Origin: an uncultured bacterium
GTDB taxonomy: Bacteria > Patescibacteriota > Minisyncoccia > Phycocordibacterales > GWA1-40-21
DNA length: 64,000 nt
Direction of reading: 5' to 3'
NCBI GenBank assembly: GCA_903832855.1
Contig: CAILDB010000003.1
Span: 15,398-79,397 of the forward strand
A model generated the notes under the pieces. That model saw only the letters and a list, made by a program, of their open reading frames with translations, searched no databases and had not been told where the DNA came from. This document shows, in pieces, positions 1 through 64,000 of this stretch; position 1 is the first letter of the stretch, and every line of letters starts with the position of its first letter. Both the position numbers and the translations under genes were made by a program.

Positions 1-237
1 TTCTGCATTTGTCGCAAAAATTGTCTTGCATAAGAAGAAAGCGACTCCACATATCTGCGTTGTCCCTCAGCAAAAATAGTATCAAAAGCAAGAGATGATT
101 TCCCGGAACCAGAAAGTCCCGTGAAGGCGATCATTTTGTTGCGAGGCATTTCCACAGTAATATTCTTCAGATTATTCGTCCGAGCTCCTTTTACTATTAT
201 TTTGTCAGCTATTTCATTAAAACCAGTTTTTGTCATA
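1..237 (-). CDS. uvrA: Excinuclease ABC subunit A (UvrA), N-terminal fragment; gene continues beyond window start
   Basis: Reverse-strand translation from ATG at 235-237 gives [73 protein letters not shown].... This is the UvrA N-terminal ABC Walker-A region; it is absent from the ORF track because it is truncated. Confidence 0.85.
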
Positions 238-390
238 TTATTAAACACTAAATGCCCCAGCGGTAAGCGCTAGGGGTTATCTATGAATTTATATTACTCC
301 CTAAATCATCTTGTTGCAAGATGATCGGGCGAACACTTTTAAAAAAAGTGTTTTAGCCTTTCCCTATCAAAAAGGCAAATTTTCCTTTTT

Positions 391-771
391 TTATTTCAAC
401 ACCTCCAGAAACTGCTCCGCGAGCTCATCAATAGAATAAAGTGCTTTTACGAGAAACTTTTTGGCGCCAAGCTTTAGGCCCATCTCCATATCATTTTTTT
501 GGCCAAGATTTGAGACAATGACAACAGGAATATCTTTTGTATTTACATCCTCTTTCAATTTTCTCAAAATATCAAAACCACTCATTCCTGGAAGCATAAG
601 ATCAAGGCCTATGATATCCACTTTCTGTGTCTTCAAAATTTCAAACATTTCTTCACCACTTTTTGCATTAAAAACAAACTCCCCCATTTCAAAAAGTTTT
701 TTACCAAGTAAACTATTTAAAAATAAATCGTCTTCAACTATTAGAATTCTTTTTTTATTGTCTTCTGTCAT
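391..771 (-). CDS. Response regulator, receiver domain only (CheY-like)
   Basis: 126 aa. ILIVEDD...D-x-x-LPGMSGFDIL...K receiver signature, no output domain. Directly downstream of the histidine kinase. Confidence 0.8.
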   Translation of the reverse strand: MTEDNKKRILIVEDDLFLNSLLGKKLFEMGEFVFNAKSGEEMFEILKTQKVDIIGLDLMLPGMSGFDILRKLKEDVNTKDIPVVIVSNLGQKNDMEMGLKLGAKKFLVKALYSIDELAEQFLEVLK

Positions 772-778
772 ATGTCTA

Positions 779-2062
779 TTATACTTTATCTGCTGAAATT
801 GGTAAAGTGATATCCACAGTCGTACCTTTACTCAAAACCGAGGATAATTTGATCTCACCACCATGCATTTCTATTACTTTGTTTGTGGCATAAAGCCCCA
901 CACCAGTCTCATTTGGGTCTAGAAGCATAGCATTTTTACCTCTAAAGAACTTTTGGAAGATGTATTCCATATCTGCGGAGTCTATTCCTATTCCAGTATC
1001 TTTCACAATTATTTTTGCGCTTGAATTTTCTCTTTCAACTGTTACAAACACTTTTCCTTTTGGCGCGTATCTAAAAGCATTATCAAAAACATTTGTAATA
1101 ACTATACTAAGCATTTTTTCATCGCCATTTATCTTAAATGATTCCATCTTTTCGTAAACTAAATCGATTCCTTTTTCCTCAATCAAAAAGTTAAGATCAT
1201 GAATAACATTTTTGATTAAATCTGTAAGAATAAAATCTTTTCTATTTAATTTGATTTCCCCATCACCCAAATCATATTCCGCCGACTTCAAAAGCTCGCC
1301 CACAATATCAATAGAGTGAACAACTTTACCTAATCCTTCCGTCAAAAGCTCTTTATTTGTGCAATTTTCATCACGAATAGCGGTATCCAGTGCCCACCGA
1401 GCACCTGCAAGCGGAGTTCGTAGCTGGTGAGAGATAGCAGTCAAAAATATTTTCTTTACTTTATCGATTTCGTTTATTTGAACAAATTTCCTTTCAAGTC
1501 TTTCCTTTTCATATCTCTGATAAAGCACATCTTTAATTATCTTATAAAGATAGAAAACCATAAGTGAGTAAAGCGCAAGGTGTAAGATGTGTTTGATAAT
1601 ATAGACAGGATTCGTCAGATAATTTGGATCAAGAAAAATGAGAAGAAATAATGCAACTATAGAAGCAATCCCCATATTTCTGGTTACTCGAATATCCAAA
1701 TACAAGCTTGAAATCAGGGGCACAAAAAACATTGCAAACATCATTGAACTATCCAAATTCCCCGTAGCATATATAAAAAGTGCATAAAAAATTATAAAAA
1801 CATAACCGGTGTGAACCCAAAAGGATGGTTTTTTAAATACTGCGGAGACAATAAAAATAATTACTTGATAAACAAGCATTACTGCAATGATAGTAAAATA
1901 CATTTCTCTATGAATAATCCACGGAAAAAGTGAAGGATAAAAAAGTGGTAATAAAATAAATAGAAGAAAAAATAAAATTGGAATACTTTTTATAATAGAA
2001 GCCAGTCCAACAGATTTTGTAGAGTTATTATCCAAACTTTCTTTTTGTGCGTCATTTTCCAT
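779..2062 (-). CDS. Membrane sensor histidine kinase
   Basis: 427 aa. Multiple N-terminal TM helices, an H-box (ISHQLRTPL) and a C-terminal HATPase_c region (GIGIDSADMEYIFQKFFRG...GLGL). Confidence 0.8.
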   Translation of the reverse strand: MENDAQKESLDNNSTKSVGLASIIKSIPILFFLLFILLPLFYPSLFPWIIHREMYFTIIAVMLVYQVIIFIVSAVFKKPSFWVHTGYVFIIFYALFIYATGNLDSSMMFAMFFVPLISSLYLDIRVTRNMGIASIVALFLLIFLDPNYLTNPVYIIKHILHLALYSLMVFYLYKIIKDVLYQRYEKERLERKFVQINEIDKVKKIFLTAISHQLRTPLAGARWALDTAIRDENCTNKELLTEGLGKVVHSIDIVGELLKSAEYDLGDGEIKLNRKDFILTDLIKNVIHDLNFLIEEKGIDLVYEKMESFKINGDEKMLSIVITNVFDNAFRYAPKGKVFVTVERENSSAKIIVKDTGIGIDSADMEYIFQKFFRGKNAMLLDPNETGVGLYATNKVIEMHGGEIKLSSVLSKGTTVDITLPISADKV

Positions 2063-2095
2063 ACCTCACTATTATACACGATTTTCCTTGCCCAT

Positions 2096-4186
2096 TCAAA
2101 CTTTTTTCTTGAAGAAAGTTTGCGTGGGCTTTTTTTTCTTGTCCACAGCTTTGGCTTTCTTTTCTATAATTATTTCAATTTGAGCGATTTCATCTCGAAG
2201 AAGTGCTGCTGTCTCAAAATCAAGAATTTTTACAGCCTCGGTCATCTGTTTCTGTTTTTCTTTAATTAGAGTTTTGAGCTTATTTCCGTAAATACCGATG
2301 TCAATCTGCATCAATTCTGAGACAGCCTTCTCATGTTCAGTATTCATTTGATCGGTAATATCTTTAATTTTCTTTATAATAGTTTTTGGAGTTATGCCGT
2401 GTTTTGTATTGTAAGCGGTCTGAATTGCTCTTCTTCTATTTGTTTCTGAGATCGCTCTCGTAATTGAGCCGGTAATGTTGTCTGCATAAAGGACAACTTT
2501 TCCTTTCACATTTCTCGCTGCCCTACCGATAGTCTGAATCAATGATGTCTCCGAACGCAAAAACCCTTCTTTGTCGGCATCAAGAATTCCAATAAATTCA
2601 ACCTCCGGCAAGTCCAAACCTTCACGAAGTAAGTTCACACCGACAATACAATCAAACTTCCCTCTTCTAAAATCAGAGAGAATTCCAATTCTATCTATCG
2701 TTTTGATATCGCTGTGCAAATATTCTGCTTTCACACCTTTTTCTTTTAGAAATACGCTCAAATCTTCCGCCATCTTTTTTGTAAGAGTTGTCGCAATTAC
2801 ACGACCGCCGCCTTTTACAACTCTTTCCGTTTCTTCAATGAAATCAAAAACCTGTCCTTTGTAACCGGACTCCTTGCTTTCCGCAATTTTCCTAATCTCA
2901 ACCTCCGGATCAATAAGCCCAGTGGGACGAATTACTTGCTCAACAATATTTTCTGAATTCGCTTTTTCATAATCTCCCGGAGTCGCAGTAGTAAAAATTG
3001 CTTGACCAATTTTATTTTCAAATTCGTCAAATTTCAAAGGTCTGTTGTCCATTGCGCTTGGTAATCTAAAACCATATTCCACAAGTGTTTTTTTTCTTGA
3101 TTTATCACCCTCAAACATTCCTCTGATTTGCGGTATCGTAACATGCGATTCATCTATAATAGTGAGGAAATCTGCCGTTCCATCGGCTTTATGCGGAAAA
3201 TATGAGAGAAGCGTGCTTGGCGCTTCTCCAGCAAGCTGACCAGAAAAATATCTGGAATAATTTTCAATTCCATTACAATAGCCAACTTCACGGATAAGAG
3301 CTAAATCATAATTTGTCCTTCTTTTTAATCTTTCCGCTTCAAGATTTTTTCCATCTTTTTTTAATTCCGCCAATCTTTTTTCCAAATCAATTTTAATTTC
3401 TTTTATTGCCCTCGCCTGTTGTTCCTTACCTGTAATAAAATGCTTGGCAGGAAAAACAAAAATGTCTTTTAGATCTTCTTCAATAATTCTATTTGTGACT
3501 GAATCTATTTTTGCAACTTTAGAAACAAAATCTCCATCAAAAGAAATTTTGTAAATAACTTTTTCGTTTACCGGCATTATTTCCACGGCATTTCCGACTG
3601 CACGAAAGTCTCCCGGACTTAAATCTGCGTTTGTCCTTTCAAAATGAATGTTTACCAGCTTTTTTATTATTTCCTGCCTGCTAGATTTTTCTCCTTTTGA
3701 AATTTTAATATTTACACTTAAATATTCTTCCGGATTTCCAAGATTGTAAATACAGGAAACGGATGCGACAATAATCACATCCTTTCTCGTCAAAAGTGCC
3801 TGTGTAGAAGCGTGACGAAGCCTATCAATTTCCTCATTTATCATTGCCTCCTTTTCAATGTAAGTATCAGTCACCGGCATATAGGCCTCTGGCTGATAAT
3901 AATCATAATAGGAAACAAAATAATGCACAGCGTTATTTGGAAAAAATTCTTTGTATTCTTGAGCAAGTTGAGCCGCGAGAGTTTTGTTGTGTGCAATTAC
4001 AAGAGTTGGTTTATCGTACTGAGCAATCACATTTGCCATTGTAAAAGTTTTTCCTGAACCCGTCACACCAAAAAGAGTTTGCTTCATCGCACCATTTTCT
4101 AGCCCAGAAACAAGCGACTTTATCGCCTCCGGCTGATCCCCAGCTGGTTTCCAATCTGATTTTATTTGAAAATTATGTTGTGACAT
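2096..4186 (-). CDS. uvrB: Excinuclease ABC subunit B
   Basis: 696 aa. GVTGSGKTFTMA Walker A and the conserved UvrB helicase and UvrC-interaction C-terminal coiled coil. Arrangement is uvrA-[two-component system]-uvrB. Confidence 0.95.
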   Translation of the reverse strand: MSQHNFQIKSDWKPAGDQPEAIKSLVSGLENGAMKQTLFGVTGSGKTFTMANVIAQYDKPTLVIAHNKTLAAQLAQEYKEFFPNNAVHYFVSYYDYYQPEAYMPVTDTYIEKEAMINEEIDRLRHASTQALLTRKDVIIVASVSCIYNLGNPEEYLSVNIKISKGEKSSRQEIIKKLVNIHFERTNADLSPGDFRAVGNAVEIMPVNEKVIYKISFDGDFVSKVAKIDSVTNRIIEEDLKDIFVFPAKHFITGKEQQARAIKEIKIDLEKRLAELKKDGKNLEAERLKRRTNYDLALIREVGYCNGIENYSRYFSGQLAGEAPSTLLSYFPHKADGTADFLTIIDESHVTIPQIRGMFEGDKSRKKTLVEYGFRLPSAMDNRPLKFDEFENKIGQAIFTTATPGDYEKANSENIVEQVIRPTGLIDPEVEIRKIAESKESGYKGQVFDFIEETERVVKGGGRVIATTLTKKMAEDLSVFLKEKGVKAEYLHSDIKTIDRIGILSDFRRGKFDCIVGVNLLREGLDLPEVEFIGILDADKEGFLRSETSLIQTIGRAARNVKGKVVLYADNITGSITRAISETNRRRAIQTAYNTKHGITPKTIIKKIKDITDQMNTEHEKAVSELMQIDIGIYGNKLKTLIKEKQKQMTEAVKILDFETAALLRDEIAQIEIIIEKKAKAVDKKKKPTQTFFKKKV

Positions 4187-4206
4187 TTTTGAAAATTTCT
4201 GGCTTG

Positions 4207-4246
4207 CCCCGTAGTGAACCGAGCCTTCGAGGTTCTACTACTGGGG
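4207..4246. repeat. Short copy of palindromic repeat family PR1 (CCCCGTAGTGAA...TTCTACTACTGGGG)
   Basis: Imperfect inverted repeat 21 nt upstream of the uvrB start codon. The arm sequence is shared with copies at 7732, 32646, 33287, 38496, 50710, 53678 and 60227. Confidence 0.5.
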
Positions 4247-4324
4247 TTTGACATACAAGATACGATTATGTTAGATTTTACAAGGAAATGCAAGTACACC
4301 ACAACAAGACAAAGGAGAAATGAA

Positions 4325-4960
4325 ATGGAACGCAAAGGAATAATTGGCTGGGTAAACCCTTATAAAAAGGGCGGTCCGCCTTCGGGACCAGAAAAACGTG
4401 ATGGTGAACAACCAAACGATGGGAATGTTCTGATGAATCGGTTCCTCAGAATGTCGCCATCAATGAGATTCCGGCTTACAACGAAAATGCCGGACGGCAG
4501 ACGGACAGAGCGTTGCCCAGTTCAGGAACGCATCCAGGCCAGAATCAAGAAATTCGCTTGGACAGATGTACCTGAGGAACAAACTGGCTTCCTTAACACA
4601 TTGAGCCAGTTCTTCTCGCCATGGATGATCGTGGACGGCCTTACAAAGGGTGAAGCCCGTCTGCTACACCTCATCGCCATGCACTTTCAAGGCAGGGCTA
4701 TGAGCGGGATTTATCATCCAAAGGAATGGCGATATAAGAAAGGAAAAAGGATCACTCGGGAGCAATTCATGACTGGCCTCGCAAAGTTCATGAGAAGTAT
4801 GATTGCTACAGGTGGGCTCGTATCTGAAAAGAAAGTACGCACTTACCCCAATATCGGTCTAATGTTTTCCCCCCGTGATTGGGCAACTGTAGAGAGGGTT
4901 ATCGAGGGAAAATATTTCTACCAACTCATCGAGTTCATTAATACTGGCCTCAAACACTAA
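4325..4960 (+). CDS. Hypothetical protein, in a GC-rich insert (ORF-track frame opens at 4214)
   Basis: Open frame 4214-4960. The in-frame ATG at 4325 is preceded by AGGAG at 4313-4317. The 5' part of the long ORF overlaps the PR1 hairpin, so a later start is likelier. No recognisable domain. G+C is visibly higher than in uvrB or tgt. Confidence 0.5.
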   Translation: MERKGIIGWVNPYKKGGPPSGPEKRDGEQPNDGNVLMNRFLRMSPSMRFRLTTKMPDGRRTERCPVQERIQARIKKFAWTDVPEEQTGFLNTLSQFFSPWMIVDGLTKGEARLLHLIAMHFQGRAMSGIYHPKEWRYKKGKRITREQFMTGLAKFMRSMIATGGLVSEKKVRTYPNIGLMFSPRDWATVERVIEGKYFYQLIEFINTGLKH

Positions 4961-4977
4961 ACAGTCACCAGACTGTC

Positions 4978-5010
4978 GCACCACGCAATCCAGCGTGGTG
5001 CTTTTTTATT
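4978..5010 (+). terminator. Rho-independent terminator
   Basis: GCACCACGC-aatccag-GCGTGGTGC followed by TTTTTTATT. Confidence 0.6.
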
Positions 5011-5094
5011 GCAATTGACGACAAAAATAATCGTGCTAGTATGTAAAAAGAAGGAAGAGTTCTCCTTAAACAAAGCAAAAGAAAGAAGGTGGGT

Positions 5095-5478
5095 ATGAAG
5101 AAAAAAGAGAAGGAACTGACTCCTGAGCAGAAAGTGGAATTGCTCAAGGAATTCGACGAGGCAATGAAAAAGATCGTCCTGCCCGTAGGCGTATTTTTTG
5201 CGGTAATCAGTCGCGGGCCCAAGAGTGGTATCGATAAAGGTGTAATTATTAGCGTCAGAGAACATGGCTGTTCCTGGTTGTTCACGGACATAAATCAGCA
5301 AAAAGTCCTGAAACAAGGAGGTACGAAACTACTGTTGAAGGATGCGGGTGCATTAGAAAAAAAGGCACGTGCCTCAATTCGGCGAAAATTGAAAAAAAAC
5401 GGTTCGTACGAATTTTATGGACACGGCCCAAGGTGCACTGCAGTCAGAGAGGTTCTCTTCAACACATTCAACCTCTAA
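5095..5478 (+). CDS. Hypothetical protein (GC-rich insert; ORF track starts at GTG 5089)
   Basis: 127 aa from ATG 5095 (MKKKEKELTPEQKVELLKEFDEAMKK...). Preceded by GAAGGTGG, with a candidate TTGACG...TAGTAT promoter around 5020-5050. No known domain. Confidence 0.5.
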   Translation: MKKKEKELTPEQKVELLKEFDEAMKKIVLPVGVFFAVISRGPKSGIDKGVIISVREHGCSWLFTDINQQKVLKQGGTKLLLKDAGALEKKARASIRRKLKKNGSYEFYGHGPRCTAVREVLFNTFNL

Positions 5479-5495
5479 GAGAATCGATTGTGTTT

Positions 5496-5528
5496 GGCCG
5501 TCGCGAGTACGCGACGGCCTTTTTTATT
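5496..5528 (+). terminator. Rho-independent terminator, probably bidirectional since it abuts the tgt stop
   Basis: GGCCGTCGCG-agta-CGCGACGGCC followed by TTTTTTATTTT. Confidence 0.65.
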
Positions 5529-6747
5529 TTAAATATTTCTCCAAAAAGCTTTTCTTAAATTCAAAAAATGTGCCATCAATAATTGACTGACGAATTTGTT
5601 TTACGAGATTTACGAGAAAATAAACATTGTGAATGGAGGCAAGCGTGCCAGCAAGCATTTCCTTGCCATGAAAAAGATGTGAGAGGTATGCTTTGGAATA
5701 ATTTTTGCAGGTGTAACATTCGCAATCATTTTCAATTGGAGAAATATCGGTGCGAAATTCTGTGTTCATGATATGAATTTTGCCGGTTTTTGTATAAATT
5801 GTGCCGTTTCTACCAAGTCGTGTGGGCAAAACACAATCAAAAAGATCCACGCCGTTTTCAATTCCCATAAATAAATCTTCCGGTTCACCAATTCCTAGCA
5901 AGTGCCTTGGCTTATCTTCTGGCAAAATACTATTGACCCATTTTACCGCTGTGGACATATCTTCTTTTGCAAATGAACCACCAATCCCAAATCCGTCAAA
6001 CTTTTTGCCGTCAACCTCAACTTCAGAAATAAATTTTGCCGAATCTTTTCTTAACCTCTCTTCCCTACCACCCTGCACAATTCCAAAAAGTGCAACTTTA
6101 TTTTCAGAATTTAATTTATTATGTTCTTCAAGAGACCTTCGTGCCCAATTATGAGTTCTTTCAAGTGCTTCTTCCTGATATTTCAAATCTTCTGTCGGAG
6201 ATGTGCACTCATCAAAAGCAAAAATAATATCTGCGCCAAGATTGTGTTGAATTTGAATTGATTTTTCCGGAGTAATGTAATGCACCGAGCCATCAAGATG
6301 TGATGTGAAAGAAACCCCATCCTGACCTATTTTTGCAAGCCGTGGCGCATCGGAATCGTCAAATCTTTCAGGAATTAAAAGTGATGGGTCAACAGTCTGA
6401 ACAACTTTTGAAATCCCTTTTTTGTACGCAGCGCCAAGCGAAAAAACTTGAAAGCCGCCAGAGTCGGTCATTGTGGGCCCACTCCAATTCATCATTTTTC
6501 CCAGTCCGCCCATTTTTTTGACCGCTTCATCTCCCGGCTGTAAATATAAATGATAAGTGTTCGCCAAAACAACCTGAGTCCCAGCATCTCGCACTTGTTC
6601 AGGATTGAGCGACTTCACAGTTCCCTTTGTGCCAACTACAACAAAAGCCGGCGTCTCTATCTGGCCGTGTGCCGTCTCCAAAACCCCAGCTCGCGCCAGT
6701 GTGCCTCCCCCGAGCTTGGATTGTATTGTAAATTTAAAACTTGACAT
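5524..6747 (-). CDS. tgt: Queuine tRNA-ribosyltransferase
   Basis: 407 aa. LANTYHLYLQPGD, MTDSGGFQVFSL and the zinc site CxCxxC...H (CECYTCKNYSKAYLSHL). Confidence 0.9.
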   Translation of the reverse strand: MSSFKFTIQSKLGGGTLARAGVLETAHGQIETPAFVVVGTKGTVKSLNPEQVRDAGTQVVLANTYHLYLQPGDEAVKKMGGLGKMMNWSGPTMTDSGGFQVFSLGAAYKKGISKVVQTVDPSLLIPERFDDSDAPRLAKIGQDGVSFTSHLDGSVHYITPEKSIQIQHNLGADIIFAFDECTSPTEDLKYQEEALERTHNWARRSLEEHNKLNSENKVALFGIVQGGREERLRKDSAKFISEVEVDGKKFDGFGIGGSFAKEDMSTAVKWVNSILPEDKPRHLLGIGEPEDLFMGIENGVDLFDCVLPTRLGRNGTIYTKTGKIHIMNTEFRTDISPIENDCECYTCKNYSKAYLSHLFHGKEMLAGTLASIHNVYFLVNLVKQIRQSIIDGTFFEFKKSFLEKYLK

Positions 6748-6806
6748 CTTATTTAGAAAGAATAGTATTATTTTCGGAAGAAAGCAACCAAAAAAGGAGA
6801 ACTGGA

Positions 6807-7027
6807 TGAAAAATGAAGATATTCATGAACGGTCCGTGATGCTGGCAGGTCTTCTGGTTGATGCCGAGAAACTGGTTTCCAGTATAAAGGCACAGCTGGA
6901 AATTGTGCAGGGTGAATGTACACACGAACGTGCCGAAGAATACAGAAGGCACTGGGTTGGATCTTGTCCATACTGTGGGGAAAAGTTCATGGCAAAAGAA
7001 GATGTCGATCGTATATACTCCGAATGA
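6807..7027 (+). CDS. Hypothetical small Cys-containing protein, 73 aa (GC-rich cassette)
   Basis: AAAGGAGA SD 6-7 nt before the ATG at 6807. Protein is MKNEDIHERSVMLAGLLVDAEKL...GECTHERAEEYRRHWVGSCPYCGEKF..., with a CxxH...CxxC possible metal site. Followed by its own terminator. Confidence 0.45.
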
Positions 7028-7046
7028 TCAGAAGAGGTGCAACGCG

Positions 7047-7078
7047 AGCGAGGAAAATATTTCCTCGCTCTTTTTTTA
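7047..7078 (+). terminator. Rho-independent terminator
   Basis: GAGCGAGGAA-aatat-TTCCTCGCTC followed by TTTTTTT. Confidence 0.6.
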
Positions 7079-7084
7079 TTTCGA

Positions 7085-7160
7085 CAAGCAAGGAGCAAAG
7101 TGGAAAATTCTTATTTTACATTTTGTCCGAGCGAAGTCGAAAGAAAGGGTAGGGCCCCTT
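7085..7160. repeat. Copy of GC-rich repeat module (GAGCAAAGTGGAAAATTCTTATTTTACATTTTGTCCGAGCGAAGTCGAAAG)
   Basis: Near-identical to the module inside the composite repeat at 19330-19400 (GAGCAAGGTGGAAAATCTTATTTTACATCTTGTCCGAGCGAAGTCGAAGC). Confidence 0.5.
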
Positions 7161-7654
7161 TATTTCACTCCCAAAAGTTCTATCTCAAAATAAAGAGTTG
7201 AATTTGCAGGAATTGGACCGTTTGAACTTGCACCATATCCTAGATTTGGTGGAATAACGAGAATTCTTTTTCCGCCAACTTTCATACCAGTCACACCAAG
7301 GTCCCAACCTTCAATAACTTGCCCCGCACCAAGTGTAAATGTAAATGGTGTTCCTCTATCAATCGAACTATCAAACTTTGTGCCATCTGTAAGTACCCCG
7401 ACATAATTTACAGTAATACTTTTACCAGCTACTGCTTCTGCACCTGTTCCAACAACTTCATCTTTAATTCCTAATTGTGTATTATTCACTTGATTTAAAT
7501 TATTAGTACCTGTTGCATTTTGATCTACCTCTGCGACTTGCTGTGTGTCAGCTGTTCCCAGAAACTGATCAAAAATTCCACCGACCCATCCGACAAAAAC
7601 TAAGACTACAATAACTGCGATTGTAATTGCTATACCTTTTGTTGTTTTATTCAT
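7160..7654 (-). CDS. FKBP-type peptidyl-prolyl cis-trans isomerase, membrane-anchored
   Basis: 164 aa. N-terminal TM, then an FKBP domain (GDxVxVxYxGxLxDGxxFDSS...FxLGxGxVIxGWDxGVxGMKVGGKRxLxIPP). Confidence 0.8.
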   Translation of the reverse strand: MNKTTKGIAITIAVIVVLVFVGWVGGIFDQFLGTADTQQVAEVDQNATGTNNLNQVNNTQLGIKDEVVGTGAEAVAGKSITVNYVGVLTDGTKFDSSIDRGTPFTFTLGAGQVIEGWDLGVTGMKVGGKRILVIPPNLGYGASSNGPIPANSTLYFEIELLGVK

Positions 7655-7731
7655 AATTTTAAAATACGACTATTAATAATAGTTACCAGTATATCACAAT
7701 GAAAACTTTTACAAAAGCAAATATGTTGATA

Positions 7732-7799
7732 CCCCGTAGTGAAATTTGCCATTGATTTTTAAAAAGTTGAACTTTTTGATGGCAAATTCTACTACGGGG
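7732..7799. repeat. PR1 palindromic repeat (CCCCGTAGTGAAATTTGCCAT ... ATGGCAAATTCTACTACGGGG)
   Basis: 21-bp arms form a near-perfect inverted repeat around a 26-bp spacer. The right arm is immediately followed by TGATATAAT (7801-7809) and the ATG of the next gene at 7815. Confidence 0.6.
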
Positions 7800-7814
7800 T
7801 GATATAATGTTTAT

Positions 7815-8522
7815 ATGAGTATTAAAAATTGGTTCTTAGGACATATTAAAAGAAAAGCAGAAGAAGAACCTGTTACTATTGCTGAACTCAAAAAAATTGT
7901 TGAAAAAAGGATGTCTATTACAAATGATGAATTCCAAAAAGGATACGAGCTCATAGAAAAATATCCTCGTTCTGTCAGCATTTTGGGTTCTGCAAGATTT
8001 AATGAGGACAACAAATATTATCAGGCGGCAAGGTCATTAGGTTATAGAATAGCCAAGGAGCTCAAATATGCTGTCGTGACAGGCGGAGGGCCTGGAATTA
8101 TGGAAGCAGCAAATAGAGGCGCGTATGAGGCAAGAGGCAAATCACTTGGCTTCACAATTAAACTTCCAAAGGAACAGAAAGTAAATAAATATGTGACAGA
8201 GTTTGTTGAATTTGAATATTTCTTTAGCAGAAAGACGATACTTTTCTTTTCCGCCGAATGCTATGTTTATTTTCCGGGAGGATTCGGGACATTGGATGAA
8301 TTACTTGAAATTGTGACTTTAATACAAACAAAAAAGATTCCCAGAACACCGGTTATTTTAGTCGGTAGAGAATTTTGGCAACCATTTATTGATTTAATGA
8401 AAACAAAACTTTTAGACGAAAATGAAACAATCAGTCCAGATGATATTAATATTTATCAAATAGTTGATTCCGAAGACGAAATATTAAAAATAATTAAAAA
8501 CGCTCCGTTTAGACAGGAATAA
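7815..8522 (+). CDS. LOG-family protein (TIGR00730 Rossmann-fold, cytokinin riboside 5'-monophosphate phosphoribohydrolase-like)
   Basis: 235 aa. GGGPGIMEA and PGGFGTLDEL motifs. Confidence 0.8.
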   Translation: MSIKNWFLGHIKRKAEEEPVTIAELKKIVEKRMSITNDEFQKGYELIEKYPRSVSILGSARFNEDNKYYQAARSLGYRIAKELKYAVVTGGGPGIMEAANRGAYEARGKSLGFTIKLPKEQKVNKYVTEFVEFEYFFSRKTILFFSAECYVYFPGGFGTLDELLEIVTLIQTKKIPRTPVILVGREFWQPFIDLMKTKLLDENETISPDDINIYQIVDSEDEILKIIKNAPFRQE

Positions 8523-8523
8523 C

Positions 8524-8683
8524 AAAGCAAAAAGGTTTTTGTAAAAAATAACCTCGTAGCAAAATGCTTTTGAATTGACTTGGGAGCGCGACGGCGCGAG
8601 CACGAGGAATTTTTTAGCAAAAAAATATCCGTGCAATTCAAAAGCTTTTTGTGGAGAGGTTTTTACAAAAACCTTTTTGCTTT
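8524..8683. repeat. Nested palindromic GC-rich repeat, family A core, filling the convergent intergenic gap
   Basis: The outer 24-bp perfect inverted repeat AAAGCAAAAAGGTTTTTGTAAAAA / TTTTTACAAAAACCTTTTTGCTTT encloses the core TTTTGAATTGACTTGGGAGCGCGACGGCGCGAGCACGAGGAATTTTTTAGCAAAAAAATATCCGTGCAATTCAAAAG. The same core is at 23349-23435 and 25838-25925. Confidence 0.55.
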
Positions 8684-8691
8684 CTTTTTCC

Positions 8692-9009
8692 TTATTTAAT
8701 AGAAGTAATCTCCACTTTAAAATATGGCTGTCTGTGTCCGTTCTTTTTAAAATATCTGCTTTTTTGTTTGTAGTGAATAACTGTAACTGTAGGAAGTTTA
8801 CCAATTTCTATGATTTTCCCCTCTACTTTTGCACCATCAATAAAAGGAGTTCCGATAGTAGTATCTTTGCCGTTATCCACAAGCAAAACCTTATCAAAAA
8901 CGACTTTATCGCCTTCTTTGAAGTCATCCCCGAGCTTTTCTATTTCCAAGAAATCGCCCTTTGACGCTTTGTATTGTTTTCCACCTGTTTTTATAACTGC
9001 AAATTCCAT
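8692..9009 (-). CDS. rplU: 50S ribosomal protein L21
   Basis: MEFAVIKTGGKQYKASKGDFLEIEKL... is a typical L21 N-terminus. The ORF-track start at 9045 adds 12 unlikely residues. Confidence 0.85.
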   Translation of the reverse strand: MEFAVIKTGGKQYKASKGDFLEIEKLGDDFKEGDKVVFDKVLLVDNGKDTTIGTPFIDGAKVEGKIIEIGKLPTVTVIHYKQKSRYFKKNGHRQPYFKVEITSIK

Positions 9010-9046
9010 GTAAAATATCTTACACGAAAATCTAGAGAATTGCAAG

Positions 9047-10039
9047 TTATTTTAAATATTTTTCAATATTCGCTAAATGCTCGAGATATGTGACGGCATA
9101 ATGCATATTACCATCCTTATCAGCAATGAAATACAAATATTTTGTTTTAGTTGGAGTTACAGCAGAAATAATTGCGTCAAGTCCTGGATTTGATATTGGT
9201 GTTGGTGGAAGCCCAAGATGTGTGTAACTATTGTATGGGGAATCTATTTTTAAATCATCAGGAGTAATATCAAAAGTTCCCTTACCATTTATATATTTAA
9301 ATGACACATCTACCTGAAGTGGCATTTTCAAGGATATTCTCTTCCAAAGAATTCCAGCAATAATTTCTCTCGTCTCGGTCGTCCTCGCCTCCCCTTCCAA
9401 AATTGAGGCCATCTTAATCACATCACTAATTGGTTTTTTAAATGCGATAATTTGAGAATTTACAGTATCAAGTCTTTTCGTAAAAGTATTTTCCATAATA
9501 CTGATAATATCTGCAACACTTTGGTTTGGTAGAAAATTGTATGTATCAGGGAAAAGATAACCTTCCTTTGGAGTAGCGAGTTTCAAAAATGTTTTTTTAT
9601 CAAAACTTGGTATTTTTTTTACAAGAATATCAGCAATTTCTTTTACATCTAGTCCTTCTGGAATCAAGACCTTAATAGTGATGAGATCATACTCTCCATT
9701 TGCTAGTTTAGAAACAATTTGAAAAAGATTTTGACTTTTTTGCAAATAATAATCCCCCGCCATTATTTTTCCACGCATCAAAATATATGAAAAAGATTTA
9801 AACCAAAATTCTGATTTAATAATCCCTTTTCCCTTCAAAATAGTCGCAGTGGAAGAAAGCGTCTCACCTTTTGAAATTGTCAAAACAATATCTACCGGAA
9901 AATCTTTTGGAGCAGAATTAATAGAAAAAATAAAAACAACCAGAATGACAATTACTACTGCAATTTCCCCAAACAAAATAAAATTTTTACCAGTAGGTCC
10001 TGCATCCATATTATATAGGTAAATTTGAAGGTGCTTCAA
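9047..10039 (-). CDS. mltG: Endolytic murein transglycosylase MltG/YceG family
   Basis: 330 aa. N-terminal TM plus YceG-like domain (ASILEGEA...NPGLDAI). Confidence 0.75.
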   Translation of the reverse strand: MKHLQIYLYNMDAGPTGKNFILFGEIAVVIVILVVFIFSINSAPKDFPVDIVLTISKGETLSSTATILKGKGIIKSEFWFKSFSYILMRGKIMAGDYYLQKSQNLFQIVSKLANGEYDLITIKVLIPEGLDVKEIADILVKKIPSFDKKTFLKLATPKEGYLFPDTYNFLPNQSVADIISIMENTFTKRLDTVNSQIIAFKKPISDVIKMASILEGEARTTETREIIAGILWKRISLKMPLQVDVSFKYINGKGTFDITPDDLKIDSPYNSYTHLGLPPTPISNPGLDAIISAVTPTKTKYLYFIADKDGNMHYAVTYLEHLANIEKYLK

Positions 10040-11300
10040 ACTTTCTTGATGGAATTCTGGTCAATGTCGGTGTCTGAGAGACAATCTGACTAGGAAAGTG
10101 AAATAAAGTCGCAAGTTCTTCGGTGTTTAATATGAATGATTTTGATGGACCAAGATTCCTGTATGGTATTTGAAAAAATGAACGCAATTTGTAAGCATTG
10201 AACATATCCATTCTTAATTCCTCAGCATCACCCTGATATATGGATTTGAAAGGCCAAGGAAATATTCTTATTAAATCTTTTTGCCAATCATCAGTATCAG
10301 TTACATTTAATGGAACAAAACCATTAAGATTTGCTGAATTAAATGACTTCAAACACGAAATTGCAGAACTAATATAGTTTGGCTGAAAACTTTCCTTTTT
10401 AGCAAAATAAATAGTCCTAATTTTACAATCAAACGGCATTTTGTTTGCACTTCTCTCCACTGCAGCGATGGTCTCTGTCTGTACTTTTGTTGGACTTGGA
10501 ATTTTAGAAAATTTATCATCCTTTTCTATCTTCATAAAGTCAGGAATTGTCTCCATTTTTAATTTTTTGACAACATCCTTTATATCCTTCTTCCAATCTT
10601 TCTTACCCATCCATCTGCCATTTAAAAATCTTTTTTCTTCCTGATGTTTCTGTATGAGGATTTGTATCCAAGAATTTTCACCCTTTTTCATTGAGGCGAG
10701 AAATTCAAACAAAGAATTCAACGGATCTATTTTGTATTCGTCCTTCTGATCTGCATCAAGTCCATAATCAATGTATGTTTTTATTGGATAAGGGTCCGGT
10801 TTAGCCAGCCCATATTGTATCCCAAAATATGAGTATGTATCCGTATTATATTCAAACTTTTCTGTATAGTCTGCGACATCATTTATTTCTATGTTTGGAT
10901 ATTGAGCGTATAATTGTGCTTCAACCAAATTTTTGTATTTCTCCCAGGTCCAAATATAAATATGTATTTCTCCCTGATTTGACACAAACTCAAAAGAAAA
11001 CCATGGCTTAACTTTACCATCAAGAAACGCCTCAGTATAGGCCTTTGGTCCGTTCTGTGCGAGAAAGGAAAAAAATGTTTCCATTGAGACAGGTGACTTA
11101 AATATTTCCTTTGGGAGTTTTATTTCAAGTAAAACTTTTTTCATCTTATTCATAAATTTGAGCTGTGCATGTCGTAACCTCAGCATCAAGTAAACAAGAA
11201 TAAACATAATAGGCAGAGCAACAGGAAGAATAATTATTAAATAGTGAAAGACCACTGGAAACAGTCCTGTAGAAATTGATGATAAAAATTGGTTAAACAT
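10011..11300 (-). CDS. Hypothetical membrane-anchored protein
   Basis: 429 aa. N-terminal TM, no recognisable motif. AT-rich like the native genes. Confidence 0.5.
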   Translation of the reverse strand: MFNQFLSSISTGLFPVVFHYLIIILPVALPIMFILVYLMLRLRHAQLKFMNKMKKVLLEIKLPKEIFKSPVSMETFFSFLAQNGPKAYTEAFLDGKVKPWFSFEFVSNQGEIHIYIWTWEKYKNLVEAQLYAQYPNIEINDVADYTEKFEYNTDTYSYFGIQYGLAKPDPYPIKTYIDYGLDADQKDEYKIDPLNSLFEFLASMKKGENSWIQILIQKHQEEKRFLNGRWMGKKDWKKDIKDVVKKLKMETIPDFMKIEKDDKFSKIPSPTKVQTETIAAVERSANKMPFDCKIRTIYFAKKESFQPNYISSAISCLKSFNSANLNGFVPLNVTDTDDWQKDLIRIFPWPFKSIYQGDAEELRMDMFNAYKLRSFFQIPYRNLGPSKSFILNTEELATLFHFPSQIVSQTPTLTRIPSRKFEAPSNLPI

Positions 11301-11342
11301 TACTACTATTATAATTCATAATAAAAGAAAAGGCAAAATCAA

Positions 11343-11377
11343 AAAGCCCGCGAATGAGAATTCGCGGGCTTTTTGAT
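11343..11377. terminator. Bidirectional intrinsic terminator hairpin
   Basis: AAAAAGCCCGCGAATgagaATTCGCGGGCTTTTT. Confidence 0.55.
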
Positions 11378-11384
11378 TTCTGTC

Positions 11385-12422
11385 TTATTTTATAATTTCG
11401 TATTTCCCGTCCTTATTTTTTCTGAAAAACTTTTTGTTTTGTAGGTTTATGATAATCGTATTTTCTTTCACATATCTCTCCTTCAAAACCTTTGTAATTA
11501 CATCCTCTTTTGTCATTGGACCATTCTTTTCTATCAAACCCCTGATGACATCTTTGACCACTCCAGAAGCATAACCCCACTCTTTAAGAGCGTAAAGTCC
11601 TCTTCCGACAAGCACAAATCTAGGATCTTTAATGAGCTCGTTGTGTGTGGTAGCAATGTGCGCTTTTTTATTAAATGTCGCTGTGATTGCTTTTGCAACT
11701 TCTTTGAAGTGAATTGGTGAACCGTGTCTTCTGATGACAAGAAAGGCATAATCCCTCATACCTTTTGTACTGATGTTTGGCGATTCTGTTCTTCCCCATT
11801 CACCGAGAGCATTTTTACCAATTTTTTTGGAAAGAGTAAGCCATCTTTTTGCAATCTCCTGATTTTTGTATTGTTCAGAAACACCTTCAAGATATGTCAA
11901 AAAGTTTTTGATAATATCTTCTTCAGAAAGTAGGTCTTCATATTTCAAACTTTCATAAAGTTTCCTCAAAGCACCGTGGACCTTGTCTGCAAGATCAGCC
12001 TCAATAAACCATCTGTGTTTAAAATCCTCGTCTTCTTTAAATTTATTAAATGGATGTCCGATAACAAGAATAAAGTTCATACAACTCTGTATAGAAGGTT
12101 CAGTAGAAATTGTATCCAATAATTCCTTTTCTGTAACTATTCCACCGAGTTTGTGAATTAATTTTTCTGTCTCTTCAAAAGCCGGCTTTTCTGCACCATA
12201 TTGTTCTGATTTTCTGATAATATCAATAGCGTGATTTTCTATTTGTCTGACTCTTTCTCTGGTAATCCCATATGTTTTACCAATTGCATCAAGAGTCATC
12301 GGCTCAGGATCTTTTCCGAGGCCATATCTTTTTGTAATAATGTCTATAGATCTATCAGATAGAGCTGACAATAATCTCTTCACAACTTGCTTTGGCTTAA
12401 AACTAATTGATGATGTTGACAT
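11385..12422 (-). CDS. Sigma-70 region-4-like HTH domain protein with a long unknown C-terminal domain
   Basis: The N-terminus LDAIGKTYGITRERVRQIENHAIDIIRK matches the sigma-70 region 4 HTH. There is no region 2, and the 250-aa C-terminal part is unassigned. Confidence 0.5.
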   Translation of the reverse strand: MSTSSISFKPKQVVKRLLSALSDRSIDIITKRYGLGKDPEPMTLDAIGKTYGITRERVRQIENHAIDIIRKSEQYGAEKPAFEETEKLIHKLGGIVTEKELLDTISTEPSIQSCMNFILVIGHPFNKFKEDEDFKHRWFIEADLADKVHGALRKLYESLKYEDLLSEEDIIKNFLTYLEGVSEQYKNQEIAKRWLTLSKKIGKNALGEWGRTESPNISTKGMRDYAFLVIRRHGSPIHFKEVAKAITATFNKKAHIATTHNELIKDPRFVLVGRGLYALKEWGYASGVVKDVIRGLIEKNGPMTKEDVITKVLKERYVKENTIIINLQNKKFFRKNKDGKYEIIK

Positions 12423-12508
12423 AAAAAAAATTATTATTAATAAAATACAACCAATGTCTTAAATGCAAGGATACCATTTATCAAAAATAAAGTCAACTGC
12501 TTTACAAT

Positions 12509-14920
12509 TTAGATTATAAAGTTGATAATTTTGTTCTTGACAAAGATCGTTTTTTTAATAGGGGTTTCAAGAGTCCACTTGAAAATATCCTTATTTGATA
12601 AGGCTATTTTGGTGATTTCATCTTCATTTAGGTCGCTATTGACATCTATCACTCCACGCACTTTTCCATTTATCTGAATCGGCATTTTAATTTTTCCGGA
12701 AACAATTTTTGAACTTTCCCATTTTGGCCAGTCCGCCAAAGTAATTGATTTTTTGTTACCAAATTTTGCCCAGATTTCTTCACAAATGTGCGGAGTAAAA
12801 GGTGACAATATTTTTATAAAATCTAAATATGTTTCTCTACTTATTTTTTCTTGATTTTCTAAACCATTTGCAAATATCATCATTCCAGATATAGCAGTAT
12901 TGAAGTTCATACTTTCAATATCCTCACCAACTTTTTTAATTGTTTTGTTAATCAGAGTTATTATTTCTTCACTATCAGAAAAATTGTCCGTTACACGATC
13001 CTGTAATTTCCAAACCTTTTCCAAAAATCTTTTTGAACCAACGATATTATCTGAACTCCATGTAATAGACTGGTCAAATGGCCCCATAAACATTTCATAG
13101 GTTCTTAATGAATCTGCTCCAAGATTTTTTACAATTTCATCTGGGTTTATGACATTTCCTCTGGACTTTGACATTTTTTCTCCGTCTTCACCTAAAACAA
13201 ATCCCTGTGAAGTTCTCTTTTGATAAGGTTCGTTTGTCGGTACTAATTTTAGATCAAAAAGAAACTTATGCCAAAATCTGGAATACAAAAGGTGAAGAGT
13301 CGTGTGTTCCATTCCACCGTTGTACCAATCGACAGGTGTCCAGTATTTTAATTTCTCTATATTTGCAAATTCCTTTTTATTTTTTGGATCTGCATATCGA
13401 AGATAATACCAAGAAGAACCCGCCCAGTTTGGCATTGTATCAGTTTCTCTCTTTGCTTTTCCACCACACTTTGGACATTTTGTATTTACCCATTTTGAAA
13501 TTAATGCTAAAGGAGATTCGCCTGTATCGGTTGGTTGGTATTTTTTTACAAGCGGTAGTTTTAAAGGCAAGTCCTTTTCTTTGAGTGCAACTATTCCACA
13601 CTTCTCACAATGAACGACAGGAATCGGTTCGCCCCAATAATGTTGTCTGGAAAAAATCCAATCACGAAGCTTATAGGTTGTTGTCATTTTTCCACCTGCA
13701 AACTTTGTAATTTCAGACATTATTTCTTCGTTGTTTCGGCCGTTGAATTTTCCAGAATTGATCATTACACCACTTTCAATGTATGCTTGCTCTGCCGACT
13801 TGGAGGCTTCGCCTCCAAGTGAGATAACCTCCTTAATTGGCAAATTGTATTTTTTTGCAAAAGCAAAATCGCGGTCGTCGTGAGCTGGAACAGCCATCAC
13901 GGCACCAGTTCCATATCCGCCTAGGACATAGTCGGCAACAAAAACGGGAAACTCCTCGCCGTTCACAGGATTTATAATTTTGATTCCTTTCAGTTCAATT
14001 CCCGTCTTGTCCTTTCCATCTGCCGTCCTTTCCATCTCAGGTCTACCTTTTACTTCTTTTATATACTTATCTACTTCTTGCCAATTTTTAACCTGTGAAC
14101 TTAATTGTTGAACGAGCTCGTTCTCTGGTGCAAGTACAACATATGTAACACCAAACAAAGTATCTGGTCTTGTTGTAAATACCTTTATTTTTTTATCGCT
14201 ATTTTTTATTTTAAATTCTATTTCTGCACCTTCACTTTTTCCTATCCAATTTCTTTGCTGAATTTTAATTTTTTCCAAATAATTTACATCATCAAGGTCC
14301 TTTTCCAATCTATCTGCGTATTTGGTAATCGCAAGCATCCATTGTTCTTTCTCCTTCTTTTCAACGACTGTGCCACATCTCTCACAACAACCATTGATTA
14401 CCTCTTCATTAGCCAAACCAGTTTTGTCTTTCGGGCACCAGTTTATTAGCATCTTTTTTTTGTATGCCAATCCGTTTTCATATAGCTTCAAAAATATCCA
14501 CTGTGTCCATTTGTAATAATTTGGATCACTGGTATTTATTTCGCGTAACCAATCAAAAGAAAAACCAATTGATTTGAGTTGTCTTCTAAAAGTATTCGTA
14601 TTATTTTTTGTAACTACAGTAGGATGTATCCCGGTCTTAATAGCATAGTTTTCTGTCGGCAATCCAAATGCGTCCCATCCAATCGGATACAAAACATTGT
14701 ATCCCTCCATTCTTTTTTTCCTGCAAATCACATCCATTGCGGTGTCGGTTCGAACATGCCCCATATGAATACCATCACCAGATGGATAAGGAAATTCTAT
14801 AAGACCATAGAACTTTTTCTTTTTTGAATCTTCTTTTACAGAAAAGGTTTTTTCTTTATCCCAAATTTTCTGCCACTTCTTCTCAATTTTCTTGTGATCG
14901 TAATTTTGCGTCTTTTTCAT
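12509..14920 (-). CDS. leuS: Leucyl-tRNA synthetase
   Basis: 803 aa. HMGH and KMSKS motifs, with the CP1 editing domain. Confidence 0.95.
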   Translation of the reverse strand: MKKTQNYDHKKIEKKWQKIWDKEKTFSVKEDSKKKKFYGLIEFPYPSGDGIHMGHVRTDTAMDVICRKKRMEGYNVLYPIGWDAFGLPTENYAIKTGIHPTVVTKNNTNTFRRQLKSIGFSFDWLREINTSDPNYYKWTQWIFLKLYENGLAYKKKMLINWCPKDKTGLANEEVINGCCERCGTVVEKKEKEQWMLAITKYADRLEKDLDDVNYLEKIKIQQRNWIGKSEGAEIEFKIKNSDKKIKVFTTRPDTLFGVTYVVLAPENELVQQLSSQVKNWQEVDKYIKEVKGRPEMERTADGKDKTGIELKGIKIINPVNGEEFPVFVADYVLGGYGTGAVMAVPAHDDRDFAFAKKYNLPIKEVISLGGEASKSAEQAYIESGVMINSGKFNGRNNEEIMSEITKFAGGKMTTTYKLRDWIFSRQHYWGEPIPVVHCEKCGIVALKEKDLPLKLPLVKKYQPTDTGESPLALISKWVNTKCPKCGGKAKRETDTMPNWAGSSWYYLRYADPKNKKEFANIEKLKYWTPVDWYNGGMEHTTLHLLYSRFWHKFLFDLKLVPTNEPYQKRTSQGFVLGEDGEKMSKSRGNVINPDEIVKNLGADSLRTYEMFMGPFDQSITWSSDNIVGSKRFLEKVWKLQDRVTDNFSDSEEIITLINKTIKKVGEDIESMNFNTAISGMMIFANGLENQEKISRETYLDFIKILSPFTPHICEEIWAKFGNKKSITLADWPKWESSKIVSGKIKMPIQINGKVRGVIDVNSDLNEDEITKIALSNKDIFKWTLETPIKKTIFVKNKIINFII

Positions 14921-14957
14921 ATTTTCTTATAATACAACAAAATAAGAAAAGAAAAAA

Positions 14958-14996
14958 GCCCCAATTTTTTTAACCGTTAAAAAATTGGGGCTTTTC
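14958..14996. terminator. Bidirectional intrinsic terminator hairpin
   Basis: AAGCCCCAATTTTTTaaccgttAAAAAATTGGGGCTTTT. Confidence 0.55.
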
Positions 14997-16055
14997 CTAT
15001 TCTTCCATCTCCGGCTTCACCACTTCCAATAATTCCAGTCCAGATTCCTTGCCGGTAATTCTCACAACATCCTTATCTATTTTTTTGAATTCTTTGTTTG
15101 AAGCATTGAAATGATTCACTGTTGTTGCGAGAGAGCTTCCGAGCTTTCCCTGGTATTCTTCATAGCTTCGCAAATGCTTTTGCAAACTTTCCACATTTTT
15201 CCTGATTTCAAGCGCCGATTCTTCTATCTGAAGTGCTTTGAGCCCCTGCAAAACTGTCTGCAAGTATGCAAGGAAAGATGTAGGCGAGACAATGATGACA
15301 TGCTTTTCTTTGAATGCGTACTCTATCAAATCACGAGTATTTATTTTCATTGCACCAACTTGGGAAATGAGAAGATCGTAATAAATCGCTTCGTGCGGAA
15401 TAAACATAAATGCAAAATCCATAGTTCCCTCTTTTGGCTTCACATATTTTGCCGTTTCGTCTATTCTTCTTTTTAAATCATCTCTAAATAATTTCTCCAA
15501 CTTTTCTCTTTCGGCTGGATTTTTTTCTTCAACAAGACGATTGTAATTTTCCAGAGAAAACTTTGAGTCAATGGGAATTATTTTTTCTTTTACAAATACC
15601 ACCGCGTCCACTATCGTGCCATCTGTGAAAGCGTATTGCATTTGATAACTTCCGGTAGGCAAAACATTTTTCAAAAGTGTCTCAAGAAAATATTCGCCAA
15701 GAATTCCCCTTTGTTTTGGATTTTTCAAAACATCTTGAAGTGATTGAAGTTGGTCGGCAAAAGAAACAACCTGCTTGTTAGTCTCATCAAGTCTCGTGAG
15801 CTTTTCTGTAATATCTCGAATTATTTTAAATGACTCACTGGATTGATGTTTGAGTGATTCATTCATTTCTTTTGAGGTATCACCCATTTTCTTATCCACA
15901 GTTCTAGTGAGTTCGTTCATTTGCTCTAAAAGAAGTTTGAGTCCAATCCCTTCGCCGTCAGATGAGCCGGCTTTCCTTTTCAAAAGCATATAAATAACAC
16001 CGAAAAGTAAGATAGCAATAATTGCGAGAAAAATGTAAATCACAACTTGGTTCAT
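14997..16055 (-). CDS. rmuC: DNA recombination protein RmuC-like (ORF extends to 16172; likely start MNQVVIY at 16055)
   Basis: N-terminal TM and coiled coil, with a conserved RmuC-type C-terminal region. Confidence 0.6.
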   Translation of the reverse strand: MNQVVIYIFLAIIAILLFGVIYMLLKRKAGSSDGEGIGLKLLLEQMNELTRTVDKKMGDTSKEMNESLKHQSSESFKIIRDITEKLTRLDETNKQVVSFADQLQSLQDVLKNPKQRGILGEYFLETLLKNVLPTGSYQMQYAFTDGTIVDAVVFVKEKIIPIDSKFSLENYNRLVEEKNPAEREKLEKLFRDDLKRRIDETAKYVKPKEGTMDFAFMFIPHEAIYYDLLISQVGAMKINTRDLIEYAFKEKHVIIVSPTSFLAYLQTVLQGLKALQIEESALEIRKNVESLQKHLRSYEEYQGKLGSSLATTVNHFNASNKEFKKIDKDVVRITGKESGLELLEVVKPEMEE

Positions 16056-16115
16056 AAAAGTATTATAGCACCATGGCAAGACAAAACAAAACGAATATGA
16101 TAATATGTTGTCATT

Positions 16116-16565
16116 ATGATACACACAGAAATAAAACAAAAAGTGAAGGAAGCAATGCTCGCCAAAGATCAAGTCAGACTTTTGGTTTTGAGAAATATGC
16201 TTTCAGCGTTTACAAATGAGCTTGTTGCAAAGAAGAGAAAGCCAGATGAAATGCTAAGTGATGAAGATGCAATAGCAGTAATTAGCAGACTTACAAAGCA
16301 GAGAAAAGATTCCATTGATCAATTTACAAAAGGTGGAAGAATGGATCTTGTTGAAAATGAACAAGCTGAATTAAAAATTCTTGGAACATTCCTACCGCAA
16401 ATGATGAGCAAAGATGAAATCAAAATTGTCGCAGAAAAGAAAAAAGCCGAGCTTGGAATTACAGATAAAACAAAATCGGGAATGCTAATGGCGGGAATTA
16501 TGAAAGAACTCAAGGGAAAGGCGGACGGAAGTGATGTGAAAGAAGTTGTGGAGGGGTTGTTTTAA
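16116..16565 (+). CDS. GatB/YqeY domain protein
   Basis: 149 aa. Typical YqeY helical domain. Confidence 0.7.
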   Translation: MIHTEIKQKVKEAMLAKDQVRLLVLRNMLSAFTNELVAKKRKPDEMLSDEDAIAVISRLTKQRKDSIDQFTKGGRMDLVENEQAELKILGTFLPQMMSKDEIKIVAEKKKAELGITDKTKSGMLMAGIMKELKGKADGSDVKEVVEGLF

Positions 16566-16590
16566 AGAAAGTCAAAAAAGATAGGATCAT

Positions 16591-16628
16591 GGCCCCCGAA
16601 TGCAGCATTCGGGGGCCATTTTCTTTCC
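16591..16628 (+). terminator. Rho-independent terminator
   Basis: GGCCCCCGAatgcagcaTTCGGGGGCC followed by ATTTTCTTT. Confidence 0.6.
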
Positions 16629-16641
16629 CCCAATTTCGTGC

Positions 16642-16671
16642 TTGACAAGGCAATGCCATCTGCGGTATAAT
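16642..16671 (+). promoter_or_regulatory. Canonical sigma-70-type promoter (TTGACA-18-TATAAT)
   Basis: TTGACA at 16642-16647 and TATAAT at 16666-16671. A CAGGAGG SD lies about 10 nt before the ATG at 16719. Confidence 0.5.
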
Positions 16672-16718
16672 GCTGTCTGGGTTGTTCAACATAAACAGTT
16701 AAGTCAGGAGGTATCTAA

Positions 16719-16958
16719 ATGAGGAGAGTGTCAGACGAAACCTTGACCGCAGAAGTGAAAACTCTGTTCAAGGAAGGCAGGTCGGTGAATTGGGCGACGA
16801 AGGTGGCCTTTCATCGGCACGGGATATTCGACCGTCCGAGATTTGGAAGAATTTGTCAGGCGGTCGAAAAAGCGTTGGGGATAAGTCCCCCAGCATCACT
16901 GAAAGTCGAGCAGACCGCGCATGCCCCGTATTATTACGAAACTGGGCAATACGCCTGA
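16719..16958 (+). CDS. Hypothetical 79-aa protein (GC-rich stand-alone cassette)
   Basis: MRRVSDETLTAEVKTLFKEGRSVNWATKVAFHRHGIFDRPRFGRICQAVEKALGISPPASLKVEQTAHAPYYYETGQYA. Own promoter, SD and terminator. Markedly higher G+C than its neighbours. Confidence 0.5.
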   Translation: MRRVSDETLTAEVKTLFKEGRSVNWATKVAFHRHGIFDRPRFGRICQAVEKALGISPPASLKVEQTAHAPYYYETGQYA

Positions 16959-16978
16959 GAAGTTGACCTTCTCTAACG

Positions 16979-17008
16979 CCGAGTGCACCCGCGCTCGGCT
17001 TTTTTATT
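16979..17008 (+). terminator. Rho-independent terminator
   Basis: GCCGAGTGCAcccGCGCTCGGC followed by TTTTTTATT. Confidence 0.6.
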
Positions 17009-17123
17009 GCCGAAAATGATAAAAAATGTTATATTCTTTTAGCGAATGAGATGTTATGGCTAAAACAATTTTTATCTGATAAAAATTGTTCGCCCGAACA
17101 TTTTTGAAGCAAAAATGTTTTAG

Positions 17124-17195
17124 GGCTCTATCGTCTAACGGTTAGGACATAGCCTTCTCAAGGCTAGAATCGCGGTTCGATTCCGCGTAGAGTCA
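17124..17195 (+). tRNA. tRNA-Glu (anticodon CUC)
   Basis: Manual cloverleaf. Acceptor GGCTCTA/TAGAGTC, D-arm GTCT-AACGGTTA-GGAC, anticodon arm TAGCC-TTCTCAA-GGCTA (CTC), T-arm CGCGG-TTCGATT-CCGCG. No CCA encoded. Confidence 0.8.
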
Positions 17196-17363
17196 CAAAA
17201 ATTTGCGGAGCATAATTTTTGTGATTTTTAAACGCAAAAGTTTTTGCGTTTAAAAAGAATCGAAAGACGGAGGCCGACGGGCCGAGTCGGGGTCGCAAGA
17301 TTTTTCAGCAGAAAAATACTTGTGACCGAAAGCGTACTCGCGTTTCCGCGTAGAGTCACAAAT
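17181..17363. repeat. Direct duplication of the tRNA-Glu 3' end (TCCGCGTAGAGTCACAAA at 17181-17198 and 17345-17362) bracketing a ~150-bp GC-rich structured element (module B)
   Basis: The second copy lies 164 nt downstream of the first. The intervening GACGGAGGCCGACGGGCCGAGTCGGGGTCGCAAGATTTTTCAGCAGAAAAATACTTGTGACCGAAAG is homologous to 51130-51205 and 19290-19345. Confidence 0.5.
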
Positions 17364-17467
17364 TTAGTAACTCGTGACTACATAAATAGTTTCCATAATT
17401 TCTATTGCATTTTTTATATAAAAGAATAGTATTGAATTTAGAAGATCTTAAACACAGGAAGGATAAT

Positions 17468-17617
17468 ATGAAAAAGGTGAAGATTGTTTATCGTCTGAAG
17501 AGGTGGATAAGTGAGCCGTCAATTACTTCTTTTGGCTCAAACCAGTATTATCCAAGATGGGAGTCCGTCTTGAAAGATTTAGGATGCCTATTCACACTGG
17601 GTTTATACAAACCGTAA
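17468..17617 (+). CDS. Hypothetical 49-aa basic protein (first gene of a GC-rich two-gene cassette)
   Basis: AGGAAGG SD before the ATG at 17468. Protein is MKKVKIVYRLKRWISEPSITSFGSNQYYPRWESVLKDLGCLFTLGLYKP. The ORF-track version starts further upstream at 17405. Confidence 0.4.
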   Translation: MKKVKIVYRLKRWISEPSITSFGSNQYYPRWESVLKDLGCLFTLGLYKP

Positions 17618-17664
17618 CCGCTCTCACAGAGCGAAGAAACCCGACAAGAAAGGAAACCGTAATG

Positions 17665-17817
17665 ACAAAGCGTGATTACGCACGAAAGGCCGAACTTCTT
17701 GCCGAACTTGCTAGTCTTGAGATTAGGGATAGCGACGAGGGTAACTTCAACATAGCTGATGAGTATCTTGACAGAGCTAAGTCAGCTATCAAAAAAATGC
17801 GGGAAACGCACGAGTGA
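17665..17817 (+). CDS. Hypothetical 50-aa acidic helical protein (second gene of the cassette)
   Basis: AAAGGAAACCGTA-ATG. Protein is MTKRDYARKAELLAELASLEIRDSDEGNFNIADEYLDRAKSAIKKMRETHE, followed by a terminator. Confidence 0.4.
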   Translation, partial: TKRDYARKAELLAELASLEIRDSDEGNFNIADEYLDRAKSAIKKMRETHE

Positions 17818-17833
17818 GTATGAAAGTGAGTGC

Positions 17834-17865
17834 GAGCACATCAGCAATGGTGTGCTCTTTTTTTA
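17834..17865 (+). terminator. Rho-independent terminator
   Basis: GAGCACAtcagcaatggTGTGCTC followed by TTTTTTT. Confidence 0.6.
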
Positions 17866-17904
17866 TCTACTCTTTCCGCAAAAATTTTTGCCAGAACAAA
17901 AACT

Positions 17905-19206
17905 TTACCGGGCAAGCCACTCTTCTTCCTGCCTCACTAGGAGTTCCTCTGCTTTTTCCGGCTCAGCCATTATTTCTAAAACAAATTTTTCCATTCTCAT
18001 TGATTGGGAACCTTTTACCAAAATTAAATCGCCTTCTTTTATTTCATTTTGAAATTCTTTTCCTGCAGTCACGGAGTCATCATATTGGAAAATCTTTCCT
18101 TCATCAAGATTGGCATCAAGTGCACCTTCGGCCAATTTCTTTGACCTCATTCCCACGGTCAAAATCAAATCGCAAAATTCTCCGGCAATTTTTCCGGCAT
18201 TGTAATGTTCCTCAGAAGAAAGCTTCCCAAGTTCCATCATATCTCCAAGAACGGCTATTTTCCTACCTTTTGTTTTAATATCATTGAGAGTTTGCAATGC
18301 AGATGCAACGGCAAGTGGCGAAGAATTGTAAGTATCATCAATAATAGTTGAGCCCTTAATTCCTTTTATCAATTTCATTCTGCCTTTTGGCGTGTCATGC
18401 TCGGCAAACATTTCATTTATTTTTACAGGATTTATTTTATTTACAAAGCCGACAGCGACAGACGCGAGGATAGAATAAATATTTGGAATTCCAACAGAAC
18501 CACGAACAAACATTGGCAAACTATTTCCCTCATAATTTATTCTAAATGAAATACCCATAACTTTTTTATTACTCTCTCCATCCTCATACAAATAATCCAA
18601 ATTTTCTGCCTTTACATTTGCTGGATTATCAAAACCATATTTAATAATTTGACCAGAAAAATCTTTGCTCATCTCTACCGAGTCCTCATCATCGGCATTT
18701 ATTACCAGCGTTCCACCAGTTTTCAGCGCCCGAACAAGATACCATTTTTCATTTATCAAATCGTCTCTAGACTCAAAAAACTCAATATGCACCGGCACTT
18801 TTGCAAATTTTGTAATAACAACAATGTCCGGCTTAAGCCACTTAGTTATTTTTCTAATGTCCCCCGGCCTATCCGCACCCACTTCAAGCACAAGCCACTC
18901 TGGATATTTTTCTTTGAAAATAATAGACGAAAGTCCAACCAAGATATTTTTAATCCACATCAGAGGATTACTCCAAGCATTCTGACATCCGAGAATTGTC
19001 AGTGGAATTCCAATATCGCTATTAAAACTTTTTTCACTTTTTCGGACAAAAAAAGAGCCGGACATTGCAGTGTAAATAGCATCTTTGGTAGATGTCTTAC
19101 CCACACTTCCAGTCACAGCAACAATCTTTGGCTTGTATTTCCTCAAAACCATTCTTGCCTCAAGCTCCATCGTTTTTGAAATTATCTTCTTAAAAATGTC
19201 TTTCAT
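17905..19206 (-). CDS. murF: UDP-N-acetylmuramoyl-tripeptide--D-alanyl-D-alanine ligase
   Basis: 433 aa. VTGSVGKTSTKD P-loop and Mur ligase middle and C domains. Confidence 0.9.
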   Translation of the reverse strand: MKDIFKKIISKTMELEARMVLRKYKPKIVAVTGSVGKTSTKDAIYTAMSGSFFVRKSEKSFNSDIGIPLTILGCQNAWSNPLMWIKNILVGLSSIIFKEKYPEWLVLEVGADRPGDIRKITKWLKPDIVVITKFAKVPVHIEFFESRDDLINEKWYLVRALKTGGTLVINADDEDSVEMSKDFSGQIIKYGFDNPANVKAENLDYLYEDGESNKKVMGISFRINYEGNSLPMFVRGSVGIPNIYSILASVAVGFVNKINPVKINEMFAEHDTPKGRMKLIKGIKGSTIIDDTYNSSPLAVASALQTLNDIKTKGRKIAVLGDMMELGKLSSEEHYNAGKIAGEFCDLILTVGMRSKKLAEGALDANLDEGKIFQYDDSVTAGKEFQNEIKEGDLILVKGSQSMRMEKFVLEIMAEPEKAEELLVRQEEEWLAR

Positions 19207-19225
19207 AACCTAATATTACCACAAA

Positions 19226-19492
19226 AAATCTCGCAAGAAAAATTTGAAAATTTTGCTAGGGGTGGCGATCCTGTTCCTTTTGAAATACATTGCGCAGGCC
19301 GACTGGGCCGAGCATAACAAATTTTCAGCAGAATATTACTTCGACGAGCGAGGAGCAAGGTGGAAAATCTTATTTTACATCTTGTCCGAGCGAAGTCGAA
19401 GCAAGAAGATTCTTATCTTCTTATGTGCGTATTTCAAAAGGAATAGGTCGACAGGACCCCGTGAAATTTTCTAATTTTTCTTGCGAGATTTT
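19226..19492. repeat. Composite GC-rich nested-palindrome repeat (family A ends + module B + 7085-type module)
   Basis: Outer 31-bp inverted repeat AAAAATCTCGCAAGAAAAATTTGAAAATTTT / AAAATTTTCTAATTTTTCTTGCGAGATTTTT (one mismatch). Inner ends GCTAGGGGTGGCGATCCTGTTCCTTTTGAA ... AAAAGGAATAGGTCGACAGGACCCCGTGAAATTTT are shared with the 23333 and 25824 copies. Fills the ftsI-murF gap. Confidence 0.6.
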
Positions 19493-19495
19493 TAC

Positions 19496-21211
19496 CTACC
19501 TATCAGGTGCTATCTCATAATAATTTATTAAAAACTTTGCTGTGTCAATAAATGGCATCGTCAAAGTCTGAGAAGCATAATTTACATTTTTCGGCTCAAC
19601 TGTATAAAGTAAGACCAAAAATCTAGGATTGTAGGCAGGAAAATATCCAAAAAATGAGTGCAAATATCTATCAGGATAATATCCTCCACCTTCCGCTCCT
19701 GGCCTTGCTATCTGCGCTGTCCCCGTCTTTGCAGCAATACTGTAGCGATCCATTTTCACAGCTCCATTCAAAAGTGCCTTGTCCACGACTTCCACAAGCA
19801 TTCTGGTTATTTCATCTGCGGATGATTTCTTGATTACCTGCTGTGCTTCATTTACATATGAAATATTTTTTGCAGGAGCAAGTTCATAATTTATTTTTTT
19901 AACAACATGAGGAGTAATAAGTTTTCCACCATTTGCCAAAACTGAAAGTGCTCTTGCTGTAATTATCGGCGTCATAGAAATTCCCTGACCGAAGGATGCA
20001 TTATAAAATTCTACAGTAGTTTTTACTTTTAGATTTTCTATACTCCCCGCTGCTTCACTTGGCAAATCAATTCCCGTTTCCATTCCAATTCCAAATTTTT
20101 TGAAATATTCTGTAAATTTTTCATTACCCATCTGACTTTCTACAAATGAAGCTCCTGTATTTAATGAATTATTAAGAACTATTTGCATATTCACAACTCC
20201 TCTTCCCGCCCCATCATAATTTGAAACTTTATATCCATCAACCATAAGAAATCCCTTGTCATTATAAGTTGTTTTGGCTGTCACTACACCAGAATCAATT
20301 CCAGAAGCCATTGTGATTGCTTTTATAATAGAACCCATTTCATAGGCGTTACTCACCAAAGGGTTTCCCAAAACAGAAAAATCCGTAACACTTCCGTAAT
20401 CATTTGGATTAAAAGTAGGCGTCGTTGCCATCGCATAAATTTCTCCTGTTTTTGGATCAAGAATTACCCCACCTGTCGTTTTTGAACTCCATGTCTTACT
20501 CACCTCGGCGATTTTTGACTCAAGAAAGCTCTGAACTTCTGGTTCTATGGAAGTCACGATATCACCTTTCTTAGAATCAAATAAATTATTTTTAATATTT
20601 AAAAATATTTCAGCATAAGGGTTCACATACATTTTTGTGTCAGACCTTTCAAGCGTATCATTATAATATTTTTCAAGTCCGTATCTGCCTTCAAGCAAAT
20701 CGCCATTATATCCCACAAAGCCAACTACATTGGATGCTAGCTGTCCACCAGGATAAAACCTAGCCTTATCTGTTCCGATGAAAACACCAGGGATTTTCAT
20801 ATCAGCTATTGCCAGAGCGGACTTTTCCGGAACCTTTTTCATTATTTCTTCATACGGGTCGTTTACTTTCGTAGCTTTTTGTAAAAATGTTGTCTTATCA
20901 ATTTCTAGTATTGATGATATTTTTGTAAAGACTTCATCAGGATTTTTCATTAAAGATGGGTTGACAGATAGAGTGTATTCATTTTTCAAAGCTGCAGCAG
21001 AAATAACTGATCCATCTTTTGATGTAAAGAAAATAGTTCCTCTATCAAAAACACCATTTACATTTATTGTTTGTTTTTTTTCGGAAATAATATTAAATTC
21101 CTCCCCTTTTACTACCTGCAGAAAATATAATCTGACAAATAAAATAAAAGCAATAAGAATAACAAAACCAAATATAATTCTAACCCTAAAAACAAAGTGA
21201 CTAGATTTCAT
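19496..21211 (-). CDS. ftsI: Peptidoglycan D,D-transpeptidase FtsI (PBP3-like class B PBP)
   Basis: 571 aa. N-terminal TM, then SxxK (SIIK), SxN and KTGT motifs. Sits in the dcw position after ftsL. Confidence 0.85.
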   Translation of the reverse strand: MKSSHFVFRVRIIFGFVILIAFILFVRLYFLQVVKGEEFNIISEKKQTINVNGVFDRGTIFFTSKDGSVISAAALKNEYTLSVNPSLMKNPDEVFTKISSILEIDKTTFLQKATKVNDPYEEIMKKVPEKSALAIADMKIPGVFIGTDKARFYPGGQLASNVVGFVGYNGDLLEGRYGLEKYYNDTLERSDTKMYVNPYAEIFLNIKNNLFDSKKGDIVTSIEPEVQSFLESKIAEVSKTWSSKTTGGVILDPKTGEIYAMATTPTFNPNDYGSVTDFSVLGNPLVSNAYEMGSIIKAITMASGIDSGVVTAKTTYNDKGFLMVDGYKVSNYDGAGRGVVNMQIVLNNSLNTGASFVESQMGNEKFTEYFKKFGIGMETGIDLPSEAAGSIENLKVKTTVEFYNASFGQGISMTPIITARALSVLANGGKLITPHVVKKINYELAPAKNISYVNEAQQVIKKSSADEITRMLVEVVDKALLNGAVKMDRYSIAAKTGTAQIARPGAEGGGYYPDRYLHSFFGYFPAYNPRFLVLLYTVEPKNVNYASQTLTMPFIDTAKFLINYYEIAPDR

Positions 21212-21527
21212 TTGTATTCAAAGATAATGATTCACTATTACCTGCCTTTGATACAAAGATTTGTTTTGAATTGTCAATAAAGCCGTCGCCCTTGGCTGTT
21301 TCTAGTGTTATTGCATTTTTTGCCTGTAAATATTGATATTCTAGGCCATTTACCTCCAAAGTAAGAGATGCTGACTTATTTGCGAGCACGGTGTTTTCCC
21401 TGATACTCACTGTAATTTGAATAATTGAAAAGAAATATGATGCGACTAAAAGTCCACAAGAAACTGCCAAAATCCAAAAGATTTTTTTGCTCGGATTATT
21501 TATTTGTTCTTGTATTGCTTTAGTCAT
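21201..21527 (-). CDS. ftsL: Putative cell division protein FtsL (small bitopic protein)
   Basis: 108 aa with a single TM, between rsmH and ftsI. Assignment rests on synteny only. Confidence 0.45.
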   Translation of the reverse strand: MTKAIQEQINNPSKKIFWILAVSCGLLVASYFFSIIQITVSIRENTVLANKSASLTLEVNGLEYQYLQAKNAITLETAKGDGFIDNSKQIFVSKAGNSESLSLNTNEI

Positions 21528-22413
21528 TTTTTTTAAATATTCGCAGTTTAGCGCTTCTTGATCTTGGATTTTCCCTTAATTCATTTTCACTTGCCGTGAT
21601 TGGTTTTTTATTTATCGGTTTTCCTAAACCTTTTTCCTTCCATTCTCTAAAAGTATCTTTTACTATTCTATCTTCCGTACTATGAAATGAAATTATTGCT
21701 ATTCTTCCGCTGGGTGCTAGAAGGTCAATACTCTTTCTCAAACCTTCTTTCAGCGCCTCCACTTCATCATTTACCGCCATTCTGATTGCCTGAAATGTCT
21801 TTGTGGCGAAGTGTATTTTCCCTTTTTCGTAAGACACAGGAACTGCACTTTTAATTATCGCTACAAGCTCATCTGTCATTTCTATCGGTTTCTTTTCTCT
21901 TGCTTCAATTATTTTTCTTGCAATTCTTCTTGAATATTTTTCGTCAGAATATCCGTAAAATATATCTGCGAGTGTCTCCTCTCCCCAAGAATTTAAAATC
22001 ATCTTGGCTGTAATCTGATCTTCTCCGGCAGTGTTTGAGAATGTCATCAGAAGTGGTTCATTGTTTTTGAAAGTGAAACCTCTTCCCGATAAATCCAACT
22101 GGTCGGAACTAAGTCCGAGATCCAGAATTATTCCATTTACATTTTTCACACCTACCTTTTCGAGCACAGAATCAATTTTTCTGTAATCGGAGAGAAAAGC
22201 CTGAAAATCACAACCATCTTTACAAATTTTTGTCGTCGCTCTGTTTATTGCTTCACTATCTCTGTCTGTCGCAATTATTTTTATTTTTGAACCAAACCTT
22301 TTAAAAATTTCTTCGCTATGTCCCCCCGCACCGAGTGTCCCGTCAAAGACCACATTATTTGGCTTCAAATCAAGTCCGTTTATTGTCTCATCCAGTAAAA
22401 CCGCTTTGTGCAT
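21520..22413 (-). CDS. rsmH: 16S rRNA (cytosine1402-N4)-methyltransferase RsmH/MraW
   Basis: 297 aa. DGTLGAGGHS SAM motif. Confidence 0.9.
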   Translation of the reverse strand: MHKAVLLDETINGLDLKPNNVVFDGTLGAGGHSEEIFKRFGSKIKIIATDRDSEAINRATTKICKDGCDFQAFLSDYRKIDSVLEKVGVKNVNGIILDLGLSSDQLDLSGRGFTFKNNEPLLMTFSNTAGEDQITAKMILNSWGEETLADIFYGYSDEKYSRRIARKIIEAREKKPIEMTDELVAIIKSAVPVSYEKGKIHFATKTFQAIRMAVNDEVEALKEGLRKSIDLLAPSGRIAIISFHSTEDRIVKDTFREWKEKGLGKPINKKPITASENELRENPRSRSAKLRIFKKND

Positions 22414-22416
22414 ATT

Positions 22417-22851
22417 TTATAGTGCTCCTGCTTGACCAAGCTTTTCTGCAAGCTGATCTGCTTCTCTTGCGACCTTTTCTTTAACGCCACGCCATACTTC
22501 TTCGTTCCAAATTTCAACTCTGTCCTGAACTCCAACAACTGCAACTTTATTTAAAAGATTTGCTCTCTTGATTAAAAAATCCGGAAGTAACATTCTGCCG
22601 ATTGCGTCCACTTCAGCTTCCACCGCACCTCCAAACATATATCTATTGAAACTTCTATTGTCTGTTTGAAGCATTGAAGACTCTGAAAGTTTTCCTGAAA
22701 TATTTTTCCATTGAGAAAGTGTAAAGACAAAAAGACATCCATCAAGTCCAGGAGTGACGACAATTTTTTTGCCCAATTCTTTTCTAAATTTCACCGGAAG
22801 TGAAATTCTTTTTTTGTCATCTAGCGTATGTGTGTATTCTCCAATTAACAT
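22417..22851 (-). CDS. mraZ: Transcriptional regulator MraZ
   Basis: 144 aa. Two MraZ/SpoVT-AbrB repeats with DxxxR (LDDKKRISLP... and DAIGRMLLP). Confidence 0.9.
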   Translation of the reverse strand: MLIGEYTHTLDDKKRISLPVKFRKELGKKIVVTPGLDGCLFVFTLSQWKNISGKLSESSMLQTDNRSFNRYMFGGAVEAEVDAIGRMLLPDFLIKRANLLNKVAVVGVQDRVEIWNEEVWRGVKEKVAREADQLAEKLGQAGAL

Positions 22852-22878
22852 ATTAGTTTTTGTGAGATTTTTAATTTA

Positions 22879-22923
22879 CCACTTCATCCCACTTCTTATA
22901 CATTTTATAACACTTCATCCCAC
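22879..22923 (-). promoter_or_regulatory. Candidate MraZ operator: two direct repeats GTGGGATGAAGTG upstream of mraZ
   Basis: On the mraZ strand, GTGGGATGAAGTG occurs twice, 31 bp apart, flanking an A/T-rich putative -10. E. coli MraZ binds TGGGN direct repeats. Confidence 0.3.
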
Positions 22924-23065
22924 AGTGCAACACAAAGTTATCCACAGGGTACCTTGCCCTGTTTTATGTGTCAGATTTGGTGTTATTGACTAAAAAAATA
23001 TTAAGTATAATATACCTATCGGATGTTAAATGACCGTTAATTGACTAAACAAAAAGAGGCGAGAA

Positions 23066-23224
23066 ATGATAGCTAACCCTGTACCTGTTGAAACGATACC
23101 TATGTGGTGGCTTATAGGACGGTGGATCATGTTGATCGTTGTTCTTTTCGCACTAGCAATTGTAGCCTGCTTTATCTACTGCATGCGCAAATTCGAGAAG
23201 GAAAAGGAACAAGGCAAATCATGA
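23066..23224 (+). CDS. Hypothetical 52-aa single-TM protein (below the ORF-track length cutoff)
   Basis: ATG at 23066. Protein is MIANPVPVETIPMWWLIGRWIMLIVVLFALAIVACFIYCMRKFEKEKEQGKS. Terminator downstream. G+C higher than flanks. Confidence 0.4.
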   Translation: MIANPVPVETIPMWWLIGRWIMLIVVLFALAIVACFIYCMRKFEKEKEQGKS

Positions 23225-23254
23225 GATGAAATCACAATCAAACAAGACAGTAGT

Positions 23255-23292
23255 CCTCGTTCGGAATTTCCGAGCGAGGGCTTTTTTTATCA
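23255..23292 (+). terminator. Rho-independent terminator
   Basis: CCTCGTTCGGaatttCCGAGCGAGG followed by GCTTTTTTTAT. Confidence 0.55.
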
Positions 23293-23303
23293 AGATACGG
23301 ATG

Positions 23304-23481
23304 ACACAAAATTAAGAGACTGAAAATTTTGTTAGGGGTGGCGATCCTGTTCCTTTTGAACTGACTTGGGAGGCTGACTGAGCCGAGCACGAGGAATTTT
23401 TTAGCAAAAAAATATCCGTGCAGTTCAAAAGGAATAGGTCGACAGGACCCCGTGAAATTTTCAGTCTTTTAATTTTGTGTC
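23304..23481. repeat. Composite nested-palindrome repeat, family A
   Basis: Outer inverted repeat ACACAAAATTAAGAGACTGAAAATTTT / AAAATTTTCAGTCTTTTAATTTTGTGT. Inner sequence GTTAGGGGTGGCGATCCTGTTCCTTTTGAACTGACTTGGGAGGCTGACTGAGCCGAGCACGAGGAATTTTTTAGCAAAAAAATATCCGTGCAGTTCAAAAGGAATAGGTCGACAGGACCCCGTGAAATTTT. Confidence 0.6.
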
Positions 23482-24943
23482 AATTTTTAGGAGGTCTAAG
23501 AAGTGGAAAAATCTGACATTCTTTTGCTGGTTTGTTCATCAAGAAACTAAACAATCTTTCAGAAAGCCCGAAGCCACAAGTTGGTGGCATTCCATATTCC
23601 ATTGCTTCCACAAATTCCCCATCCGTCATCTGCGCCTCCTCATCACCCTCTTCTAAAAGTTTTGCCTGTTCCATAAATCTATCCATCTGATCTATCGGAT
23701 CATTAAGCTCACTAAATCCCTTACCCATTTCAGAACCAGCAAGAATCACCTGAAATCTTTCTACTAAATTTGTATCCTTTTCCATTCTCTTTGCAAGTGG
23801 TTCCATCATCACAGGAACATTTATAAGAAATCCCGGACCTGCGATTTGCTTTCTGCAATATTTCCACAAATTATCTACTGCTCTATTCAAATTAAAACCT
23901 TTTTTATTATCATACTCCACTTTCAATTCCCTAAGTTTTTTTTCAATTTCAGGAAGTTTTGCAGAAGTAACATCCACATCGGTCATTTTTTTAATTATTT
24001 CTACATAATCATAAATTTCCCATTCTTTTTCAAAATCAATTTCAAAATCTTTTATTTTAAACTTCATCGTGCCAAATGTTTCCATCGCAACTCTTCTGTA
24101 AAGTTCTTTTATCAATTCCATTCCCTGATTGTAGTCCGCATACGCCCAGTAAAATTCCATCATTGAATAATCCTGCAAATGTTCGGCATCCATTCCTTCG
24201 TTTCGAAAATTTCTACCAATTTCAAAAACTTTTGGAAAACCAGCAATCATAAGACGCTTGAGCCAAAGCTCAGGAGAAATTCTCAAATAAATATCTAGGT
24301 CAAGTGCATTATGATGTGTGATAAAAGGTCTCGCCTCTGCACCTCCCGGAACAGATTCTAAAATAGGCGTCTCAACTTCCATAAAACTTTTTTCTACCAG
24401 AAAACTTCTGATAGACGCCCAGAATTTTTCTCTTTTTATTATAATCTCTTTTACATCCTCATTAAAAAGAATATCTAAATATCTTTTGCGGAGTTTTTCT
24501 TCTTCATCTTGAAGCCCGTGCCATTTTTCAGGAAGTGGTCGCAAACTTTTTGAAAGCATTTTCCAAGAAGTTACCTGCAATGTTTTCTCGCCTCTTTTGG
24601 TAGTAAAAAGTGTTCCTCCAACCTCTATAAAATCGCCAATATCAATGACTTTTTGGAAAAAATCAAATGTTTCAGCTCCTATATCATCTTTCTTGATAAG
24701 CCCTTGAAACTTGGCCGTGCCATCGTAAATATTAAAAAATACCAAAGCTCCCTGCTCGCGAAGTGACATTAGTCTCCCGGTAAGATGAATATCTTTATTT
24801 TCTAAAAGTGAATCGTATTTTTCTATAACCTCGTTCAATGAAAAATCCCTTCTGGATGATGATGGGTAAGGATTTACTCCAGCATCTCTTAAGATTTTTA
24901 ATTTCTCTATTCTATTATTTCTTATTTCTACTAATGAACTCAT
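23480..24943 (-). CDS. lysS: Lysyl-tRNA synthetase (class II)
   Basis: 487 aa. N-terminal OB anticodon-binding fold and class II motifs 1-3. Confidence 0.95.
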   Translation of the reverse strand: MSSLVEIRNNRIEKLKILRDAGVNPYPSSSRRDFSLNEVIEKYDSLLENKDIHLTGRLMSLREQGALVFFNIYDGTAKFQGLIKKDDIGAETFDFFQKVIDIGDFIEVGGTLFTTKRGEKTLQVTSWKMLSKSLRPLPEKWHGLQDEEEKLRKRYLDILFNEDVKEIIIKREKFWASIRSFLVEKSFMEVETPILESVPGGAEARPFITHHNALDLDIYLRISPELWLKRLMIAGFPKVFEIGRNFRNEGMDAEHLQDYSMMEFYWAYADYNQGMELIKELYRRVAMETFGTMKFKIKDFEIDFEKEWEIYDYVEIIKKMTDVDVTSAKLPEIEKKLRELKVEYDNKKGFNLNRAVDNLWKYCRKQIAGPGFLINVPVMMEPLAKRMEKDTNLVERFQVILAGSEMGKGFSELNDPIDQMDRFMEQAKLLEEGDEEAQMTDGEFVEAMEYGMPPTCGFGLSERLFSFLMNKPAKECQIFPLLRPPKN

Positions 24944-24952
24944 TTTTGTGGA

Positions 24953-25423
24953 TTATTTGATATCCATAATTTTATATTCCATCATACCAGATGGGCAAGT
25001 ATATTTAAAAGAATCGTGTTTGTTTTTCCCGAGGATTGCAGCGCCAAGTGGTGACCTGTTTGAAATTTTCCCTTTTGCCATATCGGCTTCTTCCGAGCCA
25101 ACTATTTGAAAAACCTTTTTTGTTCCGCATCCAGCTTTTTCCAAAGTCACAGTGCTACCTATCATCACATGATCACCGTGTCTGTCTTCAAAAACCGATG
25201 CATTTTTCAAAATTATTTCAAGTTTTGAAATCCTATCCTCAGTATTTGCCTGATTTTCTCTAGCTTCATGATATTCGGCGTTTTCGGACAGGTCGCCAAG
25301 ACCCCTAGCATAATCCAAACTCTCCGCGACCTCCTTTCTCTTATTCGTCTTTAAATCCTTCAGCTCCTCCACGAGTGCATCATACTTCTCCTTTGTTAAA
25401 TATTCTCTTTTTTCATCAGGCAT
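24953..25423 (-). CDS. greA: Transcription elongation factor GreA
   Basis: 156 aa. N-terminal coiled coil (DLSENAEYHEARE) and FKBP-like C-terminal domain. Confidence 0.9.
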   Translation of the reverse strand: MPDEKREYLTKEKYDALVEELKDLKTNKRKEVAESLDYARGLGDLSENAEYHEARENQANTEDRISKLEIILKNASVFEDRHGDHVMIGSTVTLEKAGCGTKKVFQIVGSEEADMAKGKISNRSPLGAAILGKNKHDSFKYTCPSGMMEYKIMDIK

Positions 25424-25554
25424 AATATTATTGGTTAATTATTAAAGTGCCACCATTCTACCAAACTATGGGTTGATAGTCAAAATTTTGCATAAAAAAA
25501 ACGACCCGAACCCCATTACAGGATCCAGGTCGTAGATCGTGTTGTCGGCGAGAA

Positions 25555-25698
25555 TTACTTCGCCTGCCAGCAGATCGTTCCCGAGTTCTTCATACAGAAT
25601 TCTGTCATCTTGTAGCTCTGAGGGTCTGAAACCAAGTGCCACACGATGACTGTGAGAAGAATCGCAGAAACCGACATACAAATAATCAACCTTTTCAT
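25555..25698 (-). CDS. Candidate 47-aa hydrophobic peptide with perfect AGGAGG SD (alternative: overlapping 93-aa ORF 25466..25747)
   Basis: AGGAGG lies 7 nt before the ATG at 25698. Protein is MKRLIICMSVSAILLTVIVWHLVSDPQSYKMTEFCMKNSGTICWQAK. It overlaps, in another frame, the 93-aa ORF listed in the track. The region is GC-rich. Confidence 0.35.
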   Translation of the reverse strand: MKRLIICMSVSAILLTVIVWHLVSDPQSYKMTEFCMKNSGTICWQAK

Positions 25699-25805
25699 CT
25701 TCAATCCTCCTAACTACTAGTATACACCCTTTCGTATCTTTTGTCAAGCATTTTTACATTTTCTTTTTATAAGTCCAAAAATAGCTTGCAAAATAAGGCT
25801 TTTTG

Positions 25806-25958
25806 CCAAAAATTTTGTTAGGGGTGGCGATCCTGTTCCTTTTGAACTGACTTGGGAGCGCGACTGGCGCGAGCACGAGGAATTTTTTAGCAAAAAAATA
25901 TCCGTGCAGTTCAAAAGGAATAGGTCGACAGGACCCCGTGAAATTTTTCGGCTGAAAA
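25806..25958. repeat. Composite nested-palindrome repeat, family A
   Basis: GTTAGGGGTGGCGATCCTGTTCCTTTTGAACTGACTTGGGAGCGCGACTGGCGCGAGCACGAGGAATTTTTTAGCAAAAAAATATCCGTGCAGTTCAAAAGGAATAGGTCGACAGGACCCCGTGAAATTTTT, about 95% identical to the 23333 copy, with short flanking inverted repeats. Confidence 0.6.
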
Positions 25959-25960
25959 TA

Positions 25961-27646
25961 TTATTTAAAATACTCCGGTGTATTTGTTCCCATCCAATCA
26001 AGAAGTCCACGCATTATATACACACCTCCCATAGTATTTGTGACTGGACCTTTTTCCATTATCACAGCAAAAGCGTATTTTGGATTGTCATAAGGGAAAA
26101 AACCGGTGACCCAGGAATTTACAAATTGTTTGTAAACACCAAGCTCGGCAGTTCCTGTCTTTGCAGCGACTTTTACATCAGGAGTATTGAGCCCGACGGC
26201 TACCCCATCCGTCACACCAAGTCGCATTCCCTCTTTTACAACTTTATAATAACCTGAATCAAAATTTAATTTTTCTGATTTTGAAATCTGTGTTGTATCA
26301 CCGAGAAGAATTGTCGGTGCAAGAAGTGTGCCTTCGTTTGCAATACTTGCTACAGCTCTCACTGCCTGAATAGGACTAACCTGAAAACCGTATTGCCCGA
26401 TGGATGTATGATATGTGTCACCAATCCTCCAATCTTCCCCATTAAAATTCGCTTTTTTCCATTCGGGAGTTGGAATTGTTCCGGAAACATTATTAAAAAA
26501 GTCACCGGGAACATCTCGTCCAAAACCAAACATTGTCATATATTTATCTATATTTGCAATTCCTAAACCCTTTTGACCCTCATATCCTCCACCAACTTCA
26601 TAAAAATAAACATCAGAAGATACGGCTAGAGCGTGTCGCATATCCACATAACCTTGCGCTTTCCAATCTTTGAAAATTGTAGGATGAGCTGGATCATAGG
26701 GATTTGCGATTGAAATATATGCGGTACCCAAAATATTTGTAAGCGGGTCAATCACTTTTTCACTCTGTGCTGCCATCGCCATATATGGCTTTACGATAGA
26801 ACCCGGAGTATAAAGCCCGCCGGTAACCCTATCCAAAAAAGGTTTGTTTTTATCTTTTAAATATTTATTCACAGCACTACTGTTTCCGTCGGTCATAGAT
26901 TGCGAATCGTATTCAGGATAACTTGCTGATGCAAGAATTTCTCCAGTATGTATGTCCATTATTACACCTGCTCCACCAGAAAATCCGACTTGTCGAGAAA
27001 GTGCGGAAATTAAATTATAAAATTCGCTTTGAACTCTAGAATCAATGGAAAGTTTTAAATCTTTCCCGTCTACCTCTGAGCGTACGACACTTTCTGTCTG
27101 CACTTTACCGAGAGCGTTTATTTCAACTATTCTTACACCGTTTTGCCCAGAAAGTGCCTGATCGTAGACCTTTTCAACGCCATCTTTACCGACAAAAACA
27201 TCACTATAATAGAAACCGTATTTATCTTTTGAGGGATATTTTAAATATCCGACTGTGTGAGCAAGTCCTGAAATGTTTGCATATGTTCTATCCGGAAATT
27301 CTAGATTATTTTTATTTTCTGTATTCCACGCGAGATTAATATCATTCCTATCAGAGATAACTCCTCTTTTTGCAAAAATAAGAGTGTTTCGCATTATATT
27401 ATTTTCGCTTCTTTGAAAATATGCGAGGCCGTTTACGATTTGTAAATTAAAAACACGAAAAAGAAATAGGACAAAAATTATAACAAAAAATATGGATAAA
27501 AAAATAATTGTTCTGACAGATATTGCCTTCTCTATCCTACCCTCAAACTGATGAACATTAAAATTCGGCAGATTACTGGAATCCAAAGAAATCTCATCCG
27601 GATCAATGTCTTTGATCCTATCTTTATAAAAATTGTTTTTTGCCAT
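25961..27646 (-). CDS. mrdA: Peptidoglycan D,D-transpeptidase MrdA (PBP2)
   Basis: 561 aa. N-terminal TM, SxxK (SIVK), SxD/N and KTGTAE motifs. Follows mreBCD. Confidence 0.9.
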   Translation of the reverse strand: MAKNNFYKDRIKDIDPDEISLDSSNLPNFNVHQFEGRIEKAISVRTIIFLSIFFVIIFVLFLFRVFNLQIVNGLAYFQRSENNIMRNTLIFAKRGVISDRNDINLAWNTENKNNLEFPDRTYANISGLAHTVGYLKYPSKDKYGFYYSDVFVGKDGVEKVYDQALSGQNGVRIVEINALGKVQTESVVRSEVDGKDLKLSIDSRVQSEFYNLISALSRQVGFSGGAGVIMDIHTGEILASASYPEYDSQSMTDGNSSAVNKYLKDKNKPFLDRVTGGLYTPGSIVKPYMAMAAQSEKVIDPLTNILGTAYISIANPYDPAHPTIFKDWKAQGYVDMRHALAVSSDVYFYEVGGGYEGQKGLGIANIDKYMTMFGFGRDVPGDFFNNVSGTIPTPEWKKANFNGEDWRIGDTYHTSIGQYGFQVSPIQAVRAVASIANEGTLLAPTILLGDTTQISKSEKLNFDSGYYKVVKEGMRLGVTDGVAVGLNTPDVKVAAKTGTAELGVYKQFVNSWVTGFFPYDNPKYAFAVIMEKGPVTNTMGGVYIMRGLLDWMGTNTPEYFK

Positions 27647-27655
27647 TTTTTTGGG

Positions 27656-27913
27656 TTAATAGAATTTTAGCATTTTTTTCAGCCAAAATGAAATGAGAAA
27701 AAAAGCTAGAAAAAATACAAAGAAAAAATGACTAAAGCCAAAAAAATGAATACCATTTCCCCCATAAATTGAATCAAATAGATATCCGAGAATAATAGCT
27801 TCTGCAAAAAAATTAAAATAGAAAACTAAACAAATCGCAAATATAAATGTCAGCCACCATGGCAAAACAAAAAAGGATATAAATAAGGCAATTGAAGCAA
27901 ATACTCTTAACAT
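27656..27913 (-). CDS. mreD: Putative rod shape-determining protein MreD (short)
   Basis: 85 aa, fully hydrophobic (2-3 TM), positioned between mreC and mrdA. Assignment rests on synteny only. Confidence 0.4.
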   Translation of the reverse strand: MLRVFASIALFISFFVLPWWLTFIFAICLVFYFNFFAEAIILGYLFDSIYGGNGIHFFGFSHFFFVFFLAFFLISFWLKKMLKFY

Positions 27914-27914
27914 A

Positions 27915-28715
27915 TTATTTTTTCTTCCCTACAATTTCAACAAAACTTAATTCCTGAATATTTACAGGACTCTTAAAAAGCACTGACTGAAAAGAATCTG
28001 TGGATTTTGATTCAACTTTTTCTACAATTCCAAAAATATTTGAACTAATAGAAGGTATGACAATACTATCGCCTTCTTTTATTCCAATCTCTTTCGGAAC
28101 CTGAACTGTAAAATTTCCATCACCCACACCCATAGCTTCCTGTGTCACATTGTTAGGACCAATCAAAACACTTATTTTTTCTCCGGGACTTGAATAAAGT
28201 TTAATTTTTGATGAGTAATCATAGACCTCTACCACCTCGCCGATAAATACAGAAACATCTGCCATCACTTTTTCTCCAACAAAAATACCATCATTTTTAC
28301 CAGCATCTACAATAATAATGTCATAAGGAGAAATTCCTGGCTTTACTAAAATAGAAGCTATCGTTAGATTTTCTGATTGTTTTTTCCTGTTAAAAAAATC
28401 CTTTAGTGTTTCATTTTCCTTTTTTACTAAATCAAAAAACAAGAGGTCCTTACTTGCATTTTCTATTTGCAGAGATAATTTTTTATTTTCTTCAATCAAG
28501 GATTTCTTTGACCTGAATGTTTCTATATTGCTATTCCATATTGTCACGACTGAATTAGAAAATTTCCAAAGTGGAGTCCCTATTTTTAATAAGATATTTT
28601 GAGAAAAATTAGCAGAAAGTAACCATATAAATAAAGCAACAAGAATCAGAATAGCAATTATCTTCAGAAGATTTCTTTGCGGTTTTTTTTCTCTACTTTT
28701 TACGAGGTAATTCAT
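27915..28715 (-). CDS. mreC: Rod shape-determining protein MreC
   Basis: 266 aa. N-terminal TM, coiled coil, C-terminal beta-rich domain. Sits in the mreB-mreC-mreD order. Confidence 0.75.
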   Translation of the reverse strand: MNYLVKSREKKPQRNLLKIIAILILVALFIWLLSANFSQNILLKIGTPLWKFSNSVVTIWNSNIETFRSKKSLIEENKKLSLQIENASKDLLFFDLVKKENETLKDFFNRKKQSENLTIASILVKPGISPYDIIIVDAGKNDGIFVGEKVMADVSVFIGEVVEVYDYSSKIKLYSSPGEKISVLIGPNNVTQEAMGVGDGNFTVQVPKEIGIKEGDSIVIPSISSNIFGIVEKVESKSTDSFQSVLFKSPVNIQELSFVEIVGKKK

Positions 28716-29754
28716 CTTCGTTTAATATTAGGACCTCTTCAAAACCATCTAGATTTTCTATAATAATTCCTGCACCACGAGCGACTGCTGTCAGGGGGTC
28801 TTGTGTCACATAAACAGGAATTTTTAAATAATCAAAAAGCAAAGTGTCTAAACCTTTTATGAGCGCACCACCGCCAATCAAATGAATTCCTCTAGACATA
28901 ACATCTGCCAAAATTTCCGGAGGGGTCGTTTCCAAAACCTCTTTCGTGGCTTCAAGCAAACTTTCAATGGACTGTGACATTGCTTCTCTAATATCTGAAT
29001 CAGTAATAATAACTTCCCTCGGCAAACCTGTAATTAAATCCCTTCCTTTAATAGATGCCTCCATCGGTTCACCGGGAACGACATTACCAACACTCATTTT
29101 AATAATTTCGGCAGTTTTTTCTCCAATCAAAATTTTAAATTCACTTCTGATATAAGAAATAATATCATTATTTAATTTATCTCCGGCTATTCGGACATTT
29201 TTTGACCTGACCACTCCAGAAAGAGAAATAACAGCAATATCCGTGGTACCTCCGCCAATATCAATAATCATATTCCCCACAGGGTCTTTTATCGGCAAAC
29301 GAATTCCGATAGCTCCGGCCATCGGTTGCTCTACAATGTATACTTCTCTTGCTCCAGCATTTTTTGTCGCATCCCGTACTGCGCGAATTTCAACATTTGT
29401 CACTCCGCTTGGCACACCGATGACAACTCTTGGCCCGAGCATTTTCGGTAAATATTCTTCAGCCCTTCTTAAAAGATGTGCAATCATTTCTTCTGTAATT
29501 TCAAAATCAGAAATCACGCCATCCACGAGGGGGCGCACAGCAACAATGTGAGCTGGCGTTCTGCCAAGCATTTCTTTTGCTTGCGTACCTACAGCCACCA
29601 CCCTACCGGTTTTTTGATTGAGTGCTACGACAGATGGCTCATTTATCACGATTCCTTTTCCAGCAATATAAACAAGCGTATTTGCAGTTCCCAAATCTAT
29701 TCCGATATCATTGGAAAGGTATTTTCTTACTTTTTTTTTCGTCTCTTCAAACAT
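28693..29754 (-). CDS. mreB: Rod shape-determining protein MreB
   Basis: 353 aa. IGIDLGTANTLVY...DIGGGTTD actin-fold signatures. Confidence 0.95.
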   Translation of the reverse strand: MFEETKKKVRKYLSNDIGIDLGTANTLVYIAGKGIVINEPSVVALNQKTGRVVAVGTQAKEMLGRTPAHIVAVRPLVDGVISDFEITEEMIAHLLRRAEEYLPKMLGPRVVIGVPSGVTNVEIRAVRDATKNAGAREVYIVEQPMAGAIGIRLPIKDPVGNMIIDIGGGTTDIAVISLSGVVRSKNVRIAGDKLNNDIISYIRSEFKILIGEKTAEIIKMSVGNVVPGEPMEASIKGRDLITGLPREVIITDSDIREAMSQSIESLLEATKEVLETTPPEILADVMSRGIHLIGGGALIKGLDTLLFDYLKIPVYVTQDPLTAVARGAGIIIENLDGFEEVLILNEDELPRKK

Positions 29755-29755
29755 T

Positions 29756-31012
29756 TTATTTATTCTTTTCTACGAATTCCAGAATGTCTTTCTCTTTCAC
29801 CATTTCTACTTTTCCACTCGCTCTATCCTTTACTTCAAAAACTCCTTCGGCTAAACCTTTCTCGCTCACCACAATCCTAAGTGGAATTCCAAGCAAATCC
29901 GAATCATTAAACTTTTCACCTGCACGAAGGTCGCGGTCGTCATAAAGCGTTTCTATGCCCATTTTTTCTAGCTTTTCATACAAATCTTTGGCCGATTTCT
30001 TAACCTTATCACTATCTCCGGAAATTTCAATGATGTGCACAGAAAATGGCGCAATAGCTTTTGGCCAGACCAAACCCTTGTCATCGGCAAAAACCTCCAC
30101 CACGGTTCCCATTACTCTACCCGGACCAATACCATAACACCCCATAAATACCGATAATTTTTCATTTTTCTCGTTCACATAATAAAGGCCTAGCGGTTCG
30201 GAAAATTTTGTTCCTAATGTAAAAATATTTCCAACTTCAGAAGCTTTCTTCTCTACTAATTTTGTATTTCCGCATTTAGGACATGCCGGCTGTTCCTTGA
30301 TAACTTCAGAATTTACTGCGATCATACATTTATCACAGCAATTAATAATATCCTCTCCAGCAGAAGTGACTGTCTGAAATTCGTGAGAATATTTTGAAAA
30401 ACTTCCTCCGGAAGCAAAAGTAATGTAGGTAATATCTCCAAGTCCAACTTTTTCAAAAACCTTTTTGTATGCTATTTTTGCTTTTTCATAAAAAATATTG
30501 TGTTCATTTTCATCCTTGGAAAAAGAATACAAATCTTTCATCAAAAATTCTCTACTACGCATTATTCCACTTTTTGCACGGGCTTCATTTCTAAATTTTG
30601 TTTGAATTTGGTATGGATAAGTCGGCAAGTCTCTGAAAGATCTGATATGATTTTTCATAAGAGCAGTAAGCGGTTCCTCGTGAGTAAAGGCAAGACCAAG
30701 TTCCGTATTATTTAAAAGTTTTGTCTTAAACCAAATGTCCATTTTTTGTGAATCCCATCTGTCAGTCGCTTTCCAAGGTGCACTATCTTGAAGAGCTGTG
30801 AGAAAAAGTTCTTGCCCACCAATTGCGTTCATTTCTTCCCTGATGATATTATTTATTTTATTTAAAACTCGTAAGCCAAGTGGTAAATAAGAGTAGACTC
30901 CCGCTATTTCTTTGTTTACATATCCGGCTCGTGTCAAAAGAATCGCATTTTTTGAAACCTCATCTTTTGGCCCATCCTTCCTTGTTTTTGTAAGTAATTT
31001 ACTTTGTAACAT
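29756..31012 (-). CDS. proS: Prolyl-tRNA synthetase (short form without editing insertion)
   Basis: 418 aa. Class II core and C-terminal anticodon-binding domain. Confidence 0.85.
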   Translation of the reverse strand: MLQSKLLTKTRKDGPKDEVSKNAILLTRAGYVNKEIAGVYSYLPLGLRVLNKINNIIREEMNAIGGQELFLTALQDSAPWKATDRWDSQKMDIWFKTKLLNNTELGLAFTHEEPLTALMKNHIRSFRDLPTYPYQIQTKFRNEARAKSGIMRSREFLMKDLYSFSKDENEHNIFYEKAKIAYKKVFEKVGLGDITYITFASGGSFSKYSHEFQTVTSAGEDIINCCDKCMIAVNSEVIKEQPACPKCGNTKLVEKKASEVGNIFTLGTKFSEPLGLYYVNEKNEKLSVFMGCYGIGPGRVMGTVVEVFADDKGLVWPKAIAPFSVHIIEISGDSDKVKKSAKDLYEKLEKMGIETLYDDRDLRAGEKFNDSDLLGIPLRIVVSEKGLAEGVFEVKDRASGKVEMVKEKDILEFVEKNK

Positions 31013-31128
31013 AATATGTGAATATTACATTAAAATTTAATAAAAACAAACACTTGACCTAAAATGATAAGTATGCTAGTTTAATTTAGGATAGAAGGTA
31101 CAACAACAACACTAAAAGGAGACTTGAT

Positions 31129-31461
31129 ATGCATGATCATCACAAATGGGCAAATCTGACATTTGCACGAATGCAAATAATGGAGAACATTATAGCGGTG
31201 ATATTCCTGTTTACAGGGATAATCCGTGAATATCATCTGGGCCATTTCGCCTACCATACGCATTCAAAGCTGGGACTTTTCTGTGACTATATGGAAAAAG
31301 TGGCAGAAAATGACGGGCTTTGGAACGCGCTTGAGAAAAAAAGAAAAAAACTGATGGGAGCGAAAAAACTCATCATTTACGAGATATCAGCGTTTAACAC
31401 CGTCTTCGCAAGGCAAAAGTTGAGAAGGGTTCTCAACCAATGCAAGACAAAACATCAGTGA
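31129..31461 (+). CDS. Hypothetical 110-aa protein (GC-enriched stand-alone cassette)
   Basis: AAAGGAGAC SD before the ATG. Protein is MHDHHKWANLTFARMQIMENIIAVIFLF.... Terminator follows. Confidence 0.45.
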   Translation: MHDHHKWANLTFARMQIMENIIAVIFLFTGIIREYHLGHFAYHTHSKLGLFCDYMEKVAENDGLWNALEKKRKKLMGAKKLIIYEISAFNTVFARQKLRRVLNQCKTKHQ

Positions 31462-31477
31462 GATTCTGTTCTCACAC

Positions 31478-31510
31478 CCGCGCCCCACAAGGCGCGGTTT
31501 TATTTTGCTG
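31478..31510 (+). terminator. Rho-independent terminator
   Basis: CCGCGCCccacaaGGCGCGG followed by TTTTATTTT. Confidence 0.55.
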
Positions 31511-31511
31511 A

Positions 31512-32630
31512 TTACTTTATCAATCTACCAATATCCTTAAATGTCAAAACAATCATAAGTAAAATTAGAAGACCGAAGCCAATCGTATTTAAAATGTTTG
31601 CAATTATCGGTTTAATATTTTTTCTTGTTATTCCTTCAATCGCTACAAAAAGCACTCGCCCACCATCAAGCGCCGGAAAAGGCACAAGATTTATCATTCC
31701 AAGATTGATTGAGATGAGAGCGATGAATCCGAGAAAATATGAAAGGCCAAAATATTTTGCTTGACCTACCATTTCCGCAATTCCCACTGGCCCAGTCACT
31801 TGAGAAAAATCCGCCTTGCCTACTATCGCATTTTTTATCAAATCATAAATTCCAACGATTACTTTTCCTGAAGTTATGATAGTCGTTTTTCCTCCTTCAT
31901 AAAAAGAACGCAAAATTCCAAATTTAATGATGCCTACAGTATCCATTCCAATACCTATCACTCGCACTCCTCCGGAAATATCCGGAATGATATCAAGCTC
32001 AGTCTGTTTGCCACTTCTTTCATAAATAATTTTTACAGATGAGACAGAATCCTTCACAACTTTTTGGACTTCCGCGAGTGTCGGCACAGTAAAACTTTCC
32101 GTCCCATTTGAAATACTGGAAATTCTGTCACCAATTGTAATTCCTGCTTTTTCCGCAGGAGAATTTTTCATTACAGAAAGAACAATCGTAGAAATATTTG
32201 TTGCGACATTTTTGTATTCAGAGTCCACAGAGGAAATAAGTCCAACAGCAAAAGATGAAGAAATTAAAATCCATGCAAAAATTAAATTAAATAAAATTCC
32301 GGAAAGCAAAATCGCAACTTGTTTCCATTTTGAGACATTTACAAAACTTTTTCCTTTTCCGTCTTTGCGAGGAAGCTCCTGACGAAGCAATCCATCCGCT
32401 TCTTCTGTAACTCCGTCTTCCCCAAAAATCTTCACAAATCCCCCGAAAGGAATCGCCCCGATAGAATATTTCGTCCCCCCTTTCCCCCACGACAAAATCC
32501 TTGGTGGAAACCCCACACAAAATTCATCCACCCTCACCCCACACATTTTTGCCACTATGAAATGCCCCAGCTCGTGCACAAAAACAAGCATAGCGAGAAC
32601 CACGAGAAAAAGTATTATTGTTAGTATCAT
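31512..32630 (-). CDS. rseP: Site-2 protease RseP (zinc metalloprotease with PDZ)
   Basis: 372 aa. HELGHF zinc motif in TM1, PDZ domain, LDGG motif. Confidence 0.9.
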   Translation of the reverse strand: MILTIILFLVVLAMLVFVHELGHFIVAKMCGVRVDEFCVGFPPRILSWGKGGTKYSIGAIPFGGFVKIFGEDGVTEEADGLLRQELPRKDGKGKSFVNVSKWKQVAILLSGILFNLIFAWILISSSFAVGLISSVDSEYKNVATNISTIVLSVMKNSPAEKAGITIGDRISSISNGTESFTVPTLAEVQKVVKDSVSSVKIIYERSGKQTELDIIPDISGGVRVIGIGMDTVGIIKFGILRSFYEGGKTTIITSGKVIVGIYDLIKNAIVGKADFSQVTGPVGIAEMVGQAKYFGLSYFLGFIALISINLGMINLVPFPALDGGRVLFVAIEGITRKNIKPIIANILNTIGFGLLILLMIVLTFKDIGRLIK

Positions 32631-32645
32631 TTAGATATTCTATCA

Positions 32646-32716
32646 CCCCGTAGTGAATTTTGCCATCAGGTTTTCAGAAAAACCCAATGTTTTCAAATGG
32701 CAAAATCTACTACAGG
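32646..32716. repeat. PR1 palindromic repeat (CCCCGTAGTGAATTTTGCCAT ... ATGGCAAAATCTACTACAGGG)
   Basis: 21-bp inverted arms. On the rseP strand the arm is followed by TGATAGAAT and then the rseP ATG about 15 nt on. Confidence 0.6.
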
Positions 32717-32734
32717 GTATCAAAAAAACTGAAA

Positions 32735-33286
32735 CTACAAAGAAACCTCTTTCTCTTTTTTTGCCAAAGTTGCTTCTAGATTTTTGTTGCCTTCGTCAAT
32801 TGTTTTTTGCATTTCGTCTTTCAAACGGAATTTGTCGTCCTCACCCATTCCGCCAAGTTTTTCTCGGGCTTGAATTTCATTCCAAATCACATCTCGAATA
32901 CCTCGCAATGAAACCTTTGCATCTTCCATTTTTGATTTGGCGGTCTTCAAAAGAAGTGTGCGTCTGTCTGCGGTAAGTTCTGGAAAAGAAACTCTCACGC
33001 CTTTGTCATCTGCCGTGACTGACACGCCAAGATCTGAAACCAAAATTGCTTTTTCTATTTCTTTTGTCTGACCTTTGTCCCAAGGAGAAATACGAAGAGA
33101 GCGAGCATCTTCAATATTTACACTTGCCATTTGATTGATAGGCATTTTCTGGCCGTACACTTCTACTAGCACTCCATCAAGAAGCGCTGGACTCGCCATC
33201 CCCGTCCTAATACTCAAAAATTCTTTTTTCAACCATTCCTCCACACCCTTCACTTCATCCTTCAATTTTTTAAAATCGTATAACAT
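32735..33286 (-). CDS. frr: Ribosome recycling factor
   Basis: 183 aa, typical Frr throughout. Confidence 0.95.
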   Translation of the reverse strand: MLYDFKKLKDEVKGVEEWLKKEFLSIRTGMASPALLDGVLVEVYGQKMPINQMASVNIEDARSLRISPWDKGQTKEIEKAILVSDLGVSVTADDKGVRVSFPELTADRRTLLLKTAKSKMEDAKVSLRGIRDVIWNEIQAREKLGGMGEDDKFRLKDEMQKTIDEGNKNLEATLAKKEKEVSL

Positions 33287-33417
33287 CCCGATAGTAAAAT
33301 TTCAAATTGTTTTTATATTTATGAAAACTTTTTGAAATTTTTATTATTTTTAATAATATTTCGACACATTTAGCATGACCTATAGTAAAAACAAAATGAT
33401 TTGAAATTTACTACGGG
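33287..33417. repeat. PR1 repeat, long-spaced form (CCCGATAGTAAAATTTCAAATTG ... TGATTTGAAATTTACTACGGG)
   Basis: The left arm starts 1 nt upstream of the frr ATG. Arms are homologous to those of the 38496 copy, with an AT-rich spacer of about 80 bp. Confidence 0.5.
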
Positions 33418-33454
33418 ACAAGTCCTGATAAATTTTCTTCACTTAATATTATCA

Positions 33455-33500
33455 CGAAAAGAGTAAAAGAAAAAGGGCTCGCTGTCATGATGACTAGCGA
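33455..33500 (-). terminator. Rho-independent terminator (minus strand)
   Basis: On the minus strand, GGGCTCGCTagtcatcatgacAGCGAGCCC followed by TTTTTC, just after the 33526 stop. Confidence 0.55.
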
Positions 33501-33525
33501 GCCCGGTACCGGCAGAAATGCCACA

Positions 33526-33936
33526 CTACTTGATTGGGCTTTGGGAGGTGAGGATTTTGTCGTAAATGCACTCGCCTCCAGTCGGGTTTTTGAACTCAAC
33601 AAACTTCCTCACAACGATGTATATTCCACCGTTTGTAACCAAGTTGTCGCCTGCCAAACTAAAAAGTCTGGGCGGGCAAATTATTGCAGGAATACCAGGT
33701 GCCTTGAGAAAGGCGTAACGCCTGTCCGAAACCATGATGATTCCCACAACCTCGTTAGTAGTACCTACCACGAGGTTCTCGTTGTAGTTCGGATAGCCGA
33801 GGGCTTCGGCTTTTCCAAAAGCTCTACCAGAATCAAAACCCTTAAGAGGCAGTAAGAATCCAATAGCAATCAAAACTACAATTACTACGACGAGCATTAT
33901 CAATCCAATCGCCGTAATTCCACTTTTCATTTTCAT
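33526..33936 (-). CDS. Hypothetical secreted or membrane-anchored protein (GC-rich cassette)
   Basis: 136 aa. AAGGAGAAG SD. N-terminal hydrophobic anchor MKMKSGITAIGLIMLVVVIVVLIAIGFLL. No known domain. G+C higher than its neighbours frr and holB. Confidence 0.5.
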   Translation of the reverse strand: MKMKSGITAIGLIMLVVVIVVLIAIGFLLPLKGFDSGRAFGKAEALGYPNYNENLVVGTTNEVVGIIMVSDRRYAFLKAPGIPAIICPPRLFSLAGDNLVTNGGIYIVVRKFVEFKNPTGGECIYDKILTSQSPIK

Positions 33937-34064
33937 AAAGAACTTCTCCTTATTTTCTATTTAGTTCGTCTGAAGGACCGCCTTCAGATTCTGAATTTAC
34001 TATATCAAGAACATCCTTAAGAGTAAAGCTCGCCAATGGCAAGGTCTGACCTTGCCATTAAATT

Positions 34065-34778
34065 TTAAATAATTAAAGCGAGATGTTCTAGGAGGATTTT
34101 GAGAGATGGAGCGGGGTCACTTGCATATGAACGACATTTTTCTAGTTCCTCAAGAATGAAAAGTTCTTTGGGAGTGGCTTGAGAGATTTGAGTTTTTTTG
34201 TAAAATTCTGATTCCAAGGAATTGAGAAAATTAATTGCTTGAATTCGGCTTTCTTTTTCGTCGGAGATATCGTCAAGCAAGTCCTTGATTAGTTTGAGAC
34301 GCTCGCCGAGATTTGATGAAAGAAAATCCTTTGGGTTAATTTGGGAATCAGCGGTGGCGGATGATTTTTGCGAGCCCAGATCAGGGCTCACAAAAATCAT
34401 CCTTGACTTGAGCGTCGGCAAAAGATTCCCCGCCGAAGGTGAGATAAGAAAAAAACAAGTTCCGCCAGATGGTTCTTCAAACATTTTGAGCATTGCGTTT
34501 TGTGCTTGTTCGGTAATAAAATTTGCATAAATTACAGAAATTCGTAAATCGCCCATCGTCGGCTTTTGAAAATGATTATCTTTTATCATTCTTCCAGACT
34601 CCACATTTAATGTATCAAATTCCGCAAACCAAAAATCCGGATTGCCTTGCGTCTTAAATCCAATTTCTTTTTCAACAAAATCAAAAACCTGCTTTTTCAC
34701 TTCCTCACCGGAAGCATTTATGCAATAAGCGTGGTGCAACTTGCCAGTTTTTTTATAAAAATCTTTTAACTGTTTCAT
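34065..34778 (-). CDS. holB: DNA polymerase III delta' subunit-like clamp-loader protein
   Basis: 237 aa. AAA+ lid region NAMLKMFEEPSGGTCFFLIS...LPTLKSR. Confidence 0.7.
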   Translation of the reverse strand: MKQLKDFYKKTGKLHHAYCINASGEEVKKQVFDFVEKEIGFKTQGNPDFWFAEFDTLNVESGRMIKDNHFQKPTMGDLRISVIYANFITEQAQNAMLKMFEEPSGGTCFFLISPSAGNLLPTLKSRMIFVSPDLGSQKSSATADSQINPKDFLSSNLGERLKLIKDLLDDISDEKESRIQAINFLNSLESEFYKKTQISQATPKELFILEELEKCRSYASDPAPSLKILLEHLALII

Positions 34779-34807
34779 CTTGGTAATATTACCACATCTG
34801 TCTCATA

Positions 34808-34930
34808 ATTTCTGTCATTCCCGTGCATACGGGAATCCATCCCCTCCGTCTTTGCGAGGGTATTCCCGAAGCAACCTAGTTCTGATTCTCTAGATTGCCA
34901 CGTCGGAAACCTCCTCGCAATGACAGACAA
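34808..34930. repeat. GTCATTCC hairpin repeat (family 2) with flanking TTTNTGTCATT inverted ends
   Basis: TCTGTCATTCCCGtgcataCGGGAATCCATCCC... Hairpin units of the same design recur at 37795 and 38371. Confidence 0.5.
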
Positions 34931-34962
34931 AAAAAAGAGCCCCGACCAGAGCGTCGGGCTCT
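34929..34962 (-). terminator. Rho-independent terminator (minus strand) for the 34998..35183 gene
   Basis: Minus strand reads AGAGCCCGACgctctgGTCGGGGCTC followed by TTTTTTTT. Confidence 0.5.
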
Positions 34963-34997
34963 TTGTCGGGGATCACTTCCAATAATCACGATAACTC

Positions 34998-35183
34998 TCA
35001 ATACCGATACTCGCGTATTGCCGAGTTATCACAATCAAGGCACTTACGCCGACTTCGCACGACTCTCCCCAACCTCATCGGATGTGTGCCTCTTCTGCTT
35101 GATGGCAACGAACCCGTGCGCCATCTTACATTAATACACTTTTCACATAGTGCCATTCGTCTTACCTTGACCTTTTTAGCCAT
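34998..35183 (-). CDS. Hypothetical 61-aa basic zinc-ribbon protein (GC-rich)
   Basis: GGAG SD before the ATG at 35183. Protein is MAKKVKVRRMALCEKCINVRWRTGSLPSSRRGTHPMRLGRVVRSRRKCLDCDNSAIREYRY, with CxxC...CxxC. It does not align convincingly to L28, L33 or S14. Confidence 0.45.
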   Translation of the reverse strand: MAKKVKVRRMALCEKCINVRWRTGSLPSSRRGTHPMRLGRVVRSRRKCLDCDNSAIREYRY

Positions 35184-35250
35184 AAGAACACTCCTTTCTT
35201 TTCTCCTAAAAAATACTAGCACAATCAAGTCATAGCAACAAGCGAATGAG

Positions 35251-35410
35251 TGTTGCCATATTTCAGTGTCCGCAGGCGAGCTTGCAAGGCGCGATGTGGT
35301 GTAATTTTGTTGAGCGTAATCGCGAGACAAAACTATACCAACAGCGCAAGCCGCCGAGGATTAGGAAATTTTCCGGCTGGGGAAAATTTCTGCACTGAAA
35401 TATGGCAATA
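35251..35410. mobile_element. 160-bp GC-rich structured element (family 3, copy 1) with 18-bp terminal inverted repeats and flanking 8-bp direct repeat CGAATGAG
   Basis: Terminal inverted repeats TGTTGCCATATTTCAGTG / CACTGAAATATGGCAATA. CGAATGAG sits at 35243-35250 and again at 35411-35418. About 95% identical to 40956-41115. Confidence 0.5.
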
Positions 35411-35421
35411 CGAATGAGCCT

Positions 35422-36441
35422 CTATCTCTTCGCAATAATAGATTTCTTGTAAACATCCAAATGTTCCAGAGCAATTCCTGTACCTTTTGCCACACAGTAA
35501 AGCGGATCTTTTGCCACGACGGCTTTCACACCAGTTCTGCGAAAAACGAGCTCCGCCATATTGCGAAGCATTGATGAACCGCCTGTCAAAATAATTCCCC
35601 TGTCAATAATATCTGCAGAAAGTTCCGGTGGCGTCTCTTGCAAAACATCTTTTATCGCTTTTATCATATCTCGAAGCTCGCGTGAAATTGCTTTTACAAT
35701 TTCATTTGTTTTTATTTCTGTTGAACGAGGAAGTCCTGTCAGAAAATCGCGTCCTTTGATAGTCAGCGAAAGTTCTTCTTCCATCGGCACAGCACTTCCA
35801 ATTTTTATTTTAATTTCTTCAGCAGTTTTATCTCCAATTGCAAGATTGAAAGTTTTTTTAATATAATCGGCAATAGCAGCATCAATTTTATTTCCAGCAC
35901 ATTTCACGGAAGTTGAAGAAACAATTCCTCCAAGAGAAATCACCGCCACATCTGTCGTCCCTCCGCCAATATCCACCACCATATTTCCCATCGGTTCGTA
36001 AATTGGAATTCCTGCGCCGATAGCAGCGAGAATCGGCTCTTTGACAACATAAGCATTTTTGGCTCCTGCTTTTATTGCAGCTTCTATCACCGCGCGTCTT
36101 TCTGTGGAAGTCACACCAGCTGGAACAGAAATCATAACTTCTGGTTTAAAAATATTCCATTTGCCGAGTGCTTTGTTTATAAAATATTTGAGCATTGCTT
36201 CCGTCACGCGATAATCAGCGATAACTCCGTCTTTCATCGGTCTGTAAGCGATAATGCTATCTGGCGTTTTTCCAATCATTTTTTTTGCTTCTTCACCGAC
36301 GGCGAGAATTTTGTTGTCTTGTTCAGAAACCGCAACCACAGATGGCTCAAAGAGAACCACACCTTTCCCCGGCAAAAAAACGAGAGTGCTCGTTGTTCCT
36401 AAGTCAATTCCAATTTTTCTGATAAAAAATGACATATTCAC
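35422..36441 (-). CDS. Second MreB/Mbl-like actin homologue
   Basis: 339 aa. IGIDLGTTSTLVF...DIGGGTTD. Distinct from the mreB at 28693. Confidence 0.85.
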   Translation of the reverse strand: MNMSFFIRKIGIDLGTTSTLVFLPGKGVVLFEPSVVAVSEQDNKILAVGEEAKKMIGKTPDSIIAYRPMKDGVIADYRVTEAMLKYFINKALGKWNIFKPEVMISVPAGVTSTERRAVIEAAIKAGAKNAYVVKEPILAAIGAGIPIYEPMGNMVVDIGGGTTDVAVISLGGIVSSTSVKCAGNKIDAAIADYIKKTFNLAIGDKTAEEIKIKIGSAVPMEEELSLTIKGRDFLTGLPRSTEIKTNEIVKAISRELRDMIKAIKDVLQETPPELSADIIDRGIILTGGSSMLRNMAELVFRRTGVKAVVAKDPLYCVAKGTGIALEHLDVYKKSIIAKR

Positions 36442-36492
36442 TTCAATATATCACTTCTTATTTTTTTTACAATCTTATGTTATACTCGCCGT

Positions 36493-37788
36493 ATGAATTT
36501 ACAAATTGAAGGCGGAAGAAAACTTCACGGTACAATAGTCACAAAAACATCAAAAAATGGAGCGATGGGAATTATTTGTGCTTCCCTTTTAAACAAAGGC
36601 AAAACGATAATAAAAAATGTTCCTAAAATTGAAGAGGTTTTCAGAATGATTGAAGTTTTGGAAAGCATCGGCGTGGCAATCAAATGGAACGAAAATGATC
36701 TTGAAATTGAACCCAAGAAACTTGACCTGAAAAAAATTAACAAGGAATCTGCCGAAAAAACCAGAAGCGTCATAATGCTCATCGGCCCGCTTATGCACTT
36801 TTTCAAGAAGTTTTCATTGCCACAGTCCGGTGGTTGCAAACTCGGCGCCCGCACTCTCACTCCGCACTTTTTTGCCCTTGAGAATTACGGCCTAAAAATT
36901 GAAACGAAATCAAAAAGCTATGAAATTACTGCTAAGAAACTCAAACCCGCTGAATTCGCCCTTTACGAATCCGGCGACACTGTCACAGAAAATGCAATAA
37001 TGGGAGCCGTACTTATCCCCGGGAAAACCGTCATCAAATTCGCCTCTCCAAACTATATGGTTCAGGACCTTTGTTTTTTCCTACAAGATTTGGGAGTAAA
37101 AATTGAAGGTGTTGGCACAAGCACACTTGTAATTTACGGACAAAAAGAAATTAATAAAAATATTACATATTGTCTCGGCGAAGATCCGATTGACTCAATG
37201 TTTTTCATCTCTTCTGCCATCCTCACCAATTCCACAATTGAAATAAAAAGATGCCCGATTGATTTTCTTGAAATTGAACTTCTTAAACTCAAAAAAATGG
37301 GCTTCAAATACAAACTTTCAAAAACTTACAAAGGACTAAACGGCAGAATAAATTTGGTTGATATAAAAACATTTCCTTCCAAGCTCACTGCACTCGCCGA
37401 TAAAATAGAAGCCCATCCATACCCCGGAATGAATATAGACAACCTTCCATTTTTTGTTGTTATCGCGACACAAGCAAAAGGTCAAACTTTGATTCACGAT
37501 TGGGTTTATGAAAAACGCGCGATTCATTATAAAGAATTGGACAAGCTCGGTGCCGACACCATACTCGCCGACCAACACAGATTTTATGTAAATGGAAAAA
37601 CAGAGCTTAAACCCGCAGAAGTTATTTGCCCACCAGCTCTAAGGCCCGCCGCCATCATCCTCATCGGGATGCTTTCTGCAAAAGGCACATCCATTTTACG
37701 AAATGTTTACAGCATCAATCGCGGGTATGAAGAAATATCAAAACGACTTAATTCTATTAGAGCAAAAATAAAAGTTTTTAGAGAATAG
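36493..37788 (+). CDS. murA: UDP-N-acetylglucosamine 1-carboxyvinyltransferase
   Basis: 431 aa, EPSP-synthase fold with the catalytic Cys region. Confidence 0.9.
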   Translation: MNLQIEGGRKLHGTIVTKTSKNGAMGIICASLLNKGKTIIKNVPKIEEVFRMIEVLESIGVAIKWNENDLEIEPKKLDLKKINKESAEKTRSVIMLIGPLMHFFKKFSLPQSGGCKLGARTLTPHFFALENYGLKIETKSKSYEITAKKLKPAEFALYESGDTVTENAIMGAVLIPGKTVIKFASPNYMVQDLCFFLQDLGVKIEGVGTSTLVIYGQKEINKNITYCLGEDPIDSMFFISSAILTNSTIEIKRCPIDFLEIELLKLKKMGFKYKLSKTYKGLNGRINLVDIKTFPSKLTALADKIEAHPYPGMNIDNLPFFVVIATQAKGQTLIHDWVYEKRAIHYKELDKLGADTILADQHRFYVNGKTELKPAEVICPPALRPAAIILIGMLSAKGTSILRNVYSINRGYEEISKRLNSIRAKIKVFRE

Positions 37789-37794
37789 TTCTCC

Positions 37795-37830
37795 TCTGTC
37801 ATTCCTGCGTAGGCAGGAATCAAGAATAAA
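37795..37830. repeat. GTCATTCC hairpin repeat (family 2) unit
   Basis: TCTGTCATTCCTGCgtagGCAGGAATCA immediately after the murA stop. Confidence 0.45.
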
Positions 37831-37859
37831 AGGTACCTGACCCCATTATCCCCTAAATA

Positions 37860-38276
37860 CTAATCACCATTGCCCTCTACATGATAACAAAACGCCTTAA
37901 AACGTTTTCCTCCCTCATGAAACTTGTTAAGTCCTGTAGGAACTTCGGAAGGATCAACACTAAGAATACCATCTTTGTCCTTTACTATTTTATAAGCAGA
38001 AACATGATATGTCCAAAAGATATCACCAACAGAAAAATGATGTCCGCCACTTTTACTATCCTCAGCCACAATCTTTTGTAATACCTGTAGGTTTGGAAGA
38101 TTCCAGTAACTATAGCCACCGGGTGCAATTTTACCAGTATCCTTAAACGTATAATGATTTAATTTCATTTGCAGGTCATTAGCTTCTTCCCAAGACAAAT
38201 CATCGTATACAGTCGACAATTTTAATTTAGGAGCAACTTCAATATTTTCTGTCTGTGCCAATATTTTTTCTTTCAT
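37860..38276 (-). CDS. Hypothetical protein
   Basis: 138 aa, no recognisable domain, AT-rich native composition. Confidence 0.5.
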   Translation of the reverse strand: MKEKILAQTENIEVAPKLKLSTVYDDLSWEEANDLQMKLNHYTFKDTGKIAPGGYSYWNLPNLQVLQKIVAEDSKSGGHHFSVGDIFWTYHVSAYKIVKDKDGILSVDPSEVPTGLNKFHEGGKRFKAFCYHVEGNGD

Positions 38277-38320
38277 ATTTTTATAAAATTTTATTTATTA
38301 ATTTCGACAACTTCATTCTA

Positions 38321-38344
38321 CTCTCTCTCTCTCTCTCTCTCTCT
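38321..38344. repeat. (CT)12 dinucleotide microsatellite
   Basis: CTCTCTCTCTCTCTCTCTCTCTCT read directly. Confidence 0.9.
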
Positions 38345-38370
38345 TGCAAGTTCGGGTTTGTGGACAACTT

Positions 38371-38437
38371 CTCTGGATTCCCGCCTTCGCGGGAATGACA
38401 GAAGGGATGGATTCCGTTCTCCAACGGAATGACGGAG
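38371..38437. repeat. Two tandem GTCATTCC-type hairpin units (family 2, opposite orientation)
   Basis: GGATTCCCGCcttcGCGGGAATGAC then ...GGATTCCGTTctccaaCGGAATGAC. Stem bases co-vary relative to the 34814 and 37800 copies. Confidence 0.45.
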
Positions 38438-38495
38438 AATGCAAGTACAGATATTGAAAAAGAAGCTGTTTTGTGGCAGAATGCTAAGAATGAAT

Positions 38496-38631
38496 CCCGT
38501 AGTAGAATTTCAAATTACTGCCTTTCGTTTTTTACTATAGGGTTGCCATTTTATCGAAATTATCAACATATTAATTAGAGTTTCAAATTGTAAATAGGGC
38601 AGTAAAAAACAATTTGAAATTTCACTACAGG
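38496..38631. repeat. PR1 repeat, long-spaced form (CCCGTAGTAGAATTTCAAATT ... AATTTGAAATTTCACTACAGG)
   Basis: The right arm ends at 38631, and the priA ATG is at 38632. Confidence 0.55.
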
Positions 38632-40533
38632 ATGAAACTTATTGAAGTCATACCTATTTCTAGGGGCATACCAAAGGAGTCGTTGAACTATTTTTCGTCT
38701 GTTGCCGTGCCTGTGGGCTCGGTGGTGAAAGTTCCTCTTCGAAAGAAAATTATTCCAGCAATTGTCGTGTCGGAAAGAGATGTGGAAGAAGCAAAATCAG
38801 ATATCAAGAATTCTTCTTTTCCGCTCAGGAAAATTGAGAAAGCAAAATTCGCGAAATTTTTGACTTCGGATTTTGTGGAGGCCGGAAGAGAGACGGCAAA
38901 ATATTTTGCTGGCTCCACGGGCTCCGTTTTGTTTTCTTTGGTTCCAAAAGTTCTGCTTGAAAATGTGGAAAAAATAAAAATTCATAAGATTGAAGAGGCA
39001 GAAAATAAAAAAACTCAACATCATGAAAAATATGTTGTGCAGGCAACCGACGAAGAAAGATACGCAAATTATAAAAGTTTGATAAGAGAAGAGTTTGCAA
39101 AAAACTTGTCTGTTTTCTTTTGCTTGCCGACAATTCAAGATATTAAAAAAGCAACCGAAAAACTGCAGAAAGGAATAGAAAAATACACTTACATTTTGCA
39201 CGGTTCATTGAACGAAAAAGAAATAATAGAAACAGTCAATAAAATTCTCGCTGAAACACACCCTGTCTTGATCATAGGCACAGGAGGCTTTCTATCCATA
39301 CCAAGGTCCGACCTTGGCACTCTCATAATAGACAGAGAAAATTCTAGAGCATACAAAAATCAAGGACGACCATATCTAGATATCAGATATTTTGCGGAAA
39401 AGTATGCCGAACAAGCAAAAATAAAATTGGTATTTGGCGACTTACTTTTAAGGACGGAAACAATCTGGCGATTTAAAAATGGAGAGTTAGTAGAAATTTC
39501 TCCTTTGAAATTCAGATCACTTTCCACTATGACCGAGGAAATTATAGAAATGAAAGAAATTTCAGAAAATTCACTAGAGAAAAAGAAATTCAGAGTGATA
39601 AGTGACAGGTTGGAGGGCTTAATAAAGAAAAATATAGAAAATAACGAGCATCTTTTTATTTTTGTCGGTAAAAGAGGTCTCTCGCCTTCTGTCGTTTGCG
39701 CTGATTGCGGGACGATAGTGGCCTGTAGAACCTGTGGTGCTCATACCGTGCTTCACAAAGCATCGGAGGAAAACTTTTTCCTTTGTCATAAATGCGGAGA
39801 AAGGAGAAGTGCACTAGAAAAATGCGCAAAATGCGATAGCTGGAAACTCACGACTCTTGGAATTGGTTCAGAGCTCATTGAACAAATGCTTTTAGAAAAA
39901 TTCCCCAACCAAAAAATATTTAAACTTGACTCGGATAGTTCGCCAACACACAAAAAGGCCTCACAAATAATAGAAAAGTTTTATGCCTCTCCGCAAGGAA
40001 TTCTCATCGGTACAGAAATGGCACTTTTGTATCTTACAGAGAAAATTGAAAATTCTGCGGTTGTTTCAATGGATTCTTTTTTCTCAATTCCTGATTATAG
40101 AATAAATGAAAGAGTTTTAAATATTTTGCTTAAAATTAGGTCAATTACAGACAGAAATTTTATTATTCAGACAAGGGACTCTTCACAAAAGGTCTTTGAC
40201 TATGCTTCCAAAGGAAATCTCATTGATTTTTATAAAGATGAAATTTATATGAGAGAAAAACTCGGCTATCCACCTTTTTCTGTACTTATAAAAATAATAA
40301 TTGCCGGAACAAAAAATGAGGTTTTACAAAGTGTGGAATATTTACAAAAAGAACTCACACCATTTGAAATAAATGTTTTTCCTGCTTTCATCCCCGGAGC
40401 CAAAGGCAAATATGCCGTCAATGGAATTGTAAAAATCCCAAAAAAGGACTGGCCAAATGAAAAAATTCTCGGTGTCCTCAAAACCCTTCCACCAAACTTC
40501 TCGGTAAATATAGATCCGGAGAGTTTACTTTAA
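38632..40533 (+). CDS. priA: Primosomal protein N' (PriA)-like, with degenerate Walker A / DExH motifs
   Basis: ORF-track frame starts at 38614; the ATG at 38632 is the likely start. C-terminal CxxC zinc-binding cluster CADCGTIVACRTCGAHTVLHKASEENFFLCHKCGERRSALEKCAKC. Motif I is HGSLNEKE instead of GxGKT, and motif II is LIIDRENS instead of DEEH. Confidence 0.75.
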   Translation: MKLIEVIPISRGIPKESLNYFSSVAVPVGSVVKVPLRKKIIPAIVVSERDVEEAKSDIKNSSFPLRKIEKAKFAKFLTSDFVEAGRETAKYFAGSTGSVLFSLVPKVLLENVEKIKIHKIEEAENKKTQHHEKYVVQATDEERYANYKSLIREEFAKNLSVFFCLPTIQDIKKATEKLQKGIEKYTYILHGSLNEKEIIETVNKILAETHPVLIIGTGGFLSIPRSDLGTLIIDRENSRAYKNQGRPYLDIRYFAEKYAEQAKIKLVFGDLLLRTETIWRFKNGELVEISPLKFRSLSTMTEEIIEMKEISENSLEKKKFRVISDRLEGLIKKNIENNEHLFIFVGKRGLSPSVVCADCGTIVACRTCGAHTVLHKASEENFFLCHKCGERRSALEKCAKCDSWKLTTLGIGSELIEQMLLEKFPNQKIFKLDSDSSPTHKKASQIIEKFYASPQGILIGTEMALLYLTEKIENSAVVSMDSFFSIPDYRINERVLNILLKIRSITDRNFIIQTRDSSQKVFDYASKGNLIDFYKDEIYMREKLGYPPFSVLIKIIIAGTKNEVLQSVEYLQKELTPFEINVFPAFIPGAKGKYAVNGIVKIPKKDWPNEKILGVLKTLPPNFSVNIDPESLL

Positions 40534-40545
40534 ATTAAAGCGAGG

Positions 40546-40573
40546 TTGACAAGTTTAGTCAGAAATGTATAAT
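40546..40573 (+). promoter_or_regulatory. Canonical sigma-70-type promoter (TTGACA-16-TATAAT)
   Basis: TTGACA at 40546-40551 and TATAAT at 40568-40573. AAAAGGAGGT SD before the ATG at 40612. Confidence 0.5.
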
Positions 40574-40611
40574 TTTATTGGATGTAAATAGTAAACAAAA
40601 GGAGGTACACA

Positions 40612-40866
40612 ATGCCAATTCTAGGCGTAAAGATAGTAATAGTTCCAGATCAAGAAAACGGAATAGTGAAAATCATAAATGATCATCCAGGTTCGCAGTC
40701 TATGATATACAACCATATCTTGATCATCTATGATGATGGTACTTTCAAACTCATAGCAGCAATAGCGAAATCTTTCGGGCAGCATGGGGCCCGCACAATT
40801 GCTCTGGGAGTATCGTATGGTCTGCCGATTGAAACCGATCCAGACTTCTACAAAAAACTCAAGTAA
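40612..40866 (+). CDS. Hypothetical 84-aa protein (stand-alone cassette)
   Basis: MPILGVKIVIVPDQENGIVKIINDHPGSQSMIYNHILIIYDDGTFKLIAAIAKSFGQHGARTIALGVSYGLPIETDPDFYKKLK. Own promoter and terminator. Confidence 0.5.
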   Translation: MPILGVKIVIVPDQENGIVKIINDHPGSQSMIYNHILIIYDDGTFKLIAAIAKSFGQHGARTIALGVSYGLPIETDPDFYKKLK

Positions 40867-40870
40867 GCTA

Positions 40871-40920
40871 CCCACCAACGGGAAGGAAAATTCATCCTTC
40901 TGTGCGGTGGGTTTTTCTTT
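40871..40920 (+). terminator. Rho-independent terminator
   Basis: CCCACCaacgGGAAGGAaaattcaTCCTTCtgtgcGGTGGG followed by TTTTTCTTTT. Confidence 0.55.
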
Positions 40921-40955
40921 TGCAAAAATTTTGCTAAATAAAATAAACGAGCCAG

Positions 40956-41115
40956 TGTTGTCATATTTCTGTGTCCGCAGGCGAGCTTGCATGGCGCGAT
41001 GTGGTGTAATTTTGCGAAGTGTATTCACGAGCAAAACTATACCAACAGCGCAAGCCGCCGAGGATTAAGAAATTTTCCGGCTGGGGAAAATTTCTGCACA
41101 AAAATATGACAATAC
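40956..41115. mobile_element. 160-bp GC-rich structured element (family 3, copy 2)
   Basis: Terminal inverted repeats TGTTGTCATATTTCTGTG / CACAAAAATATGACAATA. Interior is about 95% identical to 35251-35410, and terminal-stem and internal-hairpin positions carry compensatory changes. Confidence 0.5.
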
Positions 41116-41155
41116 TGGCGAGTTTTTATTTAACAAAATTTTTGTAAAAGAAAAC

Positions 41156-41977
41156 CTACCTTAAATCATAGTGCACCTTGTTGCCATAACGAAGATCTAG
41201 ATGATTGAGTTTGCTTAGAAACGCTGTGCTTGTGCTGATGGCATTACTTTGCAACATTGCGTCAATGTCACTCAAGCTTGTTTCAAATGTTTGAGATTCG
41301 TTGAAATTTATTTGTCCGCCAGCTTCAAGGTCAATTTCGTATTCATTATCGGGAAGCGATGACAAACTGACTGGTGCGAAACCAAGCTCTTTCAATTTAT
41401 TCATAAAAGCATAAAGTCGTAAAAATTTTGGATTGCCAACATAGGTATTGCCGATTGGATTTTCAAAAGTTCCGCCATAAAAATACAAAAAAGAATTACC
41501 AATAATTTCCGGAGCTTCCGTGTAAATAAATCCACTCTTGTCCAAAAAGTAACAGCTCTTTACTCCCCTTTCTTTGGACTCACACCAAATGCCGACAGGT
41601 GTCCTTTCCGAAATAATTATTTTAATAGAATTTTTGCCCGTAATTCTCACCAACGCTCTATCCACTTTTAGAAAATCCTTTTTCAACGAATTTCCTATTG
41701 TCATCCACGGTAGAATCAAAACATTAGAACGAGAAAAAAGCCCAAGGTATCTGCCATCCAAAGTCTTTTGCACATTTTGAGCCAAGTCATCTGCATTCAA
41801 GGTGGTCATCCCAACTACCTCTATCTTTTTTACATTCAAAACTCCGCTTCCAGAAAACCACGCAAGTGTTCCAAATAAAACAATAAATAAAACCAAAAAC
41901 CAAAGAAATTTTCTTCCCCAAATTATTCTCCTTCTCTGTTTCAGAGAATGTCTTATGTCTCTCGGCGAATTTGTCAT
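41156..41977 (-). CDS. ftsQ: Cell division protein FtsQ/DivIB-like
   Basis: 273 aa. N-terminal TM, then POTRA-like and FtsQ beta domains. Confidence 0.65.
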   Translation of the reverse strand: MTNSPRDIRHSLKQRRRIIWGRKFLWFLVLFIVLFGTLAWFSGSGVLNVKKIEVVGMTTLNADDLAQNVQKTLDGRYLGLFSRSNVLILPWMTIGNSLKKDFLKVDRALVRITGKNSIKIIISERTPVGIWCESKERGVKSCYFLDKSGFIYTEAPEIIGNSFLYFYGGTFENPIGNTYVGNPKFLRLYAFMNKLKELGFAPVSLSSLPDNEYEIDLEAGGQINFNESQTFETSLSDIDAMLQSNAISTSTAFLSKLNHLDLRYGNKVHYDLR

Positions 41978-41983
41978 TAAAAA

Positions 41984-43264
41984 TTAGGACTTTTTTCCGA
42001 TGTATTCTGCACCCCCCATATATTTTCTCAAAACCTCCGGAATCTTAATACTTCCGTCTTCTTGCTGATTATTTTCTACAATCTGAATAAGAATTCTCGG
42101 AGTTGCAAGCGCAGTATTATTGAGTGAGTGAGCAAATTTCATTTTTCCATCATCGTCTTTGTATCTGGTATTTAATCTTCTGCATTGGAAATCATGGAAA
42201 TACGAGCAGGAATGCGTCTCACCATATTTATTTTGAGATGGACGCCAAACCTCCACATCATACTTTTTCACCTGACCAAGCCCGAGATCTCCTCCACAAT
42301 TTGCAACCACATGATAAGGCAAATTTAAAGCTTGCAAAAGTTCTTCAACGTTCGAAAGAAGCTCTTCGTGAAGTGCAACGCTTTTTTCATGGCTTGCTTC
42401 ACACCATATTACTTGCTCAAATTTATAAAATTCGTGAAGTCTGTAAAGCCCCTTGACATCCTTGCTATAACTGCCCGCCTCCCTTCTGAAACACGGCGAA
42501 AATGCGAGTTTTTTGATAGGTAAATCTTTCTTGTCAAGTACCTTGTCAGCATTGTAGCTCATAGTCGCCACTTCGGCAGTTCCGGCAAGATAATCATTGT
42601 CTTGAGTCTTGTACAAATCATCCTCCCCCTGTGGCAAATATCCAGTTCCCAGAAGTGTTTCTCTACGCACGAGTGATGGCACAAACAAAAGCTTGTATTC
42701 ACTTTTCTTTTCTCTGAAAAAGTCCATCACAAATTGCCAAAGCGCAAATTCCATAAGTGCACCTTCGTTTTTCAAAAAGTATCCACGGAATCCGGCAACC
42801 TTTGCGCCAATTTCAAAATCCGCCAAATCCAATTTCTCCATCAGTTCAATATGATCTTTTGGTCTGTAAGTAAAATTTGGCTTCTCACCCCAAGCACGCA
42901 CTTCCACATTATCCGCGTCGCTATCGCCTTCTGGCACAGACATATCTGGAATATTTGGAACCTGAAGCATAAGAGCTTGCCAAACTTTCATAACTTCCTT
43001 CATTTTTTCTTCTTCTTTTTGAAGCTCATCTTTCAGAAGCTTCATATCTTCAAGTAGATTTTTCTTTTCTAGGGCGTCCTTCATAGAAGGTAATCTCTTG
43101 CTTGCTTCATTTTGTTTTGCTCTTTTTTCTTCAACCAAAAGTGTAAGAGCTTTTCTCTCATCATCGGCTTTAATAAGCGCCTCCACATCAAACTTCAAAT
43201 GCTTTTTCTTTGCACCCTCCGCAATCAACTCTTTATTTTCTCGTATAAATTTTATATCTAACAT
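41984..43264 (-). CDS. serS: Seryl-tRNA synthetase
   Basis: 426 aa. N-terminal coiled-coil arm and class II core. Confidence 0.95.
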   Translation of the reverse strand: MLDIKFIRENKELIAEGAKKKHLKFDVEALIKADDERKALTLLVEEKRAKQNEASKRLPSMKDALEKKNLLEDMKLLKDELQKEEEKMKEVMKVWQALMLQVPNIPDMSVPEGDSDADNVEVRAWGEKPNFTYRPKDHIELMEKLDLADFEIGAKVAGFRGYFLKNEGALMEFALWQFVMDFFREKKSEYKLLFVPSLVRRETLLGTGYLPQGEDDLYKTQDNDYLAGTAEVATMSYNADKVLDKKDLPIKKLAFSPCFRREAGSYSKDVKGLYRLHEFYKFEQVIWCEASHEKSVALHEELLSNVEELLQALNLPYHVVANCGGDLGLGQVKKYDVEVWRPSQNKYGETHSCSYFHDFQCRRLNTRYKDDDGKMKFAHSLNNTALATPRILIQIVENNQQEDGSIKIPEVLRKYMGGAEYIGKKS

Positions 43265-43315
43265 AATTCATATATTATCAAGAAAATACAAAATAGACAA
43301 CTCTTTTGCACATAT

Positions 43316-43344
43316 TTGACTTTTGATAAAATACCGAATAATAT
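43316..43344 (+). promoter_or_regulatory. Candidate sigma-70-type promoter (TTGACT-17-TAATAT) driving the 16S-like element
   Basis: TTGACT at 43316-43321, 17-nt spacer, TAATAT at 43339-43344. Confidence 0.4.
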
Positions 43345-43350
43345 AACATT

Positions 43351-43558
43351 AGGCACAAACTGGGAAATAGATGAGCAATACGCGAGTTATCTTCGGTAGG
43401 CATCAGCTACGGCCGAAAAGGAGCTCTCGTCCCATCAGCTTGTTGGCGAGGTAATGGCTCACCAAGGCTCACGGGTAGCTAGCGCGAGAGGGTCGCTGGC
43501 CATGCAGTTTGCGCTTAGCTCCGTTCCAATGTAATGTTGGGCGGAGCGCCTTTTTTTT
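43351..43558 (+). ncRNA. Putative ~210-nt small RNA whose body mimics 16S rRNA (E. coli positions ~180-310, helices h8-h12), with its own intrinsic terminator
   Basis: CCCATCAGCTTGTTGGCGAGGTAATGGCTCACCAAGGCTCACGGGTAGCTAGCGCGAGAGGGTCGCTGGCCAT compares with the bacterial 16S consensus GATTAGCTAGTTGGTGAGGTAATGGCTCACCAAGGCGACGATCCGTAGCTGGTCTGAGAGGATGATCAGCC. Ends in GCGCT..CCG/CGGAGCGCC followed by TTTTTTTT (43509-43558). Intergenic between serS and dprA. Confidence 0.35.
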
Positions 43559-43600
43559 ATTTCTACTTTTCATAAAAATAATATATAATCATTTGCAGAT

Positions 43601-44476
43601 ATGTCATTAAAAGATTTTGAAGTTTATACAATTAAGAAGGCAGAGATGCCCGAATTGCTTCAGGAAATTCCGGATTGCCCGGAAAAACTTTTTGTTCAGG
43701 GTAAGATGCCGGGACCAGAAACCAAATTGCTTTGTGTTGTTGGCTCTCGCAAATTCACACCATACGGAAAAGAGGCCTGCGAGAAGCTTATCTCTGGTCT
43801 TCGCGGATATGACATTACTATTGTTTCTGGACTTGCAATGGGAATTGACGGTATTGCACATCAAGCAGCACTTTCTGCAGGACTAAAAACTATCGCAGTT
43901 CCGGGTTCAGGACTTTCAGAAAAAGTTTTATCACCACGAACAAATATTCCTATTGCAAATAAAATTTTGGAATCAGGTGGTGCGATGCTTTCCGAATTTG
44001 AAATGGATTTCATCGCCACACCATATAGCTTTCCACAAAGAAACAGAATTATGGCGGGGCTTTCTCACGCCACACTTGTCATAGAAGCGGAAATAAAATC
44101 TGGCACACTCATCACTTCCAAATACGCGACAGAATACAACAGAGATGTCTTTACTGTGCCAGGCTCAATTTTTTCAAAAAATTCTGATGGCCCAAACATG
44201 CTTATCAGACTTGGTGCGACACCCATTCGCACAAGTTCAGATATTTTGGAAGCCCTTGGCTTCAAAACAGATGAGGAACCGCAAAATCTTACGCTGAAAT
44301 ATTCTGATTGCTCACCCGAAGAATTACTTGTAGTTGAAATTCTGCAAAATCCAATGTCAAAAGACGACCTCGTCAGAAAAATGAAAATGCCAATTTCACA
44401 AGCGAGTGCTGTAATTTCAATAATGGAAATAAAAGGATTGCTCGAAGAAAGTATGGGAGAAATGCGTTTGATTTAA
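43601..44476 (+). CDS. dprA: DNA processing protein DprA/Smf
   Basis: 291 aa. Rossmann-like DprA core (VVGSRKFTPYGKEACEKLISGLRGYDITIVSGLAMGIDGIAHQAAL) and C-terminal winged helix. Confidence 0.85.
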   Translation: MSLKDFEVYTIKKAEMPELLQEIPDCPEKLFVQGKMPGPETKLLCVVGSRKFTPYGKEACEKLISGLRGYDITIVSGLAMGIDGIAHQAALSAGLKTIAVPGSGLSEKVLSPRTNIPIANKILESGGAMLSEFEMDFIATPYSFPQRNRIMAGLSHATLVIEAEIKSGTLITSKYATEYNRDVFTVPGSIFSKNSDGPNMLIRLGATPIRTSSDILEALGFKTDEEPQNLTLKYSDCSPEELLVVEILQNPMSKDDLVRKMKMPISQASAVISIMEIKGLLEESMGEMRLI

Positions 44477-44481
44477 ATTTC

Positions 44482-44509
44482 TTGACTTTATTTTCATAAG
44501 TAGTATAGT
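44482..44509 (+). promoter_or_regulatory. Canonical sigma-70-type promoter (TTGACT-16-TATAGT)
   Basis: TTGACT at 44482-44487 and TATAGT at 44504-44509. AAAAAGGAGAAG SD before the ATG at 44552. Confidence 0.5.
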
Positions 44510-44551
44510 TTTCAGGTACTGTTCTAGGAAACCGAGAAAAAAGGAGAAGTT

Positions 44552-44815
44552 ATGTCTAGGCGTCATGGATATGGTGAAAAGCCGAAAGTCAAAGGACGGG
44601 AGAACATGTCCAAAAGAGAAATAACGAGGTACGAGAACAAGGTCGTCTTGGTCGCTGGACAGGAAGTCATGTATGCGACCGAAAAGAAGACCGGGACCGT
44701 GGCTTCTGTGGAAGCAACCGCGTGCAATCTCGCGCTTGAAAAAAGCGGGTTTGTCGCCGTCTCGTTCGATGACGGACAACTGTGGATCGAACACGATAAA
44801 CTTGCGGCGATCTGA
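44552..44815 (+). CDS. Hypothetical 87-aa protein (GC-rich stand-alone cassette)
   Basis: MSRRHGYGEKPKVKGRENMSKREITRYENKVVLVAGQEVMYATEKKTGTVASVEATACNLALEKSGFVAVSFDDGQLWIEHDKLAAI. Own promoter and terminator. Confidence 0.5.
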   Translation: MSRRHGYGEKPKVKGRENMSKREITRYENKVVLVAGQEVMYATEKKTGTVASVEATACNLALEKSGFVAVSFDDGQLWIEHDKLAAI

Positions 44816-44835
44816 AATAGCGATCGACCAAACCC

Positions 44836-44866
44836 CCGGCGCATGTAATTGCGCCGGTTTTTTTTG
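44836..44866 (+). terminator. Rho-independent terminator
   Basis: CCGGCGCatgtaattGCGCCGG followed by TTTTTTTT. Confidence 0.55.
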
Positions 44867-44922
44867 TAAAAAATAAAAAAAAATTTGCAACAAATGATAT
44901 TTGTGTGTAATACTATACATTA

Positions 44923-47100
44923 ATGAAATTATTAATTGTAGAATCGCCTTCAAAAGCGAAAACAATAGAAAAATATTTGGAAGGAGAATTTGTCGTCAAA
45001 GCGAGCGTAGGACACATTCGCGACCTTCCAAAAAGTAACAAACAAGCCATCGATATTCCCGGTGGTTTTATTCCCCATTATGAAATTTCCCCTGGGAAAG
45101 AAAAAGTTGTAGCTGAAATCCGTTCCCTTTCCAAAAAAGCTGATGAGGTATTGCTCGCAACCGACCCTGACCGAGAAGGAGAAGCTATTGCATGGCACAT
45201 CAAAGAGGCAGTGGGACTGAAAAATCCAAAAAGAATTTGTTTCTATGAAATTACGAAAGATGCGGTCAAAGAAGCGATTAAAAATCCTCGCGAAATAGAT
45301 GACAATTTGAGAAAAGCCCAAGAAGCGCGACGCGTGCTGGATAGAATTGTCGGATATGATTTGTCCGGTATGATTTGGAAAAAGGTGCGATATGGACTTT
45401 CTGCTGGACGCGTGCAATCCCCTGCCCTCCGTATAATAATGGAAAGAGAAAGAGAAATCCGCGCGTTTATTCCGGAAAAATTTTGGGTAATTACCGCAGA
45501 CACTGAAGCAAACAAAAAAGATTTGATTTCTTTTGTCTGTGAAAAAGAACCTCGTGATATTAAAGAAGTTGAAAAGATTCTTGAGGTTGGCAAAAAAGAA
45601 AAATGGACGATAAAAAGTGTAAATGAAACAGAAGCCAAAAGAAGTCCAAAAGCGCCATTTACAACTTCTACTTTGCAACAAACTGCAAGTACACGACTCG
45701 GTTTTGCTCCATCAAAGACGATGGGTGTGGCACAGAAGCTCTACGAGGCCGGTCTTATCACATACATGAGGACAGACAGCACAAATATGAGTGTGGTTGC
45801 ACTTGACCAAATTTCCGCAGTTGTAAACAAAGAATACGGTGCAGATTTTGCAAAAAGAAATGTTTACGTAACAAAAAGCAAAAATGCTCAGGAGGCTCAC
45901 GAAGCTGTAAGACCAACAGATATGAGTAAAAAGGTTGCAGGATTTACAGATGAACAAAAAAGACTTTATCGTTTGATTTGGCAGAGAACAATCGCTTCAC
46001 AAATGACAGATGCAAAAATTTTGAGAACAAAAATAACCGCACAAGTCGGTGATGGCACACAAACTCCGGATTTTTCTACAAATGGTTCGCGAACACTTTT
46101 TGAAGGCTGGCTCAAAGCTGACCCAGAAGCCAGAGGCGAAGATGTAGAACTTCCTGTAGTCAAAGATGGCGATGAAGTTAAATTACTTGAATTAAACAGC
46201 GAAGAAAAATCCACCGAACCACCAAACAGATACACCGAAGCTGGCCTCATTAAGGAACTAGAAAAAAGAGGTATTGGAAGACCTTCCACATATGCATCAA
46301 TTATGAAAACTCTTGATGAAAGAGACTACGTCAGAAAAGAAGGTAAGACGTTAATACCGACAGACACAGGAGATGTCGTAAGCACATTTCTTGAAAATAA
46401 TTTCGCAAACTATATCAGTGATACCTTTACTGCAGAAATGGAAGATGAGCTCGATGATATTGCAACTGGAAAAAGAGAATATTTAAAAACTCTTAAAGAT
46501 TTTTACGGACCTTTTGCAAAAGAAGTAAAAGAAAAAAATAAAATTGAAAAAGTAAATAATCTCGGCGAAGCGGATGAAAAACACAAATGTCCTGTCTGCG
46601 GTGGGCCGATGGTAATCAAACTTTCCAAAACTGGAAGATTTATGAGTTGTGCAAAATTCCCAGATTGTGTGGGAGCGAGAAAAATAGACGGCGAAGAAAT
46701 GGCTGGGCCAAAGGAAACCGGCGAAATGTGTCCGGAATGTAAAAAAGGTAAACTCGTAGAAAGAGAAGGCCGTTTTGGCAAATTTATTTCTTGTTCAAAT
46801 TATCCAAAATGTAAATTTATCAAAAAAGATGCCGAGCTCGAAAGACAAAATAGCACCGGTGTCGCCTGCCCAATTTGCAAAACAGGAATGATGACCGAGA
46901 GACGAGGAAGATTTGGTAACTTTTACAGTTGTTCAAATTATCCAAAATGCAAAAATATTACAAAAGCAAAACCAACCGGCAACATCTGCCCTACTTGTGG
47001 TGCCCTGATGATGGCCGGAACAAAAACAATTCCGGAAAGATGCTCAAACAACAAATGTCCAAACAACAGACCGGATAAATTGGAGAAAAAACAATCTTAG
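44923..47100 (+). CDS. topA: DNA topoisomerase I
   Basis: 725 aa. TOPRIM (LLIVESPSKAKTI...DPDREGE), catalytic Tyr region and three C-terminal CxxC zinc ribbons. Confidence 0.95.
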   Translation: MKLLIVESPSKAKTIEKYLEGEFVVKASVGHIRDLPKSNKQAIDIPGGFIPHYEISPGKEKVVAEIRSLSKKADEVLLATDPDREGEAIAWHIKEAVGLKNPKRICFYEITKDAVKEAIKNPREIDDNLRKAQEARRVLDRIVGYDLSGMIWKKVRYGLSAGRVQSPALRIIMEREREIRAFIPEKFWVITADTEANKKDLISFVCEKEPRDIKEVEKILEVGKKEKWTIKSVNETEAKRSPKAPFTTSTLQQTASTRLGFAPSKTMGVAQKLYEAGLITYMRTDSTNMSVVALDQISAVVNKEYGADFAKRNVYVTKSKNAQEAHEAVRPTDMSKKVAGFTDEQKRLYRLIWQRTIASQMTDAKILRTKITAQVGDGTQTPDFSTNGSRTLFEGWLKADPEARGEDVELPVVKDGDEVKLLELNSEEKSTEPPNRYTEAGLIKELEKRGIGRPSTYASIMKTLDERDYVRKEGKTLIPTDTGDVVSTFLENNFANYISDTFTAEMEDELDDIATGKREYLKTLKDFYGPFAKEVKEKNKIEKVNNLGEADEKHKCPVCGGPMVIKLSKTGRFMSCAKFPDCVGARKIDGEEMAGPKETGEMCPECKKGKLVEREGRFGKFISCSNYPKCKFIKKDAELERQNSTGVACPICKTGMMTERRGRFGNFYSCSNYPKCKNITKAKPTGNICPTCGALMMAGTKTIPERCSNNKCPNNRPDKLEKKQS

Positions 47101-47107
47101 TTGATTT

Positions 47108-48637
47108 TTGCCACCAAATCTATACTATATAGATATGGCCACCATAAAAGAAATAACCGACTTGATGGATCTACCATCAAAAGAAAATGTAGACCTCGTA
47201 ACAAAGGCCTATAATTTTGCTGAGAAAGCACACGAGGGACAGAAGAGATTTTCTGGTGAACCTTACTTTATCCATGTGTATGAGACTGCCAAAATTCTTG
47301 CGGAGATGAAAATGGATGCCGCCACTATTTCAGCTGGGCTTTTACACGACTCCATAGAAGATGGCGTCGCCACAGAAGAATGTATCAAGACAGAATTTGG
47401 TGATGAAATTTTATTTCTTGTAAATGGTGTAACAAAACTCGGAAAAGTTAAATACAGAGGTGCTGAAAGACACATTGAAAGTTTAAAAAAGTTTTTGGTT
47501 GCAATCGCACAGGATCTCAGGGTTTTGATTATTAAACTTGCGGACCGTCTTCACAATATGCGAACGCTTGAGTTTGTCCGTGAGGATAAACAGCAAAGAA
47601 TCGCACTCGAGACATTACAGATTTATGCTCCGCTCGCCTACCGACTTGGTATTAGAAAAGTATCTAGGGAACTTGAAGACTTAGCCTTCAAAAATTTAAA
47701 TCCGAAAGAATATGAGGAAACCCTTAAATTTGTAAAAGCAAAGAAAGAACAGGATTTACCAAAGCTGGAAAAATTTGTGAAATCCGTGAAAAAAGCTTTG
47801 GCATTAGAGGGATTCACTACAATAAAAACCGACTATAGGTTAAAAGGTATTTATAGTTTACACAGAAAGCTTGGAGAAAAAGGTCAAGACATAGATAAAG
47901 TTTATGACATTCTTGCCCTTAGAGTTTGCGTAGAAACAGTGGCGGACTGTTATGCCGTTCTAGGCATTATTCATGGCATCTGGAGGCCATTACCCGGAAG
48001 AATCAAGGATTACATCGCCTTTCCAAAGCCAAACGGCTACCAAAGCTTGCACACCACTATTTTTACTGGTGACGGCTCCATAGTAGAAGTGCAAATCAGG
48101 ACAAATGAAATGCATCAGAAAGCTGAGTACGGTATTGCCTCCCACATTGTTTACAAGGAAAATGGAAGTACCAAAAAAGCTGAAACTGTAAATTGGTTCA
48201 AATATTTTTTGCCAAAGTTTATCAACTTTGCAAAAACAAACGAGGAAAAAGATATTCCGGGGTGGGTGGCAGAACTTGCCGAATCAACCCGCGACAATAA
48301 TGGCGAAGATAAGGAAGACTACTTGGAGGATTTAAAGGCAGACGTTTTTTCACACAGAATTTTTATTTTTACTCCAAAAGGAGAAGTGGTAGACCTACCA
48401 GTAGGCTCAAGTATCCTTGATTACGCATATATGATCCACTCAGATATCGGCAACCATACCAATAGTGCTAAAATAAATGGCAAGATTGCGGCAATTAAAA
48501 CCGAATTAAAAAATGGTGATATTGTGGAAATCATTACAAAAGAAAGTAGTAAACCAAGTACAAAATGGATAGAAATGGTAAAGACTTCAATGGCAAAAAG
48601 ACACATTAAGGAATTTTTGGAGAAAGAGAAAAAGTGA
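47108..48637 (+). CDS. Short bifunctional (p)ppGpp synthetase/hydrolase Rel/SpoT homologue (HD + synthetase + TGS, no ACT or C-terminal regulatory region)
   Basis: 509 aa. HD motif (HD...LHDSIEDG), synthetase core and TGS domain near the C-terminus. The start may be the ATG at 47135 (MATIKEI). Confidence 0.8.
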   Translation: MPPNLYYIDMATIKEITDLMDLPSKENVDLVTKAYNFAEKAHEGQKRFSGEPYFIHVYETAKILAEMKMDAATISAGLLHDSIEDGVATEECIKTEFGDEILFLVNGVTKLGKVKYRGAERHIESLKKFLVAIAQDLRVLIIKLADRLHNMRTLEFVREDKQQRIALETLQIYAPLAYRLGIRKVSRELEDLAFKNLNPKEYEETLKFVKAKKEQDLPKLEKFVKSVKKALALEGFTTIKTDYRLKGIYSLHRKLGEKGQDIDKVYDILALRVCVETVADCYAVLGIIHGIWRPLPGRIKDYIAFPKPNGYQSLHTTIFTGDGSIVEVQIRTNEMHQKAEYGIASHIVYKENGSTKKAETVNWFKYFLPKFINFAKTNEEKDIPGWVAELAESTRDNNGEDKEDYLEDLKADVFSHRIFIFTPKGEVVDLPVGSSILDYAYMIHSDIGNHTNSAKINGKIAAIKTELKNGDIVEIITKESSKPSTKWIEMVKTSMAKRHIKEFLEKEKK

Positions 48638-48638
48638 A

Positions 48639-49616
48639 CTAAATAGAAAAATTACTTACAGAATACAAATCATCATCTGCGGATTTTTTATCATCTGCCG
48701 ATCTATCATCCACAGGTGCTTCGGCGGGATTAATTGACAAACCTTCAATATGTTTCTCTAGCATTTCATTACCATTTTTCTTTTCGCCTTTTTGTCTTTC
48801 CACAACTTCAAGAATTGCACGCAAATCCTCATTTGAAAAATAATCTATTGTAATCTTTCCACCAATTTCTTTTTGCTCTATTTGAACTCTGGTACCAAAG
48901 GATTCTGTGAGCTTACCTTCAATTTCCATTATCACAGGGTCAAACATTCTCTCTTTCTTTCTGGCTCTTTCAAAAGCGATTTTTCTGGCAACAAGCTCAG
49001 CCTCTCTGACAGTCATTTTCTTATAAATAATTTCTCGGAACACTGTTTCCTGCTCTTCTTTCCTGTCAGCAAGCATAAGAAGGGGTCTGGTATGACCTTC
49101 GGAAATTTTACCTGCAGAAAGTGCCTCAAGCATATGTTCCGGCAAATCAAGAATTCTTAAACTGTTTGAAACATATTCTCTACTTTTACCGATTTTTTGT
49201 GCAACTTGAATGTGTTTAAATCCAAATTCATCTGTAAGTTTTTTAAATGCCTTTGCCCTATCCACAGCATTCAAATCTTCTCTTTGTAAATTTTCAATAA
49301 TTGCAAGTTCAAGTTTCATCAAATCGCTTTCATCAGAAGAACGAATGACCACCGGCACTTGAGCAATCCCTGCGAGCTTGGAAGCGCGCAATCTTCTCTC
49401 ACCGGAAATAAGCTCGTACTCCACAGCAAGTCCACCCTCCTCGGTTTGAATTTCTTTTCTCGTCACAACAAGAGGCTGTAGCACACCATACTGTTTGATG
49501 GAGTCCGCAAGATCTCGCAGTCGTGCTTCATCAAACTCCTTCCTCGGCTGAAAAGGATTTGGATTTACTTTTCCCGTATCTACCCAAAAAATTGAATCGC
49601 TATAAAATTGTGTCAT
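48639..49616 (-). CDS. parB: ParB/Spo0J-like partition protein (no adjacent parA)
   Basis: 325 aa. ParB box LQPLVV...GERRLRA, HTH, and a C-terminal acidic tail. Confidence 0.8.
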   Translation of the reverse strand: MTQFYSDSIFWVDTGKVNPNPFQPRKEFDEARLRDLADSIKQYGVLQPLVVTRKEIQTEEGGLAVEYELISGERRLRASKLAGIAQVPVVIRSSDESDLMKLELAIIENLQREDLNAVDRAKAFKKLTDEFGFKHIQVAQKIGKSREYVSNSLRILDLPEHMLEALSAGKISEGHTRPLLMLADRKEEQETVFREIIYKKMTVREAELVARKIAFERARKKERMFDPVIMEIEGKLTESFGTRVQIEQKEIGGKITIDYFSNEDLRAILEVVERQKGEKKNGNEMLEKHIEGLSINPAEAPVDDRSADDKKSADDDLYSVSNFSI

Positions 49617-49715
49617 GTTGTTTAATTATTTGTCTTCTATTTTAGCACAAATTTTTCAAAACAAGAAAGTCCCCGCGCTTTATTTTTTCACAGAAATAAG
49701 CTATATTATAAGTAC

Positions 49716-49801
49716 GCCAGAGTGTTGAAATGGTAAACAAACTCGACTCAAAATCGAGCGCTCGTAAGGGCTTGTGGGTTCAAGTCCCACCTCTGGCACC
49801 A
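49716..49801 (+). tRNA. tRNA-Leu (anticodon CAA), CCA encoded
   Basis: Acceptor GCCAGAG/CTCTGGC, 3-bp D-stem, anticodon arm CTCGA-CTCAAAA-TCGAG (CAA), long variable arm, T-arm GTGGG-TTCAAGT-CCCAC, discriminator A plus CCA. Confidence 0.85.
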
Positions 49802-49808
49802 GAACAAA

Positions 49809-50708
49809 ATGAAACCTAAAATTCTTGTAATCCTCGGCCCCACGGCCACAGGCAAAAGTGACCTTGCGGTGGATTTGGCTTTGAAATTTAACGGCGAAAT
49901 TATTTCTGCGGATTCAAGACAAGTTTACAAAGGAATGGATCTCGGTACAGGGAAAATTACAAAAAATGAAATGCTGGGTGTTCCCCACTATATGTTGGAC
50001 ATTGTAAATCCAAAAACTGTTTACAATGTTGCAAAATATAAAGCTAGAGCCGACAAAATAATTGCCGACATAATCAAAAGAGGAAAACTGCCAATAATTT
50101 GTGGAGGTACAGGTTTTTACATTGATTCGGTGGTCAAAAATATTACTCTGCCAGATGTTCCACCAAACGACAAACTCAGAGAAAAACTGGAGAAAGAAAG
50201 CATCGAAAAATTACTGAAGCTCCTAAATAAACTTGATCCTGAAATTTCCAAAACAATTGATTCAAAAAACAAAAGAAAGATAATTCGTGCTATTGAAATA
50301 GCAAAAGTTCTTGGAAAAGTTCCACCTATTAAAACGGAGTCAAGATACGATGCAATTCAAATTGGCCTTATAGCACCTGATCAAATCCTAAAAGATAGAA
50401 TATTTAAACGCCTTGTCAAGAGGATTGACATCGGCATGCTCAAAGAGGGGCAAAGACTTCACAAACAAGGTTTGAGTTTCAAAAGAATGGAAGCTCTGGG
50501 ACTAGAATACAGATATATGGCGAGATATTTGAGTGGACAAATTACGAAGGAACAAATGATTACCGAACTCAATTCAAAAATCTGGCAATTCGCCCGTCGC
50601 CAAAAAACTTGGTTTAAAAGAAACAAGCAAATATACTGGTTTGATATTATAAAAAAGAATAGTATAATTAAAGTCAATAATATTGTAAATAAGTTTTTAA
50701 AAGCGTAG
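49809..50708 (+). CDS. miaA: tRNA dimethylallyltransferase
   Basis: 299 aa. GPTATGKS P-loop. Starts 8 nt after the tRNA-Leu. Confidence 0.9.
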   Translation: MKPKILVILGPTATGKSDLAVDLALKFNGEIISADSRQVYKGMDLGTGKITKNEMLGVPHYMLDIVNPKTVYNVAKYKARADKIIADIIKRGKLPIICGGTGFYIDSVVKNITLPDVPPNDKLREKLEKESIEKLLKLLNKLDPEISKTIDSKNKRKIIRAIEIAKVLGKVPPIKTESRYDAIQIGLIAPDQILKDRIFKRLVKRIDIGMLKEGQRLHKQGLSFKRMEALGLEYRYMARYLSGQITKEQMITELNSKIWQFARRQKTWFKRNKQIYWFDIIKKNSIIKVNNIVNKFLKA

Positions 50709-50709
50709 T

Positions 50710-50745
50710 CCCGTAGTAAGAAATTCTTATTTCTTTACTACTGGG
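50710..50745. repeat. PR1-related short palindrome (CCCGTAGTAAGAAAT / ATTTCTTTACTACTGGG)
   Basis: Immediately after the miaA stop. Arms share the CCCGTAGTA motif. Confidence 0.45.
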
Positions 50746-50786
50746 ATAAAGAAAAAATAACAGAAGCGTTAGGATGGTATGGCGTT

Positions 50787-50984
50787 GTGGCGGTTGTGGG
50801 AGCCTATGCTCTGCTCAGTCTGGGCTTCGTAAACAGCGATTCCCTTTTCTTTCAATTATTAAACCTTACTGGTGCTATCGGAATTGCGATTGATGCTTAT
50901 TATGACAAAGATACTCAGCCAGTGGTTCTAAATGTAATTTGGGCAATAATAGCAATCATTGCAATAGTGAAAATACTTTTTTAG
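50787..50984 (+). CDS. Hypothetical 65-aa two-TM peptide (GTG start in ORF track)
   Basis: Hydrophobic throughout, no strong SD. Low support. Confidence 0.3.
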   Translation: MAVVGAYALLSLGFVNSDSLFFQLLNLTGAIGIAIDAYYDKDTQPVVLNVIWAIIAIIAIVKILF

Positions 50985-51025
50985 AGTTTATTTATTAATG
51001 ATTTTGTGCTATATTTTACTGGCAC

Positions 51026-51096
51026 GGGAGATTAGTGAAATGGTATCACAAGGCACTCCAAACGCTTTAGTGGGGGTTCGATTCCTCCATCTCCCG
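51026..51096 (+). tRNA. tRNA-Trp (anticodon CCA)
   Basis: Acceptor GGGAGAT/ATCTCCC, D-arm GTGA-AATGGTA-TCAC, anticodon arm AGGCA-CTCCAAA-CGCTT (CCA; 31-39 mismatch), T-arm GGGGG-TTCGATT-CCTCC, discriminator G. Boundaries +/-1 nt. Confidence 0.7.
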
Positions 51097-51227
51097 CAAA
51101 AAATCTCATTTATGAGTTTTTTTATGGAGGAATCGAAGACCGGAGCGCGACGGCGCGAGGCGGGGTCGAGCAAATTTTCAGCAGAAAATTATGCGTGACC
51201 GAACTTCCTACATCTCCCGCAATAATC
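51081..51227. repeat. Direct duplication of the tRNA-Trp 3' end (TTCCTCCATCTCCCGCAAAAAATC / CTTCCTACATCTCCCGCAATAATC) bracketing a ~105-bp GC-rich module-B element
   Basis: The inserted GACCGGAGCGCGACGGCGCGAGGCGGGGTCGAGCAAATTTTCAGCAGAAAATTATGCGTGACCGAAC is homologous to 17268-17340 (at tRNA-Glu), with compensatory GGCC/GGCC to GCGC/GCGC hairpin changes. Confidence 0.5.
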
Positions 51228-51231
51228 AAAA

Positions 51232-51262
51232 AGCCCCGCGTAATCGCGGGGCCTTTTGAATT
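51232..51262 (+). terminator. Rho-independent terminator
   Basis: GCCCCGCGtaatCGCGGGGC followed by CTTTTGAATT. Confidence 0.5.
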
Positions 51263-51480
51263 GATTATTTTTTTACTTCCTTGTGCGGAGTTGATTTTCT
51301 GCACCATTTGCAAAACTTCTTGAGCTCAATTTTGCGCTCAACTTTTTTCTTGTTTTTTCTGCTCCAATAATTGACCCTTTTACAGGTTTTGCAAGCAAGT
51401 TTGATTAATTGTATTTGTGACATAATTTAAATGTTAGGTGTCTAATATAACTTAAATTGAGATAAAATGCAAATCCTAAA

Positions 51481-53160
51481 TTACAATTCAATAGTTTCCG
51501 GAACCACAGTCTTGACCCTCCAAAACTTCTTGTGAAGTGTTTGCCCAGTCTCTTCAAGCTCCTTGCTACCCAAAAGATGCAGAATAATAACACCAGAAAT
51601 AATACCGATAATTCCGGAAAAGAATCCCTGACTCAAAATTCCAAGGAAAGTATTAATATGAAAGATTTTAACAAAAATATTCAAACACAAATAGGAAACA
51701 GCCCCCATTATCACTGAAGCTGAAAAACTCTGAAAAAGCACACCAAGGACATTCCCTGAAAAACCTTTAAAATCTTTTTCAAACATAAGCCAAAGCATTA
51801 TGCAGTTTATGATACTTGCGAGTGAAAAGCCAAGCGCAAGCATCAAAACAGAAGTATCGGCGAGCCCGTCCACCCTGAAAAGATGTTCTATAAAATATTT
51901 GAAGAAAAGTGATGAATTAAAAAGTTGAACCAATCCGAATGAAAAAGCTATGGTAAATACACCGGATAAAACACTAGTCCAAAGAGATTTACTCGTATTC
52001 CCCATCGCATAATATCCACGGACAAAAAGAAGTACTAGTGACTGTGCAACCACAGAAATTGAAAAAATGGCAAGGGTCGCAGCCACAAGCTTTGTGCTAG
52101 ACCAATCAAAATTCCCCGCTCCATAAATAACCCTGACTATTTGTGCACGAAGGACAATAAACAAAATACTTATCGGTACAGACCAAAAGATAATGTGTCT
52201 TGCACCAGTAATAATATGACTCAAAAAAGTCTCTCTGTTACCATCTGCAAAAAGTTTTGAAAGCATTGGAAAAGCTGCGATGGAATAACTTACACCAATT
52301 ATAGATAGCGGTACTGATTGTAAATTAAAAGCAAAATTAAAAACGGTAATTGAACCACTTTCCATAAGAGATGCGATACCAAGAAGAATAAGTACGGAAA
52401 ACTGTGACATTCCCAAAGTAATAGTTCGTGGTATAGAAACAATGACTATTTTTTTGACTTCCTGCCAGTTAATTTTGATTGATTTTAATGAGAAAATTCC
52501 GCTAGCCGAAACGAACGGAAGTTGAATGGCTAAATGCATAAGTGCACCCAGAATTACTCCATAAACAAGGCCGTAAATACCATAGATTGGATAGAAAAAG
52601 ACAATACCAATAATTATTCCTAAATTATAAAAAATTGGGCTAAGAGCATAAATCAAAAATCTTTTTCCTATCTGAGTAATACTCGCAAAGAAGTTTGAAA
52701 AACCAAGAAGAATTGGTGACAAAAGAAGAATTCTTGTCATCAAAATAAGTTCTGCTAGATGAGGACTGTTCTGCATTCCCTTAAAAATAAATGGGATAAG
52801 ATATGGAATCAAGAAAAATGCAATAATGCTTGTTGTAACAATTAAAATAGCAAAAAAGGAAAAGATACTGCCGATAAATTTTTTAGCATCTTCACTGCTT
52901 TGATTCATCTTTTCTGTAATAAACGGGATAAGAACCGAAAGAGAAACAATAGACGCAACAGAAACAAAAATAAAATCAGGAATTCTAAAAGAAGAATAAT
53001 AAATATCCAAAAATTGTCCAGTACCAAAAGATGATGCGAGCATTCTATCTCGAACGAGTCCTAAAATTTGAGACATTAAAGCAAAAAGCCCTAGCAAATA
53101 TGCCGCCTCGTGCAAGCCGTTTATTTCTCTATAAAAAACCTTGAAAAATCTTTTGACCAT
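51481..53160 (-). CDS. murJ: Lipid II flippase MurJ/MviN
   Basis: 559 aa, about 14 TM helices, MurJ-type N-terminal region. Confidence 0.85.
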   Translation of the reverse strand: MVKRFFKVFYREINGLHEAAYLLGLFALMSQILGLVRDRMLASSFGTGQFLDIYYSSFRIPDFIFVSVASIVSLSVLIPFITEKMNQSSEDAKKFIGSIFSFFAILIVTTSIIAFFLIPYLIPFIFKGMQNSPHLAELILMTRILLLSPILLGFSNFFASITQIGKRFLIYALSPIFYNLGIIIGIVFFYPIYGIYGLVYGVILGALMHLAIQLPFVSASGIFSLKSIKINWQEVKKIVIVSIPRTITLGMSQFSVLILLGIASLMESGSITVFNFAFNLQSVPLSIIGVSYSIAAFPMLSKLFADGNRETFLSHIITGARHIIFWSVPISILFIVLRAQIVRVIYGAGNFDWSSTKLVAATLAIFSISVVAQSLVLLFVRGYYAMGNTSKSLWTSVLSGVFTIAFSFGLVQLFNSSLFFKYFIEHLFRVDGLADTSVLMLALGFSLASIINCIMLWLMFEKDFKGFSGNVLGVLFQSFSASVIMGAVSYLCLNIFVKIFHINTFLGILSQGFFSGIIGIISGVIILHLLGSKELEETGQTLHKKFWRVKTVVPETIEL

Positions 53161-53220
53161 TTTACCCTAAAAAATTAAATTTATATCTTAGTTAGTATAA
53201 ATAAAAAATGACATAAAAGC

Positions 53221-53250
53221 AAAGTTCCACCTGTTGTAGGTGGAACTTCG
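53221..53250 (-). terminator. Rho-independent terminator of rnpB (minus strand)
   Basis: Minus strand reads GTTCCACCTacaacAGGTGGAAC followed by TTTGCTTTT. Confidence 0.5.
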
Positions 53251-53252
53251 TT

Positions 53253-53634
53253 GTATTGCCCTTGCGCCTATAAGCCGAATTCTGTCCACTCGTTTTTACA
53301 CGAGATGTACGATTATTTGTCTGGGCCAAATGTTGCCACTTGGCTCGTGCGACAACTCCTCTTGCGAGGCACGTGTCTTGCTCTCAGGTAAGGATTTAGC
53401 CGTTGCATTTTTGCCTTTCGACAAAACTATTCCCGAAGGAACCCTAGCCTTTCGGCATCGGCGTTTCTGTTCGCACCTCTTAGATTTCTCTATGCGGGCG
53501 TTACCCGCTACCCTTGTTCGCGGAATTTTTCGGCTCTGTCTCAGAGCCAAAAAATTCCGCGAGCCGAGAGTTCGGACTTTCCTCCAAACATCACCGAAGT
53601 GATGTTCAGCAATCGTCCAGCGCAATGGCAAAAA
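53253..53634 (-). ncRNA. rnpB: RNase P RNA, bacterial type
   Basis: Minus strand contains GGAGGAAAGTCCGAACTC (P4 5' strand), AAGGGTAGCGGGTAACGCCCGC, AACAGAAACGCCGATG and ACAGAATTCGGCTTAT (P4 3' strand). P1 pairs TTGCCATTGCGCTGG with AGGCGCAAGGGCAA. Both ORF-track ORFs here (53240..53602 + and 53296..53655 -) are spurious. Confidence 0.8.
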
Positions 53635-53677
53635 ACATAATATCATAGCCCCCAAAATAACGCAAGTTTTACCTTGA

Positions 53678-53813
53678 CCCCGTAGTAGATTTTTGGCTTG
53701 ATTTTTTTTGGGCCGACACGAGTATTCTATCCATATTTATAGCCATTTTTTATATTTTGATACACAATTGCTTAGTTGAAAAAAATCGGCCAAAGCCAAA
53801 AATTCACTACAGA
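53678..53813. repeat. PR1 repeat, long-spaced form (CCCCGTAGTAGATTTTTGGC ... GCCAAAAATTCACTACAGAG)
   Basis: Arms are about 100 bp apart, between the rnpB 5' end and the promoter of the 53906 operon. Confidence 0.5.
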
Positions 53814-53814
53814 G

Positions 53815-53843
53815 TTGACTTTTAACCTCAAAGGTGCTATTAT
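53815..53843 (+). promoter_or_regulatory. Canonical sigma-70-type promoter (TTGACT-17-TATTAT)
   Basis: TTGACT at 53815-53820 and TATTAT at 53838-53843, upstream of the GC-rich operon. Confidence 0.5.
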
Positions 53844-53905
53844 CTAACTTGGAGTTCTTTGACACAAAAAGTGTCAGTAGAAGCTAAAAATGTCGGTAAA
53901 CAAAA

Positions 53906-55183
53906 GTGCGAAAGCACAAAGGAGAAGACGCAATGAAAACGCTAGTATTCACGCTGTTCTTGATCTGTGCAATTATTATTGTACTTGCACCATTCGTGCT
54001 AATTGTAATGTGGGCCTATAAAAAGGCAGACATTCCACTTGGGCCAGAGACAAACTGGTTCGCTAAATGCCGCCCTGGTAAGTTTATGGGCGTCCTCTTA
54101 GGAGGAGACATCTCGAAATGGTTGAGTAATGTAAATGGGTTGAGCATAAAAGGTAAGGAAGGAATGTTCACCTATAACGAGGGTGACGACCCTACCATCA
54201 AGTTGATCGAGTCTGAGAATGAGGAAGAAGGTGGCAAAATCGGTCATCTTCCAAAACGCTTCTATGAGGCTCTGAATCAACCGCCCAAAAGAACATCGCT
54301 AGCCATGTCTGGTATCCATTGGATCTGGTTTAAACCAGTTGGTGGAATTCTTAAGAAGATGTCTAGGTGGCTCGAGTGGGTGGAAGTCTTGTCGGACGAA
54401 AAGAAAGACAAGAAAGAGACAGGGAAGAGTAACCAGATACTTGCGCAAAGAGTGAAACTACGCGAGGAGTTCATTTGGGACTTCTCCATCGGAATGCAGG
54501 TGTTGATGGTTGCTCTCGATATTGAGGCTGGTAAGGCAGACCCTGTAACTACGGGGGGCAAGAAAATGATTGGGGATCTGGTGGCTGAAAAAATCGCACT
54601 AGATTTCTATGCCGTGTTCACAGTGTACATCCTTTGCCCGTACAAGGCGGTGATCATCGCTGACTGGGTCAAGGCACTGAAAGCAGAATGGGAAGCAGTT
54701 TGTACAGATTATGCAAAGGCACATTCTGTTGATCAAGCCTTCATGAAGGAGCATCTCGATACAGAAGTCATCGATAAACTCTTCCAGAGTAACCCGAAAC
54801 TCCTCCAGAAGTACGGGTTCGTGATTGGCAATATTCAGTACGAAGGTGCTGGATTTAGCGGAGATAACGAAAAATTCCGTGATGCTAGTGGTATGGCATG
54901 GATGGCTCAACAGGAAGCTGCGGCGATTAAAACCAAGGCAGATGCTTCTGCTTATGAGATATTAACCAAAGCAACTGCAACAGGAAAAGCGAACAGGCTA
55001 GAAATAGCCGGCCTTCTAAAAAACCCAGAAATGGGGAAAGCGCTATTGTGGCAACGCGCCGTCAGCGGTCACAAAGGACCTTTGTTCCTCGGAAAAGGGT
55101 CCGGAAATGGCATGCTGATACAAGACACAGCGGAGAAGGAGCCCGCTCCTGTACCCACAACAAAAGAAGGAGTTAAGAAATGA
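53906..55183 (+). CDS. Hypothetical membrane-anchored protein, possibly SPFH/band-7-like (GC-rich)
   Basis: 425 aa. N-terminal TM (LVFTLFLICAIIIVLAPFVLIVMWAY). The C-terminal Ala/Glu-rich helical region (AQQEAAAIKTKADASAYEILTKATATGKANRLEIAGLLKN) is reminiscent of SPFH C-termini. Weak assignment. Confidence 0.45.
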   Translation: MRKHKGEDAMKTLVFTLFLICAIIIVLAPFVLIVMWAYKKADIPLGPETNWFAKCRPGKFMGVLLGGDISKWLSNVNGLSIKGKEGMFTYNEGDDPTIKLIESENEEEGGKIGHLPKRFYEALNQPPKRTSLAMSGIHWIWFKPVGGILKKMSRWLEWVEVLSDEKKDKKETGKSNQILAQRVKLREEFIWDFSIGMQVLMVALDIEAGKADPVTTGGKKMIGDLVAEKIALDFYAVFTVYILCPYKAVIIADWVKALKAEWEAVCTDYAKAHSVDQAFMKEHLDTEVIDKLFQSNPKLLQKYGFVIGNIQYEGAGFSGDNEKFRDASGMAWMAQQEAAAIKTKADASAYEILTKATATGKANRLEIAGLLKNPEMGKALLWQRAVSGHKGPLFLGKGSGNGMLIQDTAEKEPAPVPTTKEGVKK

Positions 55184-56187
55184 TAGCAAACATGTGGAGT
55201 ATGATATCCCCATGGATATGGTGGGTATTTACAATCACCATTGTGGTGCTTGTGACCTATCTTTGCTGGTGGTTCCGACATGTCATACGAAAAAAGTGGC
55301 AGTGGATTGTGAAGGTTCCATGGGGTCTCTTCATAAAACCAATTGGTCACAGTGTGAAGATAAAAATAAGCGAAAAGTTTTCGCGTCTTCGCACAAAGGT
55401 GCCGGTCATGACGATCAAGCAACCCGAGAAGAAGTTCTCGTGGTGGTTGCTAATCGGTGTAGGGTTCCTTGTCCTCATCATTTGGGGACTCTGGCGCCTT
55501 GCACTTAAAGTCGTGGGTCTTGGACACACGATAGCATCAGGAGGAAATGGTGGCTGGGGTATGTTGTGGGTACTGCTGCCCATAGCCATTGCAGGATTCC
55601 TGGTTGTACAACTGGTCCGTGTGTTCAAGCCAGCCAAAAGGAAAGAAGAAAAAAAAGCCGACGAGCTGGCAGATGAACAGACCAATAGACTGAGAGGAAA
55701 AGATTCCGCCAAGTCGAAAGTCGGCTGGGTGGGAGTGATTCTCAAGGTAGTAGGTTGGTTGATTCTCGCCGGCCTTGTGGTTGATATGGTCTCATATGTG
55801 AGATCGTGTAATGATGATAAGGTCAGGGTTGAAATGGCGCAGGTACAGGAGCAAGAAAAATCAACCCTTGGTGATTGGACATACTCATGGGAGTTACCAC
55901 CCGAGGGAGGTATTGGTTCCTGCCAAATAATAGAAAAGGGCTGGTGCAAGGCCCGAGTTCAAGAAGATAACATCAACCAGTGGCTGATCGTCGCATCCGA
56001 CGAATACAAACATAAAATCCATATGGTTGGAAAAAGAAATGGAGAAAAAGGGTCTGGACACTGGACCCAAAATACAGGTGAGTATGGAGATTGGGAATTA
56101 GAGAGGGTTTCTCGAAGAAGATGGGAGGGTTGGGCAACCACCTCAGAACATCCGGGAAAAAAGTTAGACATTGCCCTCTACAAATAA
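55180..56187 (+). CDS. Hypothetical polytopic membrane protein (GC-rich; ATGA overlap with upstream gene)
   Basis: 335 aa. Four predicted TM segments, a Lys/Glu-rich loop and a ~130-aa Trp/Gly-rich soluble C-terminal domain. No known domain. Confidence 0.45.
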   Translation: MIANMWSMISPWIWWVFTITIVVLVTYLCWWFRHVIRKKWQWIVKVPWGLFIKPIGHSVKIKISEKFSRLRTKVPVMTIKQPEKKFSWWLLIGVGFLVLIIWGLWRLALKVVGLGHTIASGGNGGWGMLWVLLPIAIAGFLVVQLVRVFKPAKRKEEKKADELADEQTNRLRGKDSAKSKVGWVGVILKVVGWLILAGLVVDMVSYVRSCNDDKVRVEMAQVQEQEKSTLGDWTYSWELPPEGGIGSCQIIEKGWCKARVQEDNINQWLIVASDEYKHKIHMVGKRNGEKGSGHWTQNTGEYGDWELERVSRRRWEGWATTSEHPGKKLDIALYK

Positions 56188-56195
56188 AGCAACCG

Positions 56196-56296
56196 GGACT
56201 GCCAGACATTCGTGTCTAGGCAGTCCCTTTTTTTGTAAAAAATTTGTTTTACAAAATACAAAACAGCCCGCCTGAGGCGGGCTGTTTTGTATTTTA
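56196..56296. terminator. Two tandem intrinsic terminator hairpins (bidirectional)
   Basis: GGGACTGCCagacattcgtgtctaGGCAGTCCC followed by TTTTTTTG, then AACAGCCCGCCtgaGGCGGGCTGTT followed by TTGTATTTT. Confidence 0.55.
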
Positions 56297-56303
56297 CTTT
56301 TTC

Positions 56304-56567
56304 TTAACCCTTTATTGTCCCCAAAATAAGATTTATTATTCCCAATACAGAAAACATTATGGCCATACCTACAAGACCCCATATCATACTACTCTTGCCA
56401 TTTTTCCTACCTTCTTCACTATCCGCTTTCCAAAGAAATTGTAATACACCATAAATAAAATAAACTGTCGCTAGACCAAACAGTACCCAAAGAATAGGCT
56501 CAATAATTTGAGTATTTATATTCTTCAAAAGTTGGTCAAAACTAATTCCTACAGTAGCAAAATTCAT
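56304..56567 (-). CDS. VirB2/TrbC-type T4SS pilin-like small membrane protein, paralogue 1 (no obvious signal peptide)
   Basis: 87 aa. Two hydrophobic helices separated by the charged loop KADSEEGRKNGK. Aligns with its neighbours: IYFIYGVLQFLWKADSEEGRKNGKSSMIWGLVGMAIMFSVLG. Confidence 0.5.
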   Translation of the reverse strand: MNFATVGISFDQLLKNINTQIIEPILWVLFGLATVYFIYGVLQFLWKADSEEGRKNGKSSMIWGLVGMAIMFSVLGIINLILGTIKG

Positions 56568-56617
56568 TTTGTTTAATGTAATTTCAAATTAATGAGAAAG
56601 AAAATTTTGTACGAGAA

Positions 56618-56986
56618 TTAGTGGAGATTTGATGGTAATTCTACTTTCTGTGCTGTCCCCCCCTCAGTAGTAAAGGTATTTTGTAAAACAGTCACAAGTC
56701 CCCAAATAGAGAATATAACAGCTATTCCTACTACTGCATAAATAATATTTGTCTTTGATTTTTTCTTTGCTTCCTCATCTCCAGCAATCGTGTATTGAAT
56801 AACTTCCCAAATAAAATACAAAATAGCAACAGAGCTCAATAAAGGAATACCCCATGCGACAACACCTGAAAAAAATGTCATCCATTTTCCAAGACCTGTT
56901 GATGGTATTTGCGTTGTTACTTGTGCAAATGCCAACATAGGAGAAAGAGTAACCAAACCTAACGAAGAAACTAATAATTTTTTCAT
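56618..56986 (-). CDS. VirB2/TrbC-type T4SS pilin-like protein, paralogue 2
   Basis: 122 aa. Signal peptide MKKLLVSSLGLVTLSPMLAFA, then helix, charged loop AGDEEAKKKSK and helix: IYFIWEVIQYTIAGDEEAKKKSKTNIIYAVVGIAVIFSIWGLVTVLQNTF. Confidence 0.55.
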   Translation of the reverse strand: MKKLLVSSLGLVTLSPMLAFAQVTTQIPSTGLGKWMTFFSGVVAWGIPLLSSVAILYFIWEVIQYTIAGDEEAKKKSKTNIIYAVVGIAVIFSIWGLVTVLQNTFTTEGGTAQKVELPSNLH

Positions 56987-57088
56987 AATCTTTCTAATAA
57001 ATTAAACCTAATAAATTAATAAACGACCTTATAATTCTACCATACTATTATACCATAACAAATATAGATATCCACAACCCAATAAACC

Positions 57089-57454
57089 TTAAGGTGTCGT
57101 GAGGTTATTAAGATCTATATTTGTTGGTATTTTTGTAGTACTATTTAAATCAAAAGTTTTTTGAAGTACTGCCACCAAACCCCATATAGAAAACACTACA
57201 GCGATAGCAATAACGCCCCAAAGCATAAATTGTTTACCCTCTTCTTTTTTTGTTGAGTCCTCTGCTCGTATAAATTTTATTACCCCCCAGATAAAAACAA
57301 TGATTAGCAAACCAGTAAGTATAGGAACAACGGGTTTAATAAACTGATTAATAACGACATTTTGCATCAAGTCCTTAAATGTATTGCTGACAGCAAAAGC
57401 AAAAAAGGGTGTAAGGCCAGAAATTAAAGCTAAAGAAATAATTATTTTTTTCAT
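57089..57454 (-). CDS. VirB2/TrbC-type T4SS pilin-like protein, paralogue 3
   Basis: 121 aa. Signal peptide MKKIIISLALISGLTPFFAFA. IVFIWGVIKFIRAEDSTKKEEGKQFMLWGVIAIAVVFSIWGLVAVLQKTF is about 55% identical to paralogue 2. Confidence 0.55.
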   Translation of the reverse strand: MKKIIISLALISGLTPFFAFAVSNTFKDLMQNVVINQFIKPVVPILTGLLIIVFIWGVIKFIRAEDSTKKEEGKQFMLWGVIAIAVVFSIWGLVAVLQKTFDLNSTTKIPTNIDLNNLTTP

Positions 57455-57457
57455 ATT

Positions 57458-57844
57458 TTATGGTTTTGTTATGGCATCAACCGTGCCTTTTATAATGACT
57501 GCGAGAACTTGTGCACCCAAAAGTAATGCAATACCGACGATGGTCCACAATAGCATATCGTGTGCTTTGGATATTTTGTCTGAATTTCCCATCGCCGAAA
57601 CGTATTTAAAACCGACAAAAACAAGTGCAAGAACACAGAGAACAGCTCCAACTTTTACAATTTCAGATAATGCATCTGATATAAACTTGATTAAGTCATT
57701 AGTTTTAAGAGGATTTGATATTCCCGTAGCACTTGATGGTTGTGCATTACCTGCTGCAAAAGACAGAGAAACACAAAACAATGTTGAAAGTATTATAAAT
57801 GCCATTAAAGAAATTGCTGTTTTTTTAAAAAAATTATTTTTCAT
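57458..57844 (-). CDS. VirB2/TrbC-type T4SS pilin-like protein, paralogue 4
   Basis: 128 aa. Signal peptide and helix-loop-helix core (VLCVLALVFVGFKYVSAMGNSDKISKAHDMLLWTIVGIALLLGAQVLAVII). Confidence 0.5.
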   Translation of the reverse strand: MKNNFFKKTAISLMAFIILSTLFCVSLSFAAGNAQPSSATGISNPLKTNDLIKFISDALSEIVKVGAVLCVLALVFVGFKYVSAMGNSDKISKAHDMLLWTIVGIALLLGAQVLAVIIKGTVDAITKP

Positions 57845-57846
57845 TT

Positions 57847-58257
57847 TTATGGTTTAAAAAATCTTAAATAATCTCCATTACCTGAAGCGAAAGTATTCAT
57901 TATAGTATAAACGATAAGCCACGCTCCTGCAACTAAAAGTATACCTGTAAAAATACTTCTAAACATATGCATTGCCGCCTCTCTTTCTGCTGGCTTATCT
58001 GGATGTGCAATGATTTTTGCTCCGGACCACATCATACCTATTGCAGCAAGTGGACCCGCAATTATAAGAAACCATTTTAATATAGCATTTATCATAGTGG
58101 TCAGATCAGAAAATGAGCAGGGCTGTTCTGGTGCTGGACCACCACAGGGAACCAAATTTGCTGCAAGAACCAAAACTGGTAAAAAGAAAAGCGCTGGCAA
58201 TACCCAAATTATTATTTTTCTAATCCCGTTAGAGATCTTTTGGTTATGAATTGTCAT
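57847..58257 (-). CDS. VirB2/TrbC-type T4SS pilin-like protein, paralogue 5 (divergent)
   Basis: 136 aa. Signal anchor, then AIGMMWSGAKIIAHPDKPAEREAAMHMFRSIFTGILLVAGAWLIVYTIM, the same helix-loop-helix topology. Confidence 0.45.
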   Translation of the reverse strand: MTIHNQKISNGIRKIIIWVLPALFFLPVLVLAANLVPCGGPAPEQPCSFSDLTTMINAILKWFLIIAGPLAAIGMMWSGAKIIAHPDKPAEREAAMHMFRSIFTGILLVAGAWLIVYTIMNTFASGNGDYLRFFKP

Positions 58258-58337
58258 CTTGTTTAAATATTAACATAATTTTTTTCTAAATTCGATACTC
58301 GGATTATCTACGGAAACAATCCGATTGTTTCCTATCT

Positions 58338-59621
58338 CTAACGGGATAGCAAATTATCTATAAGTCCGCTTGCGTCTTTGACTGAGCTACCGACATCTGA
58401 TCTACCAGAGGAAATATTTTCTATCATATTTTGGAAAATTTTGGATGTTTGAGCTGAATCTGGATCAAGCCAACCCTTTGACATAAGTGCGGAAGAATAA
58501 AAGACCGATTGAATAGCGTCACTTGGCAAAGCGGACAAAAGGTCATTTCTCGTCGGAGTTAAACCAGTTACAGAAGCGAAAGTATTTTCTATACTATTTG
58601 AAGTGAAAAGATAAATCATAGAAAGTGCTTGTGCAATATTTGGAGATGTCTTCAAAACACCAAAAGAATAGATATTTCCGAAGGTTGATTTTGTTTTACT
58701 TGTATCAAGCTGGGGAAGGTTTGCAACATCAAAATTTAGATTTGGGTTTTTGGCTTTTATATCATTGTATTCGGAAGCAAAACCAAAATACATCGCCAAA
58801 TCGCCACTCAAGAAAGAATTTTTTGAAGATGGTAATGCCCTGTTCCATGAATAGACGACTTTGAGAGGATTTGAAAAATCAGTGTAAAATTTGACAGCAG
58901 GTGATGAATCAGAATTGCCGAGTGTTGATTGTGCACCATCTACGCTATTACTAACTATCGGATTTCCTGTTTGAAAAATAAGAGAGGAAATTATTTCTTT
59001 TGCATTATCTACATTTTTAAATTCACCAAAGGCAACGGCACTCCTCGTGATATTTGAATTCACATCACTCTTTGTAATTCTACTAGCAAGGTCAGGAAAT
59101 TCTGACCACTTTTTCGGTGTCTGTGCTACGCCAGCGTCTGTAAAAATGTCTTTGTTAAAATACATTACTAGAGGGTCAACGACAAATGGAATTGCATAAA
59201 TGCCATCTGATTTTAAATAAACAGAAGAACCGTCTGTAAAAGTGTCCCTAAATAATCTTTCTTGATAACTCGTGAAAGGGATAGTGAAAAGTTTGATGCC
59301 ATCTTTATAAATAAAGTCCTGTGTAACAAGGACGACATCTGGGCCAACACCATTTGCAAGGGCATTTACTAAATCGCTTTCAAAAGTATCCTTGCTTTTT
59401 GCGGTGTAAGTCATTAAAAATCCGGTAACTCCGTCTTGACTTAATTTGGAGGTGAATGCATTGAAATCAGCCGAACTTATGGTGCCCCAGACCTTCAAAT
59501 TCACAAGCGCTGCACCACTTTGCCTACTTTTGTAAGTTGCAAAAAGGACAAGTCCGAGGACAATAAAAAAACCAAACACGGCGACGACTATTAGTTGAAA
59601 ATTGTTGTTGGAATTGTTCAT
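58338..59621 (-). CDS. Membrane-anchored extracellular solute-binding protein-like (SBP family 1 / MalE-like fold?)
   Basis: 427 aa. N-terminal TM, then an alpha/beta region whose motif spacing resembles sugar-binding SBPs (GPDVVLV...AIPFVVDPLVMYFNKDIF...KKWSEF). Moderate support. Confidence 0.45.
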   Translation of the reverse strand: MNNSNNNFQLIVVAVFGFFIVLGLVLFATYKSRQSGAALVNLKVWGTISSADFNAFTSKLSQDGVTGFLMTYTAKSKDTFESDLVNALANGVGPDVVLVTQDFIYKDGIKLFTIPFTSYQERLFRDTFTDGSSVYLKSDGIYAIPFVVDPLVMYFNKDIFTDAGVAQTPKKWSEFPDLASRITKSDVNSNITRSAVAFGEFKNVDNAKEIISSLIFQTGNPIVSNSVDGAQSTLGNSDSSPAVKFYTDFSNPLKVVYSWNRALPSSKNSFLSGDLAMYFGFASEYNDIKAKNPNLNFDVANLPQLDTSKTKSTFGNIYSFGVLKTSPNIAQALSMIYLFTSNSIENTFASVTGLTPTRNDLLSALPSDAIQSVFYSSALMSKGWLDPDSAQTSKIFQNMIENISSGRSDVGSSVKDASGLIDNLLSR

Positions 59622-59670
59622 TTGTTTGATTAGGGCCGAATTTTTTGCGGCAAAAAATTCGGCCCTTTAA

Positions 59671-60198
59671 TTATTTGTTCCTAAATATTATCCCATAATG
59701 CTGTGCCCCAGCACTAATTTCCCTATCATATTCAAAACCATTTTTCTTGAAAAGTTCTTTGGCTTTTTCCGCATCAAAAACAGAACTGCTGTGAGGTCCG
59801 ATGCCACCGAATGAACTTGCCCAATCCACGAGGAGCACCCTGCCACCTTTTTTCAAAATTCTTTTCATTTCCAAACATGGGTTGTCTTTATTTTCAAATT
59901 GGAAAAAAATATTTGCAGCAATCACGGCGTCCAAAGACATTGAACGAAGCTTCGTTCCACCCACATGTTCCAAATCCGCCCAAATCACATCCACATTTCT
60001 TTTGTGTTGAGAGTTTGCAAGATTTTTAATTTTCAAAAGCAAATCCTTCTGCACATCTATTGCATAAACCTTACCGTCGGGACCCACGGCATCTGACGCA
60101 GCCAATGTATAAAAACCCGAACCCGCACCAAAATCCGCCACGAAATTCCCCGGGCCTAAACTAAATTGTTTTACATTATCTCTTGGATCAGAAAACAT
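59671..60198 (-). CDS. Class I SAM-dependent methyltransferase
   Basis: 175 aa. Motif I VADFGAGSGFYT, motif II YAIDV, post-I acidic residue. Confidence 0.8.
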   Translation of the reverse strand: MFSDPRDNVKQFSLGPGNFVADFGAGSGFYTLAASDAVGPDGKVYAIDVQKDLLLKIKNLANSQHKRNVDVIWADLEHVGGTKLRSMSLDAVIAANIFFQFENKDNPCLEMKRILKKGGRVLLVDWASSFGGIGPHSSSVFDAEKAKELFKKNGFEYDREISAGAQHYGIIFRNK

Positions 60199-60226
60199 GA
60201 TTATTTTTAATGTGTTAATTATACCA

Positions 60227-60247
60227 CCCCGTAATAGAATTTGCCAT
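60227..60247. repeat. Single PR1 arm (CCCCGTAATAGAATTTGCCAT) fused to TGGTATAAT on the methyltransferase strand
   Basis: The minus strand reads ATGGCAAATTCTATTACGGGG-TGGTATAAT-(20 nt)-ATG of the 59671..60198 gene. No partner arm was found. Confidence 0.35.
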
Positions 60248-60279
60248 CAAAAGACTTTGTTGATAACTCAAAATCTATC

Positions 60280-60579
60280 TCAAACCTGAGATACATCCAT
60301 GTCGGTAGACAAACCTTGCACCAAAAGATCCAATCTTTCTTTTGTATTTTTCAAGATAACTTCTTTTTCTTCACGAAGCTCGGCTAAATATTCCTCTTCA
60401 GTTATATTGTTATCATTAAATTTCGCATCAAGATTTGCTGTAGCTCTGACCAGCTCTTCTTTAGAATCAGAAAGAATTTGTTCTATTTCTTTTTTAAACA
60501 AAGTAAGTTCTGCCTCTTTATCTTCGATTTTTTTTACATACTCGTCTATTAAATTTTTTATTTCTTGATCAATATCCAT
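60280..60579 (-). CDS. Hypothetical coiled-coil protein
   Basis: 99 aa, Glu/Lys-rich heptads, no known domain. Confidence 0.45.
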   Translation of the reverse strand: MDIDQEIKNLIDEYVKKIEDKEAELTLFKKEIEQILSDSKEELVRATANLDAKFNDNNITEEEYLAELREEKEVILKNTKERLDLLVQGLSTDMDVSQV

Positions 60580-60583
60580 ATTT

Positions 60584-60940
60584 TTATACTTTAAATAATT
60601 GTCTAACTCCTATTTTTGCACCTTGTCCGACAAGATGAACGGCATTAGCCGCCACTCTAAATGTCTTGTGTGCAACGCCTTCTTTGCCAAAAAAAAGTTT
60701 AAATGCACCTTGAGTATAATTACCAAATTTATAATCTTTCTTATACAAAGTTTTCATAGCATTAAGAAATAAAGCTGTGGGAGTTTTTAATACAATACCC
60801 ACTCCAGCATCAAGTGTATTATTTCCAAGATCGCCCAAAATATTCATAAATTCGGCATTCTCCCTTGCTATCTCAGCCTGAAAAGCAGGACTATGATCTC
60901 TTGCCTCTCTTGCCGCCATCATTGTATCTAAAATACTCAT
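60584..60940 (-). CDS. Hypothetical protein
   Basis: 118 aa, no known domain. Co-directional with and adjacent to 60280..60579. Confidence 0.45.
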   Translation of the reverse strand: MSILDTMMAAREARDHSPAFQAEIARENAEFMNILGDLGNNTLDAGVGIVLKTPTALFLNAMKTLYKKDYKFGNYTQGAFKLFFGKEGVAHKTFRVAANAVHLVGQGAKIGVRQLFKV

Positions 60941-61043
60941 ATGTTTATGATATCATACAATTAATTGTATGCATATGCTTTTATTTTAACATAAATATGG
61001 ATTATGGAAATGATTTCGAATATTTCATGATATAATTATAACC

Positions 61044-61544
61044 ATGGAAAATAAATTGATAAAAATATCTGCTTTAATATTTATCGTGCTGATTGCCGTT
61101 TGGGGTATTTATTTTTATTTTAATAAAAATTTACCAATTTCAATCGGAGATAAACTTGGTGGTATGAAAATAGTAAAAATTGAACCATATTCAAAAGAAA
61201 GTGAGATACCATTTGGGCCAAATAATATAAAAGTACTTTTAAAAGGACCGATTACTGTAAGCGGTGAATATGATCCTGCTGAGCCGTCGCCAGATATTCC
61301 ATGGTGGGAAAATTGTGTCGGTATCTTTAAACTTGATAAGGCGTCTGTTTCTCTTTTACCACAATTACCCTGGTTTAAAAGTGAAGGTTTAAATGGAGTC
61401 TGTTTTAATAATCAAGATTTTGCAAAAAGTATATTAGGTGAAAAGAAGAAAATGGTTACCATAAAAATCGATAATTATGAATTAAATGACTACCCGTCTA
61501 ATGTACAAAATGTAGTGGATTTTGTAGAGGTTGCAAACGAGTAG
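61044..61544 (+). CDS. Hypothetical membrane-anchored protein
   Basis: 166 aa, N-terminal TM (ISALIFIVLIAVWGIYFYF), no known domain. Confidence 0.45.
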   Translation: MENKLIKISALIFIVLIAVWGIYFYFNKNLPISIGDKLGGMKIVKIEPYSKESEIPFGPNNIKVLLKGPITVSGEYDPAEPSPDIPWWENCVGIFKLDKASVSLLPQLPWFKSEGLNGVCFNNQDFAKSILGEKKKMVTIKIDNYELNDYPSNVQNVVDFVEVANE

Positions 61545-61577
61545 GTTGCGGGAAAGAAAATTTTTGCAAAAGAAAAC

Positions 61578-63989
61578 CTAGATAAGCGTCACCGATGCAA
61601 GAGAATCCCCTTCACGGAGTTTCATTATGCGGACGCCTTGTGTTTGGCGACCGAGAGAAGGAATTTCTTTTATGTCCACGCGAATAACTTGACTCTTTTT
61701 TGAAATAGCAGCAATTTCTTCTTCGGTCTCACGCACAACTCTGGAAGAAATAATTTCACCGGTTTTTGCCGTAACTTTCATTGTCTTAATTCCCGAACCG
61801 CCTCTGTTTTGAACTTTGTATTCTTTCAGTGCCGTCTTTTTACCATAACCATTTGCACTCACGACGAGAAGCTCTGGATTTACATCACCTTTTTTGACAA
61901 TATCTGTGCCCACAATAAAGTCCCCTTTTTTAAGTTTCATCGCTCTCACGCCAGATGCATTTCTGCCCATCACTCGAATACTTTTATCTTTGAAATGGAT
62001 TGCCTGACCTTTTGCAGAAGTAATTACGACTTCATCACCTTCAGAAACAAACAAAGCAGAACGAAGTTCATCATTATCGTGAAGCGCGATAGCAAGCAAA
62101 CCATTTCTGCGAACATCTTTGAAACTTTCTGCATCCACTCTTTTTGCCGTACCGTTTTTGGTAACAAAAATAAGAGAGAGTTTCAAACTCTTGAGTTCTT
62201 TTGGCATTGCAAGGACGGAAGTTATTTTTTCTTCAGGAGAAATTGAAAGATAATTTACAATTGCCTTGCCTTTTGTGGCGCGTTTTCCTTCTGGCAAATC
62301 AAACATTTTAATCTGATACGCCTTACCTTTGTCTGAGAAGAAAAGAATGTCGTTGTGTGTGGAAGCGGTCAAGAAATGGGTGATAAAATCCTCTTCTTTT
62401 GTATCAAGATCCACCACACCCACCCCACCTCTTTTCTGCTTTCTGTATTCATCCGGATTTGTCCTCTTGACATATCCGCCAGAAGTCAAAACCAAAATAC
62501 TTTCTTCATCTGGAATCATATCTTCGTCAGACATTGCAGTCACACCGGATTTTACAACTTTTGTTCTTCTTTCATCACCATATTTTGCTTTGGCATCAGT
62601 CAGTTCGGTTTTTACAATTTCCAAAATTCTTCTTGGTTTTGACAAAATATCTGTGAGGTCTTTGATAAGAGCCTGCACTTCGGCGAGTTCATCTTCAATT
62701 TTCTTTCTTTCAAGTCCAGCGAGCTTTTGCAATTTCATTTCCAAAATTGCGTTTGCTTGAATTTCACTAAACTTGAAAGTCTTCATCAAATTCACTCTTG
62801 CCTCATCCACATCTTTGGACTTTTTGATAAGTTTAATAATCTCGTCAATATGATCCAGTGCTTTTTTCAAACCTAGCAAAATGTGTTCTCTGGCTTCTGC
62901 TTTTCTCAAATCAAATTCTGTGCGTCTCTTGATGACGACTTTTCTGTGACCGACGAAATGTTCCAAATATGTCTTCAATGACAAAGTTCTTGGCACACCA
63001 TCCACGAGTGCGAGCATATTGTAATGAAATGTCTCCTCAAGCTGTGTGTGTTTGTATAAAAAATTCAAAACTTTTTGTGGCTGAGCTCCAGCTTTCAGGT
63101 CAATTGCAATTCTAATATCTTTTGCGGACTCATCTCGAAGGCCTTTGATACCTTCCACTTTTTTCTCACGAACCAAGTCGGCGATTGCGATAATTAATTC
63201 AGCTTTATTTACTCTGAAAGGAATTGAGGTAATAATTATTTGAAATGTTCCTTTTTTGTCTTCCACAATTTCGGCAACTCCACGGCAAACCACACCTCCA
63301 CGGCCGTTTGTGTAAGCGTGAGTAATGTCTGTCTGATTGTAAACAATTCCGCCAATCGGAAAGTCCGGCCCTTTTATAAATTTAAGCAAATCATCTGTAG
63401 TCGCATCGCTGTTGTCTATTAGATGAAGAGTGGCGTCCACGACTTCGTTTAGATTGTGCGGAGGAATGTTGGTTGCCATACCGACTGCAATTCCCAAAGT
63501 TCCATTTAAAAGTAAGTTTGGCAAACCGGAAGGCAAAACAGATGGCTCTTTTTTTGTATTGTCATAGTTTGGAATAAAATTGACTGTGTCTTTGTCCAAA
63601 TCACGGAGCATTTCTCCGGCAATTTTAGACATTTTTGCTTCAGTGTATCTCATAGCAGCGGCAGAATCGCCATCAATATTTCCAAAGTTTCCTTGACCGA
63701 TAATCAGAGGATATCTGTAAGAAAAATCCTGCGCCATTTTCACCATTGTGTCATAGACGGCCACATCTCCGTGAGGGTGATAATTACCTAGCACTTCACC
63801 GACGACGGCTGCGGACTTTCTGGTTTTTGCACTTGAAGTAAGGCCGATTTCTTGCATCGCAAAAAGAATTCTTCTGTGCACGGGCTTGAGACCATCGCGA
63901 ACATCAGGAAGTGCGCGGTCAGTAATGACAGACATAGCATAGTCAATAAACGACTCTTTCATTTCAGTCGTGATGCTTCTGTCGGTCAT
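61578..63989 (-). CDS. gyrA: DNA gyrase subunit A
   Basis: 803 aa. N-terminus [45 protein letters not shown], catalytic Tyr region, and a C-terminal beta-pinwheel with repeated GxGG blades. Confidence 0.95.
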
Positions 63990-64000
63990 TTTTAAATCCA

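Follow-up and report, generated by a model that had tools for sequence, protein, structure and literature searches.

A two-gene operon of an SPFH-type scaffold and a membrane partner between rnpB and a VirB2-like pilin array in Minisyncoccia

A G+C-rich pair of membrane protein genes lies between rnpB and an array of pilin genes in a contig from an uncultured member of the Minisyncoccia. Is the pair a foreign insertion or a resident of this place, and what might its products do? SPFH scaffolds are universal and are poorly understood in bacteria. CPR/Patescibacteria, the larger group concerned, are ultra-small and live attached to host cells, and their cell-surface machinery is largely uncharacterised. 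An earlier note on this DNA took the pair, mainly on its composition, to be horizontally acquired and inserted, and from its position guessed at an envelope or secretion function shared with the pilins. In what follows, the window is the whole 64-kb stretch of DNA that was analysed. The features of the locus are:

53255..53628, minus strand: rnpB (class A bacterial RNase P RNA), the neighbour on the upstream side, within a conserved block
53679..53814, no strand assigned: PR1, a palindromic MITE-like element of 136 bp with ∼22-nt imperfect terminal inverted repeats
53815..53843, plus strand: sigma-70-type promoter, TTGACT-17-TATTAT with an extended -10 TG, 10/12 consensus matches
53850..53932, plus strand: 5′UTR of ∼83 nt with conserved blocks, from the inferred transcription start
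53906-53917, plus strand: small conserved hairpin GTGC-GAAA-GCAC inside the 5′UTR
53920-53924, plus strand: Shine-Dalgarno sequence AGGAG of gene 1, inside the 5′UTR
53906..55183, plus strand: open reading frame of gene 1 in its longest reading
53933..55183, plus strand: gene 1 with corrected start, 416 aa, predicted divergent SPFH/Band-7 protein
55166-55172, plus strand: Shine-Dalgarno sequence GAAGGAG of gene 2 itself, within the 3′ end of gene 1
55180..56187, plus strand: gene 2, 335 aa, four-TM partner of gene 1
56195..56234, plus strand: intrinsic terminator 1, 14-bp bulged G+C-rich stem, UUCG loop and T7 tail
∼56253..56295, no strand assigned: terminator 2, a long, almost perfect palindrome preceded by an A-run and followed by a T-run
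56304..58257, minus strand: VirB2-like pilin array, five PF18895 T4SS_pilin genes convergent with the operon

The locus is a genuine two-gene operon of an SPFH-type scaffold and a four-helix membrane partner. Both open reading frames are present as the earlier note had them, and the stop of gene 1 overlaps the start of gene 2 as ATGA (55180-55183). Each gene has its own Shine-Dalgarno sequence, one conserved promoter precedes the pair and two terminators follow it. In all related loci the partner genes likewise overlap or are closely spaced. The start of gene 1 is most likely ATG 53933 rather than GTG 53906: AGGAG at 53920-53924 sits 8 nt 5′ of this ATG, the Met that aligns with it is the first residue of the homologues, the product has 416 aa in public gene calls, and the conserved hairpin (GYGC-GAAA-GCRC across loci), in which one compensatory change is seen, encloses GTG 53906.

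The promoter that had been proposed is borne out. It is the best such site of the region, where promoter-like sites are otherwise at chance level in number (9 found versus 7.2 expected). The sequence TTGACTTTT...AAAGGTGCTAT[T/C]AT is unchanged in four related loci that share no more than 58–63% identity in coding sequence, and both hexamers and the TG are invariant over five loci. The PR1 repeat, reported as lying directly upstream, is also real. TTGAC is duplicated on its two sides (53674-53678 and 53815-53819), and PR1 is absent from four related loci (L003, L004, L007 and L008), which read CCTTGACTTTT without interruption. PR1 is a window-specific insertion into the -35 hexamer, which the duplication restores; the element arrived separately from the pair, and later. 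Shorter members of its family lie in the window at 7731-7800 and 32645-32718. As a structured RNA PR1 was rejected, its fold z-score being only -1.4 and its Rfam matches chance microRNAs only.

Both tandem terminators stand as described. The hairpin of terminator 1 spans 56195-56227 and is followed by the T7 run; our first terminator scan missed it owing to the bulge in its stem. The terminator stretch folds at -60.3 kcal/mol (z = -12.1, equalled by 0/200 shuffles). Terminator 2 is probably bidirectional and would also serve the convergent pilin gene, whose end is at 56304. The flanking assignments hold as well: the rnpB match covers the full-length model (92.7 bits, E = 9e-29), a score just below the Rfam cut-off of 100, and the five pilin genes were read from locus L001, which is 100% identical to the window there.

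Gene 1 encodes a highly divergent stomatin/flotillin-type SPFH/Band-7 membrane scaffold. The assignment is established by profile searches that run through intermediate sequences and by a structure model with SPFH cage proteins as nearly all of its best matches, and the guess of an SPFH protein made from the letters alone thus proved right. The sequence-based assignment is transitive because gene 1 alone matches no Pfam, NCBIfam or PDB profile. It gives no Band_7 (PF01145) match at E ≤ 1; searched with a profile of three sequences, the PDB gives no match at E ≤ 10; and scans of both genes against Pfam, PHROGs, NCBIfam and PADLOC yielded nothing significant. A profile of gene 1 and two close homologues recovers only 24 proteins among 1.84 billion representatives. 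Among the 26 members of the gene 1 family, 10 match Band_7 (best E = 1.8e-13), and at least two (P0009 and P0015) reach or exceed its gathering score of 23.6 bits. The close and distant groups of the family align by hhalign with 99.9% probability (E = 6e-34, 325 columns), and the distant group alone matches the stomatin of P. horikoshii (E = 9e-19), with human stomatin, HflK and QmcA also matched.

The AlphaFold model of gene 1 has a pLDDT of 76. All 36 of its Foldseek PDB matches at E ≤ 1e-3 are SPFH cages or the SPFH-related major vault protein (MVP); they include stomatin, HflK/C, prohibitin, erlin, flotillin and QmcA-YbbJ. The best has E ∼2e-5 and probability 1.0, and TM-scores are low (0.2–0.3), which we attribute to the long helix and an insert. 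The N-terminal TM and Ala-rich helical C-terminus described earlier are both there. The TM helix covers about residues 4-27 (model helix 2-33, hydrophobic window 8-26), and homologues keep this hydrophobic anchor segment. It is followed by a beta-rich SPFH region with an acidic insert of ∼45 residues, an alpha/beta SPFH core at ∼220-310, a modelled coiled-coil helix at 313-379 (∼65 residues) and a conserved C-terminal motif, LLWQRAVS-H-GPL-LG. Family members have 0–2 K/R before the TM (0–1 in 11 of 12) and mostly 3–5 after it.

Gene 2 has the architecture first described, with four TM segments (12-30, 86-104, 128-146 and 183-201) and a C-terminal Trp/Gly-rich domain at ∼230-335. That domain is tentatively, and with low confidence, modelled as an 8-stranded meander beta-barrel: the model is poor (mean pLDDT 50, barrel region 52–77, from an alignment of 3 sequences), and its Foldseek matches are generic and not significant (E-values ≥ 0.03). 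Small 8-stranded ligand-binding barrels of calycin-like type (avidin, FABP, YceI, hemophilin/TbpB and Cap15) share 4–14% identity with it and no sequence similarity, and we claim membership in none of these families for a barrel known from a low-confidence model. K+R counts for the N-tail, the three loops and the C-terminal domain are 0, 15, 2, 12 and 19. By the positive-inside rule and a simple hydropathy scan, on which this topology is based, the two basic loops are predicted to be cytoplasmic and the C-terminal domain extracytoplasmic; loop charges in 3- and 4-TM homologues of this architecture also put that domain outside. At the surface of the cell, gene 2 probably presents a small beta-barrel.

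A single-sequence homology search for gene 2 gave no match, a database artefact, since the representative of its 90% cluster is a fragment of 139 aa; a profile search recovered two homologues. A multi-TM protein is encoded after every gene 1 homologue, and most of these partners have a C-terminal beta-rich domain of 100–200 aa. The barrels of the window, L003, L009 and L010 share a weak, recurrent similarity, to which that of L019 can be added by eye. Locus L003 carries a second SPFH-like gene and partner, and this partner shares the barrel (31% identity, E = 1e-25). Length and TM number of the partners vary widely between lineages, and the partner in L013 is short and without a barrel.

The surroundings of the pair are conserved. 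The order MurJ, rnpB, the pair, the VirB2-like pilin array, SBP, methyltransferase and GyrA recurs, with the pair in the same block in 7 to 9 lineages; each related locus that was recovered (L003, L008, L009, L010, L013, L016, L019 and L020) has the pair at this site. The pilin arrays likewise lie 3′ of the pair in these eight loci, and in L003, L010, L013 and L019 rnpB separates MurJ from the pair. Genome and metagenome scans for the locus added one locus each. Every homologue with readable downstream context is convergent to a T4SS_pilin array, so the co-occurrence that the earlier note had proposed checking does exist. The lineages that share the slot are only 64–92% identical to the window in GyrA and 66–83% in MurJ. 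The pair itself diverges much faster than its neighbours; in the closest relative, GyrA is 92%, MurJ 83%, gene 1 58% and gene 2 33% identical. The identity of gene 1 broadly tracks that of the core genes, recovering the nearest relative and one sub-cluster, with weak rank correlations (Spearman 0.51; p = 0.05 and 0.13). Gene 2 is at the random-alignment floor except in the closest pair. At shorter range, the sampled strains (L001, L002 and >50 contigs carrying P0001) have identical proteins.

Because the conserved block includes rnpB and identities broadly track the core genes, we take the operon to be a vertically inherited, conserved neighbour of the pilin array in this CPR group, and these comparisons speak against a recent foreign insertion. 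Our best explanation, to which we give a probability of roughly 0.65, is that the locus is a vertically inherited, fast-diverging SPFH-plus-partner envelope operon of a lineage of the Minisyncoccia (CPR/Patescibacteria).

A case for a foreign origin can be made from composition. Genes 1 and 2 have 46.6% and 46.8% G+C (46.7% for the pair) against ∼37%, with core genes at ∼31–41%. GC3 averages 0.307 in the core genes (sd 0.046, maximum 0.370, n = 37) and reaches 0.496 in gene 1 and 0.500 in gene 2, a z of ∼+4, and their RSCU distances from the 37 core genes give z = 2.9 (gene 1) and 2.5 (gene 2). The compositional contrast that the earlier note had judged by eye is thus genuine, and its boundaries are sharp at the gene ends. 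Such values, a position adjoining an RNA gene and a MITE-like repeat, and a family very rare in databases are what would be expected of a recent island, a GC-rich cassette from a GC-richer donor that used rnpB as its integration site. Nevertheless the pair is found beside rnpB in this slot even in lineages whose MurJ and GyrA are only 66% and 64% identical to those of the window; its promoter and 5′UTR are conserved; gene 1 identity broadly follows core identity; and the MITE is a separate insertion of later date. Its GC3 is generally above that of the flanking genes in the lineages examined, offset from the G+C of each genome, such that the pair has 29–37% G+C in a 31% genome and 55–57% in a 48% genome. 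The flanks hold no integrase or transposase, no direct repeats bracket the pair, and no PHROG, phage, plasmid or viral-contig relatives were found. We therefore regard the island as largely refuted and very improbable, and with it the words 'inserted' and 'horizontally acquired'.

Our best explanation does not by itself account for the GC3 excess, and the composition may also be viewed as a property of the site. The GC shift is greatest at two-fold sites and weak at the four-fold sites of gene 1. Strand bias was rejected as the cause of the high GC3 (GC3 is normal in miaA, topA and relA/spoT, which share the strand of the pair), as was expression-linked codon bias (pilin and MreB genes, assumed to be highly expressed, have low GC3). 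Other GC-rich open reading frames in the window match no Pfam family. A rival reading is an ancestral slot at which alleles have repeatedly been swapped by recombination among related CPR lineages, as at capsule, O-antigen and pilin-variation loci, with the GC3 excess arising by GC-biased conversion or from a GC-richer allele pool. It would account for the steep fall in identity of gene 1 and especially gene 2 between close relatives, for the recurrence of the GC3 excess across the lineages examined, and for the variable length and TM number of the partners, including the one lineage without a barrel. The tandem second pair in L003 would then indicate cassette turnover, and the conserved flanks and promoter could be recombination anchors. 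Against it, gene 1 groups lineages roughly as core genes do, fast evolution in situ fits equally well, a shift greater at two-fold than at four-fold sites is not what biased gene conversion would most simply produce, and the sampled strains carry identical proteins. We consider such replacement unlikely, while giving it real weight. It differs from our best explanation in evolutionary mode only, and the two overlap in function. A diversity-generating retroelement behind the variability of gene 2 was rejected, as no template/variable repeat of the operon occurs in the window.

Two further readings concern function. Gene 2 could be an extremely divergent NfeD, whose C-terminal OB-fold and the SPFH protein that it binds would lie on one side of the membrane. 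The coupling of SPFH and NfeD genes in operons is well documented (PMC2636767, PMC8656257), and E. coli QmcA-YbbJ and archaeal PH1511-PH1510 are also two-gene operons, with an N-anchored SPFH protein with coiled-coil C-terminus and a multi-pass partner that ends in a small beta domain. Gene 1 resembles QmcA in its predicted N-out/C-in orientation; stomatin, the PH stomatin and QmcA are its best matches in sequence and fold, and the QmcA-YbbJ complex (8z5g) is among its fold matches. The pairing of a multi-TM protein with the SPFH gene in one operon is kept in all loci read. However, gene 2 has no detectable NfeD C-terminal OB-fold (PF01957) or ClpP-like protease domain; the model shows its beta domain as an 8-stranded barrel, whose predicted place is the outer side of the membrane. 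Gene 1 differs from QmcA and PH1511 in its acidic insert and in falling below Pfam Band_7 detection, and housekeeping SPFH proteins evolve far more slowly than either protein of the pair. An NfeD in disguise seems improbable to us; gene 2 would instead add a new partner family that replaces NfeD. We give still less credence, indeed hardly any, to an anti-phage or abortive-infection membrane module in which a Cap15-like TM and beta-barrel effector is gated by the SPFH scaffold and rapid evolution reflects an arms race with phages. Neither protein matches PADLOC (E ≤ 1) or PHROGs, no sensor or nucleotide-signalling genes lie nearby, the fixed chromosomal place in a housekeeping block is unlike that of defence islands, and the Cap15 match, from a low-confidence model, is generic to any 8-stranded meander barrel.

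Read as a lineage-specific SPFH-plus-partner envelope module, the operon would work as follows. Gene 1 would supply a QmcA/stomatin-like scaffold, with a short N-out tail, one TM anchor, the SPFH domain and a long coiled coil. In solved complexes, the SPFH fold, long helix and conserved C-terminal segment build a ring or cage. Gene 1 shares these with the HflK/C-FtsH, flotillin, prohibitin and erlin cages, and by analogy would be expected to assemble into such a structure at the cytoplasmic side of the membrane. Gene 2, its translation coupled to that of gene 1, could contact this cage with its lysine/arginine-rich loops in the cytoplasm, while its small C-terminal beta-barrel would be exposed outside the cell. 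The two would together form an SPFH-plus-client membrane microdomain complex, similar in logic to SPFH-NfeD or HflK/C-FtsH pairs with a non-NfeD partner. The orientation of HflK/C is opposite to that predicted for gene 1, and unlike HflK/C-FtsH the window encodes no FtsH or second SPFH paralogue alongside.

The partner's barrel evolves at least as fast as the neighbouring VirB2-like pilins, which would fit a role at the surface or in interaction with a host. In Patescibacteria 441 VirB2-like arrays of 2–11 genes with low paralogue identity have been reported, one of which is essential in Ca. Southlakia epibionticum (PMC12102498). The five-gene PF18895 array of the window is of this kind; that paper has 0 occurrences of SPFH or band 7 and mentions no SPFH neighbour. 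No virB4, virB6 or other core T4SS gene occurs in the 64-kb window, where only the PF18895 array adjoins the pair. The position beside the array, to which the earlier note pointed, is conserved and non-accidental, and the conserved adjacency suggests a functional link of the pair to pili; the shared envelope or secretion function drawn from it goes further than adjacency does, which is weak evidence of shared function since all contexts may come from one syntenic clade. Bolder, and in our view rather unlikely, is that the SPFH cage and surface barrel are a dedicated, co-evolving part of a stand-alone VirB2-like pilin apparatus in these episymbionts, as a platform for assembling or anchoring pili or as a host-recognition receptor that works with them, hypervariable and GC3-enriched through a clade-conserved, locus-specific recombination or mutation regime.

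The locus adds an SPFH subfamily invisible to Pfam, along with a new family of partners. Its GC3 excess, at a syntenic and fast-evolving place in genomes of 31–48% G+C, means that atypical composition need not mean horizontal transfer, and could indicate an evolutionary process specific to the locus. If the pair acts with pili, it would offer a handle on how arrays are assembled without a neighbouring T4SS.

Two reading frames with an ATGA overlap, a promoter-like site and downstream hairpins, all claimed in an earlier note made by eye, were found in the sequence, in the following order:

Features of the locus
53255-53628 (-): rnpB (RNase P RNA), 92.7 bits
53679-53814: PR1, a palindromic MITE-like repeat, 136 bp, with ~22-nt imperfect terminal inverted repeats
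53850-53932 (+): 5′UTR, ~83 nt, with sequence blocks conserved in relatives
53933-55183 (+): gene 1, 416 aa
55180-56187 (+): gene 2 (the partner), 335 aa
56195-56234: terminator hairpin 1, bulged, 14-bp stem, T7 tail
about 56253-56295: terminator hairpin 2, a long near-perfect palindrome downstream of hairpin 1
56304-58257 (-): pilin array, five VirB2-like PF18895 genes, standing alone

The earlier note had started gene 1 at GTG 53906, which falls within a small conserved hairpin (GTGC-GAAA-GCAC). The start is most likely ATG 53933: AGGAG lies 8 nt upstream, the first residue of homologues is an aligned Met at this position, and public gene calls give the same 416-aa length. Gene 2 is translationally coupled to gene 1 and also has its own Shine-Dalgarno sequence, GAAGGAG, 7 nt upstream of ATG 55180. 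The region as a whole holds no excess of promoter-like sites (9 observed versus 7.2 expected), and the operon site is the best match among them, agreeing at 10/12 positions and having an extended -10 TG. Four related loci, with proteins only 58-63% identical, keep both hexamers and this TG unchanged; such invariance argues for a promoter far more strongly than does the consensus match. Among relatives the hairpin directly 5′ of the gene 1 Shine-Dalgarno, GYGC-GAAA-GCRC with its tetraloop, shows one compensatory change; the conserved 5′UTR blocks and hairpin may act in regulation or stabilisation. Folded together, the two downstream hairpins reach -60.3 kcal/mol (z = -12). Since the second is flanked by an A-run on one side and a T-run on the other, it probably serves as a terminator for the convergent pilin gene ending at 56304 as well.

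PR1 belongs to a small family with terminal motif ACCCCGTAGTGAATTTTGCCA, having shorter copies at 7731-7800 and 32645-32718 and a further listed position at 60226-60246. Relatives read CCTTGACTTTT without interruption, and the window has TTGAC on both sides (CCTTGAC-[element]-TTGACTTTT). PR1 therefore entered the -35 hexamer in a strain- or species-specific event, duplicating 5 bp (TTGAC) and so rebuilding the hexamer. This insertion is a later, separate event, uninformative on the origin of the operon.

Gene 1 alone matched none of the Pfam, NCBIfam, PHROG or PADLOC models. Only two close relatives (63% and 58% identity, one from a Minisyncoccia MAG) were found among 5.8 billion clustered proteins, and a three-sequence profile matched just 24 proteins among 1.84 billion representatives. 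The Pfam family Band_7 is matched by 10 of 26 family members (best E = 1.8e-13), at least two attaining the gathering score. Profile-profile comparison joins the close and distant groups of the family with 99.9% probability over 325 columns, and the distant group by itself matches Pyrococcus horikoshii stomatin (E = 9e-19), human stomatin, HflK and QmcA. An AlphaFold2 model from a 25-sequence alignment (pLDDT 76) has an N-terminal TM helix, a beta-rich region, an alpha/beta SPFH core and a ~65-residue helix. In a Foldseek search of the PDB with this model, all 36 matches at E ≤ 1e-3 were SPFH cage proteins or the SPFH-related major vault protein (stomatin, HflK/C, prohibitin, erlin, flotillin, major vault protein and QmcA-YbbJ). 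The SPFH/band-7 likeness proposed earlier is thus borne out by profiles and model, and this evidence, transitive yet consistent, identifies gene 1 as an SPFH protein. Family members have 0-2 K/R residues before the TM (0-1 in 11 of 12) and mostly 3-5 after it, so that the positive-inside rule predicts a cytoplasmic SPFH domain, the orientation reportedly found for QmcA by Chiba et al. in 2006.

Gene 2 has four TM segments by hydropathy scan, with K+R counts of 0, 15, 2, 12 and 19 in the N-tail, three loops and C-terminal domain. By the same rule its two long basic loops would be cytoplasmic and its variable C-terminal beta domain outside; loop charges in homologues of this architecture with three or four TM segments place that domain likewise. 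The pair is organised like SPFH-NfeD operons, but neither gene 2 nor eleven partners from related loci matched NfeD or any other Pfam family, and we therefore do not assign gene 2 to NfeD. Its single-sequence homology search was empty because, in the 90%-identity collection, a 139-aa fragment is the cluster representative and masks the full-length protein.

All gene 1 homologues with a readable neighbourhood share one layout, which confirms the pilin association: the SPFH-like gene precedes a variable multi-TM partner, and the pair converges on a PF18895 array. On contigs of sufficient length, genes for a solute-binding protein (SBP) and a methyltransferase and then gyrA come after the array. 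MurJ and rnpB lie upstream; rnpB is inverted in L019 relative to the other loci, and L016 has a different upstream neighbour and still keeps pair, array and SBP together. RNase P RNA scores fall below the Rfam gathering threshold of 100 (92.7 bits in the window, 98.9 in L010 at 5377-5846, 68.4 in L013 at 5255-5713), so default annotation would overlook it in this lineage. The MAG nearest to the window, L003, has a second, paralogous pair in tandem (8226-9985), its SPFH-like protein (340 aa) weakly matching Band_7 and its partner (246 aa) sharing the putative C-terminal barrel, evidence that the slot has undergone duplication or cassette turnover.

The earlier note had also called the pair GC-rich and, from this, horizontally acquired. 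The composition claim is correct on G+C, GC3 (G+C at third codon positions) and degenerate sites against 37 core genes, and the compositional boundaries fall at the gene ends of the pair.

Composition of the pair, core genes and related loci
Gene 1: G+C 46.6%, GC3 0.496, GC3 z-score +4.1
Gene 2: G+C 46.8%, GC3 0.500, GC3 z-score +4.2
Core genes (n = 37): G+C about 31-41%, GC3 mean 0.307, sd 0.046, max 0.370
L013: GC3 0.33/0.30 (gene 1/gene 2), flanking genes 0.14-0.26
L010: GC3 0.35/0.53, flanking genes 0.17-0.28
L019: GC3 0.40/0.52, flanking genes 0.17-0.30
L016: GC3 0.71/0.70, flanking genes 0.37-0.55

Two-fold degenerate sites shift most: C/(C+T) is about 0.5 as against 0.26, and G/(G+A) 0.45 as against 0.26. 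Four-fold sites in gene 1 show a weak shift. Elsewhere in the window, a second GC-rich island (4214-5478, +), flanked by uvrB and a tgt-like gene, contains two ORFans of 248 and 129 aa (GC3 0.49-0.50, z about 4) with the same two-fold-site codon signature, for which no Pfam family or viral relatives were found. Three further ORFs, at 38614-40533 (+), 41156-41977 (-) and 10011-11300 (-) (639, 273 and 429 aa), have normal composition and no Pfam family at E ≤ 1e-5.

Acquisition by transfer does not hold. In the lineages examined the GC3 of the pair is generally above that of its flanking genes irrespective of genome composition, with a small or overlapping excess in L003, L008 and L020; one transfer could not account for this overall pattern. 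Between the window and L003, identity is 92% for GyrA, 83% for MurJ, 82% for MiaA, 80% for the methyltransferase, 69% for the SBP, 48-62% for the pilins, 58% for gene 1 and 33% for gene 2; in more distant lineages MurJ keeps 66-75% and gene 1 27-42%, with gene 2 at the random-alignment floor. Gene 1 identity ranks lineages roughly as core genes do, recovering the nearest relative and one sub-cluster, with weak rank correlations (Spearman 0.51; p = 0.05 and 0.13). Together with the shared arrangement, this makes the pair ancestral to the block and not a recent insertion. It evolves several-fold faster than its neighbours. The earlier interpretation was thus half right, its SPFH likeness and pilin association standing and its horizontal origin not. 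As causes of the GC3 excess, strand is rejected by the normal GC3 of same-strand genes, and expression-linked codon bias is unlikely, the pilin and MreB genes, assumed to be highly expressed, being GC3-poor. Candidate causes are biased gene conversion linked to recombination, repeated replacement of alleles at a hypervariable slot, or an unknown selective constraint.

Gene 1 could assemble into a ring or cage of the QmcA/stomatin type at the cytoplasmic face, whose client would be the TM bundle and basic loops of the partner; the barrel of the partner would be surface-exposed, under diversifying pressure like the adjoining pilins. VirB2-like arrays, some essential, are documented in Patescibacteria, with no mention of an SPFH neighbour (PMC12102498), and our literature search found no link between SPFH proteins and Patescibacteria surface structures. 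Neither virB4, virB6 nor any other T4SS core gene was found within the 64-kb window. T4SS components of Agrobacterium co-fractionate with SPFH proteins and are independent of them (PMC8656257), which cautions against over-reading the adjacency of pair and pilins. Within the known SPFH-plus-partner theme this locus is a new and highly divergent variant, unusual for the hyper-divergence of the pair within a conserved housekeeping block and for a GC3 excess that recurs over the lineages examined.

What the first reader, a model, noticed from the sequence alone, without database searches (positions are those of the whole stretch)
56304..58257. Tandem array of five paralogous VirB2/TrbC-type (T4SS pilin-like) small proteins
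Five co-directional genes of 87-136 aa share one design: a cleavable-looking signal peptide, a hydrophobic helix, a short Lys/Glu-rich loop and a second hydrophobic helix. Paralogues 2 and 3 are about 55% identical across IxFIWxVIxxxxAxDxxKKxxxKxxxxxxVxGIAVxFSIWGLVxVLQxTF. This matches the topology of VirB2/TrbC/T4SS pilin families (Pfam TrbC, T4SS_pilin) rather than type IV (GFTLIE) prepilins. No VirB4, VirB6, VirD4 or relaxase gene lies in the window. The array sits between a GC-rich two-gene membrane operon of unknown function and a membrane-anchored solute-binding-like protein. Five pilin paralogues in tandem with no visible secretion ATPase is unusual. Candidate explanations are antigenic or host-range variation of a conjugative or attachment pilus, or a distinct surface-filament system in a reduced or episymbiotic bacterium.
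Basis: partly seen in the sequence, partly recalled or inferred. Interest (0 to 1): 0.65.

Follow-up and report, generated by a model that had tools for sequence, protein, structure and literature searches.

The report
VirB2-like pilin gene array, Patescibacteria
Five adjacent small genes encode VirB2/TrbC-like "T4SS pilin" membrane hairpins in a Patescibacteria (CPR) chromosome, a kind of array already published, but here they form a fixed-order set always encoded directly after, and in some relatives fused to, a sugar-binding-protein-like surface protein.

Summary
Five co-directional minus-strand ORFs (87-136 aa, 56304-58257) all reach the Pfam PF18895 T4SS_pilin threshold. Four have Sec-type signal peptides and the fifth has none. 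The family assignment is supported. "Unusual" is not: VirB2-like pilin arrays of 2-11 genes are published for Patescibacteria (Wang 2023; Quinonero-Coronel 2025), and about 40% of pilin genes lie away from virB4.

The host is a Paceibacteria-class CPR bacterium. In 59 of 59 related genomes with enough sequence, 3-7 pilin genes directly follow the same membrane-anchored, MalE-like binding protein (window 58338-59621). gyrA and a methyltransferase lie upstream, and no VirB4 lies within 10 kb.

Paralogue order is conserved: positions 1, 2, 3 and last match their window counterparts in 51-52 of 59 arrays. This argues for five non-redundant subunits, not interchangeable antigenic variants. At least five database proteins fuse the binding protein to a pilin-1 module, which suggests physical coupling.

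The pilins evolve faster than the flanking genes. Pilus formation, dependence on a T4SS and the role of the binding protein are inferred, not shown.

The parts
58338..59621 (-). Membrane-anchored MalE-like solute-binding-protein homologue (427 aa). It lies directly upstream of the pilin array and is probably its partner.
   Evidence: Pfam SBP_bac_1 at 2.6e-19 and SBP_bac_8 at 1.7e-16. The AF2 model has pLDDT 89.5, with an N-terminal helix at residues 7-34. The best Foldseek PDB matches are oligosaccharide-binding proteins (sophoro-, malto-, manno- and cello-oligosaccharide) at E about 1e-21 and TM 0.66-0.73. In 59/59 related loci the pilin array follows this gene on the same strand, with a median gap of 5 nt. 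Five database proteins fuse it to a pilin-1 module.
58312..58332 (-). 9-bp hairpin (GGAAACAAT-CGG-ATTGTTTCC) in the 80-nt gap between the binding-protein gene and pilin 1. No T-run follows it.
   Evidence: Read directly from the sequence. Not tested further. In relatives this gap is usually about 5 nt.
57847..58257 (-). Pilin 1 (136 aa). It has a signal peptide, then LVPCGG...C (a Cys pair), then a two-helix hairpin ending GAWLIV.
   Evidence: PF18895 at 44.6 bits. Motif seen in alignments A2 and A3. The position-1 type is conserved in 51/59 arrays. In relatives this type carries large N-terminal extensions or the fused binding protein.
57458..57844 (-). Pilin 2 (128 aa). This is the paralogue closest to canonical TrbC/VirB2 and carries a conserved NPL motif.
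   Evidence: PF18895 at 26.6 bits and PF04956 TrbC at 25.7 bits (cut-off 27.9). Of its orthologues, 46/56 hit PF04956 at E <= 1e-3, best 1.3e-9. The position-2 type is conserved in 52/59 arrays.
57089..57454 (-). Pilin 3 (121 aa).
   Evidence: PF18895 at 37.3 bits. It is 36% identical to pilin 4. The position-3 type is conserved in 51/59 arrays.
57047..57074 (-). Promoter-like site (TGGATA, 16 nt, TATAAT, with an extended -10 TG) in the 102-nt gap before pilin 4.
   Evidence: Consensus scan, 10/12 matches. The scan found fewer sites than shuffles give (10 against 14), so this is only a lead.
56618..56986 (-). Pilin 4 (122 aa).
   Evidence: PF18895 at 39.3 bits. AF2 gives pLDDT 79.3 with a hairpin of helices 31-67 and 71-106.
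56304..56567 (-). Pilin 5 (87 aa). It is the hairpin only, with no signal peptide.
   Evidence: PF18895 at 35.8 bits. It has two hydrophobic segments only. The last-position type is conserved in 51/59 arrays, and the last ORFs are typically 78-110 aa.
56253..56295 (.). Long palindromic GC-rich hairpin flanked by A-runs and T-runs. It looks like a bidirectional terminator closing both the pilin array and the convergent operon.
   Evidence: Terminator scan: 20 pairs, 9 of them GC. Sequence.
53906..56187 (+). Convergent two-gene membrane operon (425 aa and 335 aa) with higher GC. It sits where relatives have an SPFH/Band_7-like gene and its partner. It is a conserved neighbour, but its membership in the system is uncertain.
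   Evidence: GC is 0.47. There is no Pfam hit. Relatives have a Band_7 gene plus a small partner at the same convergent position. The partner's C-terminal half is 33% identical to that of L003, E 4e-21. The 425-aa protein is only weakly similar to the L003 Band_7 protein (19%, E 3e-4).

Best explanation
The locus encodes a conserved surface module of Paceibacteria-class Patescibacteria. It consists of a membrane-anchored, oligosaccharide-binding-protein-like receptor followed by five distinct VirB2/TrbC-superfamily pilin-like subunits.

Shown: family membership, the two-helix hairpin, signal peptides on four of the five, the fixed order of paralogue types, the invariable linkage to the binding-protein gene, natural fusions of the binding protein to pilin 1, and the absence of a nearby VirB4.

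Inferred: the subunits are inserted in the cytoplasmic membrane with both ends outside and the Lys/Glu loop inside. Pilins 1-4 would go through Sec and signal peptidase I. Pilin 5 would insert without a signal peptide. The subunits are then assembled into a heteromeric filament or stalk, in which the different types have different roles. The assembling machine would be the monoderm-type (MPF-FATA-like) chromosomal T4SS, which most Patescibacteria encode elsewhere, typically near dnaA. Pilin 1 would tether the sugar-binding domain to this structure, so that it can recognise or capture host-surface glycans during epibiotic attachment or uptake.
For: All five pass PF18895. Pilin-2 orthologues hit PF04956 TrbC/VirB2 in 46/56 cases. 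Hydropathy and AF2 give a hairpin of two helices of about 36 residues each.

Each paralogue is 53-64% identical to its positional counterpart in L003, against 17-36% to the other paralogues. The order of types is conserved in 51-52 of 59 arrays.

In 59/59 loci found through the binding protein alone, 3-7 pilin genes follow it directly, with a median gap of 5 nt. In L008 an inversion moved four pilins but left pilin 1 abutting the binding-protein gene.

Five proteins fuse the binding protein to a pilin-1 module: P0231, P0232, P0234, P0300 and P0304. The full-length ones share 46-65% identity. They have no hydrophobic segment between the two parts, which fits the predicted topology. Some position-1 pilins carry N-terminal extensions of 150-250 aa. 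Some arrays contain two pilin modules fused into one ORF.

From the literature: VirB4 is present in 2,417 of 3,035 Patescibacteria assemblies, and pilin genes lie near virB4 in only 1,135 of 1,948 (PMC12102498). A Paceibacteria Nomurabacteria genome has VirB4 at CDS 545 and a VirB2 + PrgF + PrgF cluster at CDS 786-788. The pilin array is essential in Southlakia epibionticum (PMC10633639). T4SS pilins are among the most highly expressed secreted-protein genes in Paceibacteria co-cultures (PMC10936435).
Against: No pilus has been seen for any of these proteins. A VirB4 in this organism could not be checked, because only the window, about 10 kb beyond its start and about 4 kb beyond its end were accessible.

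The window proteins fall below the curated cut-offs of PF04956 and of NCBIfam NF045849.

gyrA and the methyltransferase are almost as constantly linked as the binding protein (56/61 and 59/61). Synteny alone therefore does not prove function.

In the fusion proteins the binding domain is held by a transmembrane segment at each end. That fits a membrane-resident complex better than an extruded filament, unless the N-terminal anchor is cleaved.
Confidence: 0.5

Rival explanations
1. The five hairpin proteins do not form a pilus. They form a membrane-embedded hetero-oligomer (5 x 2 = 10 transmembrane helices) that works with the binding protein as an uptake or sensing device. This would resemble ABC importers whose binding domains are fused to the permease. 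It would act either independently of the T4SS or as the membrane conduit of a T4SS repurposed for import.
For: The binding protein is fused to a pilin module, with a membrane segment at both ends. No ABC permease or ATPase gene lies between gyrA and the end of the array in any locus. No VirB4 lies within 10 kb in about 85 loci. There is a weak co-linear match to pCF10 PrgF, a small membrane protein of a Gram-positive T4SS that makes no pilus (hhalign E 0.002, probability 14%). Published profile hits label such distal genes as PrgF. Reviewers have speculated that the Patescibacteria T4SS takes up host molecules (PMC12857230).
Against: No energising component is linked to the locus. VirB2-family proteins are known only as pilins or T4SS stalk subunits. 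Signal peptides and a conserved two-helix hairpin fit pilins equally well. The PrgF similarity is not significant by probability.
Confidence: 0.2
2. The paralogues are interchangeable major pilins that provide antigenic or host-range variation of one pilus, as proposed for Bartonella and Anaplasma VirB2 copies.
For: The pilins evolve faster than their flanks. Window against L003: pilins 53-64%, binding protein 69%, methyltransferase 85%, MurJ 84%. Window against L092: pilins 57-74%, binding protein 95%. Positions 3-5 arose by lineage-specific duplication: in the more distant L005 only positions 1 and 2 still map. Copy number varies from 3 to 7. The literature proposes host-strain adaptation (PMC12102498).
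Against: The order of types is fixed in 51-52 of 59 arrays, and each paralogue is closest to its positional orthologue. The types differ structurally: a Cys pair in type 1, TrbC-like in type 2, no signal peptide in the last. Gaps of 2-3 nt between pilins 1-3 indicate co-expression, not switching. No silent cassettes or recombination repeats were looked for.
Confidence: 0.12
3. The proteins are unrelated small two-transmembrane proteins, such as holins, bacteriocin-immunity proteins or other hydrophobic peptides, that match the pilin model by composition.
For: The proteins are short and hydrophobic. Several weak hits to unrelated membrane families appear at E of 0.004-0.3. The hairpin fold is generic.
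Against: All five pass a curated Pfam threshold, and orthologues reach 6e-15 on PF18895 and 1.3e-9 on PF04956. No holin or immunity family is hit in Pfam, NCBIfam or PHROGs. The locus is a vertically inherited chromosomal core region, not a prophage.
Confidence: 0.03

Closest known systems
VirB2-like pilin arrays of Patescibacteria. Examples: Southlakia epibionticum ML1 T4SS cluster SEML1_0006-0019 (Wang et al. 2023, PMC10633639); the survey by Quinonero-Coronel et al. 2025 (PMC12102498); the TM7x 'Sec-secreted array'.
   Same: Tandem genes for small PF18895/PF04956 proteins. Low identity between copies (published average 25%, maximum 54%; here 17-36%). A monoderm CPR host. No relaxase nearby.
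   Different: The well-studied arrays lie inside or near the virB4 cluster. This one is more than 10 kb from any VirB4 and sits between gyrA-methyltransferase-binding protein and an SPFH-like pair. The linkage and fusion to a binding protein, and the fixed order of types, were not mentioned in the papers I could read (one search found no occurrence of solute, SBP or gyrA in PMC12102498). In that paper's Table S3, PF18895 hits appear only for genes near virB4. Distal copies were picked up only by the T_virB2, G_tfc9 or FATA_prgF profiles.
TrbC/VirB2/TraA conjugative pilins of Gram-negative T4SSs (Pfam PF04956)
   Same: A signal peptide followed by a two-helix hydrophobic hairpin with a short charged loop. 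Pilin 2 and its orthologues match the family profile.
   Different: These proteins are not encoded with virB3-B11. There are five distinct paralogues instead of one major pilin plus VirB5. The host has no outer membrane. One copy lacks a signal peptide. Cyclisation, phospholipid binding and polymerisation are unknown.
Small membrane proteins of monoderm conjugation systems: pCF10 PrgF (MPF-FATA) and the Mbov_0395/ICE_MMCAP2_0565 'pilin-like conjugal transfer protein' of Mycoplasma ICEs (NCBIfam NF045849)
   Same: Proteins of about 75-90 aa with a two-transmembrane hairpin in monoderm T4SSs. All five window proteins give sub-threshold NF045849 hits of 23-33 bits. PrgF aligns co-linearly to the pilin profile.
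   Different: All scores fall below the curated cut-off of 40 bits, or below significance (hhalign probability 14%). Those proteins are single-copy, plasmid- or ICE-borne, and adjacent to VirB4.
Archaeal bindosome (Bas system of Sulfolobus; PMC3047682). This is a functional analogy only.
   Same: Sugar-binding proteins are associated with small pilin-like proteins in a surface structure of an organism without an outer membrane.
   Different: There the binding proteins carry class III (type IV pilin) signal peptides and are assembled by a type IV pilus-like ATPase and membrane protein. There is no homology to VirB2-type proteins.
ABC importers with substrate-binding domains fused to the membrane subunit, such as OpuA and GlnPQ (from general knowledge, not tested here)
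   Same: A binding-protein fold is covalently tethered to a membrane-embedded partner, as in the binding protein-pilin-1 fusions.
   Different: The partner here is a two-helix VirB2-like hairpin, not an ABC permease. No ABC ATPase or permease is linked to the locus.

Membership tests
Pfam PF18895 T4SS_pilin | Score at or above the gathering threshold (26.6 bits) | tested here: met
   Scores are 44.6, 26.6, 37.3, 39.3 and 35.8 bits for pilins 1-5. Pilin 2 is exactly at the threshold. 55/56 of its orthologues hit the family.
Pfam PF18895 T4SS_pilin | Small protein built around a two-helix hydrophobic hairpin | tested here: met
   Hydropathy. AF2 model of pilin 4 with helices 31-67 and 71-106, pLDDT 79.
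TrbC/VirB2 pilins (PF04956) | Profile match above the curated cut-off (27.9 bits) | tested here: inconclusive
   The best window score is 25.7 bits for pilin 2, then 14.7 for pilin 4. 46/56 position-2 orthologues match at E <= 1e-3, best 1.3e-9.
TrbC/VirB2 pilins (PF04956) | Cleavable N-terminal signal peptide preceding the hairpin | tested here: inconclusive
   Sequence features (positive N-region, hydrophobic core, AXA-like site) are present in pilins 1-4 and absent in pilin 5. No dedicated predictor or experiment was available.
TrbC/VirB2 pilins (PF04956) | Encoded within a T4SS gene cluster containing VirB4 | tested here: not met
   No VirB4, VirD4 or VirB6 domain in the window, in about 10 kb beyond its start or in about 4 kb beyond its end. 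None within 10 kb in about 85 related loci.
TrbC/VirB2 pilins (PF04956) | Fold matching solved VirB2/TraA pilus subunits | tested here: inconclusive
TrbC/VirB2 pilins (PF04956) | Polymerises into an extracellular pilus in a VirB4-dependent way | not testable with these tools
   Needs microscopy and genetics. The structure tool predicts monomers only.
Patescibacteria VirB2-like pilin arrays (PMC12102498, PMC10633639) | Two or more VirB2-like genes in tandem, or separated by one gene, with low mutual identity, in a Patescibacteria genome | tested here: met
   Five in tandem at 17-36% identity. Homologues are named Paceibacterota, Minisyncoccia, Nomurabacteria, Taylorbacteria and Wolfebacteria.
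Patescibacteria VirB2-like pilin arrays (PMC12102498, PMC10633639) | Located in or near the virB4 cluster, as in Southlakia | tested here: not met
   The published survey itself reports that pilin genes are away from virB4 in 813 of 1,948 assemblies.
Patescibacteria VirB2-like pilin arrays (PMC12102498, PMC10633639) | A VirB4-type T4SS present elsewhere in the same genome | not testable with these tools
In a related case, Nomurabacteria GCA_000990275.1 has VirB4 at CDS 545 and a distal VirB2 + PrgF + PrgF cluster at CDS 786-788.
Type IV (T4P) prepilins | Class III signal peptide (G|FTLIE-type) cleaved by a prepilin peptidase | tested here: not met
   The N-termini are ordinary Sec-type with AXA-like sites, and no N_methyl hit appears.
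Holins / bacteriocin-immunity proteins | Match to a holin or immunity family; phage or bacteriocin gene context | tested here: not met
   No such hits in Pfam, NCBIfam or PHROGs. The context is housekeeping genes.
pCF10 PrgF-like proteins (MPF-FATA) | Detectable homology to PrgF | tested here: inconclusive
   hhalign of profile A6 against pCF10 PrgF gave E 0.002, probability 14%, 53 co-linear columns. PrgG gave no match. Published CONJScan hits label neighbouring genes of distal arrays as PrgF.
ABC-transporter solute-binding proteins (SBP_bac_1, MalE-like) - for the upstream gene | Binding-protein sequence family and two-lobe fold | tested here: met
   Pfam 2.6e-19. AF2 pLDDT 89.5. Foldseek E about 1e-21 to oligosaccharide-binding proteins.
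ABC-transporter solute-binding proteins (SBP_bac_1, MalE-like) - for the upstream gene | Encoded with its cognate ABC permease and ATPase | tested here: not met
   None in the window. In related loci the flanks are the methyltransferase and gyrA upstream and pilins downstream. ABC ATPases appeared in only 2 of the 10 large or Walker-A ORFs from the flanks that were scanned.

The most novel reading that the evidence does not exclude
Across Paceibacteria, an orphan oligosaccharide-binding protein is physically coupled to a fixed-order, five-type set of VirB2-like subunits, and in some lineages covalently fused to one of them. The set is encoded apart from VirB4. The T4SS-pilin apparatus of these epibionts would then be a glycan-recognising or nutrient-capturing surface organelle, a T4SS-derived 'bindosome' or import conduit, and not a conjugation or effector-delivery pilus.
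Probability: 0.3. Interest if true: 0.65.

Novelty: new variant of a known kind. Interest (0 to 1): 0.4.

Why it matters
What the Patescibacteria T4SS and its pilin arrays do is an open question. They are essential in the one genetically tractable species, yet they lack relaxases and known effectors.

Three observations give a concrete, testable lead. In a large class (at least 575 species-level genomes) the pilin set is fixed in order. It is inherited with a sugar-binding receptor. It is sometimes fused to that receptor. The apparatus may therefore recognise or import host-derived glycans.

The results also indicate that published surveys centred on virB4 neighbourhoods under-count these distal arrays. 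As a bare observation, that is, a tandem pilin array without an adjacent ATPase in a CPR genome, the finding is ordinary.

Tried and rejected
1. Exact look-up of the window's GyrA found nothing on record. Pilin 1 and the histidine kinase were found instead.
A four-sequence alignment worked.
3. Sequence searches of PDB with pilin profiles gave only insignificant hits, such as the phage coat protein G8P, driven by the signal peptide.
4. Fold searches of the pilin model were uninformative, because helical hairpins are generic.
5. I could not obtain a Patescibacteria VirB4 sequence. I therefore could not test for VirB4 in this organism or in the relatives' other contigs. pCF10 PrgJ was judged too distant to be useful.
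6. The held part of the supplement of PMC12102498 does not contain the assemblies I had loci for.
7. BLAST detection of the SPFH-like neighbour found it in only 14 of 42 loci. It is too divergent, so its conservation rests on the seven Pfam-annotated look-ups in different species, one of which (L007) shows a convergent pair with no Band_7 hit.
8. PHROGs and Rfam scans added nothing.
9. Considered and rejected: a mobile element or prophage origin (the context is housekeeping, syntenic and vertically inherited); type IV pilins; holins.
Full report
**1. What is in the sequence**

Between 56304 and 58257 the minus strand carries five consecutive ORFs of 136, 128, 121, 122 and 87 aa. I number them pilin 1 to pilin 5 in the direction of transcription. 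The gaps between them are 2, 3, 102 and 50 nt. A long palindromic terminator-like hairpin at 56253-56295 closes the array and also the convergent operon.

All five match Pfam PF18895 (T4SS_pilin) at or above the gathering score: 44.6, 26.6, 37.3, 39.3 and 35.8 bits. Pilin 2 also scores 25.7 bits on PF04956 TrbC/VirB2, just under the cut-off of 27.9. All five give sub-threshold hits to the Mycoplasma ICE 'pilin-like conjugal transfer protein' NF045849.

Hydropathy shows a signal-like segment plus two transmembrane segments in pilins 1-4. Pilin 5 has only the two transmembrane segments. Its ORF is already maximal, and it begins where the AFA cleavage site of its paralogues aligns.

An AlphaFold2 model of pilin 4 was built on an alignment of 82 sequences. 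It has pLDDT 79 and forms a hairpin of helices 31-67 and 71-106.

Paralogue identities are 17-36%.

**2. Genomic setting**

The 64-kb window is ordinary chromosome: gyrA, topA, dprA, relA/spoT, parB, miaA, murJ, serS, two mreB genes, mreC, two class-B penicillin-binding-protein homologues, several aminoacyl-tRNA synthetases, uvrB and others. GC is 37.6% and there are three tRNAs.

Homologues of the pilins and of the neighbouring binding protein come from Paceibacterota, Minisyncoccia, Nomurabacteria, Taylorbacteria, Wolfebacteria and Kaiserbacteria MAGs. The organism is therefore a Paceibacteria-class member of the Patescibacteria (CPR).

The exact proteins occur on contigs from many samples (103 index blocks for pilin 1).

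No VirB4, VirD4, VirB6 or relaxase domain occurs in the window. None occurs in about 10 kb beyond its start or in about 4 kb beyond its end.

**3. What is already known**

PF18895/PF04956 'VirB2-like' pilin arrays are published for Patescibacteria.

- A survey of 3,035 genomes found VirB4 in 2,417 of them. It found VirB2-like genes in 1,948 VirB4-containing assemblies, near virB4 in 1,135 of those. It found 441 arrays of 2-11 pilin genes, with average identity 25% and maximum 54% (PMC12102498).
- A 2025 review calls this the one exception to the rule that Gram-positive-type T4SSs lack pilins (PMC12857230).
- In Paceibacteria co-cultured with methanogens, T4SS pilins are among the five most highly expressed signal-peptide genes (PMC10936435).

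A tandem pilin array without an adjacent ATPase in a CPR genome is therefore not unusual.

**4. What the surroundings add**

Every look-up of a homologous pilin on a long contig returned the same neighbourhood: S1-domain protein, Lactamase_B_3, gyrA, (methyltransferase), membrane-anchored SBP_bac_1 protein, 5-7 pilin genes, then a convergent pair (a small protein plus a Band_7/SPFH-like protein). This held for L001-L010, with two partial exceptions: the L007 convergent pair has no Band_7 hit, and L010 has no convergent pair.

I then searched 185,579 species-representative genomes using only the binding protein. I built a local pilin HMM from 93 sequences, most of them PF18895-annotated homologues, and searched all ORFs with it.

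- 59 of 59 loci with at least 3.5 kb downstream have 3-7 pilin ORFs directly after the binding-protein gene on the same strand. The counts are five in 27 loci, six in 18, seven in 7, four in 6 and three in 1. The median gap is 5 nt.
- gyrA lies upstream in 56/61 loci and the methyltransferase in 59/61.
- Clustering all ORFs of 450 aa or more in these loci, followed by a Pfam scan of ten large or Walker-A-containing ORFs from the flanks, found no VirB4-like protein.

In this class the array is thus systematically away from virB4. The published survey places virB4 of Paceibacteria near dnaA/dnaN.

That survey's Table S3 shows PF18895 assignments only for genes near virB4. Distal copies appear only when they match T_virB2, G_tfc9 or FATA_prgF. 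For example, Nomurabacteria GW2011_GWF1_34_20 has VirB4 at CDS 545, and T_virB2 + PrgF + PrgF at CDS 786-788 flagged 'not near VirB4'. This suggests that arrays of the present type were only partly recognised. It also shows that a related genome has VirB4 elsewhere.

**5. The five genes are distinct, ordered subunits**

Against the orthologous array in L003, each window pilin is 53-64% identical to the pilin at the same position. It is only 17-36% identical to the others.

Over the 59 arrays, the best-matching window paralogue depends on position:

| Position in array | Best-matching window type | Arrays |
|---|---|---|
| 1 | pilin 1 | 51/59 |
| 2 | pilin 2 | 52/59 |
| 3 | pilin 3 | 51/59 |
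| last | pilin 5 | 51/59 |
| penultimate | pilin 4 or pilin 3 | 56/59 (32 and 24) |

The types differ structurally.

- Type 1 often has a Cys pair (LVPCGG...C) just after the signal peptide.
- Type 2 is the TrbC-like one. Of its orthologues, 46/56 hit PF04956, best 1.3e-9.
- The last type lacks a signal peptide and is 78-110 aa long.

In the more distant L005 only types 1 and 2 can still be matched, and positions 3-5 are lineage-specific duplicates. Some arrays contain two pilin modules fused into one ORF, the second without a signal peptide.

This pattern fits a heteromeric assembly with specialised subunits. It does not fit a set of interchangeable antigenic variants.

The pilins do evolve faster than their flanks. 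Identities between the window and two related loci are as follows:

| Gene | Window vs L003 | Window vs L092 |
|---|---|---|
| Pilins 1-5 | 53-64% | 57-74% |
| Binding protein | 69% | 95% |
| Methyltransferase | 85% | 97% |
| MurJ | 84% | 83% |

In the L092 comparison the drop falls right at the junction between the binding-protein gene and pilin 1. Surface-driven diversification of each subunit is therefore plausible.

**6. The binding protein is a partner, not just a neighbour**

The 427-aa protein has an N-terminal hydrophobic helix (residues 7-34) and a confident two-lobe fold (pLDDT 89.5). Its closest solved structures are oligosaccharide-binding proteins of ABC importers, for beta-1,2-gluco-, malto-, manno- and cello-oligosaccharides (E about 1e-21). 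No permease or ATPase gene accompanies it in any locus.

Three observations go beyond synteny.

- (a) In L008 an inversion reversed four pilin genes, but pilin 1 still starts at the base after the binding-protein gene's stop codon.
- (b) Some position-1 pilins carry N-terminal extracellular extensions of 150-250 aa, so this type can present a domain.
- (c) In L028 the binding protein and pilin 1 form one 560-aa ORF. A database search with that ORF found further full-length fusions: P0232 (568 aa, 65% identical), P0300 (597 aa, 46%) and P0304 (594 aa, 46%), plus the N-truncated P0234.

Each full-length fusion has the N-terminal anchor, the binding domain, a non-hydrophobic linker of 25-75 aa, the Cys pair and the pilin hairpin (pilin HMM i-E 1e-14 to 1e-17). 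None has a hydrophobic signal segment between the parts. That is exactly what the predicted topology requires, with the binding domain outside and the mature pilin N-terminus outside.

Because the fusions are this divergent from one another, an assembly error is unlikely. By Rosetta-stone logic, the binding protein and pilin 1 act together.

**7. Most likely mechanism, and what remains inferred**

Shown:
- family membership;
- hairpin topology features;
- the fixed paralogue order;
- linkage and fusion to the binding protein;
- distance from VirB4.

Inferred:
- membrane insertion with the Lys/Glu loop inside;
- extraction and polymerisation by the distal MPF-FATA-like T4SS into a heteromeric filament or stalk;
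- pilin 1 tethering a glycan-binding domain that recognises or captures host-surface sugars.

I give this about 0.5.

The main rival, at about 0.2, is a membrane-resident hetero-oligomer working with the binding protein in uptake or sensing. Several things favour it. The fusion proteins have membrane segments at both ends. There is a weak co-linear similarity to pCF10 PrgF (hhalign E 0.002 but probability 14%). No linked ATPase is present.

Antigenic variation of interchangeable pilins gets about 0.12. A non-pilin identity gets about 0.03, because there are no holin or immunity hits.

The fold comparison could not discriminate between these options, because helical hairpins match thousands of unrelated structures.

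**8. Verdict**

The array is real, and it is correctly identified as VirB2/TrbC-type. As such it is a known feature of Patescibacteria.

What I did not find described in the literature I could search is the Paceibacteria-wide architecture:
- it lies away from virB4;
- the order of types is fixed;
- it always follows a MalE-like binding protein, and is sometimes fused to it.

I therefore rate it a new variant of a known kind, with moderate interest. The literature search was limited to open-access full text, so earlier mention elsewhere cannot be excluded.

Noticed in passing
window 53906-56187 (+): This convergent two-gene membrane operon has GC 0.47 against 0.376 for the window. It occupies the slot where relatives have a Band_7/SPFH-like gene plus a small partner. 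The pair evolves extremely fast: the partner is 30-33% identical, and the 425-aa protein about 20% or undetectable, between genomes whose MurJ is 83% identical. It has no Pfam hit in the window.
   Followed up: partly
window 56304-59621 compared with L092:557-3724: There is a sharp discontinuity in divergence. The methyltransferase (97%) and the binding protein (95%) are nearly identical between the window and L092. The pilins drop to 57-74% right after the binding-protein gene's stop codon, and MurJ is 83%. This suggests recombination with a breakpoint at the junction between the binding-protein gene and pilin 1.
   Followed up: partly
L028:10001-11683; proteins P0231, P0232, P0234, P0300, P0304: These are natural fusions of the MalE-like binding protein to a pilin-1 module. 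They have an N-terminal anchor, no internal signal peptide and three hydrophobic segments in all. They occur in at least two divergent groups.
   Followed up: yes
L009:10001-10705, L070:12550-13281, L083:12275-13210; P0002-P0010, P0082: PF18895 proteins of about 231-311 aa contain two complete pilin modules in one ORF. The second module has no signal peptide. This makes a four-transmembrane 'double pilin'.
   Followed up: partly
L021:9462-10394, L025:11288-12424, L053:11282-12160 and 12172-13338: Position-1 pilins, and one position-2 pilin, carry Cys-rich, PT-linker-containing N-terminal extracellular extensions of 150-250 aa ahead of the hairpin.
   Followed up: no
window 60280-61544: Three small genes of unknown function (99 aa, 118 aa and, on the opposite strand, 166 aa) lie between gyrA and the methyltransferase. 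They are present in this species (L001, L002) and absent in L003, where gyrA is followed directly by the methyltransferase. The 99-aa protein has a weak CdiI_2 immunity hit (E 0.008).
   Followed up: no
window 59632-59666: A perfect 16-bp palindromic hairpin (AGGGCCGAATTTTTTG CGG CAAAAAATTCGGCCCT) fills the 49-nt gap between the methyltransferase and the binding-protein genes. In several relatives these two genes overlap by 4 nt instead.
   Followed up: no
L005:816-2226 and L005:4223-8704 (GCA_004196295.1): In a relative, a reverse transcriptase plus a bAvd accessory gene (a DGR-like pair) lies about 8 kb upstream of the pilin array. The gyrA of that genome carries an intein with a LAGLIDADG domain.
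   Followed up: no
Supplementary Table S3 of PMC12102498: PF18895 assignments appear only for genes flagged as near virB4. Distal pilin-like genes are listed only when they hit T_virB2, G_tfc9 or FATA_prgF. Many of the 627 'PrgF' hits in Patescibacteria may therefore be members of distal pilin arrays like this one.
   Followed up: partly
window 28693-29754 and 35422-36441: Two full-length MreB paralogues sit in one 64-kb stretch, together with mreC and two class-B penicillin-binding-protein homologues (transpeptidase plus PBP-dimer domains). This implies an elaborate rod-shape machinery for a reduced genome.
   Followed up: no
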